Assembly (NCBI GenBank): GCA_947475005.1
Contig: CANJLI010000003.1
Span: 32,472 to 96,471 of the forward strand
DNA length: 64,000 nt
Source: Deltaproteobacteria bacterium
GTDB taxonomy: Bacteria; Bdellovibrionota_B; Oligoflexia; Oligoflexales; Bog-1112
Direction of reading: 5' to 3'
The notes under the pieces were generated by a model. It saw only the letters and a list, made by a program, of their open reading frames with translations, ran no database searches and was not told the DNA's origin. Position 1 is the stretch's first letter, and each line of letters begins with the position of its first letter. This document shows positions 1-64,000 of the stretch, one piece after another. Both the position numbers and the translations under genes were made by a program.

Positions 1-101
1 ATATTTTCAACACAGAGGAGGCACAGCAATAGCCACCATTTTTTCTGCATGAACAAACTCCCCCTTGCGATTTTACCGCCTCGCGGCTATTTCCTAAGAG
101 G

Positions 102-246
102 CTGTCTGAAGTCTCCAGAGGGAGACCTCCCAGCAGCTCCTAAAGGGGACACCCGATGCGAGCGTCCCCGACGAAAGCCCGGAAAAGGGGACACTCGCAT
201 CGGGCGTCCCCTGCATCCAAAGACTCCAGCTGGAGACTTTAGACAG
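102..246. repeat. REP-like composite palindrome (two GGGGACAC...GTCCCC hairpins inside an outer inverted repeat)
   Basis: Hairpins at 145-169 (GGGGACACCCGATGCGAGCGTCCCC) and 187-211 (GGGGACACTCGCATCGGGCGTCCCC) have reverse-complementary loops. The outer arms are CTGTCTGAAGTCTCCAG (102-118) and CTGGAGACTTTAGACAG (230-246). The same hairpin family recurs elsewhere in the window. Confidence 0.75.
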
Positions 247-355
247 CTTCTAAGAAGCTATACAGATGCCTAGAGCGATTTCCAAGAAAAGTTTGGCTAG
301 CCAGCCGATTAATCGATTCGATCGCTGTGGCGAATAAAAGACGAGGAACTCAAAA

Positions 356-1147
356 ATGGCATCCCTACAACGAGGCAACACAGAACTTTTCTACACCACG
401 TGGGGGACACAGGGTGAATGGATCACCCTCCTCAACGGATTTATGCGATCGAGTTCGGATTTTACTCTCCTCGCCACCGGATTGGCGCGAGCTGGATTTC
501 GCGTTCTCGCCCTCGACAATCGCGGCACAGGGCGGACTCAATATGCCACCAACTTTACCCTGGACGACATGACCGATGATGTGGTTGCAATTTGGGATCA
601 AGAAGAGATTCTCTCAAGCCATGTCATTGGATTTTCCATGGGCGGTTTGCTAGCTCAATTATTGGCCACCCGTAAAAACGAGAGGATTTCCTCTCTCACC
701 CTCGTCTCTTCCTGTGTGCACCCTGCTCGCATTCTGCGACCCAATGTCACGTGGAGCATGGATGTGGATCATAACCAAGCAATTCTTGGACACTACGTTA
801 GCGCGTCTTTTAAAGAAAAGAACCAGATGCTCCTTCGCATGATGGCACAGGCAATTTCCACAGCTGTAGAGAAAAACGACTTCTTGCTGCATGCCAATCG
901 ACAGCTAGAAGCTATGCGACTATATGCACCTCCAACTGCAGCGCAGCGAAGCGCATTCACCGGCTCTGTTTTGATTTTGCATGGCAGAGAAGATGCGCTA
1001 ATCCCTCTCGAGGAAGCTCAGCAATTGCAAGCTGCCTTTCCCCAAAGTCAATTTCTCGTAGCAGAGGAGGCAGGTCATTTGTTATTGGCAGAAAAGAGTG
1101 TGTGGCTGTCTGCAACTATAATTTCTTCTCTTCCAAAAAGAGTTTGA
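356..1147 (+). CDS. alpha/beta-fold hydrolase
   Basis: 263-aa ORF with nucleophile elbow GFSMGG (G-x-S-x-G) and a C-terminal EEAGHLLL histidine region typical of the fold. Confidence 0.8.
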   Translation: MASLQRGNTELFYTTWGTQGEWITLLNGFMRSSSDFTLLATGLARAGFRVLALDNRGTGRTQYATNFTLDDMTDDVVAIWDQEEILSSHVIGFSMGGLLAQLLATRKNERISSLTLVSSCVHPARILRPNVTWSMDVDHNQAILGHYVSASFKEKNQMLLRMMAQAISTAVEKNDFLLHANRQLEAMRLYAPPTAAQRSAFTGSVLILHGREDALIPLEEAQQLQAAFPQSQFLVAEEAGHLLLAEKSVWLSATIISSLPKRV

Positions 1148-1532
1148 GCAGAGCTTCATCCACTTCTTCGATGTTAACCGTTTGCACCAACACCGTTTTT
1201 TTCTTCCCCTTCAAAGCGGGTTCTGTTTTGATGACACGCACCAACATCTTAAGCGAGGAGGGGATATCGATTCGATTGTATTCCACAAACTCTCTTTTTC
1301 GTTTCCAATAATCAGGCAACTCGAGATGCACCTTCAGCAACATACCATCTGGATATTCCTGGGGAGACTGAAATTCGATGCCATGGGGGCTAACGTAAAG
1401 CGTATGCCCCTCTTGAGGAGGCTGTTTTTCGTGTTTCAATCGATAGGGATGTACCTGCATCGCAATTTTTTTGTTGGCCCGTGGGTAGGCGCGTACCAGT
1501 TCAGCATCGAATATTTTTTCTGACATATGCAT
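1116..1532 (-). CDS. PilZ-like domain protein (possible c-di-GMP receptor), co-oriented 4 nt downstream of fliA
   Basis: 138-aa ORF with an RxxxR motif (RAYPR) followed by a degenerate second PilZ motif (YVSPHG instead of D/N-x-S-x-x-G). Its position directly after fliA supports the call. Confidence 0.55.
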   Translation of the reverse strand: MHMSEKIFDAELVRAYPRANKKIAMQVHPYRLKHEKQPPQEGHTLYVSPHGIEFQSPQEYPDGMLLKVHLELPDYWKRKREFVEYNRIDIPSSLKMLVRVIKTEPALKGKKKTVLVQTVNIEEVDEALLKLFLEEKKL

Positions 1533-1536
1533 GCTC

Positions 1537-2340
1537 CTAATCGGTCAAGGCATCCTTGAGTTTGATTTTCAATCGTTCTACTGCTTGTGTATGCAATTGG
1601 CTGATACGCGATTCCGTTACATCCAATATTTTCCCAATCTCTTTGAGGTTCAGCTCTTCATAGTAATAAAGAGAGAGGACCAACCTTTGTTTTTCCGGCA
1701 ATTCATCAATCGTTGCAACCAACATCTCCCGAATCCCTTTGTTTTTCAGATCCACAAATGGATTTTTTGAATTGGCATTTTCTAAAATTTCAAGGAGGTT
1801 CTTTTTTTCTGTCTTGGTTGGAGACAACAGTTCATCTACAGAGAGAAGTGTAATGGATTTTACTTTCGACACCATGTCATAGTATTCGTTGATTTCAATC
1901 CCCATAGCTTCTGACACTTCGAGATCCGTCACCAAACGACCCAATTTTTGCTCGAGAGCCGCACTGGTACGATCGATTTTCTTCGCTTTGTCTCGTACAG
2001 AACGCGGGACCCAATCTTGGGAACGAAGTTCATCCAAAATGGAACCTCGCACCCGAAACTCCGCATACGTCTTGAATTTATTGTCTCGAGTGGGGTCATA
2101 TTTTTCAATGGCATCCATGAGGCCGATCACACCTGCACTGATCAGGTCATCAAGCTCGATGTTGGCAGGCAGTCGAGAAGAGATTCGCTGGGCTACAAAG
2201 CGAACCAGAGGGGCATAATCCATAATCAATTGGTCGCGAAGTTTACTGTCGACACCACGCACTTCCTGCTGATACTTTTTTACCAAACCCTTCATTGGTT
2301 GACTCACTATGTGAAAAAGTTTTCCCAAAAGGGGACGCAA
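1537..2340 (-). CDS. fliA: RNA polymerase sigma-28 factor FliA/WhiG family
   Basis: 267-aa ORF with sigma-70 region 2 (DDLISAGVIGLMDAIEKYDP) and a region 4 HTH (LNLKEIGKILDVTESRISQLH), both typical of FliA. Confidence 0.9.
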   Translation of the reverse strand: MRPLLGKLFHIVSQPMKGLVKKYQQEVRGVDSKLRDQLIMDYAPLVRFVAQRISSRLPANIELDDLISAGVIGLMDAIEKYDPTRDNKFKTYAEFRVRGSILDELRSQDWVPRSVRDKAKKIDRTSAALEQKLGRLVTDLEVSEAMGIEINEYYDMVSKVKSITLLSVDELLSPTKTEKKNLLEILENANSKNPFVDLKNKGIREMLVATIDELPEKQRLVLSLYYYEELNLKEIGKILDVTESRISQLHTQAVERLKIKLKDALTD

Positions 2341-2537
2341 AAATGGGCTCTGCCTTTCTTCTCTTCAAAATCCGTGCCATACCCATCGTTAAAGAAGGGA
2401 AAGCCAGCTATCCTGTGTAAATCGGTAGGAAAATTCCCATTTTTTTCATACAATCAGATGCCGTCAAAAAAATTACTTTGTGCCAAGTAAATGACAGCCA
2501 CTTGGAAGTTTTGACCCTGTAAGGGAGAGGAGAGTCT

Positions 2538-3758
2538 ATGTATCGATGGATATGGGTATTGTGCTGGTTCTCATACAGTGCGGTGGCGCAAGAGGAGGCA
2601 ACGCCTTCTTTTCAATACCAAACCGATCTAACCATGAGTTGGATCAACGGAATCCAAAAGGCTGATTTTCAAGAAAAAAACAGAACATTGGGGCTTACAA
2701 AAGCACAGATCGACCTTTCGTGGACCCGCTATCACCAGACCAGCTTGTTTCTCAGCTTGCGCCCCGATGCGTTGCTGACGGAACGAAAGACACAAGATGA
2801 GCGTGTGTTTGAATTCGAACGACGGGCAGGGCGTGTATATCAAAGAGCACCCCAGATCGAATTTTTAGATCTCTATCAGCTGCAGTTTGATTTTTCAGAT
2901 TCTCTGTCTGCAGGAGTTGGAATCTATCCAGATTTTTACTCTCGCATCGAAGCCTACGAAAGCCCCTTGACATTCAGCCTTTTAACCCTGTTTCCAATGA
3001 AAATTTCTGCACTCCAACTAAAGGGAACTAAACACAGGTTCCCCTTGGCACTCGGTACGGCACCTGCGGGAGAAGAAAAAAGTGTAGATTTTGCTTTGTA
3101 TGCATTCAACGGATCGAGAGATCGGGTAGAAAAATTTTCTTTTTCAGACCAAACCTTTGATTCTGCACCGGAGGTAAAGCAACCAAGAAAAGGCGTTGCA
3201 GGATCCGTGACGAGCTATCTGAATCCCCAATGGACGGTGTTTGGACTCGGGGGCACCTTTTCTAGCAAACAACGAGAAACTGTGAATAACAATATCATTC
3301 GCACCTCCTATTTTGCTGAAGCCTCACTTCAGTATCGGGGGCACCTCTATCTCCCGCTGCTGACTAGCATTGATCTTCGTTGGGCCCAAGACAAATGGCG
3401 TTCAGATGTTGCAGCCAGGCCGGCGGTAAATCAACAAAACATTTCGTGGAAATTGCAACTGGAGAAAGATCCCTCCACCTCCTTTTTACTGGGGGCCTAT
3501 TGGGGCAGAAGCGAGCGCCCTCAAAAAGAAACTTCTGAGTACAACAAAACTTTATATGAGGGACACCAATTGGAAGCAGGGGTTCGTAGACTGCTTCGAG
3601 GGTTTCTATTTGGTAACCTAATGGTTGCCTACGAAAAGAGAATGAAAAGAGACGAGGAGGGATGGAAGGATGGATTCGCCACCCAAGGCAACACCTACAC
3701 CCGTCCTTCTATCTACCGAATTGCAGTAGAATTGGAATGTATACTCGGCTCCTCCTGA
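2538..3758 (+). CDS. hypothetical secreted / outer-membrane protein
   Basis: 406-aa ORF with an N-terminal signal peptide (MYRWIWVLCWFSYSAVAQEE) and a beta-strand-like alternating pattern. No family was recognised. Confidence 0.55.
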   Translation: MYRWIWVLCWFSYSAVAQEEATPSFQYQTDLTMSWINGIQKADFQEKNRTLGLTKAQIDLSWTRYHQTSLFLSLRPDALLTERKTQDERVFEFERRAGRVYQRAPQIEFLDLYQLQFDFSDSLSAGVGIYPDFYSRIEAYESPLTFSLLTLFPMKISALQLKGTKHRFPLALGTAPAGEEKSVDFALYAFNGSRDRVEKFSFSDQTFDSAPEVKQPRKGVAGSVTSYLNPQWTVFGLGGTFSSKQRETVNNNIIRTSYFAEASLQYRGHLYLPLLTSIDLRWAQDKWRSDVAARPAVNQQNISWKLQLEKDPSTSFLLGAYWGRSERPQKETSEYNKTLYEGHQLEAGVRRLLRGFLFGNLMVAYEKRMKRDEEGWKDGFATQGNTYTRPSIYRIAVELECILGSS

Positions 3759-3791
3759 AATGATGACTCTGCAAGATGAGGAATTCGCACC

Positions 3792-5036
3792 ATGTTTGAT
3801 GCACCGTTACCTACCCACACGCGCGTCCTAATTCTAGGAGGAGGAATTCATGGGGTTGGGGTGCTCCATGATTGGGTAAGTCGAGGATATCAAGATGCAC
3901 ACCTCATTGAGAAAAATACACTTGGTAGCGCGACCAGTTCAAAATCGACCAAGCTGATCCATGGGGGATTGCGCTACCTCGAACAACTGCGAGAGATGGG
4001 GATGGTCTTTGAGGCCTTGCGAGAGCGCTCTCTCCTCTTGCATGTGGCGCCAGATTTGGTGCACCCGGTAGAATTATTATTTCCCCTGCTACAAAAAGAA
4101 TGGACCTCGACTTGGAAAATTCAAATTGGACTCACTTTATATGACCGATTGGCGGGTCGAGCGGGTTTAGCCCCTCATAAAAAAATTCCATTGGACCAAG
4201 TTAAGAAGAGAATGCCTGGACTTCGAGTCGACAAATTTTCTTCTGTATTTTCTTTTTGGGATGGGCAAACAGACGATTTGGGCCTTGTGTATCGGGTTGC
4301 CGCTTCGAGTGTACAAAATGGGGGGAGCATTTCTCAACACCATCGCGTGGAAAGAATCACACCTTCCGCAAAAGGATGGTGTGTGCAGGTGCGCACACCT
4401 TCGGGAGCCTTGCAGGAGATTCAAGCTCAGTATGTGGTGAACTGTTTGGGCCCCTGGGCCAATACCTTGCTATTGGACAGCAACTTGCCGGTTCCGTATC
4501 AAGCTATCAATAACAAAGGTGCCCATTTGCTCTGTCGAGACATCGGCCTTACAGCAGGACTTTTCTTACCCTCTTTGCAAGGAGATGGACGCATCGTCTT
4601 TGCGCTACCATGGGAAGGCTACACCCTTGTAGGAACCACCGAATCCCTCTATGAAGACAACCTCGATGATGTACATATCGATGCCCAAGAGACCCAATAC
4701 TTGCTTTCTGTATGGAACGCCTACTTTCGCACGCCTTTTACAAAGACCGATCTCATAAGAACCTTCGCGGGCCTTCGCTGGCTGCCCTTGGATGCCAAGC
4801 ATTCCATATCCAAAACCTCTCGCGAGCATGTGGTGGGGGAGACTCGGATCGGGGATAGCTTGCTGCTGACCCTGTATGGAGGCAAACTGACAACCTATCG
4901 AAGCCTTTCGGAAAAGATTGGAAATCGATTGATGCAAGAGGCAGGGGAAAACAAACCCAGTCGGACCCAGGACCCCAAGGTTTGGGTGAGTAAAGAAAGG
5001 ACACCGCAGGTGCCACCTCCGGCAGATCGGTTTTAG
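3792..5036 (+). CDS. FAD-dependent glycerol-3-phosphate dehydrogenase/oxidase family protein (short form)
   Basis: 414-aa ORF with an N-terminal GxGxxG (LILGGGIHGVGV) and the GlpD-type motif STKLIHGGLRYLE. The TAG stop directly abuts the microsatellite at 5037. Confidence 0.8.
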   Translation: MFDAPLPTHTRVLILGGGIHGVGVLHDWVSRGYQDAHLIEKNTLGSATSSKSTKLIHGGLRYLEQLREMGMVFEALRERSLLLHVAPDLVHPVELLFPLLQKEWTSTWKIQIGLTLYDRLAGRAGLAPHKKIPLDQVKKRMPGLRVDKFSSVFSFWDGQTDDLGLVYRVAASSVQNGGSISQHHRVERITPSAKGWCVQVRTPSGALQEIQAQYVVNCLGPWANTLLLDSNLPVPYQAINNKGAHLLCRDIGLTAGLFLPSLQGDGRIVFALPWEGYTLVGTTESLYEDNLDDVHIDAQETQYLLSVWNAYFRTPFTKTDLIRTFAGLRWLPLDAKHSISKTSREHVVGETRIGDSLLLTLYGGKLTTYRSLSEKIGNRLMQEAGENKPSRTQDPKVWVSKERTPQVPPPADRF

Positions 5037-5127
5037 TTTTTCTTTTCTTTTCTTTTCTTTTCTTTTCTTTTCTTTTCTTTTCTTTTCTTTTCTTTTCTTT
5101 TCTTTTCTTTTCTTTTCTTTTCTTTTC
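5037..5127. repeat. pentanucleotide microsatellite (TTTTC), about 18 units
   Basis: Uninterrupted TTTTC tract read directly from the sequence. It starts 1 nt after the glpD-like stop codon and runs into the left terminal repeat of the palindromic element. Confidence 0.95.
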
Positions 5128-5689
5128 TGGAAACCAGCTGCGCAGTTTTCCAGACCTTCCTTGCCTCGCAATGGGAGAACGGAGATCCATTTCGAGAATG
5201 GCGAGTCAAGGCCGGCGCTCGCTCGGGGCCTCCCACCCTCTCTCAATCGCAGAGCTAATCCTCGTCAGGGAATCTAGAACGTCCGCTGCGCTTTCGACCC
5301 GGGCAGGTCCTACCGCATCTCCAGTTATTTTGTATGGATAAATATACATTTAACATCAATATGTTACGATTTTAATAAAGTTGTCAGAGCTAGTTTTAAA
5401 CCTAGAATATTTTCAGAGATACCTGAAAGGGTTGAGCCACTTGGGAAACAAGATCACCATACAAAATAACTGGAGATGCGGTAGGACCTACCCGGGTCAC
5501 AAATCGCAGTCTGGTTTTTAGTGTCCATGACGGGGGCTCTGTCTGCGATTTTGAGAGGGTGGGAGGCCCCGAGCGAGCGCCGGCCTTGGCATCTAAGATG
5601 GTAACGGACAGAAATCCCACCATCTCCCAGTGCGTAGCAAGGAAGGGTTTAAGGGAAAACTGCGCAGCTGGTTTCCCTTAGAAAAAAAA
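5128..5689. repeat. nested-palindrome element, copy A (MITE-like, no ORF)
   Basis: The terminal inverted repeat is GGAAACCAGCTGCGCAGTTTTCC (5129-5151) against GGAAAACTGCGCAGCTGGTTTCC (5654-5676). Inner arms CAAGGCCGGCGCTCGCTCGGGGCCTCCCACCCTCTC and GACCCGGGCAGGTCCTACCGCATCTCCAGTTATTTTGTATGG are both present as reverse complements on the right side. The centre is A+T-rich and about 110 bp. A homologous copy lies at 59841-60433. Confidence 0.85.
5381..5408 (+). promoter_or_regulatory. sigma-70-like promoter motif in the A+T-rich centre of element copy A
   Basis: TTGTCA-N16-TAGAAT, oriented toward the DsbA-family gene at 5758. It could arise by chance in A+T-rich DNA. Confidence 0.2.
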
Positions 5690-5757
5690 TTTGCGGGAAC
5701 AGCCAAAAATGGATACGCTATCGGATCGTTTACGATCCATAAAAAGGAGAGACCACC

Positions 5758-6741
5758 TTGAAAAAAATTCTAACTTGGTTCTGCATAGCCACCCCAATTC
5801 CTGCCCTGTTTGCAGAGAACCTCTTTGTCACCCGAGGTAAGACCCATACGCTAGAATCCCTCTCCCCGGGATTTCAGCAATCTGTCTACGATGCAAAAAA
5901 ACAGTACTATGAGGCTCTTTCTCAACTCTCGCAAGCGGCCCTGTTGGAAATGTATTTAAAGGAAGAATCCAGCAAGCAAAAAATTTCCCCAGATGATCTA
6001 GAGAAAAAATTATTTGCCACGACGCCTGTCTCTGAAGCGGAAGCAAAAAAATGGTTCGATGCCAATCAATTTCGATTGGGGGGGCGCCCGTTTGAAGGTG
6101 TAAAAAACGACATCATGCATTTTCTCTCCATGGAACAGCAGCAGAAAAAACGAGAGGCCTTCATTCAACAACTCAAAGTCAAAGAATCCTACGCATTTTC
6201 CCCCGCAAAGCCCATCCCGCCAAAGATGGAAATCGATACCAAAGGTTTCCCGCGTAAGGGGCCAGATACGGCAAAAGTAACCGTGGTTGAGTTTGCGGAT
6301 TACCAATGCCCTCACTGCCAAGCCACTGCAGAGGTAATGAAAAAAGTAGAGTCTATCTATGCAAACAAAATTCAGTTTGTATTCTTAGATTACCCATTAT
6401 CTTCCCATCACTTGGCTTTTACCGTCGCAGAAGGAGCAGCTTGTGCCGATGCACAAGGAAAATTCTGGGAGTATCACTACATGGCCTTCGGCAACCAAGC
6501 GAGCCTAACGACAGATTCCCCCACAATCTTTGCTAAAACACTGGGTCTTAAGATGGCTTCATTTACAAGCTGCCTACAGGCCACGTCTACCAAAGCAAAG
6601 ATTCTTCAATCTAAGAAGAAAGGAGATGACTTGCATATCGAGGGCACCCCTACGATCTACATAAATGGAATCAAACACGTACAAGGCTACACCGTAGAAG
6701 AATTGAGCGCCTCTATCGATGCGGCGCTGAACCAGAGCTAA
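5758..6741 (+). CDS. DsbA-family thiol:disulfide oxidoreductase with N-terminal extension
   Basis: 327-aa ORF with a TTG start and signal peptide. It carries a thioredoxin-fold CPHC active site (EFADYQCPHCQ). Confidence 0.8.
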   Translation: MKKILTWFCIATPIPALFAENLFVTRGKTHTLESLSPGFQQSVYDAKKQYYEALSQLSQAALLEMYLKEESSKQKISPDDLEKKLFATTPVSEAEAKKWFDANQFRLGGRPFEGVKNDIMHFLSMEQQQKKREAFIQQLKVKESYAFSPAKPIPPKMEIDTKGFPRKGPDTAKVTVVEFADYQCPHCQATAEVMKKVESIYANKIQFVFLDYPLSSHHLAFTVAEGAACADAQGKFWEYHYMAFGNQASLTTDSPTIFAKTLGLKMASFTSCLQATSTKAKILQSKKKGDDLHIEGTPTIYINGIKHVQGYTVEELSASIDAALNQS

Positions 6742-6771
6742 GCCTTACCCGAAGGCTTCAGATAGCCTCCC

Positions 6772-8001
6772 TTAGAGGGAACAGCCCCAACTTGACATGA
6801 ACGTGTTATCCGCTATGGTAAAAAAAGGAAAGACCTTACGCACGATCTTACACTGGGATTCATACAAAAAGCCCTGTTCGACTGCTAGCAAGTTGCCAAA
6901 CAGCTCGACAGATTGGGACAAAAAGTCAGATCCCGTTTCTTTCCACTCCGCTTGTCTTAGTTGATCCAAATAGAGAAAGAGGAACTGGAGCTGAGCCCTC
7001 GCATCGTATTTTCCAAGCCCTATGCGAAGCATTTGATAGAACCCATAAGCTAGAAAAGATCCCACCTCATGCACATCCAGAATACCTGCCTCTAATTTTC
7101 GAACGGTACTTTGGGTGATCTTTTTGGGATTTTCTGCATAAGAATCCAAAAGGTCTCTAGCTCGGGAAATACTAAAATGGGGCTGATACCCATGGAGATG
7201 TCCTCCCAAATCAGCGATGGCTTCATCTAACGCCGCAACAAACATGGGGTATGCGTGAGCTTTTTTTCCCCTCAACACCAAGTTATGGAAAAGATTGTGG
7301 GTAATCTCGTGTCCGATGGCCATCCAATTGTGGTAGTAGGGAATTTTACGAATCCCTTGCCGCTGCAAAAATAGGTGAGAATGAGGTAGAAAAAAAAGCT
7401 CACTGCGATCTCCCACGTGCATCGCATTATCTGCAAAGAAAGAGTTAGTGCTGCGTTTAACTAATAAGGGCTGGAGATAAATTTGAAGAGGCTGCCTGTG
7501 AGCTGATGCATGAATCTCTCGATTGAGGCGCATAGTTTCGTGGGTTTTATAGGCCAGCAATAGCCCGCTATTTTCGATGCTATCTAGGTTATACCCACCA
7601 TTTTCCCGGCAGATTGGAATGGGAGTTCCTTCTGAATACTGAAGTATAGTTGAAACTGGCGTGGAGGATCTCTCCCCCGTCGCTCCCACGTGCACCCCTT
7701 TTACCAAACTCGAGGTAATGCCTTTTCCAGAAAAATGCCGCATATCCAGTTGCACTTGAGACGGCTGTTCTCCTTGATAGACCCATATTTTCACGCAGTC
7801 GCCCAAACGAGAGGACGCACTATTTATCGAACAATTTTTATCTTGTCGTGGTAGGAGGTGGAGATCTCTGCGGGCAGCCGTTTCATCAATATCCGGCTTG
7901 GAATCATGTAACGGCGAATTGTCCTCGCTCCCCCCACAAGCAGAGAGCAGTGGAATGCACAAGAAGATCCGAAGTAAAAAATGGCTCCATTGTATCTGCA
8001 C
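6772..8001 (-). CDS. putative zinc-metalloprotease lipoprotein
   Basis: 409-aa ORF with lipobox LLSAC and an HExxH motif (IGHEITHNLFH). No closer family was recognised. Confidence 0.55.
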   Translation of the reverse strand: MQIQWSHFLLRIFLCIPLLSACGGSEDNSPLHDSKPDIDETAARRDLHLLPRQDKNCSINSASSRLGDCVKIWVYQGEQPSQVQLDMRHFSGKGITSSLVKGVHVGATGERSSTPVSTILQYSEGTPIPICRENGGYNLDSIENSGLLLAYKTHETMRLNREIHASAHRQPLQIYLQPLLVKRSTNSFFADNAMHVGDRSELFFLPHSHLFLQRQGIRKIPYYHNWMAIGHEITHNLFHNLVLRGKKAHAYPMFVAALDEAIADLGGHLHGYQPHFSISRARDLLDSYAENPKKITQSTVRKLEAGILDVHEVGSFLAYGFYQMLRIGLGKYDARAQLQFLFLYLDQLRQAEWKETGSDFLSQSVELFGNLLAVEQGFLYESQCKIVRKVFPFFTIADNTFMSSWGCSL

Positions 8002-8072
8002 GAAATCACCTATCCAGACGAGACTTGAGATGCTTGGCAGGGTAGCCTATGGTTGGAGAATCGTCAAAAGAA

Positions 8073-8744
8073 TTAGTATTTATACTTATATAACATCTGG
8101 TTATGTGAATTAACAAGAGCCCAGTGCGCAGAAACCTGCTCCCGTATGGAGGGGAGATCTCCTTCAGTATCGATAATTCGGGTGGCACGCCGGCACTTCT
8201 CCTCCGTGGATTCCTGGGTCTGCAAAAGTGTAACAGCCTGATCTCTCGGCATTTGATCCCGCTCGCACAGACGAGAGATCTGGGTCTCTCTCGAACAACT
8301 CGTTACCCAAATTTCCCGAAACCTCTTGTCTGTATTGGTTTCAAAGAGGAGGGCTGCTTCATATACCCAGAATGTGGGGGTTCCTACAATGGCGGCTGCC
8401 TCCAACTGTAGCCAAAGTTCCTGTTGAATGGCGGGGTGGAGGATTGCTTCTAGTTTTTTTCGCTGTTGAGCTTCTATCAAAACAGTAGCTCGCATCTTGG
8501 CTCGGTCTAATTCTCCTGAGGGCAACAAATATTCAGAGCCAAAGGTACGCACAATCGCAGCCAAAGCCTCTCGTCCTGGTGCAACTGCTTCACGTGCCAG
8601 CGTGTCGGCATCCCACACCAAGACCTCCATGCTGCGCAGAATGGAAGCTACTGTGGATTTACCCGTGGCAATCCCCCCGGTGAGGCCGATGCCAAAAGAG
8701 TGGACCCACTTTTCTCTATCCATCCTCTCTGCCTTTGCTGCCAT
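8073..8744 (-). CDS. coaE: dephospho-CoA kinase
   Basis: P-loop GLTGGIATGKST near the N-terminus, with CoaE-like length. The start was chosen at the ATG that overlaps the upstream stop (TAATG); the longest ORF would start at 8762. Confidence 0.85.
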   Translation of the reverse strand: MAAKAERMDREKWVHSFGIGLTGGIATGKSTVASILRSMEVLVWDADTLAREAVAPGREALAAIVRTFGSEYLLPSGELDRAKMRATVLIEAQQRKKLEAILHPAIQQELWLQLEAAAIVGTPTFWVYEAALLFETNTDKRFREIWVTSCSRETQISRLCERDQMPRDQAVTLLQTQESTEEKCRRATRIIDTEGDLPSIREQVSAHWALVNSHNQMLYKYKY

Positions 8745-9769
8745 TAGAAATACACCGTCCAAGTCATAGTCCCTCCAGAAAAAGAAAGCGTGCGAGGATT
8801 TGGGCGCAACTGTAAGGAGAAATACTGCTGTTCTTCATCAGACAAATTCGAAGGGGCTTCATTTGAGTTATGAGCATGATGAGAGCGGGAAAGTAAGGCC
8901 TCTACCACACTAGAAATCCAAACCGAGGCAAAGACACCTAGCATAATATAAGAAGTGTTATAAGCGGCATCTGACTTTTTGGTCTGCTCACTTTGATAAT
9001 CCAACACTTGGGTTTGATAGTACGCTTTTTGGGCGACTGGATCTGAAAAGTGGGTATTGGCATAGTGCTCTCTATCTGTCACCTCTCCATTTGTCTTACC
9101 CACGATGGTAGTAGCAGAATTGTAATAGTACCCACCCAAAGACAAGGTCACAATCTGGGTCACCGTAGAAGCAATCCCCAAGCCATAAGTGTGGTTGAGG
9201 TATTGTCCTACCCCAAAAGGTAAGAAGTAATAGGCCATATGGGGTAATGGTGCATGCTCCTGCTCAGAGACAACATGGGGAGGTGCTGCAACTTCTGGAC
9301 TTGTGGCGACAGGAGGTGGCTGAATCACAGGTGCTGGCGCTGGTTTTTCCAGCCAAGCGGCAGGCACCTCCTCATGAGGGGCAACCGGTTCCGGTTTTTT
9401 CTTCTCGATGGAAGGAGCGCGCTTTGGAGAACGTACTGTAATGGAGGCAAAAAAATCCAGCACAGACTGATCTAAAATTTCTTGGCTTGATAACTGCAAA
9501 GTGGGATCTATGGCCTTTGCTTTTTCAAAGCTCTTAGCCGCCGCTGCTCGGTCCCCTTGCATAAACTCACACAGCCCCTTCATTTTATAGAGAGCTTTCT
9601 TTTCATCAGCAGAAGGATGTGCCGCTAGAAGATCCACAAAAATCTCTTTGGATTGTTGGAAATTAGCGCGCAAATACTCTTGAAAACCAGCTGAGTAGTC
9701 TTTTGCGAAAAGATCTCCCCACGCGCACAACCCCAGAACCAAAATGAGACAGTTTCGCTTTTTCCACAT
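8744..9769 (-). CDS. hypothetical membrane-associated protein (TPR-like N-terminal part, Pro-rich linker)
   Basis: The ORF runs to 9850. A start at 9769 gives the signal-like sequence MWKKRNCLILVLGLCAWGDLFA. The protein has a Pro-rich stretch and C-terminal hydrophobic segments. Confidence 0.55.
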   Translation of the reverse strand: MWKKRNCLILVLGLCAWGDLFAKDYSAGFQEYLRANFQQSKEIFVDLLAAHPSADEKKALYKMKGLCEFMQGDRAAAAKSFEKAKAIDPTLQLSSQEILDQSVLDFFASITVRSPKRAPSIEKKKPEPVAPHEEVPAAWLEKPAPAPVIQPPPVATSPEVAAPPHVVSEQEHAPLPHMAYYFLPFGVGQYLNHTYGLGIASTVTQIVTLSLGGYYYNSATTIVGKTNGEVTDREHYANTHFSDPVAQKAYYQTQVLDYQSEQTKKSDAAYNTSYIMLGVFASVWISSVVEALLSRSHHAHNSNEAPSNLSDEEQQYFSLQLRPNPRTLSFSGGTMTWTVYF

Positions 9770-10062
9770 AAAAGTTTTTTCCCCAAAGAGAGATAAACCT
9801 TCCCCTTGAAGAACTTGAGACTTTCTTCGAGGGGAGAACGATTGAATCAAACCGTATCTTATTTTACTTTTTATTCGTCTTAAATTGTAATTTTTTCCTC
9901 TTCTTTTTTTGTTTTACAAAAAAGGGGAAATATCGGGTTTGTTGTCTATCCTGCTTATTATCCTCATTATTTTATGGTTATACATTGGATGACGGCGAAT
10001 TACTTGCTATACTTTTACATGGAATCACCCAACATACGAATGATCCAATAGAATTAAAGGGA

Positions 10063-10356
10063 ATGGCCATGGTCAAATCAGAATTGATTGAAAGACTTTC
10101 CAATCGAGCTGGCATTACGCTGTCCAAAGCAGAAGAACTCATCGATCTGTTTTTCGACAGTATGTCCGATGCGCTTTGTAAGGGAGGGCGTGTAGAGATT
10201 CGAGGTTTTGGTGCCTTCTCCGTAAAAGAATATAAGAGCTATGTGGGCCGTAACCCCAAAACGGGGGAAGAAGTCCGAGTACCCGCCAAACGTTTACCTG
10301 TATGGCGTACAGGTACCGAATTGCGACAACGGGTCGACTCCGAGATGGACAAGTAG
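10063..10356 (+). CDS. ihfB: integration host factor beta-like (HU/IHF family) DNA-binding protein
   Basis: MAMVKSELIERL...RVEIRGFGAFSV...GRNPKTGEEV closely follows the IHF-beta pattern. The track start at 9985 is an upstream alternative codon; the ATG at 10063 follows AAAGGGA. Confidence 0.85.
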   Translation: MAMVKSELIERLSNRAGITLSKAEELIDLFFDSMSDALCKGGRVEIRGFGAFSVKEYKSYVGRNPKTGEEVRVPAKRLPVWRTGTELRQRVDSEMDK

Positions 10357-10510
10357 GCCCCCCTGGGCCTCCCCCCATCTGTTGCAAGCACTGATTTTTC
10401 CTAGTTGATTTCTTATTTCAATACTTACCATCAAACAATTTCTTACTCAAATCTAATATTTGCAGTTTCTACTGCTTTTGTTGAAACATATGGTGATTTG
10501 AGGTATTTGA

Positions 10511-10864
10511 TTGGAACTTGATCCCGACTTATATGAGGTTTCTACATTGCTTTCAGACGCCACCCGCAAAAAAATCGACGATACCGTGCAAAATAATCGC
10601 ATCGCCCTGTTCATGAAGGGAGATCGAACCCAACCTATGTGTGGATTTTCTGCTCAGGTTTTGCATGTTCTCAACAGCTACAACCAAGACTATGTTACCG
10701 TGAATGTTTTGGAGGATTGGGAGTTGCGAGAAGGGCTTAAAGAATACACAAACTGGCCGACCATCCCGCAACTCTATATTGACCAAACATTTGTGGGCGG
10801 CTGTGATATCACCATGGAGCTGCATCGCAAAGGAGAGCTGAAAAAAATTATAGAAGGCGCCTAA
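10511..10864 (+). CDS. grxD: monothiol glutaredoxin (Grx4 family)
   Basis: CGFS active site (PMCGFSAQV) and the WPTIPQLYI motif. The start is non-ATG (TTG) and its exact position is uncertain. Confidence 0.85.
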   Translation: MELDPDLYEVSTLLSDATRKKIDDTVQNNRIALFMKGDRTQPMCGFSAQVLHVLNSYNQDYVTVNVLEDWELREGLKEYTNWPTIPQLYIDQTFVGGCDITMELHRKGELKKIIEGA

Positions 10865-10879
10865 AAAAGGAGTAGAGAT

Positions 10880-12013
10880 ATGCATCCGTTTACCCGCTGT
10901 GTACACGCTGGCTCAGAACCCGAACCGGTAACCGGTGCTATATTTCCACCCATTTTTCAGGTTTCGACCTTTGTGCAAGAGGCCCCCGGTGAACACAAAG
11001 GCTTTGATTACTCCCGCGCCCGTAACCCCACACGAGATGCCCTCGAGACCGCGCTCGCAGATTTGGAAGGCGCAAAGCACGCCCTTGCATTTGCCTCCGG
11101 TTTGGCTGCTGAGCAAGCCATCATTCAGATCTTCCCCCCCACAAGCAAAGCACTGGTCTGCGACGATGTTTACGGAGGCACGGGACGGCTCTTTCGCACT
11201 TTGTTTGCAAAGTATGGGTTTGAGTTTCACTTCCTCGATATGTCGGACTTGGCCTTACTTGAAAAAGAGGCTGACGAGAAAACGGCGCTGATCTGGATCG
11301 AAACCCCCACTAATCCTACTCTTAAGATTATCGATATTGCAGCGGTAGCCGCCATTGCAAAAAAAGTCTCTGCGTGTTTGGTAGTGGACAATACCTTTGC
11401 CTCGCCTATTTTCCAGCAGCCCTTGGCTCTGGGGGCCGATATCGTGATTCACAGCACCACGAAATACATTGGGGGCCACTCCGATCTTATCGGTGGTGCG
11501 GTTATGACCTCGAACCCAGAATTATTTCAACAGCTCCAGTATGTACAATTTGCCGCCGGGGCGGTACCTGCGCCCTTCGAATGTTTTTTGTTGCTCCGCA
11601 GTATCAAGACGTTGGCCATTCGCATGCAACAGCATGAGAAGAATGTGCGCGAAGTTGTGAAATTTCTCTGTGCTCACCCCAAGGTGGAGCAAGTTTTCTT
11701 CCCCGGCCTCGAGTCCCATCCGAACCATGCCATCGCGCGTAAGCAGATGACCGGCTACTCGGGGATGGTAAGTTTTACGCTGCGCGGTGATTATGAGGCG
11801 GTAAAAAGATTTCTCTCCCGCCTGCAGATCATCAAACTGGCGGAGAGCTTGGGAGGGGTTGAGAGCTTGATCAATCATCCAGAGCGCATGACCCACGCCT
11901 CTGTACCGCCTGCACTAAGGGAAAAACTGGGTATTGGCCCCTCTCTCCTTCGACTTTCTGTAGGCATCGAAGCGGCGGCGGACTTGGTTGAGGATCTGCG
12001 CCAGGCTTTTTAA
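10880..12013 (+). CDS. PLP-dependent cystathionine gamma-synthase/lyase family enzyme
   Basis: 377 aa with the PLP-lysine motif STTKYIGGHSD and Cys/Met-metabolism family features throughout. Confidence 0.85.
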   Translation: MHPFTRCVHAGSEPEPVTGAIFPPIFQVSTFVQEAPGEHKGFDYSRARNPTRDALETALADLEGAKHALAFASGLAAEQAIIQIFPPTSKALVCDDVYGGTGRLFRTLFAKYGFEFHFLDMSDLALLEKEADEKTALIWIETPTNPTLKIIDIAAVAAIAKKVSACLVVDNTFASPIFQQPLALGADIVIHSTTKYIGGHSDLIGGAVMTSNPELFQQLQYVQFAAGAVPAPFECFLLLRSIKTLAIRMQQHEKNVREVVKFLCAHPKVEQVFFPGLESHPNHAIARKQMTGYSGMVSFTLRGDYEAVKRFLSRLQIIKLAESLGGVESLINHPERMTHASVPPALREKLGIGPSLLRLSVGIEAAADLVEDLRQAF

Positions 12014-12042
12014 GACGTAGTATCCGAAGCCCAACTTTACTA

Positions 12043-12144
12043 CCCCATCCGTCATCCCAAGGCTGCGCAGCAGCCGTATGGGATCTCGATAAAAACACAG
12101 GGATCCCATACGGTCCCTTCGGGACCTTGGGATGACGGATGGGG
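12043..12144. repeat. cloverleaf-forming ~100-bp repeat (CGTCATCCCAAGG family), copy 1
   Basis: The outer stem is CCCCATCCGTCATCCCAAGG paired with CCTTGGGATGACGGATGGGG. It encloses hairpins GGCTGC-GCA-GCAGCC, GTATGGGATC...GATCCCATAC and GGTCCC-TTC-GGGACC. Confidence 0.85.
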
Positions 12145-12176
12145 TACAGGCCCTAAAACTCCCAGTGAAAGACCCT

Positions 12177-12443
12177 ATGAAGTCAGAAGCGTTTGTTTAC
12201 ATGCTGCGCTGTTCGGATAACAGCCTCTACACTGGCTGGACCGTAGATCCAGTTCGGCGGCTTTCCGCCCACCAAGCGGGTACCGCCAGCAAGTACACAC
12301 GGGTCCGCCTCCCCGTTCAAATGGTCTATATAGAGTCCCATGAGGACCGTCGAGCCGCCATGCGTCGCGAAGCAGCCATAAAAAAACTCCCGCGCGAGAA
12401 AAAGTGCGCACTCATAGAATCTTACCTCCCCCTCATGCAGTAA
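12177..12443 (+). CDS. GIY-YIG nuclease superfamily protein (UPF0213-like)
   Basis: FVYMLRCSDNSLYTGWT...RRLSAHQ matches the GIY-YIG core. The track start at 12132 lies inside the repeat, so the ATG at 12177 is preferred. Confidence 0.75.
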   Translation: MKSEAFVYMLRCSDNSLYTGWTVDPVRRLSAHQAGTASKYTRVRLPVQMVYIESHEDRRAAMRREAAIKKLPREKKCALIESYLPLMQ

Positions 12444-12469
12444 AATAGTAGGGGAGAGGTACCCTTATT

Positions 12470-13309
12470 ATGTATAAAAACGCTAGCTATATCCCCCTGA
12501 TGCGATTTGGGCTCTTGCTGCTTGGTCTACTGAGTTGTTTTTGGTTCTTAGCCTGCGACCCAGAACGCAAGAAAAAGTGCGAGTGGACACTGGAGCCCGA
12601 GCTCACCCCCAAAGAGGGGCGTGTAGAACCCGGATTCATTCCGGTATGTGCCCGCAACTGGGTGTCTCACAAGCAAGATTGCCAGCTGGCAAGCACTCTC
12701 CCTTTTGCGAAAGAAATTGCGGGGAAAAAATTTCGCTACGTGGATATGAAAGTAGAGTCTCTGCCTGTCCCTAGAAAAATCGAAGAGATTCAATTTTGTG
12801 ATGGCAATCAAAAAATCTCCATTAGCTCCATCATGCCCCTAGATTCAACGCCTCCACCACGCACGCCAATTGTACAACCCAAATGGAAGAACACGATCCT
12901 CGCACTTTTTGCCTCAAGCCCTACCTATACTAAAGGTTGGGCTCTCCTCTCCTCCGGGGGATGGGCAGATAGTGGGCAGTATTTTGTACTGCAAAAGAAT
13001 GGCAAAGTACCTGCAGTCCTCTACTATGCCCCACCAGGCGCTACTGCATGGTCAGAGACTCAGCCTATTTCCCCTACACAGTGGCAAGTCTTTCAAAAAG
13101 CCATGGAACAAGCTCAGTCGCTCACTCCATTTTTCTCCCAAGTCTTTGATGGCGTCGAGTATGAGTTTTTCACCCTTACAAAAGAAGGTGGTAAAACCCA
13201 AACCCGAGGGGTTTACATGAACAATCCGGGGGCTTTCCCTGAAAAAGCAGCTCCATATAACCAACTGGTGGAACATTTTCTCCGGCTGGTGCAAAAGAAA
13301 AAACTGTAA
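12470..13309 (+). CDS. hypothetical lipoprotein
   Basis: 279-aa ORF with a signal peptide and lipobox-like WFLAC. No family was recognised. Confidence 0.55.
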   Translation: MYKNASYIPLMRFGLLLLGLLSCFWFLACDPERKKKCEWTLEPELTPKEGRVEPGFIPVCARNWVSHKQDCQLASTLPFAKEIAGKKFRYVDMKVESLPVPRKIEEIQFCDGNQKISISSIMPLDSTPPPRTPIVQPKWKNTILALFASSPTYTKGWALLSSGGWADSGQYFVLQKNGKVPAVLYYAPPGATAWSETQPISPTQWQVFQKAMEQAQSLTPFFSQVFDGVEYEFFTLTKEGGKTQTRGVYMNNPGAFPEKAAPYNQLVEHFLRLVQKKKL

Positions 13310-13344
13310 TAGAAAGCTCCGGTCTTATAACACCGGAGCGTAGT

Positions 13345-14256
13345 ATGAAAAAAATAATTGTGAGCCTTCTTACCGTCTTTTCCCTCACAGGGTCTCTGTA
13401 CGCAGCAGAAGCTTTCCTGCCAGGAGAGGAGACTCTCCGTATACTCGAATTACTAGAGGGTCCGACCGATGCATTCAAAAGCACCTTAGAAGAAAGAGCT
13501 TCTGACTTTTCTTTTGTATCTATACTTCTACAAAATATCGAAAAGCTACAGGCAGAAAAACTACAGCTGATACATGCTAATTTTGCAGAACTGAATAAAA
13601 CCTTACTAAAAGCACAAAAAATAGTCCTTGAAACCGAGATGTCAAATCGATTTGACTCTGCAGAGAACTATATAAAATGGTCTTTTGTTTATTTCTATCT
13701 TTATATTAAGGTGAATCATTTTGCAGGGTTTAGGATTTTACATACAGAATTGGACAATGATGCCACCCCATATCAAATTTGGCATAAAGGAGGAAATCTG
13801 GGTGAGGCTCGTAATATGACGGAGAGGGCGAGCAATGACTTATTTAATAAAGCTCACGAGCTAACGAGTCACATATTCTATGCGAAAGCAAAGGTTGTAG
13901 AGGCTGCAGCAGACAAAAAAATGGATGGCATACGAAAAAATCTAGGCCTAGAAAATCTAACAAAACAGACCATCGGAAAATCAAGAGAACAAGCTCCAAC
14001 TCTCATTTCCCTCTCAACCTTACTCGTCCTATACCAATCAACATTCAACCGGGAAGCTCAAGCGTACAGTGCAGCAGCTTTCGGGGCTATCTCTCTTTTG
14101 GTTAAACAGAACCTGCCTGGCGATGGCAGCCGTGGAACCGCTCAAACAACAGTAAGTGATTCAATATACAAGAACTCATGGGACAAATCCGGCGTAAAAA
14201 GAAATCCATATGTGCAACAAGCAAGAGAGATCTTTGCGCTTCAAATTCCAGAGTAA
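13345..14256 (+). CDS. hypothetical secreted protein (paralog family with 14421..14870)
   Basis: 303-aa ORF with a signal peptide. The first ~95 residues align with the downstream paralog (LLEGPTDAFKSTLEERASDFSFV versus LVEGSVDEFKAALQENASDLSFV). Confidence 0.55.
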   Translation: MKKIIVSLLTVFSLTGSLYAAEAFLPGEETLRILELLEGPTDAFKSTLEERASDFSFVSILLQNIEKLQAEKLQLIHANFAELNKTLLKAQKIVLETEMSNRFDSAENYIKWSFVYFYLYIKVNHFAGFRILHTELDNDATPYQIWHKGGNLGEARNMTERASNDLFNKAHELTSHIFYAKAKVVEAAADKKMDGIRKNLGLENLTKQTIGKSREQAPTLISLSTLLVLYQSTFNREAQAYSAAAFGAISLLVKQNLPGDGSRGTAQTTVSDSIYKNSWDKSGVKRNPYVQQAREIFALQIPE

Positions 14257-14316
14257 AGCCAAAAGGCGTTTCATCAATTAACTTAATCATCCCAACTTTG
14301 TGAGTCACTTTTAGCT

Positions 14317-14420
14317 CCGGCAAAAAAATGCCATACAACAACGGTTGAATATTTCTTTCAACTGGCGCAAAAGAAGAAGCTGCGATAAAAAAGATTCGGT
14401 CTTGTAACACCGGAGGCTGT
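14317..14420 (+). pseudogene. decayed duplicate of the 3' end and downstream leader of the 12470..13309 gene
   Basis: 14317-14420 aligns by eye with 13229-13344, including the hairpin before the start codon. No intact reading frame remains. Confidence 0.55.
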
Positions 14421-14870
14421 ATGAAAAAAATGGTTGGTAGCATTATTTCCGCCCTTTCTCTTTCTATCTCTCTGCACGCTGCAGAAGTTTCGCTTACAGA
14501 AACTCAGTTTCTCGATATGCAAGAGCTTGTAGAGGGTTCAGTCGATGAATTTAAAGCTGCTTTACAGGAAAATGCTAGCGACCTTTCTTTTGTCTTCGCA
14601 CTTCTAGAAAATCTCGAAAAATTCGATGCATATAAGGTATGGGATATACATAGGAATTTCGCCAAACTGGAAGCAACCTTATTAAAGAGGCAAAAGGAAC
14701 TCCCTGAAATTAAGGGACCGAAGACAAGAGCCGATCTCGCTATAAAAGAAAGGCTTACTAAGATAAATCTGCCGCGCTTTTCCCAGTACATGCACGAGCT
14801 GATTATCGACTCTCTTACAACCTTGCTCGCCCTAGAATGGACGCTGAGAATTGACCGGGTAAATGAGTAG
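14421..14870 (+). CDS. hypothetical secreted protein (short paralog of 13345..14256)
   Basis: 149-aa ORF with a signal peptide and N-terminal similarity to the upstream gene. Confidence 0.5.
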   Translation: MKKMVGSIISALSLSISLHAAEVSLTETQFLDMQELVEGSVDEFKAALQENASDLSFVFALLENLEKFDAYKVWDIHRNFAKLEATLLKRQKELPEIKGPKTRADLAIKERLTKINLPRFSQYMHELIIDSLTTLLALEWTLRIDRVNE

Positions 14871-14909
14871 CCAACCTCGTTGCATTCTCCCTACACGCAG
14901 GAACATGAA

Positions 14910-16406
14910 ATGCCAAAAAAAGTACGGGAATTTGATGTAATCGTTGTGGGAAGCGGCCCTGGCGGCGAGGGGGCTGCCATGCAGGCCCGCAAACAGGGGC
15001 TGCGGGTCCTCGTCATTGAAAAGCAGCCTTTCGTAGGAGGGGGCTGCACCCACACGGGTACCATTCCCTCTAAATCTTTGCGCTACAGTGCATATAAAAT
15101 TTTAGCACTTCGCGCAGATCCTCTTCTTCATCTTGAGCAGCAAAATTTTACCTTTGAGGCCTTGCTCCACCAAGCTCGAGACATTATTGGACAACAGGTT
15201 AAGCTGCGCAATAGCCACTATATGCGCAATGATGTAGAGGTGCTGCACGGAGAAGCTCAATTCGTGGACCCACATACCCTGTTGGTCCAGCAAAACGAAC
15301 AAAGTGAACTTGTCCGCGCAGAGGTCATCGTACTGGCGACGGGATCTCGCCCCTATCGACTGCCAAATGTTAACTATCAACATCCGTGTGTATTTGATTC
15401 CGATACCATTCTCTCATTGCGCAGCAATCCCCGTGTAGTCACCGTTTTTGGTGCTGGAGTTGTGGGTTGTGAGTACACGAGTATCTTTCGGTCTCTAGGG
15501 AAAAAAGTCAACCTCATCAACACAAGGGCCCAGTTGTTGAGCTTTCTCGATACGGAAATCATTGACGCCCTCTCCTACCATCTTCGAGATAGCGGCGTAC
15601 TGATTCGCAACCAAGAGTCTTTCTCTCACTTGGAGACCCGAGGCCAAGAAGTGGTGCTGCACCTTGCCTCCGGCAAACAGATTCATAGCGACATCATTCT
15701 CTTTGCCTCCGGTCGCATCGGAAATACGGAAGCCCTTCATCTCGATACCATTGGTATTAAAGTGAACGACTGGGGACAACTCCTCGTGAACACTCATTTC
15801 CAAACGGAGATCCCCCATATTTATGCGGTGGGAGATGTGGTGGGATTTCCGGCTCTGGCAAGCTCTGCCTATGATCAAGGTCGATTTGCCATTGGACATT
15901 TTCTTGATCCCGAATGTGACCATCGACTGGTAGCCAATATCCCAGTTGGCATTTACACCATCCCTGAAATCTCCTGCATTGGCAAAACCGAAGCGGAACT
16001 CACCCAAGCCAAAATCCCCTACGAGATTGGACACACCTCTTTCAAACAGTTGGCTCGTGCCCAAATTACAGGGGAAACCATCGGGATGCTGAAGCTCTTG
16101 TTTCATCCAGAAACTTTGGAGCTTCTCGGTGTCCATTGCTTTGGTCAACATGCAGCTGAAATTATCCATATCGGGCAAGCGATTTTGACACAAAAAAATG
16201 GGGGCAATACCATTCGGTATTTTACAGATACCACATTTAACTATCCCACCATGGCAGAGGCCTATCGAGTGGCTGCTCTCAATGGGCTCAATCGACTTCA
16301 TATGCAAAGAAAAGCATCCGAAGTTCGAGAAGAGAAAGTAGAAGTAGAAATCAGAGAAGAGAAACCCGAAGAATCGGAACTTCATCCGCAAGAAGACACA
16401 CCCTAA
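14910..16406 (+). CDS. sthA: soluble pyridine nucleotide transhydrogenase (SthA-like flavoprotein) with acidic C-terminal tail
   Basis: [16 protein letters not shown] and [13 protein letters not shown] match the SthA/UdhA pattern rather than the CxxxxC of Lpd. The ATG at 14910 (MPKKVREF) is preferred over 14880. The tail carries an REEK-rich extension. Confidence 0.8.
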
Positions 16407-16421
16407 ACAAAAGGACCCTGC

Positions 16422-17960
16422 ATGATTTCTGCACAAGAGATACTTGCTACCTTCCAAATCGAAAACAAACACAAAGGTACAAGCACAGGAAGCAAGTGGA
16501 CAGGGGATGGAGATTTTGCTCTTGACTCCCATTCTCCCATCGATGGAACTTTGCTCGCTACAGTTGGATGCACCTCTCCAGCTGACTATCAGCAGGTTGT
16601 ACAAGCTGCGCAAAAAGCATCCCTATATTGGAAAACTGTCCCCGCTCCCAAGCGCGGAGAGGTGATCCGACAACTGGGTGAAAAGCTTCGGATATATAAA
16701 GAACCCCTTGGTGCTTTGGTCTCCATGGAAATGGGAAAGTCCCTGCAAGAAGGCTTGGGAGAAGTGCAAGAGATGATCGACATCTGCGAATTTGCAGTCG
16801 GTTTGTCTCGTCAGCTCTATGGATTGACCATGCATTCTGAGCGGCCTAACCACCGTATGTACGAGCAGTGGCATCCATTGGGCATCGTAGGCATCATCAG
16901 CGCATTTAACTTCCCCGTTGCCGTGTGGGCCTGGAACACATGCATCGCAGCCATTTGCGGGAATGTCACAATTTGGAAACCCTCTGAAAAAACACCACTT
17001 ACAGCTGTAGCTTGTTTTCAGATTTTGTCCCAAGTGGTTTGTGAACAGAAACTACCGGAAGGGATTTTTAACCTGGTGACAGGCGACGGAAAAACCATAG
17101 GAAGATTGTTAACCGAAGATCCACGGGTATCCTTGATTTCTGCAACGGGCTCTACAGCGATGGGTAAAACCGTTGCCCAAGTGGTAGGGGCTCGTTTTGG
17201 CAAGACGATTTTGGAGCTTGGTGGCAACAATGCAGTTATCGTAACTCCACATGCAGACCTCAAACTTGCAATCCCTGCCCTTGTATTCGGTGCGGTGGGC
17301 ACAGCTGGACAACGATGCACGACCACCAGGCGTGTGATTGTGCATGAATCCATTTTTGCTCAGGTACAATCTACCCTGGTCAAAGCCTACCAGTCCCTTC
17401 GCATAGGAAATCCCTTAGAAACCGGTGTACATGTAGGGCCTTTGATCGATACTCACGCTGTAGCCATGATGCAACATGCTCTGCAGCAAGCCCAAGAACA
17501 AGGAGGAGAAATCATCTGGGGTGGAAAACCCGTTTCAGGCCCAGCCTTTTCTTCCGGGTGCTATGTAGAGCCTGCTTTGGTGCTGGCAGCCCCTCATATG
17601 TTGGTTGTGCAAGAGGAAACCTTTGCTCCGATTCTATACCTCCTCTCCTATTCAGGAGATGTAGAAGAAGCCATTGCGATACAAAACAATGTACGACAAG
17701 GGCTTTCCTCTTCGATCTTCACCACTAACTTGCAAGAAGCAGAGGCATTCTTGAGTGCAAGAGGCAGTGACTGTGGCATTGCCAATGTTAACATCGGAAC
17801 CTCTGGGGCAGAAATCGGAGGGGCCTTTGGAGGCGAGAAGGAAACCGGTGGTGGGCGAGAATCTGGATCCGATGCCTGGAAAGCCTATATGCGTAGGCAA
17901 ACCAACACGATTAATTATGGCAAGGAATTACCCTTGGCTCAGGGGATTCAATTTTTTTAA
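16422..17960 (+). CDS. aldehyde dehydrogenase, ALDH7 (aminoadipate-semialdehyde / piperideine-6-carboxylate dehydrogenase) type
   Basis: 512 aa with ELGGNNA and the catalytic-Cys region GTAGQRCTTTRR, characteristic of the antiquitin-type subfamily. Confidence 0.8.
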   Translation: MISAQEILATFQIENKHKGTSTGSKWTGDGDFALDSHSPIDGTLLATVGCTSPADYQQVVQAAQKASLYWKTVPAPKRGEVIRQLGEKLRIYKEPLGALVSMEMGKSLQEGLGEVQEMIDICEFAVGLSRQLYGLTMHSERPNHRMYEQWHPLGIVGIISAFNFPVAVWAWNTCIAAICGNVTIWKPSEKTPLTAVACFQILSQVVCEQKLPEGIFNLVTGDGKTIGRLLTEDPRVSLISATGSTAMGKTVAQVVGARFGKTILELGGNNAVIVTPHADLKLAIPALVFGAVGTAGQRCTTTRRVIVHESIFAQVQSTLVKAYQSLRIGNPLETGVHVGPLIDTHAVAMMQHALQQAQEQGGEIIWGGKPVSGPAFSSGCYVEPALVLAAPHMLVVQEETFAPILYLLSYSGDVEEAIAIQNNVRQGLSSSIFTTNLQEAEAFLSARGSDCGIANVNIGTSGAEIGGAFGGEKETGGGRESGSDAWKAYMRRQTNTINYGKELPLAQGIQFF

Positions 17961-17968
17961 TTGCAACG

Positions 17969-18058
17969 CCCAGTGGGGACACCCGATGCGAGTGTCCCCA
18001 CTGGGCTTGGAGTGCCCCCCCTTTTAAGGGGACACTCGCATCGGGTGTCCCCACTGGG
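17969..18058. repeat. REP-like hairpin pair between convergent genes (probable bidirectional terminator)
   Basis: CCCAGTGGGGACACCCGATGCGAGTGTCCCCACTGGG (17969-18005) and GGGGACACTCGCATCGGGTGTCCCCACTGGG (18028-18058) are reverse complements of each other. Confidence 0.8.
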
Positions 18059-18070
18059 CTCTGATAAACC

Positions 18071-18604
18071 TTACAGCTCCAGCAAAGCCTTAACCGAATA
18101 ATCATGAAGAGTCTCTCTGCCGGGCAATCCTGCTAAGGCCAAGACCACAAGGATCTCCTCCACTTTAACCCCCAAGGCTTCCACCAAGGTAACCACCGCT
18201 TTTGCGGTTCCTCCTGTAGCCAACACATCATCCACAATCACCCATTTTTTTCCTGCATGGATGTCGGTTTTTTTCATCTCCAAACAATCGGTGCCATACT
18301 CCAATGTGTACTCACATTGCACCACAGGCGGTGGAATTTTCCCCTTCTTACAAGCAAGAAACAAAGGAAGATCCAATGCTTCTGCCAACAAAGTCCCCCA
18401 AAGAAATCCCCGGGAAGAGACTCCCACAATCCCATCGATAGAGCGGCCTTTGTACTGCTTTTGAAACTGAGCCTTCAATCGCTTACGCGCCAATGGGTCT
18501 GCAAGTAAGGGAGCGAGGGAATAAAAGAGTATCCCCTTTTTGGGAAAGTCTGGGCACACTTCAATATACTCTTGCATCCATGTGGAATCTACGTCTTGAG
18601 TCAT
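18071..18604 (-). CDS. apt: adenine phosphoribosyltransferase
   Basis: PRPP-binding motif VIVDDVLATGGTA. The ATG at 18604 (MTQDVD...) avoids overlap with the upstream gene; the longest ORF starts at 18658. Confidence 0.85.
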   Translation of the reverse strand: MTQDVDSTWMQEYIEVCPDFPKKGILFYSLAPLLADPLARKRLKAQFQKQYKGRSIDGIVGVSSRGFLWGTLLAEALDLPLFLACKKGKIPPPVVQCEYTLEYGTDCLEMKKTDIHAGKKWVIVDDVLATGGTAKAVVTLVEALGVKVEEILVVLALAGLPGRETLHDYSVKALLEL

Positions 18605-18620
18605 ACTGCCAATTACCTCG

Positions 18621-21029
18621 TTATAAAACCGCAGAAGGGGGACTCTTGTGCGTATCAAGTCTCCCTTCCCAATTGTCTACTTCATAGAGAAGATGTTGCC
18701 TATCTTTTCCAAACCAATTCACCTGATCGATGTTTTTTCTTTCAATCAGTTGTAAGGCAAAATGATTAAAAACCATCTCGTATTCTAAAATCTGAAGATC
18801 TTCCGGCAGTTCAGAGTGGATTTCCCAAATGGGAGAAAATTCCCCCAATAAGCTTCGAGTTCGACGAAGAATCGCCTCTTCCAACTGCGGCCCCGTTAAC
18901 AAAATAAAATGAGTCACAATGCCATGATGACGCTGATACTCCATATTTTGATAGGCTCCATGGGGAAATTCCATGTATTCCATAAACTGAACAGAACGAA
19001 TAAAAGCACCTTCCGTAAGTTTATAAACCAAATTGTGCAAAAAGCTAGTCAATGGATGACTGGCCAAAATCACAATCTGCGCAGAGCCATCTAACCCCTC
19101 GTAAAAAGAAGGAGTTGGTAGATGGTGCTGGGTATTCTGAAGTAGGGAAAGAGCCTTGCGCTCCTCGGAGGCGGAAAATGAAATTCCTGTAACCATCTGG
19201 TAAATCACCCCATACCCGGCAAGTGGCCCCACGGTACGAAGCAACGTGCGATATTCATCCTCCAGAGGGAAAGGAATAATCTGGGAGCCAGCCACTTGCA
19301 GCCGTCGCAGCACCTCTACTTTTTCCTCATTCGTATTTTGTTCCGTCACGGAAGTAAGGAGCGTCACATCTTCATACTTCCACATAAACAAAAGGCGCAA
19401 CACGATGGGAGAAAGCCCCTGGCTACTCACGATGAGCTTTACCGCACCTTCTTCCTTTCTCTGGCATGCTGTAATGGGTAGATAGTGAATTCGAATGTCT
19501 TTGTGATATCGATTTACCAAATGGACCAAGTAGCGAGCATGGGCCTCGGAGCTTCCTACACCAGTTACCCAGTAGCGATAGGCAGGATCAAACGAATAGG
19601 CAGGGGCAGTGGTTTCCAGCAAATAGTGCGGTGCATCGTGAATCCGTTGAGAGATCAGCTGATGGCCCCTCTCTTGGTCCTTTGGTTCCAAATCGATCCA
19701 TTCTACTACGTCCAGCTTCTCCTTCGACAAGGCTTTTGCTAAGGAAACACGAGAAGACCCACTGTACAACATCCGCATGGGTTGATCATGCAAGTGATGA
19801 TGCAACAATTGGGCTACAGCATCATAATCACGGCTGTCTGTTTTAATTCCACTGCGAAGTCCCCCCTCATTTTGATTCAAGATATAATTGCCAAGCCCTG
19901 CCCCTCGGCCATCTCGGTGGAGCAGCAGCAATGCACCAGAGTCATTCTTTACGATCTCTTCTATGCTTTGCTTATATTTTTCCTTGTAATGCTCCAATCC
20001 TCGCTTCAACGGAAATCGACCAAACAGAGATTCCGAATGCACCCGCACCAATGGGATTTTTTCCTTGTAATGCCCATAGGTCAACAACACAAAATCATAG
20101 TTCGAAGCCAAATCATAATACATATGTACTTGAAACCAGTATGGCTTCACTTCGATATCTGCCAAATCAAAAAATTGTACCAAAAATCGATCCCCATCGA
20201 TGTCATGAGAAATCGTATGAGCTACACCTTGCTCCCGAAATTCAAAGATCTCCTGCTGCGTGCACACCATCTTTCGATCCACGGGTTTAATCGGCAGATA
20301 ATAACTAGAGCAGTGTACAAAGCGAGAACAGTCAGGCAAGGAGTAGGGGGTAAATGGAGTTACTTTTTCAAATGGATATTTAAATCGAGGCTCTTTTTTC
20401 TTCGTCTTATAGAGCAAATGCCCCATTTCTTGCTTAGACAATAAATAGGACTGATTGAAAGGGCTTGGTGCTACCTCGATGGATTCCACGCGATCCAAAA
20501 CCAAACCTGCCTCGCGAAATCCATTTATTTTATCTGGATTATTTGTAAGCAAGACAAATGGTGTCTTTTCAATCTCCAACATATAGGCCACTTCTTTGAT
20601 GCTGGAATAATCTCGATAATCATCCTTCATCCCCAACATTTTATACGCATCAAACGTCGTGATTTGGTCATCCGAATGTTGCACCCACATGCAGGCCCGG
20701 GATTTTCCTACATACCCGCAACCACGACCTTCTTGAATCAAGTAAAACAACACCCCGTGTTTTTCTTCTGCGATTTTTTGCAACGCTCCCTCGAGCTGCA
20801 GTACGCAATCACAGTCTAAGCTCCGCAGGGTCTCCGAGGTTACGCAGCTCGAGTGAATACGCGTATATAAAAGGGGGTGTTGCAAATCTCCCTTGCAAAG
20901 GGCAATTATGTAGCCTTTGTGAATGAGATTTTGAAATGTATGCGCCGTAAAAACACCATACCGAGTCTCTACTGGCATAGACCCCACATAAAGGGTAATG
21001 CCAAATATCTTTTCTGTTCGCATATGCAT
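18621..21029 (-). CDS. multidomain protein: GTP cyclohydrolase II + degenerate GCH II-like domain + double SIS (sugar-phosphate isomerase) domain
   Basis: Residues ~10-190 have the RibA-type pattern, including zinc cysteines (RIHSSC...LDCDC) and EGRGCG. Residues ~295-445 repeat the fold (VRVHSES...DGRGAGLG) without the cysteines. Residues ~485-790 show SIS hallmarks (VTGVGSSEAHA, VSSQGLSP, EFPHGAYQ). Confidence 0.7.
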   Translation of the reverse strand: MHMRTEKIFGITLYVGSMPVETRYGVFTAHTFQNLIHKGYIIALCKGDLQHPLLYTRIHSSCVTSETLRSLDCDCVLQLEGALQKIAEEKHGVLFYLIQEGRGCGYVGKSRACMWVQHSDDQITTFDAYKMLGMKDDYRDYSSIKEVAYMLEIEKTPFVLLTNNPDKINGFREAGLVLDRVESIEVAPSPFNQSYLLSKQEMGHLLYKTKKKEPRFKYPFEKVTPFTPYSLPDCSRFVHCSSYYLPIKPVDRKMVCTQQEIFEFREQGVAHTISHDIDGDRFLVQFFDLADIEVKPYWFQVHMYYDLASNYDFVLLTYGHYKEKIPLVRVHSESLFGRFPLKRGLEHYKEKYKQSIEEIVKNDSGALLLLHRDGRGAGLGNYILNQNEGGLRSGIKTDSRDYDAVAQLLHHHLHDQPMRMLYSGSSRVSLAKALSKEKLDVVEWIDLEPKDQERGHQLISQRIHDAPHYLLETTAPAYSFDPAYRYWVTGVGSSEAHARYLVHLVNRYHKDIRIHYLPITACQRKEEGAVKLIVSSQGLSPIVLRLLFMWKYEDVTLLTSVTEQNTNEEKVEVLRRLQVAGSQIIPFPLEDEYRTLLRTVGPLAGYGVIYQMVTGISFSASEERKALSLLQNTQHHLPTPSFYEGLDGSAQIVILASHPLTSFLHNLVYKLTEGAFIRSVQFMEYMEFPHGAYQNMEYQRHHGIVTHFILLTGPQLEEAILRRTRSLLGEFSPIWEIHSELPEDLQILEYEMVFNHFALQLIERKNIDQVNWFGKDRQHLLYEVDNWEGRLDTHKSPPSAVL

Positions 21030-21102
21030 TCCTAGCTGTAATTGTTCTATTGATTACAGTAGGAGATACAAATAGAAAAAACGAGTAAAAAGGAGCGTTT
21101 CC

Positions 21103-22332
21103 ATGAAACCGATACAACGACATCTTCAACAACAACTCCAGGAAATCAAATCACAAGGGCTGTACAAAAAAGAACGAACTCTCACCTCGCCACAACGGGC
21201 GCAAATCGAATGCGAAGGCCGCACAGTGCTAAATCTTTGTGCCAACAACTATCTGGGTCTTGCCGATCATCCGCGTTTGATTGAAGCGGCCCAGCAAGCC
21301 TTACCGAAGTATGGATTTGGCATGGCTTCGGTTCGCTTCATCTGCGGAACCCAATCTGTACACCGAGAATTAGAGGCCCGCTTGAGTGCCTTTCTCGGAA
21401 TGGAGGATACGATCCTCTACAGTTCCTGCTTCGATGCCAATGGCGGACTCTTTGAAACTCTGTTGGGAGAAGAGGACGCAATCATCAGCGACGCCCTCAA
21501 CCATGCCAGTATCATCGATGGTATTCGCTTATGCAAAGCAGCGCGCTTTCGCTATGCCAACAACAACATGGCAGAGTTGGAGGCCCACCTCCAAGCATCG
21601 GCCTCTGCCCGTCATCGGCTCATCGTCACTGATGGCGTCTTTTCTATGGATGGATATATCGCAAACTTACCGCACATCTGTGATCTTGCAGAACGCTACG
21701 ATGCCATGGTGGTAGTGGATGATTCTCACGCAGTCGGATTTATGGGTGAGGGAGGGCGCGGTACTCACGACTACCACAAGGTGCTGGGGCGTGTAGATAT
21801 CTTGACTGGCACCTTGGGCAAAGCTCTCGGTGGTGCCTCAGGCGGATATATATCTGGGCCTAAAGAAGTTATTGAGTGGCTGCGACAGCGATCTCGGCCC
21901 TATCTTTTTTCCAACAGCCTCGCACCGATGATTGCGGCTACCACACTGAAAGTGTTAGACCTTTTAGAAGAATCGGATGCGCTGCGGACTCGCCTTCATG
22001 CAAACAGTCGATACTTTCGCGGCCACATGGAGGCGGCAGGGTTTACACTTCCGCCAGGCGATCATCCCATTATTCCGGTGATGATTGGGGACGCAGCTCT
22101 TGCTACCCAGATGGCCGATGAACTGCTGTGCGAAGGTCTCTACGTGGTTGGCTTTTCCTTTCCCGTGGTACCCAAGGGTCAAGCCCGCATTCGCACACAG
22201 ATGTCAGCGGCTCACACGCAAGCAGACTTGGACCACGCAATCGCATCCTTTATTAAAATTGGGAAAAAATTGGGGGTCCTACATGATGCACGCACTGGTA
22301 AAGAAGGAGGCAAAGCCGGGACTGTGGCTTGA
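21103..22332 (+). CDS. kbl: glycine C-acetyltransferase (2-amino-3-ketobutyrate CoA ligase)
   Basis: 409 aa with the PLP-lysine region [14 protein letters not shown], Kbl-like sequence throughout, and tdh following. Confidence 0.9.
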
Positions 22333-23314
22333 AAAGAGAGAGGAACCCAAAGTTGGGCCGGGAGAAATCAAGATCCGCGTCCATAAAGCTGCCATCTGTG
22401 GCACTGATCTCCATATCTACAAGTGGGATGAGTGGGCGCAGCGCACCATCCACCCCCCGCTCATCATAGGCCACGAATTCATGGGCACCGTGGTAGAAGT
22501 AGGACCCGGAATTCAATGCCCCGTTGCAGTAGGAGATCGTGTCTCCTGCGAAGGCCACATTACTTGCGGTGCTTGTCGAAACTGCCGCGCAGGCAAACGC
22601 CATCTATGTCGCTTGACCCTCGGCACAGGGGTAAACCGTAACGGCGCCTTTGCTGAGTATGTGGTGATGCCAGCTTTCAATGCCTTTCGATTGCCAGATT
22701 CCATTCCCGATGAGCTGGGCGCCATCTTCGATCCCTATGGCAATGCAGTGCATACCGCTCTTTCCTATGATCTGGTAGGGGAAGACGTGCTCATCACAGG
22801 GGCTGGGCCCGTGGGTATTATGGCTGCAGCTGTAGCTAAACACGTGGGTGCACGCAATGTGGTGATCACCGATCCCAACGAATCTCGACTCGCACTCGCT
22901 CGTAAAATGGGTGCTACCTATACCGTGAATCCCATGAAGACCCAGCTTGAAACCGTGATGGAAGAACTTGGTATGACAGAGGGCTTCGACGTAGGATTGG
23001 AGATGTCAGGTAATTCTACAGCCTTTGCTTCTATGCTTCACGCCATGAATCACGGGGGCAAGGTGGTGCTCCTCGGGATTTTGAGCAAGGAAACCTTGAT
23101 CGATTGGGATCAAATTATTTTCAAAGGACTCTTTCTCAAAGGTATCTACGGAAGAGAGATGTTTGAAACTTGGTACAAGATGGCAGCTCTGCTGCAAAGT
23201 GGACTCGATATCCGTCCCATCATTACCCACCAGTTTCACTATGAGGAATTTGAGAAAGGCTTTGCTCTCCTTCAAAGTGGAGAGGCATCGAAGATTGTGT
23301 TGGATTTTTTATAA
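22283..23314 (+). CDS. tdh: L-threonine 3-dehydrogenase
   Basis: The zinc-ADH pattern ([22 protein letters not shown]) fits Tdh. The ATG at 22283 gives 343 aa; the track ORF from 22085 is an upstream extension overlapping kbl. Confidence 0.9.
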
Positions 23315-23320
23315 GAGCAG

Positions 23321-23600
23321 AAGGGGACACCCGCGAATGATGTGAGATCGGGTGAGATCGGGGACAGTTACCGAATTATTTGAGATCGGGGACAGTTACC
23401 GAATTATTGGAGCGGGGGGCATCCCCCGCTCCAATAATTCGGTAACTGTCCCCGATCTCACCGATCTCACGATCTCATATGGGATCTCGACAAAAACGCA
23501 GAGATCCCATACGGCCCCTCCGGGACCTTGGGATGACGGAGGGGGGCTCCCCCTCCAATAATTCGGTAGGTGGACCCGATCTCCGATCTCACAGGATGAC
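23321..23600. repeat. composite repeat cluster (REP fragment, direct repeats, long perfect hairpin, truncated cloverleaf repeat)
   Basis: GAGATCGGGGACAGTTACCGAATTATT occurs twice. A hairpin at 23382-23459 has ~37-bp arms. A truncated CGTCATCCCAAGG-family copy lies at 23476-23543, and CCAATAATTCGGTA recurs at ~23555. Confidence 0.8.
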
Positions 23601-23605
23601 GGAAC

Positions 23606-24037
23606 TTACAGCGCAGTACTTTGGGCCCAATCTTGCTCTTCTTGTATGGTGGCAGGCCGAAATGCTTTTGCTGGGAAAAAAGACAAGCTGCCAACCTTTC
23701 TCCCCCTATCCATAATAGGACGAATTCCTTCTTGCTCTCTTTCGTGTATCCTCCAAGGTGTGAAAGGTTTGGCTTCCGATGCAGCAATCATGGTGCCTAC
23801 TTCTTTTTCCCAACGCTCTTGATCTGCAGCGCAAACCTCTCCCCGATCCACTATACGATCCACTATAAATCGCACCTTATAATGGCCGATTTTCATCTTT
23901 GTTGTCTGATCATAAATGGTCACTGTCCTATGTTCTTTCAACTCCGTCAATTCCTTCTGAGTCAAGGAAAAAGCAAATGCGGAAGAAAGCGTTATTGCCA
24001 ACGCAATAGAAGACATCAGCAAACCGGTTCGTTTCAT
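23606..24037 (-). CDS. hypothetical secreted protein (paralog of 24203..25009 N-terminal part)
   Basis: 143-aa ORF. The signal peptide MKRTGLLMSSIALAITLSSAFA is nearly identical to that of the neighbouring gene. Confidence 0.5.
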   Translation of the reverse strand: MKRTGLLMSSIALAITLSSAFAFSLTQKELTELKEHRTVTIYDQTTKMKIGHYKVRFIVDRIVDRGEVCAADQERWEKEVGTMIAASEAKPFTPWRIHEREQEGIRPIMDRGRKVGSLSFFPAKAFRPATIQEEQDWAQSTAL

Positions 24038-24202
24038 GCTACCCTCATTTTAATTTATGCAATGGATCTATGAATAAACGGTAGCGAAAAGAATGGAGAT
24101 ATGGGAAATGGTTTTTTGTGGGAGGAAAAGATTTTATACAGAGATATGAGGCTAAAGGTATGCAGCCATACGGATGCATAGCTGCAAGGCTCCTGCAGAG
24201 GA

Positions 24203-25009
24203 CTACTCAGTTATTTCGAGCTTTTCAAGCGTAGCTTCAGCGCGCACAAGATCTGCGTCGTGGGCCGCTTCGTCATGTGCAGAACCTTCGTCATGAGAAG
24301 AAGCTGCATGTGAGGACGCTGGCATATGTTCAGGCACAAAAGTAACAAACATGTCCCCATGTCCAGTGGGTTCATGGCTATTTGCTGTTGCAGCCCATGC
24401 AGCCCCATTCCATGTGAATCTTGCAACTGGCCATAATGTACCCGCTGCAATGGCTTCCGTTGCCGCAGCAATAGGTCGGTACAAAATCGTGCCTGTCGGG
24501 GCAACAACTGTATAGATTACGCCAACTGTCCCTTCTCCAATGGTTCTAAATACATCTCCTATTACCTTCCCGCTGAATTTAATGGCATTAAATGCCACGC
24601 GAGCTAGATGGCCAAATTGTCCTTTGGCTTTTCGATCCAATTCGATCATTTCTTTAAATTGGGTTGGAATCGCACCAACTCCATTGGTTACCCCGTCTTT
24701 CATGACGGAAATTCCGTCTTTAAAACGTCGGTACACCTTGTCTTTCCAGAAATCTTCTCTAATCAATTCGTCCATTAACTTTCCAGCAGCGATCCAATGA
24801 TTGCCGCCGTCTTTCACAATGTTTTCTTGACCAGGCATAAAACTGATTTCATAGTGACCCGTTTTTTGTCCCGTTGCTTTATCATAAACGGTAACGGTCC
24901 CATGTCTTCGAAGTTCTTGAGACTGCTCATGAGTCAAGGAAAAAGCAGAGACAGAAGAAATCGTTGCAGCCAATGCAATAGAAGACATCAACAAACCAGT
25001 TCGTTTCAT
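24203..25009 (-). CDS. hypothetical secreted protein with His/Asp-rich C-terminal tail
   Basis: 268-aa ORF with signal peptide MKRTGLLMSSIALAATISSVSA and a C-terminal HAASSHDEGSAHDEAAHD stretch. Confidence 0.55.
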   Translation of the reverse strand: MKRTGLLMSSIALAATISSVSAFSLTHEQSQELRRHGTVTVYDKATGQKTGHYEISFMPGQENIVKDGGNHWIAAGKLMDELIREDFWKDKVYRRFKDGISVMKDGVTNGVGAIPTQFKEMIELDRKAKGQFGHLARVAFNAIKFSGKVIGDVFRTIGEGTVGVIYTVVAPTGTILYRPIAAATEAIAAGTLWPVARFTWNGAAWAATANSHEPTGHGDMFVTFVPEHMPASSHAASSHDEGSAHDEAAHDADLVRAEATLEKLEITE

Positions 25010-25117
25010 ACTACCCTCATTTTTTTGTAAAAAATCAATGGGCAGACGGTAACGAAAAGAATGAAAATACGGGAAACGGTTTTTTAGTGGGTCAAAATAT
25101 TTTGTACAGAGATATGA

Positions 25118-26680
25118 TTATAAAGGTATGTTGCCATGCTTACGAATAGGAGGCGTTACTGTTTTATCTGCACACACATGCAGTCCTTCAATCAAATACC
25201 TGCGGGTTTCTTCTGGAAAAATCACAGCATCTAGAAATCCTTTTGCAGCAGCGATATAGGGATTTTCAAATTTAACCGCGTAGGCAGCGGTCATTTCTTT
25301 TTCTTTTTCTTTCGGATCTTCAGCAGATTGGATCTCACTACGAAAGATAATTTTGGCAGCTCCCTGTGCGCCCATTACCGCAATCTCTGCACTGGGCCAT
25401 GCCAGGTTGAGATCAGCTCCGATGTGTTTGGAGTTCATCACATCATAGGCGCCTCCATAAGCTTTTCTCGTAATTACGGTAAAGCGAGGGACCGTACTTT
25501 CGCAAAACGCATAGAGTAATTTCGCTCCATGTCGAATGATGCCCCCTCGCTCTTGATCACTGCCTGGCAAAAATCCTGGTACATCTACAAACGTAACCAA
25601 AGGGATTTGAAAGGCATCACAGAATCGCACAAAACGAGCACCTTTTACAGAAGCTTCAACATCTAATACTCCTGCCAGTTGCTCTGGATTGTTGGCAATG
25701 ATACCGACGGTTTTTCCCTCGAGGCGTGCCCATCCCACGATCAAGTTGCCCGCGATCTCAGGTTTCATTTCCCAAAAAGATTCAGGATCAAAAACCGCTT
25801 CGATGACCTTATGCATGGAGTAAGGAGAGGTGCGGTTGTCTGGCATAATCCCGTTAAGAATGCGCTGACGCTCCACTACAACGGTTTCATCCAATGGCAC
25901 AAAAACTGTAGGTTCAGGGGATACATACTCACACCACTTGCGAGCTGCTTGCAGAGCTGATATCTCATCGGGAAAACGCAAATCCACCACCCCACTCTCT
26001 TGAGTATGGGTCATGGAGCCTCCAAGGTCTTCGAAGGAAATTACTTCCCCCGTTACTGTTTGGATGACATCTGGTCCTGTAATAAACATATGACTGGTGT
26101 GATCCACCATAAAGATAAAATCCGTGAGCGCAGGAGAGTATACAGCTCCCCCTGCGCAAGGTCCCATCACAAGAGAGAGCTGAGGGATCACTCCACTGGC
26201 TTGTACATTGAGATAGAACAAATCGGCATAGCCACCGAGACTCACCACTCCTTCATGGATACGAGCCCCTCCAGAATCACTAAGACCGATAATGGGACAT
26301 CGATTTTGGATAGCCATCTTGTAGGTTTTACAAATCTTCTTGGCATGGGCTGCGGAGAGGCTTCCCCCGAGCACAGTAAAATCTTGAGCAAACAAGTAGA
26401 CCCGACGCCCCTCAATCTGCCCCCACCCCGTAATAACCCCATCCCCTAGAAAGCGACGATTCTCCATGCCAAAATCTTGGCAATCGTGTTCCACAAAGGC
26501 ATCGATTTCAAAGAACGTACCCGCATCGCACAGCAAGTGAATACGTTCTCTTGCTGTTAGCTTTCCTTGCTTGTGCTGATGGGCAATGCGAGAAAGCCCC
26601 CCAGCTTCCTGCAGTTTTTCTCGCTTCTGCTGCAACAGATCAAAATCAGCGGTAACCCCCATGGACGACTCCTTTTGCAA
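25118..26680 (-). CDS. acyl-CoA carboxylase carboxyltransferase (beta) subunit, propionyl-CoA carboxylase type
   Basis: 520 aa with two crotonase-like carboxyltransferase halves. PccB/methylmalonyl-CoA carboxyltransferase-like sequence throughout. Confidence 0.9.
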   Translation of the reverse strand: MQKESSMGVTADFDLLQQKREKLQEAGGLSRIAHQHKQGKLTARERIHLLCDAGTFFEIDAFVEHDCQDFGMENRRFLGDGVITGWGQIEGRRVYLFAQDFTVLGGSLSAAHAKKICKTYKMAIQNRCPIIGLSDSGGARIHEGVVSLGGYADLFYLNVQASGVIPQLSLVMGPCAGGAVYSPALTDFIFMVDHTSHMFITGPDVIQTVTGEVISFEDLGGSMTHTQESGVVDLRFPDEISALQAARKWCEYVSPEPTVFVPLDETVVVERQRILNGIMPDNRTSPYSMHKVIEAVFDPESFWEMKPEIAGNLIVGWARLEGKTVGIIANNPEQLAGVLDVEASVKGARFVRFCDAFQIPLVTFVDVPGFLPGSDQERGGIIRHGAKLLYAFCESTVPRFTVITRKAYGGAYDVMNSKHIGADLNLAWPSAEIAVMGAQGAAKIIFRSEIQSAEDPKEKEKEMTAAYAVKFENPYIAAAKGFLDAVIFPEETRRYLIEGLHVCADKTVTPPIRKHGNIPL

Positions 26681-28423
26681 TCAAGAAAAAACCAAGGATC
26701 CAATAAATGCTTTTTCAATCAGCTGGGCACATAGCTCCACCTCTTTCTTGGAGGCTCGCAAATTGGCTGTTGTAAGATGTTCAGCCGCTTTTTTCGCGGA
26801 CAAATAAATTTTAATCTTGGGCTCTGTACCTGAGGGACGTAAGCTCACCTTGCTTCCATCTTCCAATACGAATTGCAATACATTGGAGGGAGGTAAGTCT
26901 TTGTGAGGTTGCAAATAATCCCTGATTTCCTTCACGCAAACACCAGATAACTCAGTCGGAGGATGTTTTCGCATTTGTGTCATGGCATAGGCAATTTGCT
27001 GGGCCCCCTCTTTGCCTTCTCGCGTGAAGGTAGAAAGCGTTTCATGATACAGGCCGTGCTGCAAATACAAAGCATCCAAAGCTTCCATCACCGAATGCCC
27101 TTGAGACCGATATTCTGCAGCCAGTTGGGCAAACAACATGCAGCTGAGCACTGCATCCTTATCTCGTACAAAATGACCGGCAAGAAATCCGAAACTTTCC
27201 TCCCCTCCACATACAAACTCTCGATATGGAAGGCGAACCCCCGACTCATAGGCTTCGATGCGATCTCCAATCCATTTAAACCCCGTAAGCGTCTCCTCCC
27301 AGTGCACCCCATGATGGGTGGCAATGTCCTTTTGAAGATCGGAAGAGACAATAGTGGTGATCATAAGTCCATGAGGGGATAGTGCATTTTTTTTCTTCAA
27401 ACTGGTTAGCACATAATCGGTTAATAATGCTCCGATTTGATTCCCATTTAATCGGATATATACATCTGCGTCTCTTGCCAAAACCCCGATACGATCACTG
27501 TCGGGATCGGTAGCAAAAGCCAGATCGGCTCGCTCTTTTTGTGCAAGCTTCAAGGCATATTCCCAAGCAGAAGGTTCCTCCGGATTGGGGGAGGTAATCG
27601 TTGGAAAATTACCATCGGGTGTTGCCTGCTCTTGCACTACATGGACCTGGGTAAATCCCGCTCGCTTCAGGGCCTCTGGCACTACGTAGATTCCGGTCCC
27701 ATGCAAGGACGTGTACACGATGGAGGTAGAAGCAGTATCCCCCTGAAAGAAATGATAGGCTTTCATTTTTTCAAAATAAGCTTCATCCAACTCCGATCGA
27801 ACGATGCGAATGGAGCCAGCTTGTCGTGCCTTTTCAAAGTCGGTATAGGCCAATGCCCCATAATCCGTAAGCGATTCATACCGATCTATCAAATTTTGAT
27901 CGTGAGGCGGTGTCAATTGAGCGCCGTCTTTCCAATATACCTTGTACCCGTTATATGCAGGAGGGTTGTGGCTGGCTGTAATGCAAATCCCGGCTTGGCA
28001 CCCAAAGTGACGTACCATGAAAGACAAAAGAGGCACCGGACGCATCTCTCCCGTGATCAATACTTGAATACCGTGATGCACCAAGACCTCTGCAGCTGCA
28101 TGGGCAAAAAAGTCAGAGCGATTGCGGGAATCATAGGAAATAGCTACTGACAGTGATTCATTGGGGGAGCATTCTTTTATATACAAAGCCAATGCAGTGG
28201 TGGCTTTTCGAATGTTGTATACGTTCATATAGGCAGTGCCTGCCCCCATAATGCCACGCAGTCCTCCCGTACCCAGCTCTAAATTTCGATAAAACCGATC
28301 TGTGAGGGCCTTATGATCGTTGGCTTCTAAGAGACGAGCCACCTCACTGCGTGTACCTACATCAAAGACAGGAGACGAGGCCCACTCGGTAGCCTGTTGC
28401 AAGACAAATGGATCGAGTTTCAT
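26681..28423 (-). CDS. phosphoglucomutase/phosphomannomutase family protein (long form)
   Basis: 580 aa with the active-site serine loop TASHNPPAYNGYK and a sugar-phosphate mutase four-domain layout. Confidence 0.9.
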   Translation of the reverse strand: MKLDPFVLQQATEWASSPVFDVGTRSEVARLLEANDHKALTDRFYRNLELGTGGLRGIMGAGTAYMNVYNIRKATTALALYIKECSPNESLSVAISYDSRNRSDFFAHAAAEVLVHHGIQVLITGEMRPVPLLSFMVRHFGCQAGICITASHNPPAYNGYKVYWKDGAQLTPPHDQNLIDRYESLTDYGALAYTDFEKARQAGSIRIVRSELDEAYFEKMKAYHFFQGDTASTSIVYTSLHGTGIYVVPEALKRAGFTQVHVVQEQATPDGNFPTITSPNPEEPSAWEYALKLAQKERADLAFATDPDSDRIGVLARDADVYIRLNGNQIGALLTDYVLTSLKKKNALSPHGLMITTIVSSDLQKDIATHHGVHWEETLTGFKWIGDRIEAYESGVRLPYREFVCGGEESFGFLAGHFVRDKDAVLSCMLFAQLAAEYRSQGHSVMEALDALYLQHGLYHETLSTFTREGKEGAQQIAYAMTQMRKHPPTELSGVCVKEIRDYLQPHKDLPPSNVLQFVLEDGSKVSLRPSGTEPKIKIYLSAKKAAEHLTTANLRASKKEVELCAQLIEKAFIGSLVFS

Positions 28424-28516
28424 ATTGTTTCTCTGGGAGACTTTTATCTGTGGAAAACCAATGGTATACTGAAGGAAAATAGATCATGCCCCACTAGAAA
28501 TCAACATGAGGTTTTC

Positions 28517-29020
28517 ATGCTGGAATCCTCCCAGACAATGGGATCCCCGCAATCCGAGCGCCCGACTGCTTACCTGCATTTGGCGCATAAGGGTGCTTTT
28601 CGATTGGGTATGTACCGCAACTCCGTAGAAGATGCTTGTATGTTCGTTCTGACCTTTGGATTTTCACAATGGTTCTGGTTTACTCGCGTATTGGCTGAAA
28701 TTGGGTTTCACACCCAACAAAGGCCGACCTCTTTGCGGCGCTACAGCTGGCTCCTCTTCATCCCCGGGATCCATTTGGTTTTGTATTACTGCTTGGCTGC
28801 AAGAATTCGAAGCATGGAAGAAGAAAACGGAGAGGCCACAACCTCCCCATGGGTAGCCATGGGCCTCGCCCTGTTTCCCTTCTTCTCTATCTGGTATTTG
28901 CAAGCAGCCATAAACCGACACTGGGTCTGGCACGTCCACAGTACTCCCGCTGTTAAAGCAGAAGAAGCTCTCACTCCCCTTCTAGAAGCTACCGCGCTTC
29001 TGGCTTCGCAAGGGGGATAA
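28517..29020 (+). CDS. hypothetical integral membrane protein
   Basis: The ORF has several hydrophobic segments. The start at 28517 (MLESSQ) avoids overlap with the divergent mutase gene. The 3' end overlaps the HEPN gene by ~32 nt. Confidence 0.4.
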   Translation: MLESSQTMGSPQSERPTAYLHLAHKGAFRLGMYRNSVEDACMFVLTFGFSQWFWFTRVLAEIGFHTQQRPTSLRRYSWLLFIPGIHLVLYYCLAARIRSMEEENGEATTSPWVAMGLALFPFFSIWYLQAAINRHWVWHVHSTPAVKAEEALTPLLEATALLASQGG

Positions 29021-29417
29021 AGGGAGCGACACCGTGCACGACTTCTTGCGCTTCTGCAATGGCTTGAACAGCATCTTGCTGATCGTAAAATTCCGATGGC
29101 GTCAAATCTTCACTGCCATAAAAAGCAAGCTCACGGTCTCTACGCATTTTTTTAGAAATTTCACCCATCCGTTCCAGTTGAGATTGAATCTCAGGAGGGA
29201 ATGCTGTTTTTTCTTCTCGCAGAATATTTGACACATCATAGGTACGGGGGAACAGAACCCCATACTCCAAAAGAAGAGATTTAAGAGCCAGCTCTACAAT
29301 CTCTTGCGCCTCTCGCACAACATCTGCGTAGCTCTTCTCTTGCAAGAAAATCTCCACGATTTTGAGGCGAATTTTGGAACGAAACATGTAATCCTTGGCT
29401 AGGCTTCGATTTTGCAT
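28989..29417 (-). CDS. HEPN domain protein (toxin partner of MNT/HEPN pair)
   Basis: 142 aa, all-helical. The layout is HEPN-like (AKDYMFRSKIRL..., ...MRRDRELAFYG) and the gene lies immediately downstream of a minimal nucleotidyltransferase gene. Confidence 0.65.
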   Translation of the reverse strand: MQNRSLAKDYMFRSKIRLKIVEIFLQEKSYADVVREAQEIVELALKSLLLEYGVLFPRTYDVSNILREEKTAFPPEIQSQLERMGEISKKMRRDRELAFYGSEDLTPSEFYDQQDAVQAIAEAQEVVHGVAPFIPLAKPEAR

Positions 29418-29432
29418 AACTTCAATCCTCCC

Positions 29433-29990
29433 CTACTCGTGAGATTTTTTTTGTACCCAATACGACTGCCCATGGGTGGATTTTCGCACATATTCACCCG
29501 CAGCAATTTTATAGCGTAGCAGTGGACAAATCCGCGTAAGAATAAAATCTCGCTCATAGAGCACAATGCCATCGAGGGCAATCTCAGCCCATAAAGAGGA
29601 AAGCCCCTCATCTAATGAGGGCAGATGGCTTATATGAACCTCAATCTTCCCAAATTCGTCAGAAGCTGCATCAATACTTGTATAAAGTTTACGCGTCAGA
29701 GACAGACGAGAATCAAGTACAACCAAAATATCGATATCTGATTGAGGCGTCTATTCTCGCCGTGCATAGGAACCATAGAGCAGGATACCTACTAGATCGC
29801 CCGAAGGGAAAAAACTGCGAATTTTTTCAATCTGAACCGGAAGTTGAGCATCAAAACTTCCATATGCGGAGCCCATCAACTTACGGGTACACCACTCGTT
29901 GAAAGAAACCCCCTTCTCAGCAGCCTGAGCCGTAAGAGATCGATGCAACCCCTCGGATGTACGAAGAATAAAACTTGTTTTTGCCTTCAC
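29433..29990 (-). pseudogene. RHH (CopG/HicB-like) + minimal nucleotidyltransferase (MNT) gene interrupted by an in-frame TAG
   Basis: The 79-aa ORF ends ...LLYGSYARRE. After the TAG (29751-29753) the same frame continues TPQSDIDILVVLDS..., reconstituting the GSxxR...SDxD nucleotidyltransferase signature. The downstream piece has no ATG of its own. Confidence 0.65.
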
Positions 29991-30107
29991 GATCCCCCCT
30001 TAATCGCGGCTCAACAGAGAACCTCCGCAATAACCCAATAATTTACAACCCTATACTTTATTGTAAAATGTTCTCCATATATTCAACTCCCATTTGTAAG
30101 GTGCCCT

Positions 30108-30746
30108 ATGAGAAGATGGTTCGCGATTGCGTTATTGTGTCTTCCTACATTTGTTTTTGCGTTTACGCCCCCCTTCGGAACAGCAACAAAAGAAGAAAGA
30201 GGGGGCAAGAGTATAGGGCACACTCAGCTTACTTATCAAGGCAAGGGCTATTGGAAAAATCCTGCGGGAGAGAAGAGGCACTACTCGGTAACAACAGACG
30301 TATTTCCTTTGTCAGGGCTTGATGGGATTTATGTACTCAATACCTATACAGACGCCCTTACCAAGGACACGTGGTATTTGTTTTTCACGATCTTGAACGA
30401 ATCAAACGGATTTGCAAGCGTATGGATGGACGGTGTTCCTGAAGGCGTTGGCTATTGCTTTCCACTCTCTGGACCTGCAACCAATCCAAATAAGAAATGC
30501 CACATGAGCATTCTATCACCGGAAGGCCACCTGGAACAAACCGTAGTGGTCAATGGCAATAACCTGCTGGTATTTGGCTCTCAGCAAAACATGCAAGGTA
30601 TCGTGGCTTGGAAACAAGGGCTTTCAGATGTGAACCCTCCTATGCCTCAGGTCCCGCAGCTTCCTCCTCCTATGCCTCAGGTCCCGCAGCTTCCTCCTAT
30701 GCCTCAGGTCCCGCAGCTTCCTCCCTTTCCGGAGCTTTCTCCCTAA
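30108..30746 (+). CDS. hypothetical secreted protein with C-terminal Pro-rich tandem repeats
   Basis: 212-aa ORF with signal peptide MRRWFAIALLCLPTFVFA. The C-terminus carries three PPMPQVPQLPP repeats. Confidence 0.55.
   Translation: MRRWFAIALLCLPTFVFAFTPPFGTATKEERGGKSIGHTQLTYQGKGYWKNPAGEKRHYSVTTDVFPLSGLDGIYVLNTYTDALTKDTWYLFFTILNESNGFASVWMDGVPEGVGYCFPLSGPATNPNKKCHMSILSPEGHLEQTVVVNGNNLLVFGSQQNMQGIVAWKQGLSDVNPPMPQVPQLPPPMPQVPQLPPMPQVPQLPPFPELSP
30636..30724 (+). repeat. tandem repeat, 3 units of 27-30 bp (CCTATGCCTCAGGTCCCGCAGCTTCCT)
   Basis: Read directly from the sequence. The repeat is in-frame within the 30108..30746 CDS. Confidence 0.9.
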
Positions 30747-30836
30747 CTAATCTACCCTCTACTATTTCTTTCAGCCGTTGATGATATATTCCAAGGAGCC
30801 TTGAATTCTCTGCTTGAAGCAGTTAATTTTCAGTCC

Positions 30837-31502
30837 TTAGCGCTCTTCGCAATCAGTTTCCTCCACCACAGGGCTATCTGCCACAGGACCCTCTATCTCT
30901 CTCGTTCTGTCTATAAACTGATGAAGCTCGCGATCGTGGGCTACCAGATTCGAATTATACTCTCGAAGCGCGGCGCAACGTTGTTCAAGCCCTTGAATGG
31001 AAAATTGAAGATCAGAGTTTTCCTCTGCAAGTTCTTTTATTTTTCCCTTCAGCTCTTCAGGCTGGGCTTGATCTTCTTCTTCACCAGATGACTGCAGTCG
31101 TAACTGAACTTCCTTCACAGGTATAATTGCGTGATCTGCAACAACCTTTTCTACTTGCGTATCTTTTATACAAATTCTTCTCAGACTTTGTAAATTGCCT
31201 TCTAACTGAAGCTCTACAGGCCCAGGAATTTCTTGCAATGAAACTGAGTTCAATAGAGGGAGATCTGCCACAACAATCTTAACAGGCTCCTCAGTAGACT
31301 GCTCCTCATCAGGCACCCCACCTTTCACAACAAGTGTTGTAATCTCAGGCTCTCCTCTGATTATATGCTCTGAATCGGTAACCTCAACCACTTTCAAGTT
31401 CTCTGCTGCTCCTGGCAAATCCTCAGCTGCGATCCCCATAAAACCAGGCATACCGGACAACAATCCACCTACGATATAAAAAGGCCATATGCTTCTTCTC
31501 AT
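30837..31502 (-). CDS. membrane-anchored coiled-coil protein, paralog 1 of 3
   Basis: 221 aa with N-terminal anchor MRRSIWPFYIVGGLLSGMPGFMGIAA, an LRR-like central segment (LQEIPGPVELQLEGNLQSLRRICI) and a heptad-rich C-terminus. Confidence 0.55.
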   Translation of the reverse strand: MRRSIWPFYIVGGLLSGMPGFMGIAAEDLPGAAENLKVVEVTDSEHIIRGEPEITTLVVKGGVPDEEQSTEEPVKIVVADLPLLNSVSLQEIPGPVELQLEGNLQSLRRICIKDTQVEKVVADHAIIPVKEVQLRLQSSGEEEDQAQPEELKGKIKELAEENSDLQFSIQGLEQRCAALREYNSNLVAHDRELHQFIDRTREIEGPVADSPVVEETDCEER

Positions 31503-31620
31503 AGGAATACTCCCTAAATAAGAATTTTTTAATGAAGCAAGGATCCGTGCTTATGTCTGGGTATACGCCTCCAAAAAAAGGAGTTCAACTGCAAATTAAG
31601 AAGGGGCGGCGTCCATATAA

Positions 31621-31763
31621 TTTCCGTCATCCCATAAGGCTGCGTAGCAGCCGTATGGGATCTCGATAAAAACGAAGGGGATCCCATACGGTCCCTTCGG
31701 GACCTTGGGATGACGGAAATAGCTCAATTGGGGACACCCGCACCGGGTGTCCCCAATTGAGCT
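31621..31763. repeat. cloverleaf repeat (31621-31719) fused to REP-like hairpin (31721-31763)
   Basis: TTTCCGTCATCCCATAAGG pairs with CCTTGGGATGACGGAAA around three internal hairpins. This is followed by AGCTCAATTGGGGACACCCGCACCGGGTGTCCCCAATTGAGCT. Confidence 0.85.
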
Positions 31764-31862
31764 ATTTCCTAATGCAAAATTGAGAAATAATAGAGCCGAA
31801 GAATGCATCGGGTGTGATTTTTCCAATGATGGATTCAAGGTGAGAGAAGGCTTGTATTTGGC
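31762..31862 (-). pseudogene. duplicated fragment of the mnmE 3' end
   Basis: 31762-31862 aligns by eye at high identity with 33550-33650, which holds the mnmE stop codon and its last ~30 codons. The copy is not attached to any mnmE body. Confidence 0.7.
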
Positions 31863-31887
31863 CCTCAGAAAGCCATACAAGGGATCC

Positions 31888-31941
31888 TAGCCTGGAAACA
31901 AGGACTTTAAGATGTGAACCCTCCTATATCTCAGGTTCCTG
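31888..31941 (+). pseudogene. duplicated fragment of the 3' region of the 30108..30746 gene
   Basis: TAGCCTGGAAACAAGGACTTTAAGATGTGAACCCTCCTATATCTCAGGTTCCTG matches 30604-30656 (TGGCTTGGAAACAAGGGCTTTCAGATGTGAACCCTCCTATGCCTCAGGTCCCG). Confidence 0.65.
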
Positions 31942-32673
31942 TTATTTTCCCAGATCTGGATCCGCTTCCGTAGGTAACTCAGACCGTTGAATCTCTTTGA
32001 TGTGTACCCATAGAGTTGCATTGTATCTCATCAGATCTTTATTGCGACAGGTGAGAAATCCAATCTGCTCTCGAAGTTTCTCATTCTCTGCTTGCAGTCT
32101 CTCGTTATTCTCTCTCAGATTGTGGGTAAGAGATTCATAACTATCAGTATCAGATGGACTTGTAGCAGGAAGCAACTCCACTGCTTCAATCGGAATAATG
32201 GCATTCTCTAGCTCGACTTTTTCCAATTCAGCACCTCTCAAATGGATTCGTCTGAGCCCAGATAAATTTCCTTTTAATTGAAGATTTATGGGCGCTGGAG
32301 TTTGGAGCACAACTTCTTTTAATTTCGGCGAGTCTTCCACAAGCACATTCACCGGTCCCTCAACAGGAGGCACCCCTTGTATAATCAATTTTTCAGTCTC
32401 AAAATCTTTTTTAATCTCAATCTTTGCTGATTTTGCTTTTACTTCCGCTGTTGCCGCATTTATGATTTTAATTTGGGAAGGGCTTCTATGGCATTGGGTA
32501 GGGTTGAGGACAAGTGCAATATCCTCCTCCTCTTCCCCCTCTGACGCAGGCCCATCGACCTCAGGCGGGCATTGCTCCGAGGATAATGCATCTGCGGCAA
32601 CTCCTATAAAACCAGGCACGCCGGACAACAAACCACCCACGACATAAAAAGGCCACCAGCTTTTTTTTCTCAT
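31942..32673 (-). CDS. membrane-anchored coiled-coil protein, paralog 2 of 3
   Basis: 243 aa with anchor MRKKSWWPFYVVGGLLSGVPGFIGVAA, LRR-like segment LQTPAPINLQLKGNLSGLRRIHL and a C-terminal coiled coil. Confidence 0.55.
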   Translation of the reverse strand: MRKKSWWPFYVVGGLLSGVPGFIGVAADALSSEQCPPEVDGPASEGEEEEDIALVLNPTQCHRSPSQIKIINAATAEVKAKSAKIEIKKDFETEKLIIQGVPPVEGPVNVLVEDSPKLKEVVLQTPAPINLQLKGNLSGLRRIHLRGAELEKVELENAIIPIEAVELLPATSPSDTDSYESLTHNLRENNERLQAENEKLREQIGFLTCRNKDLMRYNATLWVHIKEIQRSELPTEADPDLGK

Positions 32674-32709
32674 AAGAAAGTTCCTTCTATTCTTTCATTT
32701 CCAGACCCG

Positions 32710-33381
32710 TTACCGCCTGTCTAGTTCAGACAATTCATTCATTAGGGTTAGGTTATATTGCCGAACAGCTTTGTTAATCAGATCAAGTTCTTGAATCTGC
32801 ATTGAAAATTTAAAATTTTCATTTTGTATAATTTGGAGATTCTTTCGAAGCTCTCCAATGATCGATCGAAGCTCTGAACTAGAGGCCGTGTCTTCATCAG
32901 GGGAGGGTTTACTAAGAGGGAATAGAGAAATCATACTTACAGAAAGGCTCTCAGTCTCCACCTCCACATTCTGTAATTTAATGCCTTTTCCTACTTGAAT
33001 TTGACGAAGATTTAATAAATCACCCTCTAACCTGAGACGAATGGGCCTTGGAATATTTTCAATCTTGATTGATTTCAAAGCTGGCATTTCTGCCAAGACG
33101 ACCTTTATGGGATTATGAAGAGGGACTGGACCTGTAAGCACAAGTTCACTAATATCAGGCTTTTCCTTAACAGCGAATTCCACTGCATCTGGGTTTATTT
33201 GAAAGTGAAGTGTGGATTTTGTCGGACCAGCTGAATCAGGGGTGTCTTCATCATCAGAAGACTTTTCTCCAAGGAGCCGTCGATTAAGGGAACGCTCCGA
33301 TGCCAAAACGCCCATAAAGGCAGGATAACTACTCAAAAAACCACTTAACAGATAAATAGGAACCATGCTTCTTCTTCTCAT
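32710..33381 (-). CDS. membrane-anchored coiled-coil protein, paralog 3 of 3
   Basis: 223 aa with anchor MRRRSMVPIYLLSGFLSSYPAFMGVLA, LRR-like segment IENIPRPIRLRLEGDLLNLRQIQV and a C-terminal coiled coil. Confidence 0.55.
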   Translation of the reverse strand: MRRRSMVPIYLLSGFLSSYPAFMGVLASERSLNRRLLGEKSSDDEDTPDSAGPTKSTLHFQINPDAVEFAVKEKPDISELVLTGPVPLHNPIKVVLAEMPALKSIKIENIPRPIRLRLEGDLLNLRQIQVGKGIKLQNVEVETESLSVSMISLFPLSKPSPDEDTASSSELRSIIGELRKNLQIIQNENFKFSMQIQELDLINKAVRQYNLTLMNELSELDRR

Positions 33382-33549
33382 AGGAATACTCCTGAAATAA
33401 GAAATTTTTTATGAAGCAAGGATCCGTGCTCATGTATGGGTATACGCCTCTGAAAAGGAGAGAGCAAGGGGGGAAATTGGCAGGGAGCTAAAGCAGACTA
33501 TAACGTTTGGAGATCCTTCGCTTGCGCTCAGGATGACGGAGTTACTATC

Positions 33550-34920
33550 CTATTTCCCAATGCAAAATTGAGAAAAGATGGAGTCTAGGATTTCATCGGG
33601 TGTGATTTTTCCAATGATGGATTCGAGGTGAGAGACAGCTTGTTGGATTTCAAATGCTAAACAATCCTCTCCTTCTTCTTGCCAAGTTTGTAAGTAGTGT
33701 TCGAGGTTTTTTGCAGCCTGAGAAATCGCATGCAAGTGCCTTCGGTTACTCAAAAAGCAGTCTCGCCCTCGGCTTTGGGTTACATGGAAATCTACAAACT
33801 CGATCAGTTTGGCTTTCAAAGCATCCAGCCCCTCGCCGCTTCGACAAGACAAGCGTAAGCCTTCGGATTCTTTTGCATGTACGGCACGCACATCGATTTG
33901 GGTGAGAATCAACACATGGTGCTTCGGTTGTAATTTTTCCACCCACTGAGCAAGCTGCAGTTCTACATCCACTGTATCAGCCGGAAAGAGAAACAACACT
34001 ACGTCCGCCTGTTGGGCCTGAGCCACAGAACGCTCAATCCCCATGCTCTCTACCGTCTCTGCAGTAGCACGAATGCCAGCAGTATCGATGAGTCGAATTA
34101 CACGACCGTTAAGGAGCAAAGATTCTTCCAGAAAATCCCTGGTGGTACCCGGCTCTGGACTGATGATGGCTCGCTCGTACTGGAGCAACGTATTGAGCAA
34201 CGTAGATTTTCCCGCATTGGGAGGACCTACGATGGCAACCTGAAGTCCATTTCTGGTAATGGACCCACTCTGGTAACTATCCACCAAGGTTGCCATCTGT
34301 GCTTGTACCTGCAAAACCTCAGGCAGAATTTGCTTCAACTGCAAGCGAGAAGTTTCTTCTTCTTCGGGAAAATCAATCATGGCATTCAAGAGAGACAGTG
34401 TATGTAGCAGTGACTTACGCAACCCAAGCACAGTGCGTTGTAAGGCGCCCGAGGTTAACTGCTGAGCTGCCATCCACTGTTGCTCGGATACGGAATGAAT
34501 GAGGGCATCGATACCCTCTGCCGTTGCCAGATCCATCTTGCCATTTAAGAAAGCCCTACGGGTAAACTCTCCCCCTTCAGCTTGTCGGAAACCAGCTTGG
34601 AGCAAGACATCCATACAGGTACGAATTAGATAAGGACTGCCGTGGAGGTAAATCTCTGCACTGTCCTGTCCCGTATAAGAATGGGGTGCATAGAAGAAAA
34701 CAGCCATAGGCGCATCCAACACACACCCGGTGTGGTCAAGAAACTCGCATAACTGCAACGAACGAGGGGGCCATGTTGGGTCCATGCGCGTGCGCAGATG
34801 GGTTTTGAGAACATCATGACACCCCTCGCCTGAGACGCGAAGGATGGAGATGGCTGCAGCCTCTCTGCCACTTGCAAGGGCTATGATGGGTGCTTGATCA
34901 GGAAGTAGAGGCGTCGTCAT
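33550..34920 (-). CDS. mnmE: tRNA modification GTPase MnmE
   Basis: 456 aa with G1 motif GPPNAGKSTLLN, DTAGIR, and the hallmark C-terminal FCIGK. Confidence 0.95.
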   Translation of the reverse strand: MTTPLLPDQAPIIALASGREAAAISILRVSGEGCHDVLKTHLRTRMDPTWPPRSLQLCEFLDHTGCVLDAPMAVFFYAPHSYTGQDSAEIYLHGSPYLIRTCMDVLLQAGFRQAEGGEFTRRAFLNGKMDLATAEGIDALIHSVSEQQWMAAQQLTSGALQRTVLGLRKSLLHTLSLLNAMIDFPEEEETSRLQLKQILPEVLQVQAQMATLVDSYQSGSITRNGLQVAIVGPPNAGKSTLLNTLLQYERAIISPEPGTTRDFLEESLLLNGRVIRLIDTAGIRATAETVESMGIERSVAQAQQADVVLFLFPADTVDVELQLAQWVEKLQPKHHVLILTQIDVRAVHAKESEGLRLSCRSGEGLDALKAKLIEFVDFHVTQSRGRDCFLSNRRHLHAISQAAKNLEHYLQTWQEEGEDCLAFEIQQAVSHLESIIGKITPDEILDSIFSQFCIGK

Positions 34921-35644
34921 GGGTATAATTCTTGTTAGGGGCTATCATTAGCTTGCGACTGGGGCCGTGTCCCACCGATTGGGTATACACACGAGGATCA
35001 CGATCCAAGGCCATGTGGATCACCTTTCGGTCATACGCATTTCGGTAGTTCAGTGTAATTGGGGCTTTGCTTTGATGCACTTTTTCGGAGGTCTCTTGCG
35101 CAACTTCTAAGAGTTCCCCTTCTCTTTCTTTTCTCGAGCCCAATACATCCACGAATAAACGAAAGGAACATACCCGGTTTTTTGGCATCTTATGGAGAAT
35201 GTGTTCAAAGGCATCGAGCAACTTACTGTTGTGAGAAAAATGAGCCTTGATCCCCTCACTTTGAATATCCAGACAGATGTGATCTTCAGAGATTGTCAAA
35301 ACAACGGGTACACCTTCTGGTTCGAAGAATGCACACAGTTTTTGACACGCCTCTCGCAGTTCTTCTCCCAAAACTTGTAGCTCTTCGGCAGTGGCTGCAG
35401 GCAATCGCTCCCTGCGTGGTTGCTGCGTCGGCGCTGGGTTGGGGCGTCGCTCTTGCCTTTCTTCTCTGTGACGAGGGGCGCGTTTCTTCCATACCTCAAC
35501 GGTGACACGAGCGCCAAAGAGGCCCAAAAAGCCTTTCTTTTGGTGAGTAATCTCGTAGCCCACCTGAGCTTGTGTTACACCAAGTTGACTGGCAGCCTTT
35601 ACCAGCGCTAGCTGCAAGGTTTTTTCTTCTACCACAAGGGTCAT
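34898..35644 (-). CDS. jag: Jag/KhpB-type RNA-binding protein (Jag_N-KH-R3H)
   Basis: The call rests on position after yidC, an N-terminal Jag-like segment (start at MTLVVEEKTLQLAL) and a C-terminal R3H-like region (YDRKVIHMAL). The longest ORF starts at 35707, inside yidC. Confidence 0.8.
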   Translation of the reverse strand: MTLVVEEKTLQLALVKAASQLGVTQAQVGYEITHQKKGFLGLFGARVTVEVWKKRAPRHREERQERRPNPAPTQQPRRERLPAATAEELQVLGEELREACQKLCAFFEPEGVPVVLTISEDHICLDIQSEGIKAHFSHNSKLLDAFEHILHKMPKNRVCSFRLFVDVLGSRKEREGELLEVAQETSEKVHQSKAPITLNYRNAYDRKVIHMALDRDPRVYTQSVGHGPSRKLMIAPNKNYTHDDASTS

Positions 35645-35660
35645 GTCCACACTCCTCTTG

Positions 35661-37319
35661 CTATACGAGTTGAGCCAGCCTTCGGTTGAGCCATCTTTGC
35701 TGGGCAATGGATACGAGGGTGTTGGTCAACATGTAGACCACCAAACCAGCTGGCAAGGTGAGCATCATCGCAGAAAACACCACTGGCATAATCAGCATCA
35801 TCTTTTCTTGGGTTTTATCAAGCCCGGTTGTGGGCGTTAACTTCTGCTGTACGAACATACAGGCTCCCAACAGGAGCGGTGTGATGTAGTACGGATCTGC
35901 TGCAGAGAGATCCTGAATCCAACCTGCAAACGGTGCATGCCGCAATTCGATCGAGGTGGAAAGCACCCGATAGAAAGCGAAAAACACAGGAATCGTCGGT
36001 AAAATCGGCAAGCACCCCTTCATCGGATTGATTTTATGCGCTGACATAAAACGCATAATCTCTTGCTGCTGACGCTGAGGATCATCTTTAAACTTCTCTC
36101 GAATGCGGGTCATCTCTGGGTTGAACTTTTGCATCCGTTTCATGGATACCGCAGCTTGACGGGTCAATGGGTAAAACAAAAACTTCAAGAAAATCGTAAA
36201 GAGAATGATGGCAAGTCCCCAGTTGTGCACCAAACCATGTACGAAGTTCAGAGACTGTAGCAAAGCTCGAGAGATGGTGTTGAAAAACCCAAGATCCACC
36301 GCATGCTCTAACTTGGCGTCATAAGCTTTTAGCAATTCGGGAGATTTAGGGCCCATCCACGCCTTAAATTTCATCTCAACCTTTTGATTAGGCGCAACGC
36401 TGCCTTGGGCCAAAGATTGGGTAATGAGGAGTGGGCAGTGGGTGGTGTGAACCCCCGGTTGTTTTTCAATCTGCAAGGTCAAATTGCCAGACTGAGGCAA
36501 CAGAGCTGCCATGAAATAATGCTTATCAAATCCAACAAGGTCTACATCTTGGTTGGCACCTGCAAACAACGGTTCTGTTTTGTCCGTATCCTTACAATAC
36601 TTTTCAACATCTTCCCAATCGGTCTTGCCGTTGATGGTGCTCACCACAGCAGGCCGGCCTGAAGGCGCGCCTGGCAAGAAGCTGCTCTTTGGACGATGGA
36701 AGGAAATATCCTCACTCAATTTTACAATGGAGTCCAAATTGCGAGAGACCTCTGAGCGGTTTTCCCAGCTGCACGTTAGATCCACTCCATATCCAGAAGC
36801 AGGGATGGTGTAGCGGTGCTCTAACGTCCACTCGGGGGTTGAGCGTGTAAAGACGATAGAAGAATCAGATTCCCTGCGGGCTGCAAACCCTTCGTATAAA
36901 CGAGATTCTCCAGATAAAACCGGTTGAAAAACAAGTTCACTTTCGAGCAGAAGAAGAGGGCCCTTGCGCGCATCATCTTGATACTGCTTGAGGACGACTT
37001 GCTGCACACTTCCCATTTGTTGAGAAAATGTATAGCGAGAAGTTTCGTTTTCTAACGTTAATGCTTCTACAGAGAGCTGCTTTACAGTAGGAGTTGGGGT
37101 GCTGGTAGCAGGCACAGCAGGAGGTACGGTTCCCTCTTGATGCATGGTCGCTGCGGTTCCCAGGGGTACCGCAGAAGACAAGGCAGCTGCAGGCATTTCA
37201 CTCTGCACAGCTGGCTTTGTAAAGCGACTGGGGTATTTTTGGTTTAAGTAATACTCATAGCCAAAATAAAAAATACTACAAAGGGTAATTGCAATAATGC
37301 TTTTGCGGTCCATGTTCAA
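35661..37319 (-). CDS. yidC: membrane protein insertase YidC
   Basis: 552 aa with an N-terminal TM, a large periplasmic domain and the conserved C-terminal 5-TM core (NWGLAIILFTIFLKFLFYPL, MKGCLPILPTIPVFFAFY). Confidence 0.95.
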   Translation of the reverse strand: MNMDRKSIIAITLCSIFYFGYEYYLNQKYPSRFTKPAVQSEMPAAALSSAVPLGTAATMHQEGTVPPAVPATSTPTPTVKQLSVEALTLENETSRYTFSQQMGSVQQVVLKQYQDDARKGPLLLLESELVFQPVLSGESRLYEGFAARRESDSSIVFTRSTPEWTLEHRYTIPASGYGVDLTCSWENRSEVSRNLDSIVKLSEDISFHRPKSSFLPGAPSGRPAVVSTINGKTDWEDVEKYCKDTDKTEPLFAGANQDVDLVGFDKHYFMAALLPQSGNLTLQIEKQPGVHTTHCPLLITQSLAQGSVAPNQKVEMKFKAWMGPKSPELLKAYDAKLEHAVDLGFFNTISRALLQSLNFVHGLVHNWGLAIILFTIFLKFLFYPLTRQAAVSMKRMQKFNPEMTRIREKFKDDPQRQQQEIMRFMSAHKINPMKGCLPILPTIPVFFAFYRVLSTSIELRHAPFAGWIQDLSAADPYYITPLLLGACMFVQQKLTPTTGLDKTQEKMMLIMPVVFSAMMLTLPAGLVVYMLTNTLVSIAQQRWLNRRLAQLV

Positions 37320-37546
37320 GGTATGTCCACTCCACCGGTATGAAAAGGGTTACATTTTGCCAATCGAAGGCTGATTTTCAGGCAGGCACGGGATAAAGAG
37401 TCTTGTTGTAAGCAGCGAGCTGCATATTCAGAACAGGTTGGATAAAATCGGCAACGAGGGGGTAGACAAGGCGAAATCCATCGTTGGTACAGCCGGACTC
37501 CAGCAAGGAAGCATTTTTTGATACCTGCGGGAGCACGGTATTGCAT
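37316..37546 (-). CDS. yidD: membrane protein insertion efficiency factor YidD
   Basis: 76 aa with the motif CRFYPTCSEYA. A 4-nt overlap with yidC supports the call. Confidence 0.85.
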   Translation of the reverse strand: MQYRAPAGIKKCFLAGVRLYQRWISPCLPPRCRFYPTCSEYAARCLQQDSLSRACLKISLRLAKCNPFHTGGVDIP

Positions 37547-37555
37547 GGGGGCCCT

Positions 37556-37933
37556 TTAGGTGGCAGACGGGTTTCGTACCATCGAAGCCATCGCAGTTGT
37601 TACACTGCTTTGTAGCTCTGCATAGCCACTTTCACGAATGAGAGGGCGAGCAATTACCACGATGTCCTGATTTTCCCCGAGGGTCGACGGCAGCTGACGA
37701 AAAATCGCCCGCAGTCTTCGCTTCACGAGGTTGCGACAGACTGCATTTCCGACCTTGCGACTGACCACAAGACCCAAGCGTCTGCCTGCAGATACGCCGT
37801 CTTGCATCGGTGCAGGCGCAGCCAAGATCACCACCTCTTTCTTCACTCGCTTGCGCGAAGAATTAAAGACGCGATCAAACTCCGCCTTGCATCTCAATCT
37901 GCCAGTTGGAGTCTTGGAAGAAAGAGGTTGCAT
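37556..37933 (-). CDS. rnpA: ribonuclease P protein component
   Basis: Basic ~125-aa protein positioned between rpmH and yidD (RLGLVVSRKVGNAVCRNLVKRRLR). The start at 37933 avoids the out-of-frame overlap with rpmH that the 173-aa track ORF implies. Confidence 0.85.
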   Translation of the reverse strand: MQPLSSKTPTGRLRCKAEFDRVFNSSRKRVKKEVVILAAPAPMQDGVSAGRRLGLVVSRKVGNAVCRNLVKRRLRAIFRQLPSTLGENQDIVVIARPLIRESGYAELQSSVTTAMASMVRNPSAT

Positions 37934-37982
37934 ATTCACTACCCCTTCTTCCTGATCTTGACGATCTACTGTCTTCACAGGA

Positions 37983-38132
37983 TTACTTTGTGTAAGCAAC
38001 AGGGGTAAGTCGAGCACGGCCTTTTGCGCGTCGTCTTCTAAGTACATTGCGACCATTGGCAGTCGACATTCTTTCACGAAACCCGTGGGTTCGCAGTTTT
38101 TTGATTACACTTGGTTGGTACGTACGTTTCAT
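37983..38132 (-). CDS. rpmH: 50S ribosomal protein L34
   Basis: Not in the ORF track because it is under 60 aa. Hand translation of the minus strand gives [49 protein letters not shown], a canonical L34. Confidence 0.9.
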
Positions 38133-38246
38133 CGTCTTGTCTCTATTTTGCGAAAATTACAGGAAAATAAAATGGAAAGCCCTTAAGCTGGCGGAGATCC
38201 TAACAGAAAACCATAGGTCAAGCAATAGAAACTGCCTGGATTTAGA

Positions 38247-38380
38247 GGGGACACCCCGATAGAGTGTCCCAAAATTTCGTCATCCCAAGGTCCCAAAGGG
38301 ACCGTATGGGATCCCTAGGCAGCTACTAGGCACTTCCAAAGAGATCCCATACGGCTGCTGCGCAGCCTTGGGATGACGGA
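38247..38380. repeat. REP-like hairpin (38247-38270) plus cloverleaf repeat (38278-38380)
   Basis: GGGGACACCCCGATAGAGTGTCCC is followed by CGTCATCCCAAGG...CCTTGGGATGACGG, which carries a variant central loop (CCTAGGCAGCTACTAGG). Confidence 0.85.
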
Positions 38381-38394
38381 GTTGCGAGACCTTC

Positions 38395-39141
38395 TTACCC
38401 TCTAACAGCTAAGACCCCTTCTGGGGTAATAAAAAGCCCAAAGGGCAATCCAGCTTTGATTAAACGCTCTGGCTCTACTACTTTCCACTTCTGCTCCACA
38501 TACGCATCCAGCACGATCTGGTGCAGTCTGGTGTTTTCAGCAGAATGGTCCGTGAGGAATTTCTCCAAAATCTTTGTGATTTCAAGAGAATAAGGCTGAT
38601 GTGTCAACGCCTCTGCTGCCGCATATCGAATGCGCTCATCGTGAGCTTGTAGAAAAGGCAGCATTTTTTCATGGGGGTTTTGCAAGGGATAATCACGCAA
38701 ATGACAGAGGATATCGTAATTTTTGTCTGTTTGATCAGGATCTAAGGAGACATCTGTATAATCCAGGCATCCCTCCAAAATCTCTACCATCTCTGTCGGA
38801 GTGGCCAATCTCTCAATGATTTTAAGGGGCCACGCAATCAGACTGGTCGTATACACATGGTCGCGCACAATCGGAAGGGCCGCCGCGCCATAGGCCAAAA
38901 TCCCCTCGAAAGCACTCTCCTTCTCTCGGGCATCATAAATGCCATGATCCAAGCTAAAAGCGAAGCGCTTGAGCAAAGCGGGAATCGCAATGGCAGGGTC
39001 CTTGTGGGCACAGAAAAACTCGATGGCTGCCACACGATCCTCTCGGATGGCCTTGGCATTCTGCAGATTTTTTTGGTTTTTTTCCACAGCACTCTGTTGC
39101 CGCTGCGCTCGAAAAGCTTTTATTTTTTGGAATAGCCCCAC
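38395..39141 (-). CDS. hypothetical HEAT-repeat-like protein
   Basis: 248-aa helical-repeat ORF (e.g. DERIRYAAAEALTHQ). No specific family was recognised. Confidence 0.5.
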   Translation of the reverse strand: MGLFQKIKAFRAQRQQSAVEKNQKNLQNAKAIREDRVAAIEFFCAHKDPAIAIPALLKRFAFSLDHGIYDAREKESAFEGILAYGAAALPIVRDHVYTTSLIAWPLKIIERLATPTEMVEILEGCLDYTDVSLDPDQTDKNYDILCHLRDYPLQNPHEKMLPFLQAHDERIRYAAAEALTHQPYSLEITKILEKFLTDHSAENTRLHQIVLDAYVEQKWKVVEPERLIKAGLPFGLFITPEGVLAVRG

Positions 39142-39269
39142 GGATTTCTACCTACCCTGTTGTATCTGTGCTACATCACGCTATATTTAGAAGCTGTCTA
39201 GCAGATGGACTCTCTAGATAGCTTCTAGGCGCATGATACGCTACCGAGGGCGTAAACGTCCACTCTTGA

Positions 39270-40067
39270 GTGAAAAAAGGACCTTCCATGCAAAGCATCA
39301 CTGGAATTATATTGGCTGCAGGGCAAGGCAAGCGGATGGGCAGTCCCTTGCCTAAAGTACTACATCCGGTTGGGAATACCCCCATGGTGGAGTATGTACT
39401 TCGGGCTCTGCAAGGAGCCAAACTCAAGCGAATTGCGATTGTCATTGGCCCTGACGAAAGCCCTTTCCAGTCCTTTCTAGAACAATATAAAGAGATTGAA
39501 GTCTGTATCCAACAAGAACGCAACGGTACTGCAGGCGCAGTTGCCAGTTCCTCCCCCTTGTTTCCTGAGGCGGCGGCAAGCCCTTATGCTTCGCAGCTTC
39601 TGCGGCGAGGTAACCCAAAAACCAGCGAGTACGTGCTCATTTGCAATGGGGACACGCCAGCAATCTCTGCGAGAGACCTGCTTGATTTTATGGAGGGTGC
39701 ACAAGGGGCCGATTTGGCCCTGCTGGGTTTTTCGCCACCAAACCCATACGGATATGGGCGCATTTTATGTGGGCCTAACGGACACTTTCAACGTATTGTG
39801 GAGGAAAAGGATGCCTCGACGGAGGAGAGGGCCCAAACCCTCTGCAATACAGGGATCGTATTTGCACGCACCCAGGTTCTCTTCTCCTTGCTTGCCAAGC
39901 TGCAGAATCGAAATGCGCAGCAAGAATTCTATTTGACCGACTGCTTTGCTTTGGCTGTAGCGGAAAATTTTCGCGTCTCGGCAGTGGCGTCCCCCGTTTG
40001 GAAACCTTTTGCGGGTGTAAACACACCCGAACAGTTAGAGGAAATCCGAGCCTACTTGGAGCCATAA
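39270..40067 (+). CDS. GlmU-like N-acetylglucosamine-1-phosphate uridyltransferase domain protein (no acetyltransferase domain)
   Basis: ILAAGQGKRMGSPLPKVLHP, NGTAGAV, YGYGRI, EEKDAS, CNTGI, EFYLTD and GVNTPEQL track the E. coli GlmU N-terminal domain. The ORF stops at the linker (265 aa) and glmS follows as in glmUS operons. The start may be the ATG at 39288. Confidence 0.8.
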   Translation: MKKGPSMQSITGIILAAGQGKRMGSPLPKVLHPVGNTPMVEYVLRALQGAKLKRIAIVIGPDESPFQSFLEQYKEIEVCIQQERNGTAGAVASSSPLFPEAAASPYASQLLRRGNPKTSEYVLICNGDTPAISARDLLDFMEGAQGADLALLGFSPPNPYGYGRILCGPNGHFQRIVEEKDASTEERAQTLCNTGIVFARTQVLFSLLAKLQNRNAQQEFYLTDCFALAVAENFRVSAVASPVWKPFAGVNTPEQLEEIRAYLEP

Positions 40068-40088
40068 ACACGTTTTAGGAGACACATT

Positions 40089-41924
40089 ATGTGCGGCATT
40101 ATGGGATACGTAGGCAAACAGTCTTGTGCAAAGATGATCTACGATGGATTAAAGAAGCTTGAATACCGAGGCTATGACTCTGCTGGTATCGTAGTCCTTG
40201 GGGACACCAAACTCGAAGTAGCAAAATCGGTGGGCAAGCTCTTCAATTTAGAGGCTGAATTGGGACAGCTGTCTCCCACTGCCAAAATGGGCATGGGGCA
40301 CACCCGATGGGCCACTCACGGGGCCCCTTCTGTTGCCAATGCACATCCCCACACCTACGATGGGTTTTCTATCATCCACAACGGGATCATTGAAAACTAC
40401 CAGGCTTTGAAAATTTCCCTCCTGGAAGCCGGTACTGTCTTTGCCTCTGAAACTGATTCTGAAGTTATCTTGCACTTGTTGCACCGAGAATATGCCAAAG
40501 ATCGCTCCTTCGATAAGGCTGTCTCTCGTGTGATTCCCATGCTGGAAGGGGCCTTTGCCTTTGCAGCCATGACTATAGAAGAGCCAGGTGTTTTCTACCT
40601 CGTAAAGAATTCCTCCCCTTTGGTCATCGGATGTGGGGTGCATGAAAATTTCTTTGCCTCCGATGCGTTGGCTTTACTGCCTCATACCCAAGAGATGATC
40701 TTTTTGGAAGATGGACAGGTTGTTAAAATCACGGCAGACGAGATTGAACTCCGTGATTTTAGCGGCAAACTTTTGCAAGCTCAGAGAAAGATACTGCCGA
40801 AAGTCGACTCTGCTCCAGAAAAAAATGGGTTTCGACATTTCATGCTCAAGGAAATCTATGAGCAGCCAGCTGTGATCCGAGCTACCCTTGAAAAAGTATT
40901 TGGCGCTTCTGGGGCCGCTTCTTTAGATGAGAGCGCCATCGGCCTGTCGGCTCTTCCCTTTGACACCATCAAGCGAATCCACATTGTAGGATGTGGAACT
41001 GCCTATCTCGCAGGTACATTGGGACGATACTTCCTGGAAAAGTGGGCACAGATACCGGTTTCTGTGGATCTTGCCAGCGAGTTTCGCTACCGCAGCCCCT
41101 ATTTGGATGCGGGCACCCTCATCATTGCCATGACCCAATCGGGGGAAACCCTCGACACACTGGCTAGCGTCAAGTTTGCCAAACAAGCAGGCTGCCCCAT
41201 CTACTCCATTTGTAACGTGCCCTTCTCCGCGATCCCGCGAGGATCTGAGGCTACGTTCTATATGAATGCAGGGCCTGAAGTGGGTGTCGCTTCTACGAAG
41301 GCCTTTGTTGCAATGGTACTGGATTTGTTCCTCTTCACCTTGGCTTTTGGACATAAAAAGGGGCTTATCTCCCAAGCGGAGCTTGAAAAACAACGAAGCT
41401 ACCTCCAGCGCCTGCCTGCCCTTGTGGAACAAGCCATTGAGCAACAAAGCAGCATTGAGCAAATTGCACTGCGCTATTTTGAAGCCACGAATAGCCTGTT
41501 TATCGGAAGAGGCAACAGCTGCTCTATTGCTCTGGAAGGGGCATTGAAGCTTAAGGAGATCTCCTACATCCATGCAGAAGGGTATGCTGGGGGAGAGCTC
41601 AAGCACGGTCCCATTGCCTTGGTAGACGAACATATCCCCATCATTGCCCTTGCGCCCAAAGACAGCCACTATGAGAAGATGCTCTCGAATATCGAAGAGG
41701 TAAAAGCCCGAGGCGGACGTGTGATCGGTGTCGGAGGCAAAGACGACAAAAGACTGGCAGCCCTCTGCCAAGATGTGTTGGCATGTCCTCAAATCGAACA
41801 AGAAGACCTCCAAGCGATTCTTTCGGTGATCCCCTTGCAACTATTTGCTTATTCCATTGCGGTTTTACGCGGCACTGATATTGATCAACCCCGAAATTTA
41901 GCCAAGTCTGTGACCGTAGAGTAA
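40089..41924 (+). CDS. glmS: glutamine--fructose-6-phosphate aminotransferase
   Basis: 611 aa with N-terminal MCGI (catalytic Cys2), two SIS domains and a C-terminal KSVTVE. Confidence 0.95.
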   Translation: MCGIMGYVGKQSCAKMIYDGLKKLEYRGYDSAGIVVLGDTKLEVAKSVGKLFNLEAELGQLSPTAKMGMGHTRWATHGAPSVANAHPHTYDGFSIIHNGIIENYQALKISLLEAGTVFASETDSEVILHLLHREYAKDRSFDKAVSRVIPMLEGAFAFAAMTIEEPGVFYLVKNSSPLVIGCGVHENFFASDALALLPHTQEMIFLEDGQVVKITADEIELRDFSGKLLQAQRKILPKVDSAPEKNGFRHFMLKEIYEQPAVIRATLEKVFGASGAASLDESAIGLSALPFDTIKRIHIVGCGTAYLAGTLGRYFLEKWAQIPVSVDLASEFRYRSPYLDAGTLIIAMTQSGETLDTLASVKFAKQAGCPIYSICNVPFSAIPRGSEATFYMNAGPEVGVASTKAFVAMVLDLFLFTLAFGHKKGLISQAELEKQRSYLQRLPALVEQAIEQQSSIEQIALRYFEATNSLFIGRGNSCSIALEGALKLKEISYIHAEGYAGGELKHGPIALVDEHIPIIALAPKDSHYEKMLSNIEEVKARGGRVIGVGGKDDKRLAALCQDVLACPQIEQEDLQAILSVIPLQLFAYSIAVLRGTDIDQPRNLAKSVTVE

Positions 41925-41933
41925 AGGACCCCC

Positions 41934-44111
41934 ATGCGAGCCGAAATTGAGACCCTGTTATCAACCTTAAATGAGCCCCAGAAACAAGCCGTTCTGCATA
42001 CCAACGGCCCTTTGGTGGTATTTGCTGGCGCTGGTAGCGGCAAAACCCGTGTGATCACAAGTCGTATCTCCTACCTGTTGATGCAGCAAGTGAGCCCCCA
42101 TTCAATCCTTGCGGTTACCTTTACAAATAAGGCTGCAAAAGAGATGCGAGAACGGGTGGAGCGCTTCTCTCCCGAGGCACGCTTCGTGCTGATCTCTACC
42201 TTTCACTCTGCCTGTGTGCGGTGGTTGCGAGAGTTTGCCCACTTGATGGGTTACACCTCCCAGTTCACGATTTATGATGAATCGGATGCCAACAGTGCCA
42301 TCAACCGCATCATGAAAGAGCTATTGATCAAAGATCAGGATCACTCGGCTCGGGAGTATCGTCATGCCATCAAGCAGGTGAAGAATAAAGGTCTGAACCC
42401 AAGTGAAGTGCACGAGCAAAGCCGAGACCAAGCCGGTATGTTTCCAGAGCATGGCATGGAGGTCTACCGTCGCTACCAAGAGCTTCTTGCGACATCCAAC
42501 TCTATGGACTTCGACGATCTGCTTATGAACATGATTACCTTGTTAACCACGCAACCCCAGGTGCGAGAGCAGTTGCGAAAGCGCTACCGCTACATCTTGG
42601 TGGATGAGTATCAGGATACCAACCCCGCTCAATTTAAGCTCATTTCCCTCTTGGTGAATGAGCAGCAGAATTTGTTTGTGGTGGGAGACGATGATCAGTC
42701 CATTTACAGCTGGCGTGGAGCAGACCCAGCCAACATTCTAGGATTTCAGGATATTTTTCCTGGAGCCCAACAGATTTACCTGGAGCAAAATTACCGAAGC
42801 TCCTCTACCATCATCCAAGCAGCCAGTGCATTGATCCTCAACAATCAAGCACGAGCCAAGAAACATCTATGGACAGCCAATCAGGCAGGGGCCCCCATCG
42901 AATTCCACTTGGAGTATGAGGGGGAAATGGAAGCCTGGTGGGTAGCAGAAAAGATCCACAAGGAACGAAACGTTTTTGAATATCCCCATGTGGCAATATT
43001 TTATCGCACCAACGCCCAATCTCGACTTCTGGAAGATAGCCTTCGTAAACAAGGCATCCCCTATCGACTCTATGGAGCTGTAAAGTTCTATGATCGAGCT
43101 GAGATCAAAGACATTGTGGCGTACTTTCGACTCTTGGCGAATGAAAACGATGATGTGGCTTTCAAAAGGGTGACCCAAGTGCCTACTCGAGGCCTTGGAG
43201 AACAAGCCGTAGCAAAGCTCGAGTCCTTCTGTCTTGAAAATCACTGTTCCCTCATGGTGGCAGCTCGTGCATGTGCCAAAATGAACCTGCCCCGAGTGTC
43301 CAACAAATGGATGGAGTTCGTCACATTGATGGACCGGCTCCAAACCACATGCCTCGAAGGGCCTTTGTCCAATGTGGTAGAATATTTTCTGCAAGCTGTG
43401 GACTACAAAAGTTATTTGATTAAAAAATTCCCGGAGAAAATGGAAGAAAAACTCGAAAACATTTATGAATTGGGGTCAGCACTGGCTTTGTATGAGGAGC
43501 AGCAAGAAAATGCGACTCTCGTAGGTTGGTTGCAAGATATCAGTTTGCTCGAAAGTGAGAAAAACTCGGAGGATGATGCTTCTATACCCTCCATCGCACT
43601 CATGACGCTTCACTCTGCAAAAGGATTGGAGTTTAAACGGGTTTATATTGTTGGTGTGGAAGATGGGTTGATTCCCCACACCAATAGCTTGGAGGATCCC
43701 CTCAAGATAGAAGAAGAGCGCAGATTGTTTTATGTGGGTATTACCCGGGCTCGAGAGAAGCTTACTCTCTCTGCTGCCAGAAAGCGCAAGGTCTTCAATA
43801 AATGGTCGAGTCATGCACCGTCTCGATTCTTGACGGAACTACCAGAATCTCTTGTCACCATGGATCCCTTTGCTAAGCGCTTGCTCAATCGCATGGGTGG
43901 TAACCAGGAGGAGGCCCAAGAGCCAGCGCCAGCTAAGGGTGAAACCATGGAAAGTGGGCAGATGATCTATCATCCTACTTTTGGAAAAGGTAAAATTATG
44001 CAGATCGAAGACCATTGGGGCCTTCGACAAGCCAGAGTCGAGTTCTATGACTTTGGCACTCGCACGGTATCCTTGGAACACCTAAACCCGGTACGGGTTA
44101 GCTGGAGGTAG
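41934..44111 (+). CDS. UvrD/PcrA/Rep-family ATP-dependent DNA helicase
   Basis: 725 aa with Walker A AGAGSGKTRV, motif II VDEYQDTN and the later SF1 motifs (TLHSAKGLEF, YVGITRA). Confidence 0.9.
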   Translation: MRAEIETLLSTLNEPQKQAVLHTNGPLVVFAGAGSGKTRVITSRISYLLMQQVSPHSILAVTFTNKAAKEMRERVERFSPEARFVLISTFHSACVRWLREFAHLMGYTSQFTIYDESDANSAINRIMKELLIKDQDHSAREYRHAIKQVKNKGLNPSEVHEQSRDQAGMFPEHGMEVYRRYQELLATSNSMDFDDLLMNMITLLTTQPQVREQLRKRYRYILVDEYQDTNPAQFKLISLLVNEQQNLFVVGDDDQSIYSWRGADPANILGFQDIFPGAQQIYLEQNYRSSSTIIQAASALILNNQARAKKHLWTANQAGAPIEFHLEYEGEMEAWWVAEKIHKERNVFEYPHVAIFYRTNAQSRLLEDSLRKQGIPYRLYGAVKFYDRAEIKDIVAYFRLLANENDDVAFKRVTQVPTRGLGEQAVAKLESFCLENHCSLMVAARACAKMNLPRVSNKWMEFVTLMDRLQTTCLEGPLSNVVEYFLQAVDYKSYLIKKFPEKMEEKLENIYELGSALALYEEQQENATLVGWLQDISLLESEKNSEDDASIPSIALMTLHSAKGLEFKRVYIVGVEDGLIPHTNSLEDPLKIEEERRLFYVGITRAREKLTLSAARKRKVFNKWSSHAPSRFLTELPESLVTMDPFAKRLLNRMGGNQEEAQEPAPAKGETMESGQMIYHPTFGKGKIMQIEDHWGLRQARVEFYDFGTRTVSLEHLNPVRVSWR

Positions 44112-44116
44112 CGCCT

Positions 44117-44413
44117 ATGTTCGCCTTGCGACAGTGGATAGAACAGAGGTACTTTTTTTTCCTTATCGGATTTGCCCTGGTGGTATTGGCAATCGGCACC
44201 TTCCGAGGGGAAACCTCCCTACGTACCTATCTGGCTCTTCGCGACAGTCAGAAGGTGTTAGTGGGAACGGTCGATGGCTTATCGAGTGATATTCAACGAT
44301 TGGAGAAAGAAATTGCAATGACGCAAACCTCCACCGACTATGTGCACAAGCTACTTCGTGATAAGTACCACATCACGGAAAAAGGCGAGCAAATTTTGCT
44401 GTTTGAGGATTAA
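44117..44413 (+). CDS. FtsB/DivIC-like septum formation initiator
   Basis: 98 aa with a single N-terminal TM followed by a coiled coil, ending ...YHITEKGEQILLF as in FtsB-family proteins. Confidence 0.55.
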   Translation: MFALRQWIEQRYFFFLIGFALVVLAIGTFRGETSLRTYLALRDSQKVLVGTVDGLSSDIQRLEKEIAMTQTSTDYVHKLLRDKYHITEKGEQILLFED

Positions 44414-44479
44414 TGCTCCTCCCTCGCCCACTTGTGGTACGCTTTATATAATACATAAATTCACGGTAAGAGGGTTTTC

Positions 44480-46000
44480 ATGCCTGGATTTTTATACTGC
44501 GTTACCCTGTTTGTTCTTTCTTTTTGTCTCTCTAGCTGCAAGAAAAAAAACGCTGCCACGGCGCCTCCCACAAGCCAAGTTACTGATCTCTCTCTTGACT
44601 CGCAGCAAGCGTTTTGCCTAGCACCCGCTGTATTTACTGAACCTGACGTAGCCCAACTGTTGGTAAATCCAATTGCTGGGCTACAGATTGCAACGCCTTT
44701 TTTTGATTATTCCCGCATACCCACCTTGCTACTCCAGCCCGACTTGGGTAGCGGGACCTATATGGACTACCAAATACATTTGGACAAAAAAGAAAAGAGT
44801 ACAGATGCATGCTTCGATACAGTAGAAGGAACGACGAAAGATCCTTCCATACCAGGTAAAACCATACATGAGGGAAAAAATGCAGTCATTGTGTATGGAC
44901 TCTGCCCAGGCGTGTATACAATTCAGATTAAAAGCTGTCGCGACTCCGATCAAACATGCGGGGAAGTCTATCCACCTGCCACTCAATCCAATATGTACTT
45001 CCAACAGCCCGCACTTTTAGACCCTGCCTCTCTCGAAAAATTGACCCAATATACCTTAATTAAAAACGCCACCTATGAAAAAACAAAAAAGGCCTACTCC
45101 ATCATTTCTCAATGGGCCTACTCCAACTGTATAAATGCCACGCAAATGCAAACAGAGTATTGCAAATCTGCTTCTAACATCGTGCATATGGGACTGGGTC
45201 AATTTATCAACTTGGTACAAGACAATTACCAGGCCACAGAAACCACCATTTTAGCCCACATCAAACGCACGCAGGCAGCTGGTACTTCCGCTGTATTAGC
45301 GTTGGCAAACCTACCATCTATGAAGCTTGCACAAGATAGTCCCTGCGCCAATCCGGCAAGCATTGTACCCTTCACACCCGAGCCCCCCCCCGAGACACCC
45401 TCCGAGACACCCGAGACACTCGAGGCACTCGAGGTACCAACCAAGACAGTTGCAGCGGAGACACCGGAAGGCACAGAAAGCCCAAGTGATACAAACTCCT
45501 CCTCTTCTTCCATTGCGCCCACTACCCTCGCACTTGTCCTTTCAGGGGCTGCCCTTGCCTGTATTGGATCCATCATGTGGCTTGCTGGAGGTTACGAAGC
45601 TGCTGGGATTATGAGGCAAAAATTCAAAAATCAAATTCAAGAAGTTAAAGCAACTATAGCTACAGCTGGAGCTCCTACAGCTCCAGTTGTAGCTACAGCT
45701 AAACCTATGGCTACAGTCAAAGGAGCTCCAGCTGTAGAGGCTCCAGCTAAAGTACCTACAGCTAAAGGAGAAGGGAAATGGACAGGTGTCAGTGCGATTG
45801 GGGTTGGCCTCGTCGTCATCGGCGCCATTCTACCCGTTCTCTCCCTCTTTATTACACTTGCAGACACAAATGAGGCTTCAGTAAACGAACAGGCTCTTAG
45901 TCAGCAGCTTGGAAAAGAGGTTTCCACAGAGCTAAAGGAAAGAATTATTGAAGAAAGCAGCACTCTCCAATCTCTCCTAAAAGAAGCTCAAATTCGATAA
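44480..46000 (+). CDS. hypothetical lipoprotein with Pro/Glu/Thr-rich linker and C-terminal TM segments
   Basis: 506-aa ORF with lipobox LSSC and low-complexity PEPPPETPSETPETLEALE. It contains a C9 homopolymer at 45383-45391. Confidence 0.55.
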   Translation: MPGFLYCVTLFVLSFCLSSCKKKNAATAPPTSQVTDLSLDSQQAFCLAPAVFTEPDVAQLLVNPIAGLQIATPFFDYSRIPTLLLQPDLGSGTYMDYQIHLDKKEKSTDACFDTVEGTTKDPSIPGKTIHEGKNAVIVYGLCPGVYTIQIKSCRDSDQTCGEVYPPATQSNMYFQQPALLDPASLEKLTQYTLIKNATYEKTKKAYSIISQWAYSNCINATQMQTEYCKSASNIVHMGLGQFINLVQDNYQATETTILAHIKRTQAAGTSAVLALANLPSMKLAQDSPCANPASIVPFTPEPPPETPSETPETLEALEVPTKTVAAETPEGTESPSDTNSSSSSIAPTTLALVLSGAALACIGSIMWLAGGYEAAGIMRQKFKNQIQEVKATIATAGAPTAPVVATAKPMATVKGAPAVEAPAKVPTAKGEGKWTGVSAIGVGLVVIGAILPVLSLFITLADTNEASVNEQALSQQLGKEVSTELKERIIEESSTLQSLLKEAQIR

Positions 46001-46041
46001 AATCCCAAAATTCAACGCTTGAAATGGTAGCTAAAAGTAGA

Positions 46042-46097
46042 GTATCCAAGGTTTGGGGATCCCTTGCTACAGCGAAGGATCCCCAAACCTTGGATAC
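46042..46097. repeat. perfect 21-bp-stem hairpin (mini-variant of the CCAAGG/GGGATCC repeat family), likely terminator
   Basis: GTATCCAAGGTTTGGGGATCC, then 14 nt, then GGATCCCCAAACCTTGGATAC, located 42 nt after the stop of the 44480..46000 gene. Confidence 0.7.
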
Positions 46098-46121
46098 AGT
46101 CTTTAAAAAAGGAATGCAAAA

Positions 46122-46673
46122 ATGAAAAAATGGCTATGGCTCTCCGTCGGAGTGGCGCTTGGAATTTACTGGTATGCAAAACAAAAAAAAGAAGCGCTGC
46201 CGGTTTTCCAAACCGTCCAATCCTTTTCTCTACTCGATGAAGAGAATCAGCCATTTACCGAAAAACAAATTGCGAACCGACCCTGCATCGTAAACTTTAT
46301 GTTTACCCAGTGCCAAGGTACTTGTCCCTTGTTGATGGAACGAGTTGCTGCATTAGCCCGAAATCCAGCTCTGGCAAAGGTATTGTTTGTCTCTATCACC
46401 ATGGACACCACAAATGATCGCCCCGAGGTGCTGCGTGCCTACATGAAAGAGAAGCAATTTGAAGGTCTGTCTTGGAAATTTTTAACGGGAGAACAGTCTG
46501 CTGTGACCACCTTTGCAACCCAAGCGCTCAAAGTAGCGGCAGGAGAGAAGCCAGAAATGCACTCCACCCGGTTAATTTTGTTGGATGCAAAAGGACAAGT
46601 AAGGGGCTACTACGAGTCCCAAGAAGCAGCGGCGATGGAAAAGCTACAGCAGGATGTGCTTACATTACTGTAA
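46122..46673 (+). CDS. SCO1/SenC-family copper chaperone / thiol-disulfide oxidoreductase
   Basis: 183 aa with a signal/TM sequence. The CxxxC motif sits in FTQCQGTCPLL, within a thioredoxin-like fold pattern. Confidence 0.8.
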   Translation: MKKWLWLSVGVALGIYWYAKQKKEALPVFQTVQSFSLLDEENQPFTEKQIANRPCIVNFMFTQCQGTCPLLMERVAALARNPALAKVLFVSITMDTTNDRPEVLRAYMKEKQFEGLSWKFLTGEQSAVTTFATQALKVAAGEKPEMHSTRLILLDAKGQVRGYYESQEAAAMEKLQQDVLTLL

Positions 46674-46696
46674 GCCTTGTTTATGGCAAAGCTCTG

Positions 46697-46945
46697 TGGG
46701 GACACCCTCGAATGGCGCTTCCTTAAGCGTACGATTTGCCTAACTCTTTGGAAATCCGTCATCCCAAGGTCCCGAAGGGACCGTATGGGATCCCTGCGTT
46801 TTTATCGAGATCCCATACGGCTGCTGCGCAGCCTTGGGATGACGGATGGGTTGCCATCTTGAATGTAAGCAAAAGATGACAATTCCTTCCTTAAGGAAGC
46901 GGCATTAAGGAAGCGGCATTCGGGGCACCCGATGCGAGTGTCCCC
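46697..46945. repeat. nested composite: REP-like arms bracketing a cloverleaf repeat (46755-46856)
   Basis: GGGGACACCCTCGAATGGCGCTTCCTTA (46697-) is approximately the reverse complement of TAAGGAAGCGGCATTCGGGGCACCCGATGCGAGTGTCCCC (-46945). TAAGGAAGCGGCAT is directly duplicated. The central copy is ATCCGTCATCCCAAGG...CCTTGGGATGACGGAT. Confidence 0.8.
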
Positions 46946-46952
46946 TTTTTCA

Positions 46953-64000: not shown

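Follow-up and report, generated by a model that had tools for sequence, protein, structure and literature searches.

Small palindromic repeats such as REPs, REPINs, BIMEs, and MITEs are common in bacteria, and their spread and function are still debated. PATEs, the non-autonomous derivatives of IS200/IS605 elements, depend on Y1 HUH transposases, which mobilize them in single-stranded form. The REP is an imperfect palindromic unit of 20–40 bp with an unpaired GTAG or CGTC tag; REPs are intergenic, lie mostly past the 3′ ends of genes, and are thought to be RNA elements in such positions (PMC3733652). BIMEs are targets of IHF, gyrase, and DNA polymerase I, and promoters or binding sites within MITEs such as Correia elements can influence neighboring genes (PMC3184786). 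Triplex-forming repeats have been linked to rearrangement (PMC4666352).

The DNA analyzed here is a 64-kb stretch (hereafter, the window) from an uncultured freshwater bacterium whose closest named relative among collected genomes, judged by one protein, is a MAG labelled Pseudobacteriovorax. Based on its sequence, copy A (window positions 5129–5676), a non-coding imperfect palindrome of 548 nt, is a variant member of a lineage-specific, non-coding, composite palindromic repeat family. The repeating unit of this family, H, is ~270 bp long and comprises a (TTTTC)n tract, a terminal hairpin (T1), a small hairpin (h2), an imperfect hairpin of ~190 nt, and an inner palindrome (T2), with the modules in the order T1-h2-a-b-c-d-a′-T2. 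The standard element consists of one a1-type and one a2-type H unit placed head-to-head around a common T2, and its nested palindromes and inverted repeats follow from this arrangement. Elements are 510–550 bp long, and the family occurs at at least seven gene neighborhoods in related metagenome contigs; one further contig (L104) carries a more divergent copy. A profile of the H unit identified two opposed full-length units in each complete element, including copy B in the window (E = 4e-80 and 5e-91). In copy A, both units end at model position 193 of 281 (left, 5129–5314, model positions 2–193, E = 7e-45; right, 5676–5480 on the minus strand, model positions 2–193, E = 6e-53). Over the 64-kb window, the profile had no match beyond the units of copies A and B.

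Like REPs and REPINs, the elements are extragenic and non-coding, are built of imperfect palindromic units arranged as inverted doublets that can fold into a larger hairpin, are found mostly past the ends of genes or in the gaps between convergent ones, and occur alongside other repeat families in the genome. Unlike REPs (20–40 bp) and REPINs (about 100 bp), they have a unit of about 270 bp with four hairpins and a doublet of about 510 bp, and inverted penta- or hexanucleotide microsatellites stand at the element ends. T1 is an imperfect palindrome of 23–31 bp without a GTAG or CGTC tag; GTAG is found in T2, and CGTCA in the loop of hairpin c. BIMEs are also mosaics of a few palindromic motifs and linkers in alternating orientation, associated with recombination and located in 3′ untranslated or intergenic DNA (PMC3184786); however, the H family has one fixed module order in place of variable REP strings, its alternative alleles stay complementary to their partners, and no sequence relationship between the two has been established.

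MITEs such as the Correia elements of Neisseria share with the H family a length below 600 bp, terminal inverted repeats, the lack of a transposase gene, and dispersed intergenic locations (PMC3184786). The terminal inverted repeats that characterize MITEs are 23 nt long and identical in copy A, and identical inverted ends are likewise present in copy B and other copies. Unlike in MITEs, we found no direct target-site duplication and no known IS with the same ends, and the inverted repeat is nested and spans the entire element, with ends that are self-folding hairpins with covarying stems. PATEs likewise have imperfect-hairpin ends, no target duplication, and a short sequence adjoining one end (here, TTTTC-T1), and single H units resemble them in having unlike ends (T1 versus T2); however, the double elements have two identical inverted T1 ends, the pentanucleotide is amplified to a microsatellite, and no TnpA was found in the sequences examined. 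Eukaryotic foldback transposons and microsatellite-associated MITEs also have long modular inverted arms that make up nearly the whole element, have simple repeats at their boundaries, and promote rearrangements. In contrast to both, the H family is bacterial, and its arms are unique hairpin modules rather than tandem subrepeats.

The preliminary description of copy A had reported three tiers of inverted repeat. All three are present with the mismatch counts listed in Table 1, and 0 of 100 shuffles contained any of the three patterns; they do not stand as three separate features, as all derive from two inverted ~270-bp hairpin units. The same description had overlooked the (TTTTC)18 microsatellite at the boundary, the self-contained hairpin ends, and the pair of truncated ~270-bp units. 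Fold prediction places all 548 nt of copy A in a single hairpin of −338 kcal/mol (shuffles, −169 ± 7; z = −24.6) and likewise gives copy B a hairpin (−432 kcal/mol, z = −34.7). Copy B has arms that are 98% complementary over 132 nt and, in addition, outer arms. Between the conserved blocks, the arm segments of copy A are 78% complementary to each other, yet 81–87% identical to copy B, in agreement with the earlier proposal of a family with mosaic arms. The longest ORF is 99 aa and has as relatives only ORFs called on other element copies; the family is protein-free, as had been thought.

Table 1. Coordinates (window positions) of features of copy A and copy B.
Feature	Position	Strand	Description
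(TTTTC)18 microsatellite	5038..5128	+	Tandem Repeats Finder: 18.2 copies, 100%; outer boundary of copy A
T1 terminal hairpin, left	5126..5154	+	Stem TCTGGAAA / TTTCCAGA enclosing fixed core CCAGCTGCGCAGT
23-nt terminal repeat	5129-5151; 5654-5676	+; -	GGAAACCAGCTGCGCAGTTTTCC; 0 mismatches
h2 small hairpin	5159..5173	+	CCTTGC-CTC-GCAATG; direct reading, and hairpin in unit folds
Left H unit, truncated	5174..5314	+	a1-type strand, b1, c, start of d
Left H unit: a1-type stem strand	5174-5206		
Left H unit: GC block b1	5207-5242		
Left H unit: local hairpin c	5243-5295		AATCGCAG...CTGCG, loop CGTCAGGGA
Left H unit: start of block d	5296-5314		
36-nt GC block	Copy A: 5207-5242, 5553-5588; copy B: 59955-59990, 60268-60303		All four identical (0 mismatches)
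42-nt third tier	5296-5337; 5457-5498		1 mismatch
Locus-specific 173-bp cassette	5311..5483		In place of inner stems and T2
Cassette 27-nt inverted ends	5311-5337; 5457-5483		TACCGCATCTCCAGTTATTTTGTATGG; enclose 119-bp center (5338-5456)
Sigma-70-like motif TTGTCA-16-TAGAAT	5381..5408	+	10/12 matches; toward DsbA-family gene (start 5758)
Right H unit, truncated	5480..5650	-	d′, c′, b1′, a2-type stem strand, h2′
Right H unit: d′, c′, b1′	5484-5498; 5499-5552; 5553-5588		
T1 terminal hairpin, right	5651..5681	-	Stem TAAGGGAAA / TTTCCCTTA
(TTTTTC)6 tract	59842..59876	+	Directly past TAG stop (59838-59840) of Peptidase_M78 gene
Copy B	59878..60387		Complete head-to-head pair of H units
Copy B: order of parts	59878-59902 (T1); 60113-60137 (T2); 60363-60387 (T1′)		T1, a1 unit, T2 GCTGCTACCAGATCTTTGCAGCTAC, inverted a2 unit, T1′
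(GAAAA)9 tract	60390..60433	+	Reaches stop codon (CTA, 60434-60436) of convergent 311-aa gene

The stems of the family vary in sequence and remain paired. T1 stems exist in at least eight versions, all complementary, around the fixed core; among 11 distinct copies, six of nine stem pairs are altered on both sides, a covariation score that was reached in 0 of 500 shuffles. For the a-stem, which is the outer stem of the ~190-nt hairpin, there are three unrelated versions, every one accompanied by a matching complement (of the 15 units scored, 11 were matched), and h2 reads CCTTGC-NNN-GCAAGG in other copies. Direct reading of the sequences shows two co-occurring allele pairs of the b and d blocks. 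Copies agree fully in blocks b, c, and d and in the core of T1 but differ in adjoining segments, and modules are shuffled between them. On the sense strand of the H unit, G·T and A·C mismatches are equally frequent (46 versus 46), with no strand preference and with arm-to-arm counts in agreement; a strand-specific RNA signal was rejected on this basis. In copy A, the (TTTTC)18 microsatellite starts 1 nt past the TAG stop codon (5034–5036) of a gene for an FAD-oxidoreductase (GlpD-like); in contig L005, the tract is shorter by 35 bp (seven units). At the right end of copy A, a G followed by eight A residues (5682–5690) stands where the second microsatellite would be, and mirror-image microsatellite tracts border copy B and the elements in contigs L017, L019, and L109.

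All element loci are intergenic, mostly behind the 3′ ends of genes, and the outer ends lie 0–1 nt from a stop codon in 5 of 12 cases and within 3 nt in 6 of 12. Gene order between strains differs exactly at the elements, with the qualification that short-read metagenome assemblies are the source of the alternative junctions, some of which could be chimeras across conserved blocks. At the copy-B locus, the element joins the Peptidase_M78 gene to the 311-aa gene in the window. In sample ERZ27277814, an element instead joins the M78 gene to an Opp operon (25-kb contig), and another joins the 311-aa gene to a different flank, with its center inverted relative to the 311-aa flank; in sample ERZ27280162, a single unit lies between the 311-aa gene and a 574-aa gene. 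Three single units end at one identical point just past T2, and beside the right end of the L014 element lies what remains of an earlier T1 end. None of the strains examined yielded an empty site. A search with the GlpD-like protein for the locus of a relative gave best relatives at 50% and 44% aa identity; these show neither synteny nor an element and are thus uninformative about an empty site.

Database searches agreed with the earlier description, in which the element was not recognized as any named repeat, ncRNA, or MITE family. Rfam gave 0 matches in the window at gathering score, and membership in an RNA family was rejected on that ground; permissive scans returned nothing better than plant miRNA-precursor models (20–42 bits against thresholds of 85–230), and a THF-II riboswitch model remained below threshold (22.5 bits versus 41). 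The exact pattern of the conserved GC block was absent from GTDB genomes and viral contigs, and a JGI metagenome scan gave just two chance matches, both within high-G+C genes. A plasmid or phage origin was rejected because plasmid and phage collections held no match, and a literature search on the conserved strings found nothing. By these sequence comparisons, the family is previously undescribed. Copies were retrieved by a protein search from a spurious element-borne ORF; a second such search added one contig, and a third returned the query alone.

Mobility functions were sought in the same sequences. No transposase, reverse transcriptase, integrase, recombinase, or Y1 transposase domain occurs within about 10 kb of copy A or copy B, which extends the initial observation that the first three are missing nearby, and the 64-kb window together with about 30 short contigs of the organism contains no transposase, RAYT, autonomous copy, or parent IS. 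Direct target-site duplications are absent at copies A and B and at the elements in contigs L014, L017, L019, and L109, where the flanking T-rich and A-rich tracts are inverted. The sequence TTAG at several ends was rejected as a duplication; it is part of an extended T1 stem or of a neighbor's stop codon. An intrinsic terminator was likewise rejected, as neither end has a hairpin followed by a T-run.

We consider it somewhat probable that the H family is REPIN/BIME/MITE-like selfish DNA that recombines readily and is maintained at the DNA level, and that it is neither a gene nor a proven promoter. An enzyme encoded elsewhere would spread its elements by recognizing the T1 hairpin, alone or in combination with T2. 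Complementarity may be preserved at the DNA level if hairpins or cruciforms form and are then repaired, with gene conversion inside a copy as well as between copies, and the same recombination would make the elements focal points of chromosome rearrangement. If the promoter-like motif or a structured 5′ leader influences the DsbA-family gene, this would be incidental. The model is favored by the opposed units at seven or more gene neighborhoods, by stems constrained in pairing but not in sequence, by the equal mismatch counts, by the turnover and recombination at the copy-A and copy-B loci, and by the REP-like intergenic placement. The absence of a direct target-site duplication, of an empty site, and of a transposase, RAYT, or autonomous copy in the sequences examined counts against it, and it leaves the microsatellites and the placement at stop codons unexplained. 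The family is unusually large and ordered, with four hairpins per unit, stems that are replaced wholesale yet remain complementary, and mirror-image microsatellites at its boundaries; its elements mark the points at which co-occurring strains differ in gene order. If the elements are mobile, T1, with its fixed 13-nt core and free stem, would offer a clear cis-acting handle for finding the enzyme; if they are not, they would be an example from nature of a bacterial chromosome that tolerates and remodels long palindromes.

Covariation in the hairpins and placement after stop codons would also suit a role at the RNA level. The H unit could be a functional structured RNA, acting on the upstream mRNA as a 3′-UTR module (for stabilization, termination, or insulation) or existing as an independent ncRNA, with opposed units guaranteeing one sense unit on either transcribed strand. 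Beyond the covarying stems, the loops and internal-loop blocks are conserved in sequence, and 6 of 12 ends lie 0–3 nt past the stop codon of a gene transcribed toward the element; an element that starts there is therefore very probably co-transcribed, and comparably placed REPs are believed to function as RNA elements (PMC3733652). However, G·U-compatible mismatches are not in excess over A·C mismatches on the sense strand, the unit matches no Rfam family, and its ends do not resemble terminators. The orientation of a1 and a2 relative to transcription varies (copy A and L017 are unlike L014), copy A, without the inner strands of its two unit hairpins, is still kept in three assemblies, whole modules are exchanged, and units terminate at synteny breaks. 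Based on this evidence, we regard a functional RNA as unlikely, with a small but appreciable chance of being correct.

Alternatively, the elements could be sites of chromosomal architecture adopted by the host, as opposed to selfish DNA, in which nucleoid proteins, gyrase, or repair enzymes attach to the cruciform and the homopurine/homopyrimidine tracts, a role also suggested for the BIMEs of Escherichia coli. The identity of b, c, d, and the T1 core between copies despite variable neighbors is consistent with such sites, as are the homopurine/homopyrimidine tracts beside a palindrome, which are classic formers of non-B DNA, the binding of IHF, gyrase, and DNA polymerase I by BIMEs (PMC3184786), and the link between triplex-forming repeats and rearrangement (PMC4666352). 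We nonetheless judge this reading improbable, as there is no known protein partner, and close strains differ at one locus in whether the element is present, whether it is a single or a double unit, and what it contains, a variation that fits turnover better than a fixed structural role.

It is quite improbable, in our view, that the H unit is the cis-acting part of an undescribed kind of mobile DNA that has a hairpin or linear intermediate and integrates precisely after stop codons, the T2-joined pairs being products of replication or resolution. The purine-rich (GAAAA)n repeats run 5′ to 3′ toward both ends, which is the geometry of telomeric repeats, and on such an analysis it is as if (GAAAA)n had been added at the 3′ ends. 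Were this so, the elements would actively drive chromosome rearrangement at the strain level.

The center of copy A is a special case. The cassette listed in Table 1 replaces the inner third of both units, and its A+T-rich center (119 bp, 30% G+C, between the third-tier arms) has no counterpart in copy B, as had been noted. This center does not belong to the family: it was found at the copy-A locus only, where other samples have the standard center. The 173-bp cassette is identical and in the same orientation in contigs L001 and L006, contig L005 has only its first 24 nt, and sample ERZ27280162 has a copy-B-like center at this locus, which thus shows three center alleles across assemblies. No second copy of the cassette is present in the sequences searched (the window and about 30 contigs), and an A+T-rich core that acts as an independent mobile unit was ruled out on these grounds.

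The promoter-like motif in this center, directed at the DsbA-family gene, exists as first described; the promoter role is putative, and the one consensus match behind it lies in DNA of 30% G+C, where such sites are no more numerous than chance predicts. A very unlikely interpretation is that copy A is an invertible promoter switch, whose core flips the motif toward or away from the DsbA-family gene. The near-perfect 42-nt inverted repeats do bracket the 119-bp segment that carries the motif aimed at the downstream gene, and the copy-B center occurs both ways round relative to one flank in different samples. However, the window, L001, and L006, which are the three assemblies that span the core, all carry it in a single orientation, the ORFs within about 10 kb encode no site-specific recombinase domain, and promoter-like sites in the region do not exceed chance (2 versus 0.8 ± 1.0 in shuffles). 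The arrangement is also limited to one family copy, and other strains have a promoterless standard center at the locus.

It is hardly credible that the palindromes were created during assembly, for instance as fold-back chimeras: short-read contigs do break or change partners within elements, but the same architecture with locus-specific flanks was recovered by different assemblers from more than 10 samples in several studies, and contigs L014, L019, and L109 cross whole elements into the genes on both sides. The family accounts for the breaks that metagenome assemblies of this lineage show at the element sites and for the spurious ORFs called on them. Two small REP-like families, one of them CGTC-tagged, are also present in the window.

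Comparison of the copies revealed a repeating unit, H, of ~270 bp. From the outside inward, its six parts are an outermost T-rich microsatellite; a terminal hairpin, T1, with an invariant 13-nt core (CCAGCTGCGCAGT) and a stem of 5-9 bp; a small hairpin, h2 (CCTTGC-NNN-GCAAGG); a long imperfect hairpin comprising outer stem 'a', a b/d stem (b being the GC block) and an apical stem (AATCGCAG...CTGCGATT, with (C/A)GTCATGGA in the loop); the return strand of stem 'a'; and an inner near-palindrome, T2 (GTAGCTGCAAAGATCTGGTAGCAGC). Searching with a profile of 14 units identified exactly two opposed full-length units per complete element (copy B and the copies on related metagenome contigs L014, L017, L019, L105 and L109), a single unit each in L106, L022 and L018, and two units in copy A, both truncated at position 193 of 281; the 64-kb window contained no matches besides copies A and B. 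This pattern supports the layout: a complete element is an a1-type and an a2-type unit (types defined by stem 'a'), head-to-head, with one T2 in common.

The preliminary description had read copy A as three tiers of inverted repeat around an A+T-rich core. The sequence it described lies at 5129-5676 and all three tiers are there, as a consequence of two head-to-head units sharing T2; the 23-nt, 36-nt and 42-nt patterns occurred zero times in shuffled sequence. Segments between the blocks leave the arms of copy A 78% complementary but are 81-87% identical to copy B, so the arms are mosaic, as proposed. Copy A (548 nt) folds as a single hairpin with z = -24.6, and the fold of copy B has z = -34.7. 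Each element half also folded on its own (-92 to -125 kcal/mol).

Coordinates of features in the window and on related contigs
Feature	Position	Details
23-nt terminal repeat	5129-5151; inverted 5654-5676	0 mismatch
36-nt GC block, copy A	5207-5242; 5553-5588	all four blocks identical (A and B)
36-nt GC block, copy B	59955-59990; 60268-60303	
42-nt third tier	5296-5337; 5457-5498	1 mismatch
Copy-A centre	5338-5456	119 bp, 30% G+C
Copy-A cassette joining both units	5311-5483	173 bp; 27-nt inverted ends around A+T-rich 119 bp
Copy B, folded sequence	59879-60387	
TTGTCA-16-TAGAAT	5381-5408	promoter-like
(TTTTC)18	5038-5128	perfect; between TAG stop of upstream GlpD-like oxidoreductase gene and left terminal repeat
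Stop-adjoining ends	window 5034-5038, 59838-59842, 60433-60436; L017 5002-5005; L019 4036-4039; L109 ~4474-4480	
HTH_25 gene, then Peptidase_M78 gene	57654-59840	directly upstream of copy B
CGTC-type repeats	window 12044-12140, 23478-23545, 31636-31722, 38273-38395, 46752-46850; L018 3820-4030	
Third hairpin family	window 133-219, 17963-18060, 31722-31762, 38244-38270, 46909-46953, 52170-52249, 63347-63387; L005 ~3430-3490; L106 ~1473-1500	
Octamer CTGCGCAG	5138, 5660, 12063, 38358, 46824, 59888, 60370; 8632, 19077	
Paralogous blocks	30566-33643; 23958-25149	direct repeats of 75-128 nt, 74-87% identity, spacing 1-1.9 kb
Tandem repeats	30636-30724; 23353-23419	27/30-nt, in-frame; 28-nt
ORFs without Pfam domain	2538-3758; 6772-8001; 60434-61369; others	406, 409, 311 aa; others
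794-aa ORF	52246-54630 (-)	weak VRP3 match

The A+T-rich core is likewise present, but comparison across samples indicates that it is a replacement varying by strain and no feature of the family. Both H units of copy A end inside block d, after GGTCCTACC, and the cassette that joins them recurs unchanged in sequence and orientation in two further assemblies (L001 and L006), with no other occurrence in the window and related contigs compared. In sample ERZ27280162, the copy-A locus has the standard centre in place of the cassette: one of its contigs (L008) matches the window at 100% up to 5310, and another (L002) is >99.9% identical from 5480 onward. In L005, from a MEHR18-2 sample, the left arm of copy A runs into other DNA and an HtrA-type gene. 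Copy A is predicted to form only the long hairpin, and not the two unit hairpins. The core had also been credited with a possible promoter directed at the DsbA-family gene; the motif exists, but a scan of the region around this putative promoter returned 2 promoter-like sites against 0.8 +/- 1.0 expected, a count not above chance.

Within the unit, pairing is kept and sequence is free to change. T1 stems occur in many versions (TAAGGGAAA, TCTGGAAA, TTTGGGAAA, TCTGGGAAA, TGTGGAA, TTGGAA, TTGGGCA and others), and in every case the complement lies across the core. When 11 distinct T1 copies were aligned, two-sided changes affected six of nine stem pairs, and pairing was kept in 89% of cells; the covariation score of 0.52 was reached by 0 of 500 shuffles, and slid controls gave ≤0.22. 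The constraint is local to each hairpin, since T1 stems differ between the two ends of one element in L017 and L105. Stem 'a' has three unrelated versions (~28, 35 and 31 nt), each paired to a complement of its own, and is matched in 11 of 15 scorable units; the other four (full mismatch in L105_H1 and L022_H1, partial in L008_H1 and L002_H2) have the appearance of recombinants. In the sequences, blocks b and d co-occur as two allele pairs, b1/d1 and b2/d2.

Selection on RNA from one strand would be expected to leave more G.U-compatible than A.C mismatches on that strand. The unit hairpins have 46 of each, and arm-to-arm comparisons likewise lack a bias. No Rfam family matched at gathering score; relaxed scans returned only far-sub-threshold matches (plant miRNA-precursor models, which recognise any long hairpin, and a THF-II riboswitch at 22.5 bits). 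A hairpin followed by a T-run was found at neither end of the element, and copies vary in how a1 and a2 are oriented relative to adjacent transcription. These results favour a DNA-level explanation of the hairpins and leave room for effects of co-transcribed RNA.

The microsatellites belong to the palindrome, as mirror tracts flank copy B: (TTTTTC)6 lies to its left and (GAAAA)9 to its right. The purine-rich strand runs 5' to 3' outward at both ends, and unit lengths are 4, 5 and 6-7 nt, varying between strains. Copy B lies between two convergent genes, whose TAG stop codons its tracts abut. Among 12 characterised outer ends, the T-rich tract begins 0-1 nt past a stop codon at five and 3 nt past one at a sixth; TAG is the codon at four of these six stops, versus 20-25% in the window's genes (P ~0.04). 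The GlpD-like protein upstream of copy A aligns to homologues up to its last residues, so the element did not truncate the gene. The element may prefer targets immediately behind a stop codon, or the spacer may have an RNA-level role.

The element has no coding capacity, and gene callers put spurious ORFs on it. A protein search with one of these, the 99-aa ORF of copy B, identified six ORFs, all from other element copies. Adding contigs with the flanking genes of A and B to those of the six ORFs places copies in at least seven gene neighbourhoods (DAO/DsbA, M78/311-aa, PD-(D/E)XK/319-aa, ManC, SBP_bac_5/sulfatase, Asd/rhodanese and TrmO), bearing out the proposed repeat family. One copy, L104, is clearly more divergent: three tandem 17-nt repeats (CTCCAAAGTCCCAGTAG) replace T2 at 985-1040, the left T1 is partly deleted, the microsatellite is absent and an ORF enters the element. 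Many short-read contigs terminate within the element.

In the window, copy B lies between the M78 gene and the 311-aa gene; on a 25-kb contig of ERZ27277814 (L109), a complete element lies between the M78 gene and Opp transporter genes. Another contig of that sample (L105) has the 311-aa gene, a complete element and a different flank; its 311-proximal unit is that of the window, its far unit is different, and its centre is identical to the window's and inverted relative to the 311 flank. In L106 (ERZ27280162), a single unit ending just past T2 comes after the 311-aa gene, with unrelated DNA and a 574-aa gene beyond it; the single units of L022 and L018 have the same end point. On one contig of 576 bp, the DsbA-side end of copy A runs into sequence from inside the L014 copy, and the right end of L014 adjoins what is left of an older T1 end. 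Taken together, the alternative junctions, inverted centre, single units and T1 remnant indicate exchange of segments among the copies, which also mark breaks in synteny from strain to strain. The junctions come from short-read metagenome assemblies, in which some of the joins through conserved blocks may be chimeras; L109, with kilobases of genes on each side, is the most secure.

The conserved block was absent from GTDB contigs (one genome per species) and IMG/VR viral contigs, no plasmid record matched copy A and no phage record matched copy B; with the Rfam result, this agrees with the family's unnamed status. The only two JGI metagenome matches were chance ones in unrelated high-G+C genes. 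ENA and Logan metagenome assemblies have contigs that encode the window's proteins residue for residue; one such run is cited in a paper on Swedish lakes. Judged by the GlpD-like protein, the nearest genome is that of a MAG with the label Pseudobacteriovorax (50% identity), and the next is a 'Deltaproteobacteria' MAG (44%); both lack the element and the window's gene order, which points to an isolated host lineage, probably near Bdellovibrionota/Oligoflexia. Among 1.8 billion cluster representatives, the best GlpD-like relatives have only 45-54% identity, and many sizeable ORFs have no Pfam domain, so the lineage is poorly sampled.

Pfam scans of ORFs ~10 kb around both copies identified no transposase, integrase, reverse transcriptase or Y1/HUH domain, consistent with the preliminary description; apart from an HTH_25/Peptidase_M78 pair and a small GIY-YIG protein, the domains they returned are ordinary metabolic and housekeeping ones. 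Another strain has the HTH_25/M78 pair (M78 being ImmA/IrrE-like) joined via an element to the Opp transporter operon, not the 311-aa gene. The results are best explained by a lineage-specific repeat family of the REP/REPIN/BIME/MITE kind, palindromic, selfish and prone to recombination. An enzyme acting in trans would mobilise the elements by reading the T1 hairpin (fixed core, free stem), and complementarity would be upheld by hairpin- or cruciform-templated repair and gene conversion between copies. Compared with described families (defined in PMC3184786, PMC3116915 and PMC3733652), the present one is much larger and more ordered; unlike a MITE, this element has no target-site duplication, and we describe it as working like these families, not as a member of one. 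Its architecture and link to strain rearrangement are unusual; function and mobility are what we infer.

A second dispersed family resembles CGTC-tagged REPs (TCCGTCATCCCAAGG-(TCCCGAAGGGA or CTGCGCAGCAG)-CCGTATGGGATC), its inner stem having two alternative versions, each self-complementary. The repeats often form inverted pairs (~97 nt; two copies are 99% complementary), and L018 carries three in tandem, surrounded by T-rich microsatellites, just upstream of its long-element unit. The third, small hairpin family (GGGGACAC-N9-GTGTCCCC) occurs singly or paired; T-runs follow several copies, so these hairpins may be terminators. The palindromic octamer CTGCGCAG occurs nine times in the window versus 1.1 +/- 1.0 expected, seven times within hairpins of the two repeat families (four T1, three CGTC-type), and may be a recognition motif common to both. 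The paralogous blocks of direct repeats point to tandemly duplicated small genes. The 794-aa ORF matches Pfam VRP3 (Salmonella SpvC-type virulence protein family) over residues 417-528 (E = 7e-6, 26.1 bits against a cut-off of 25).
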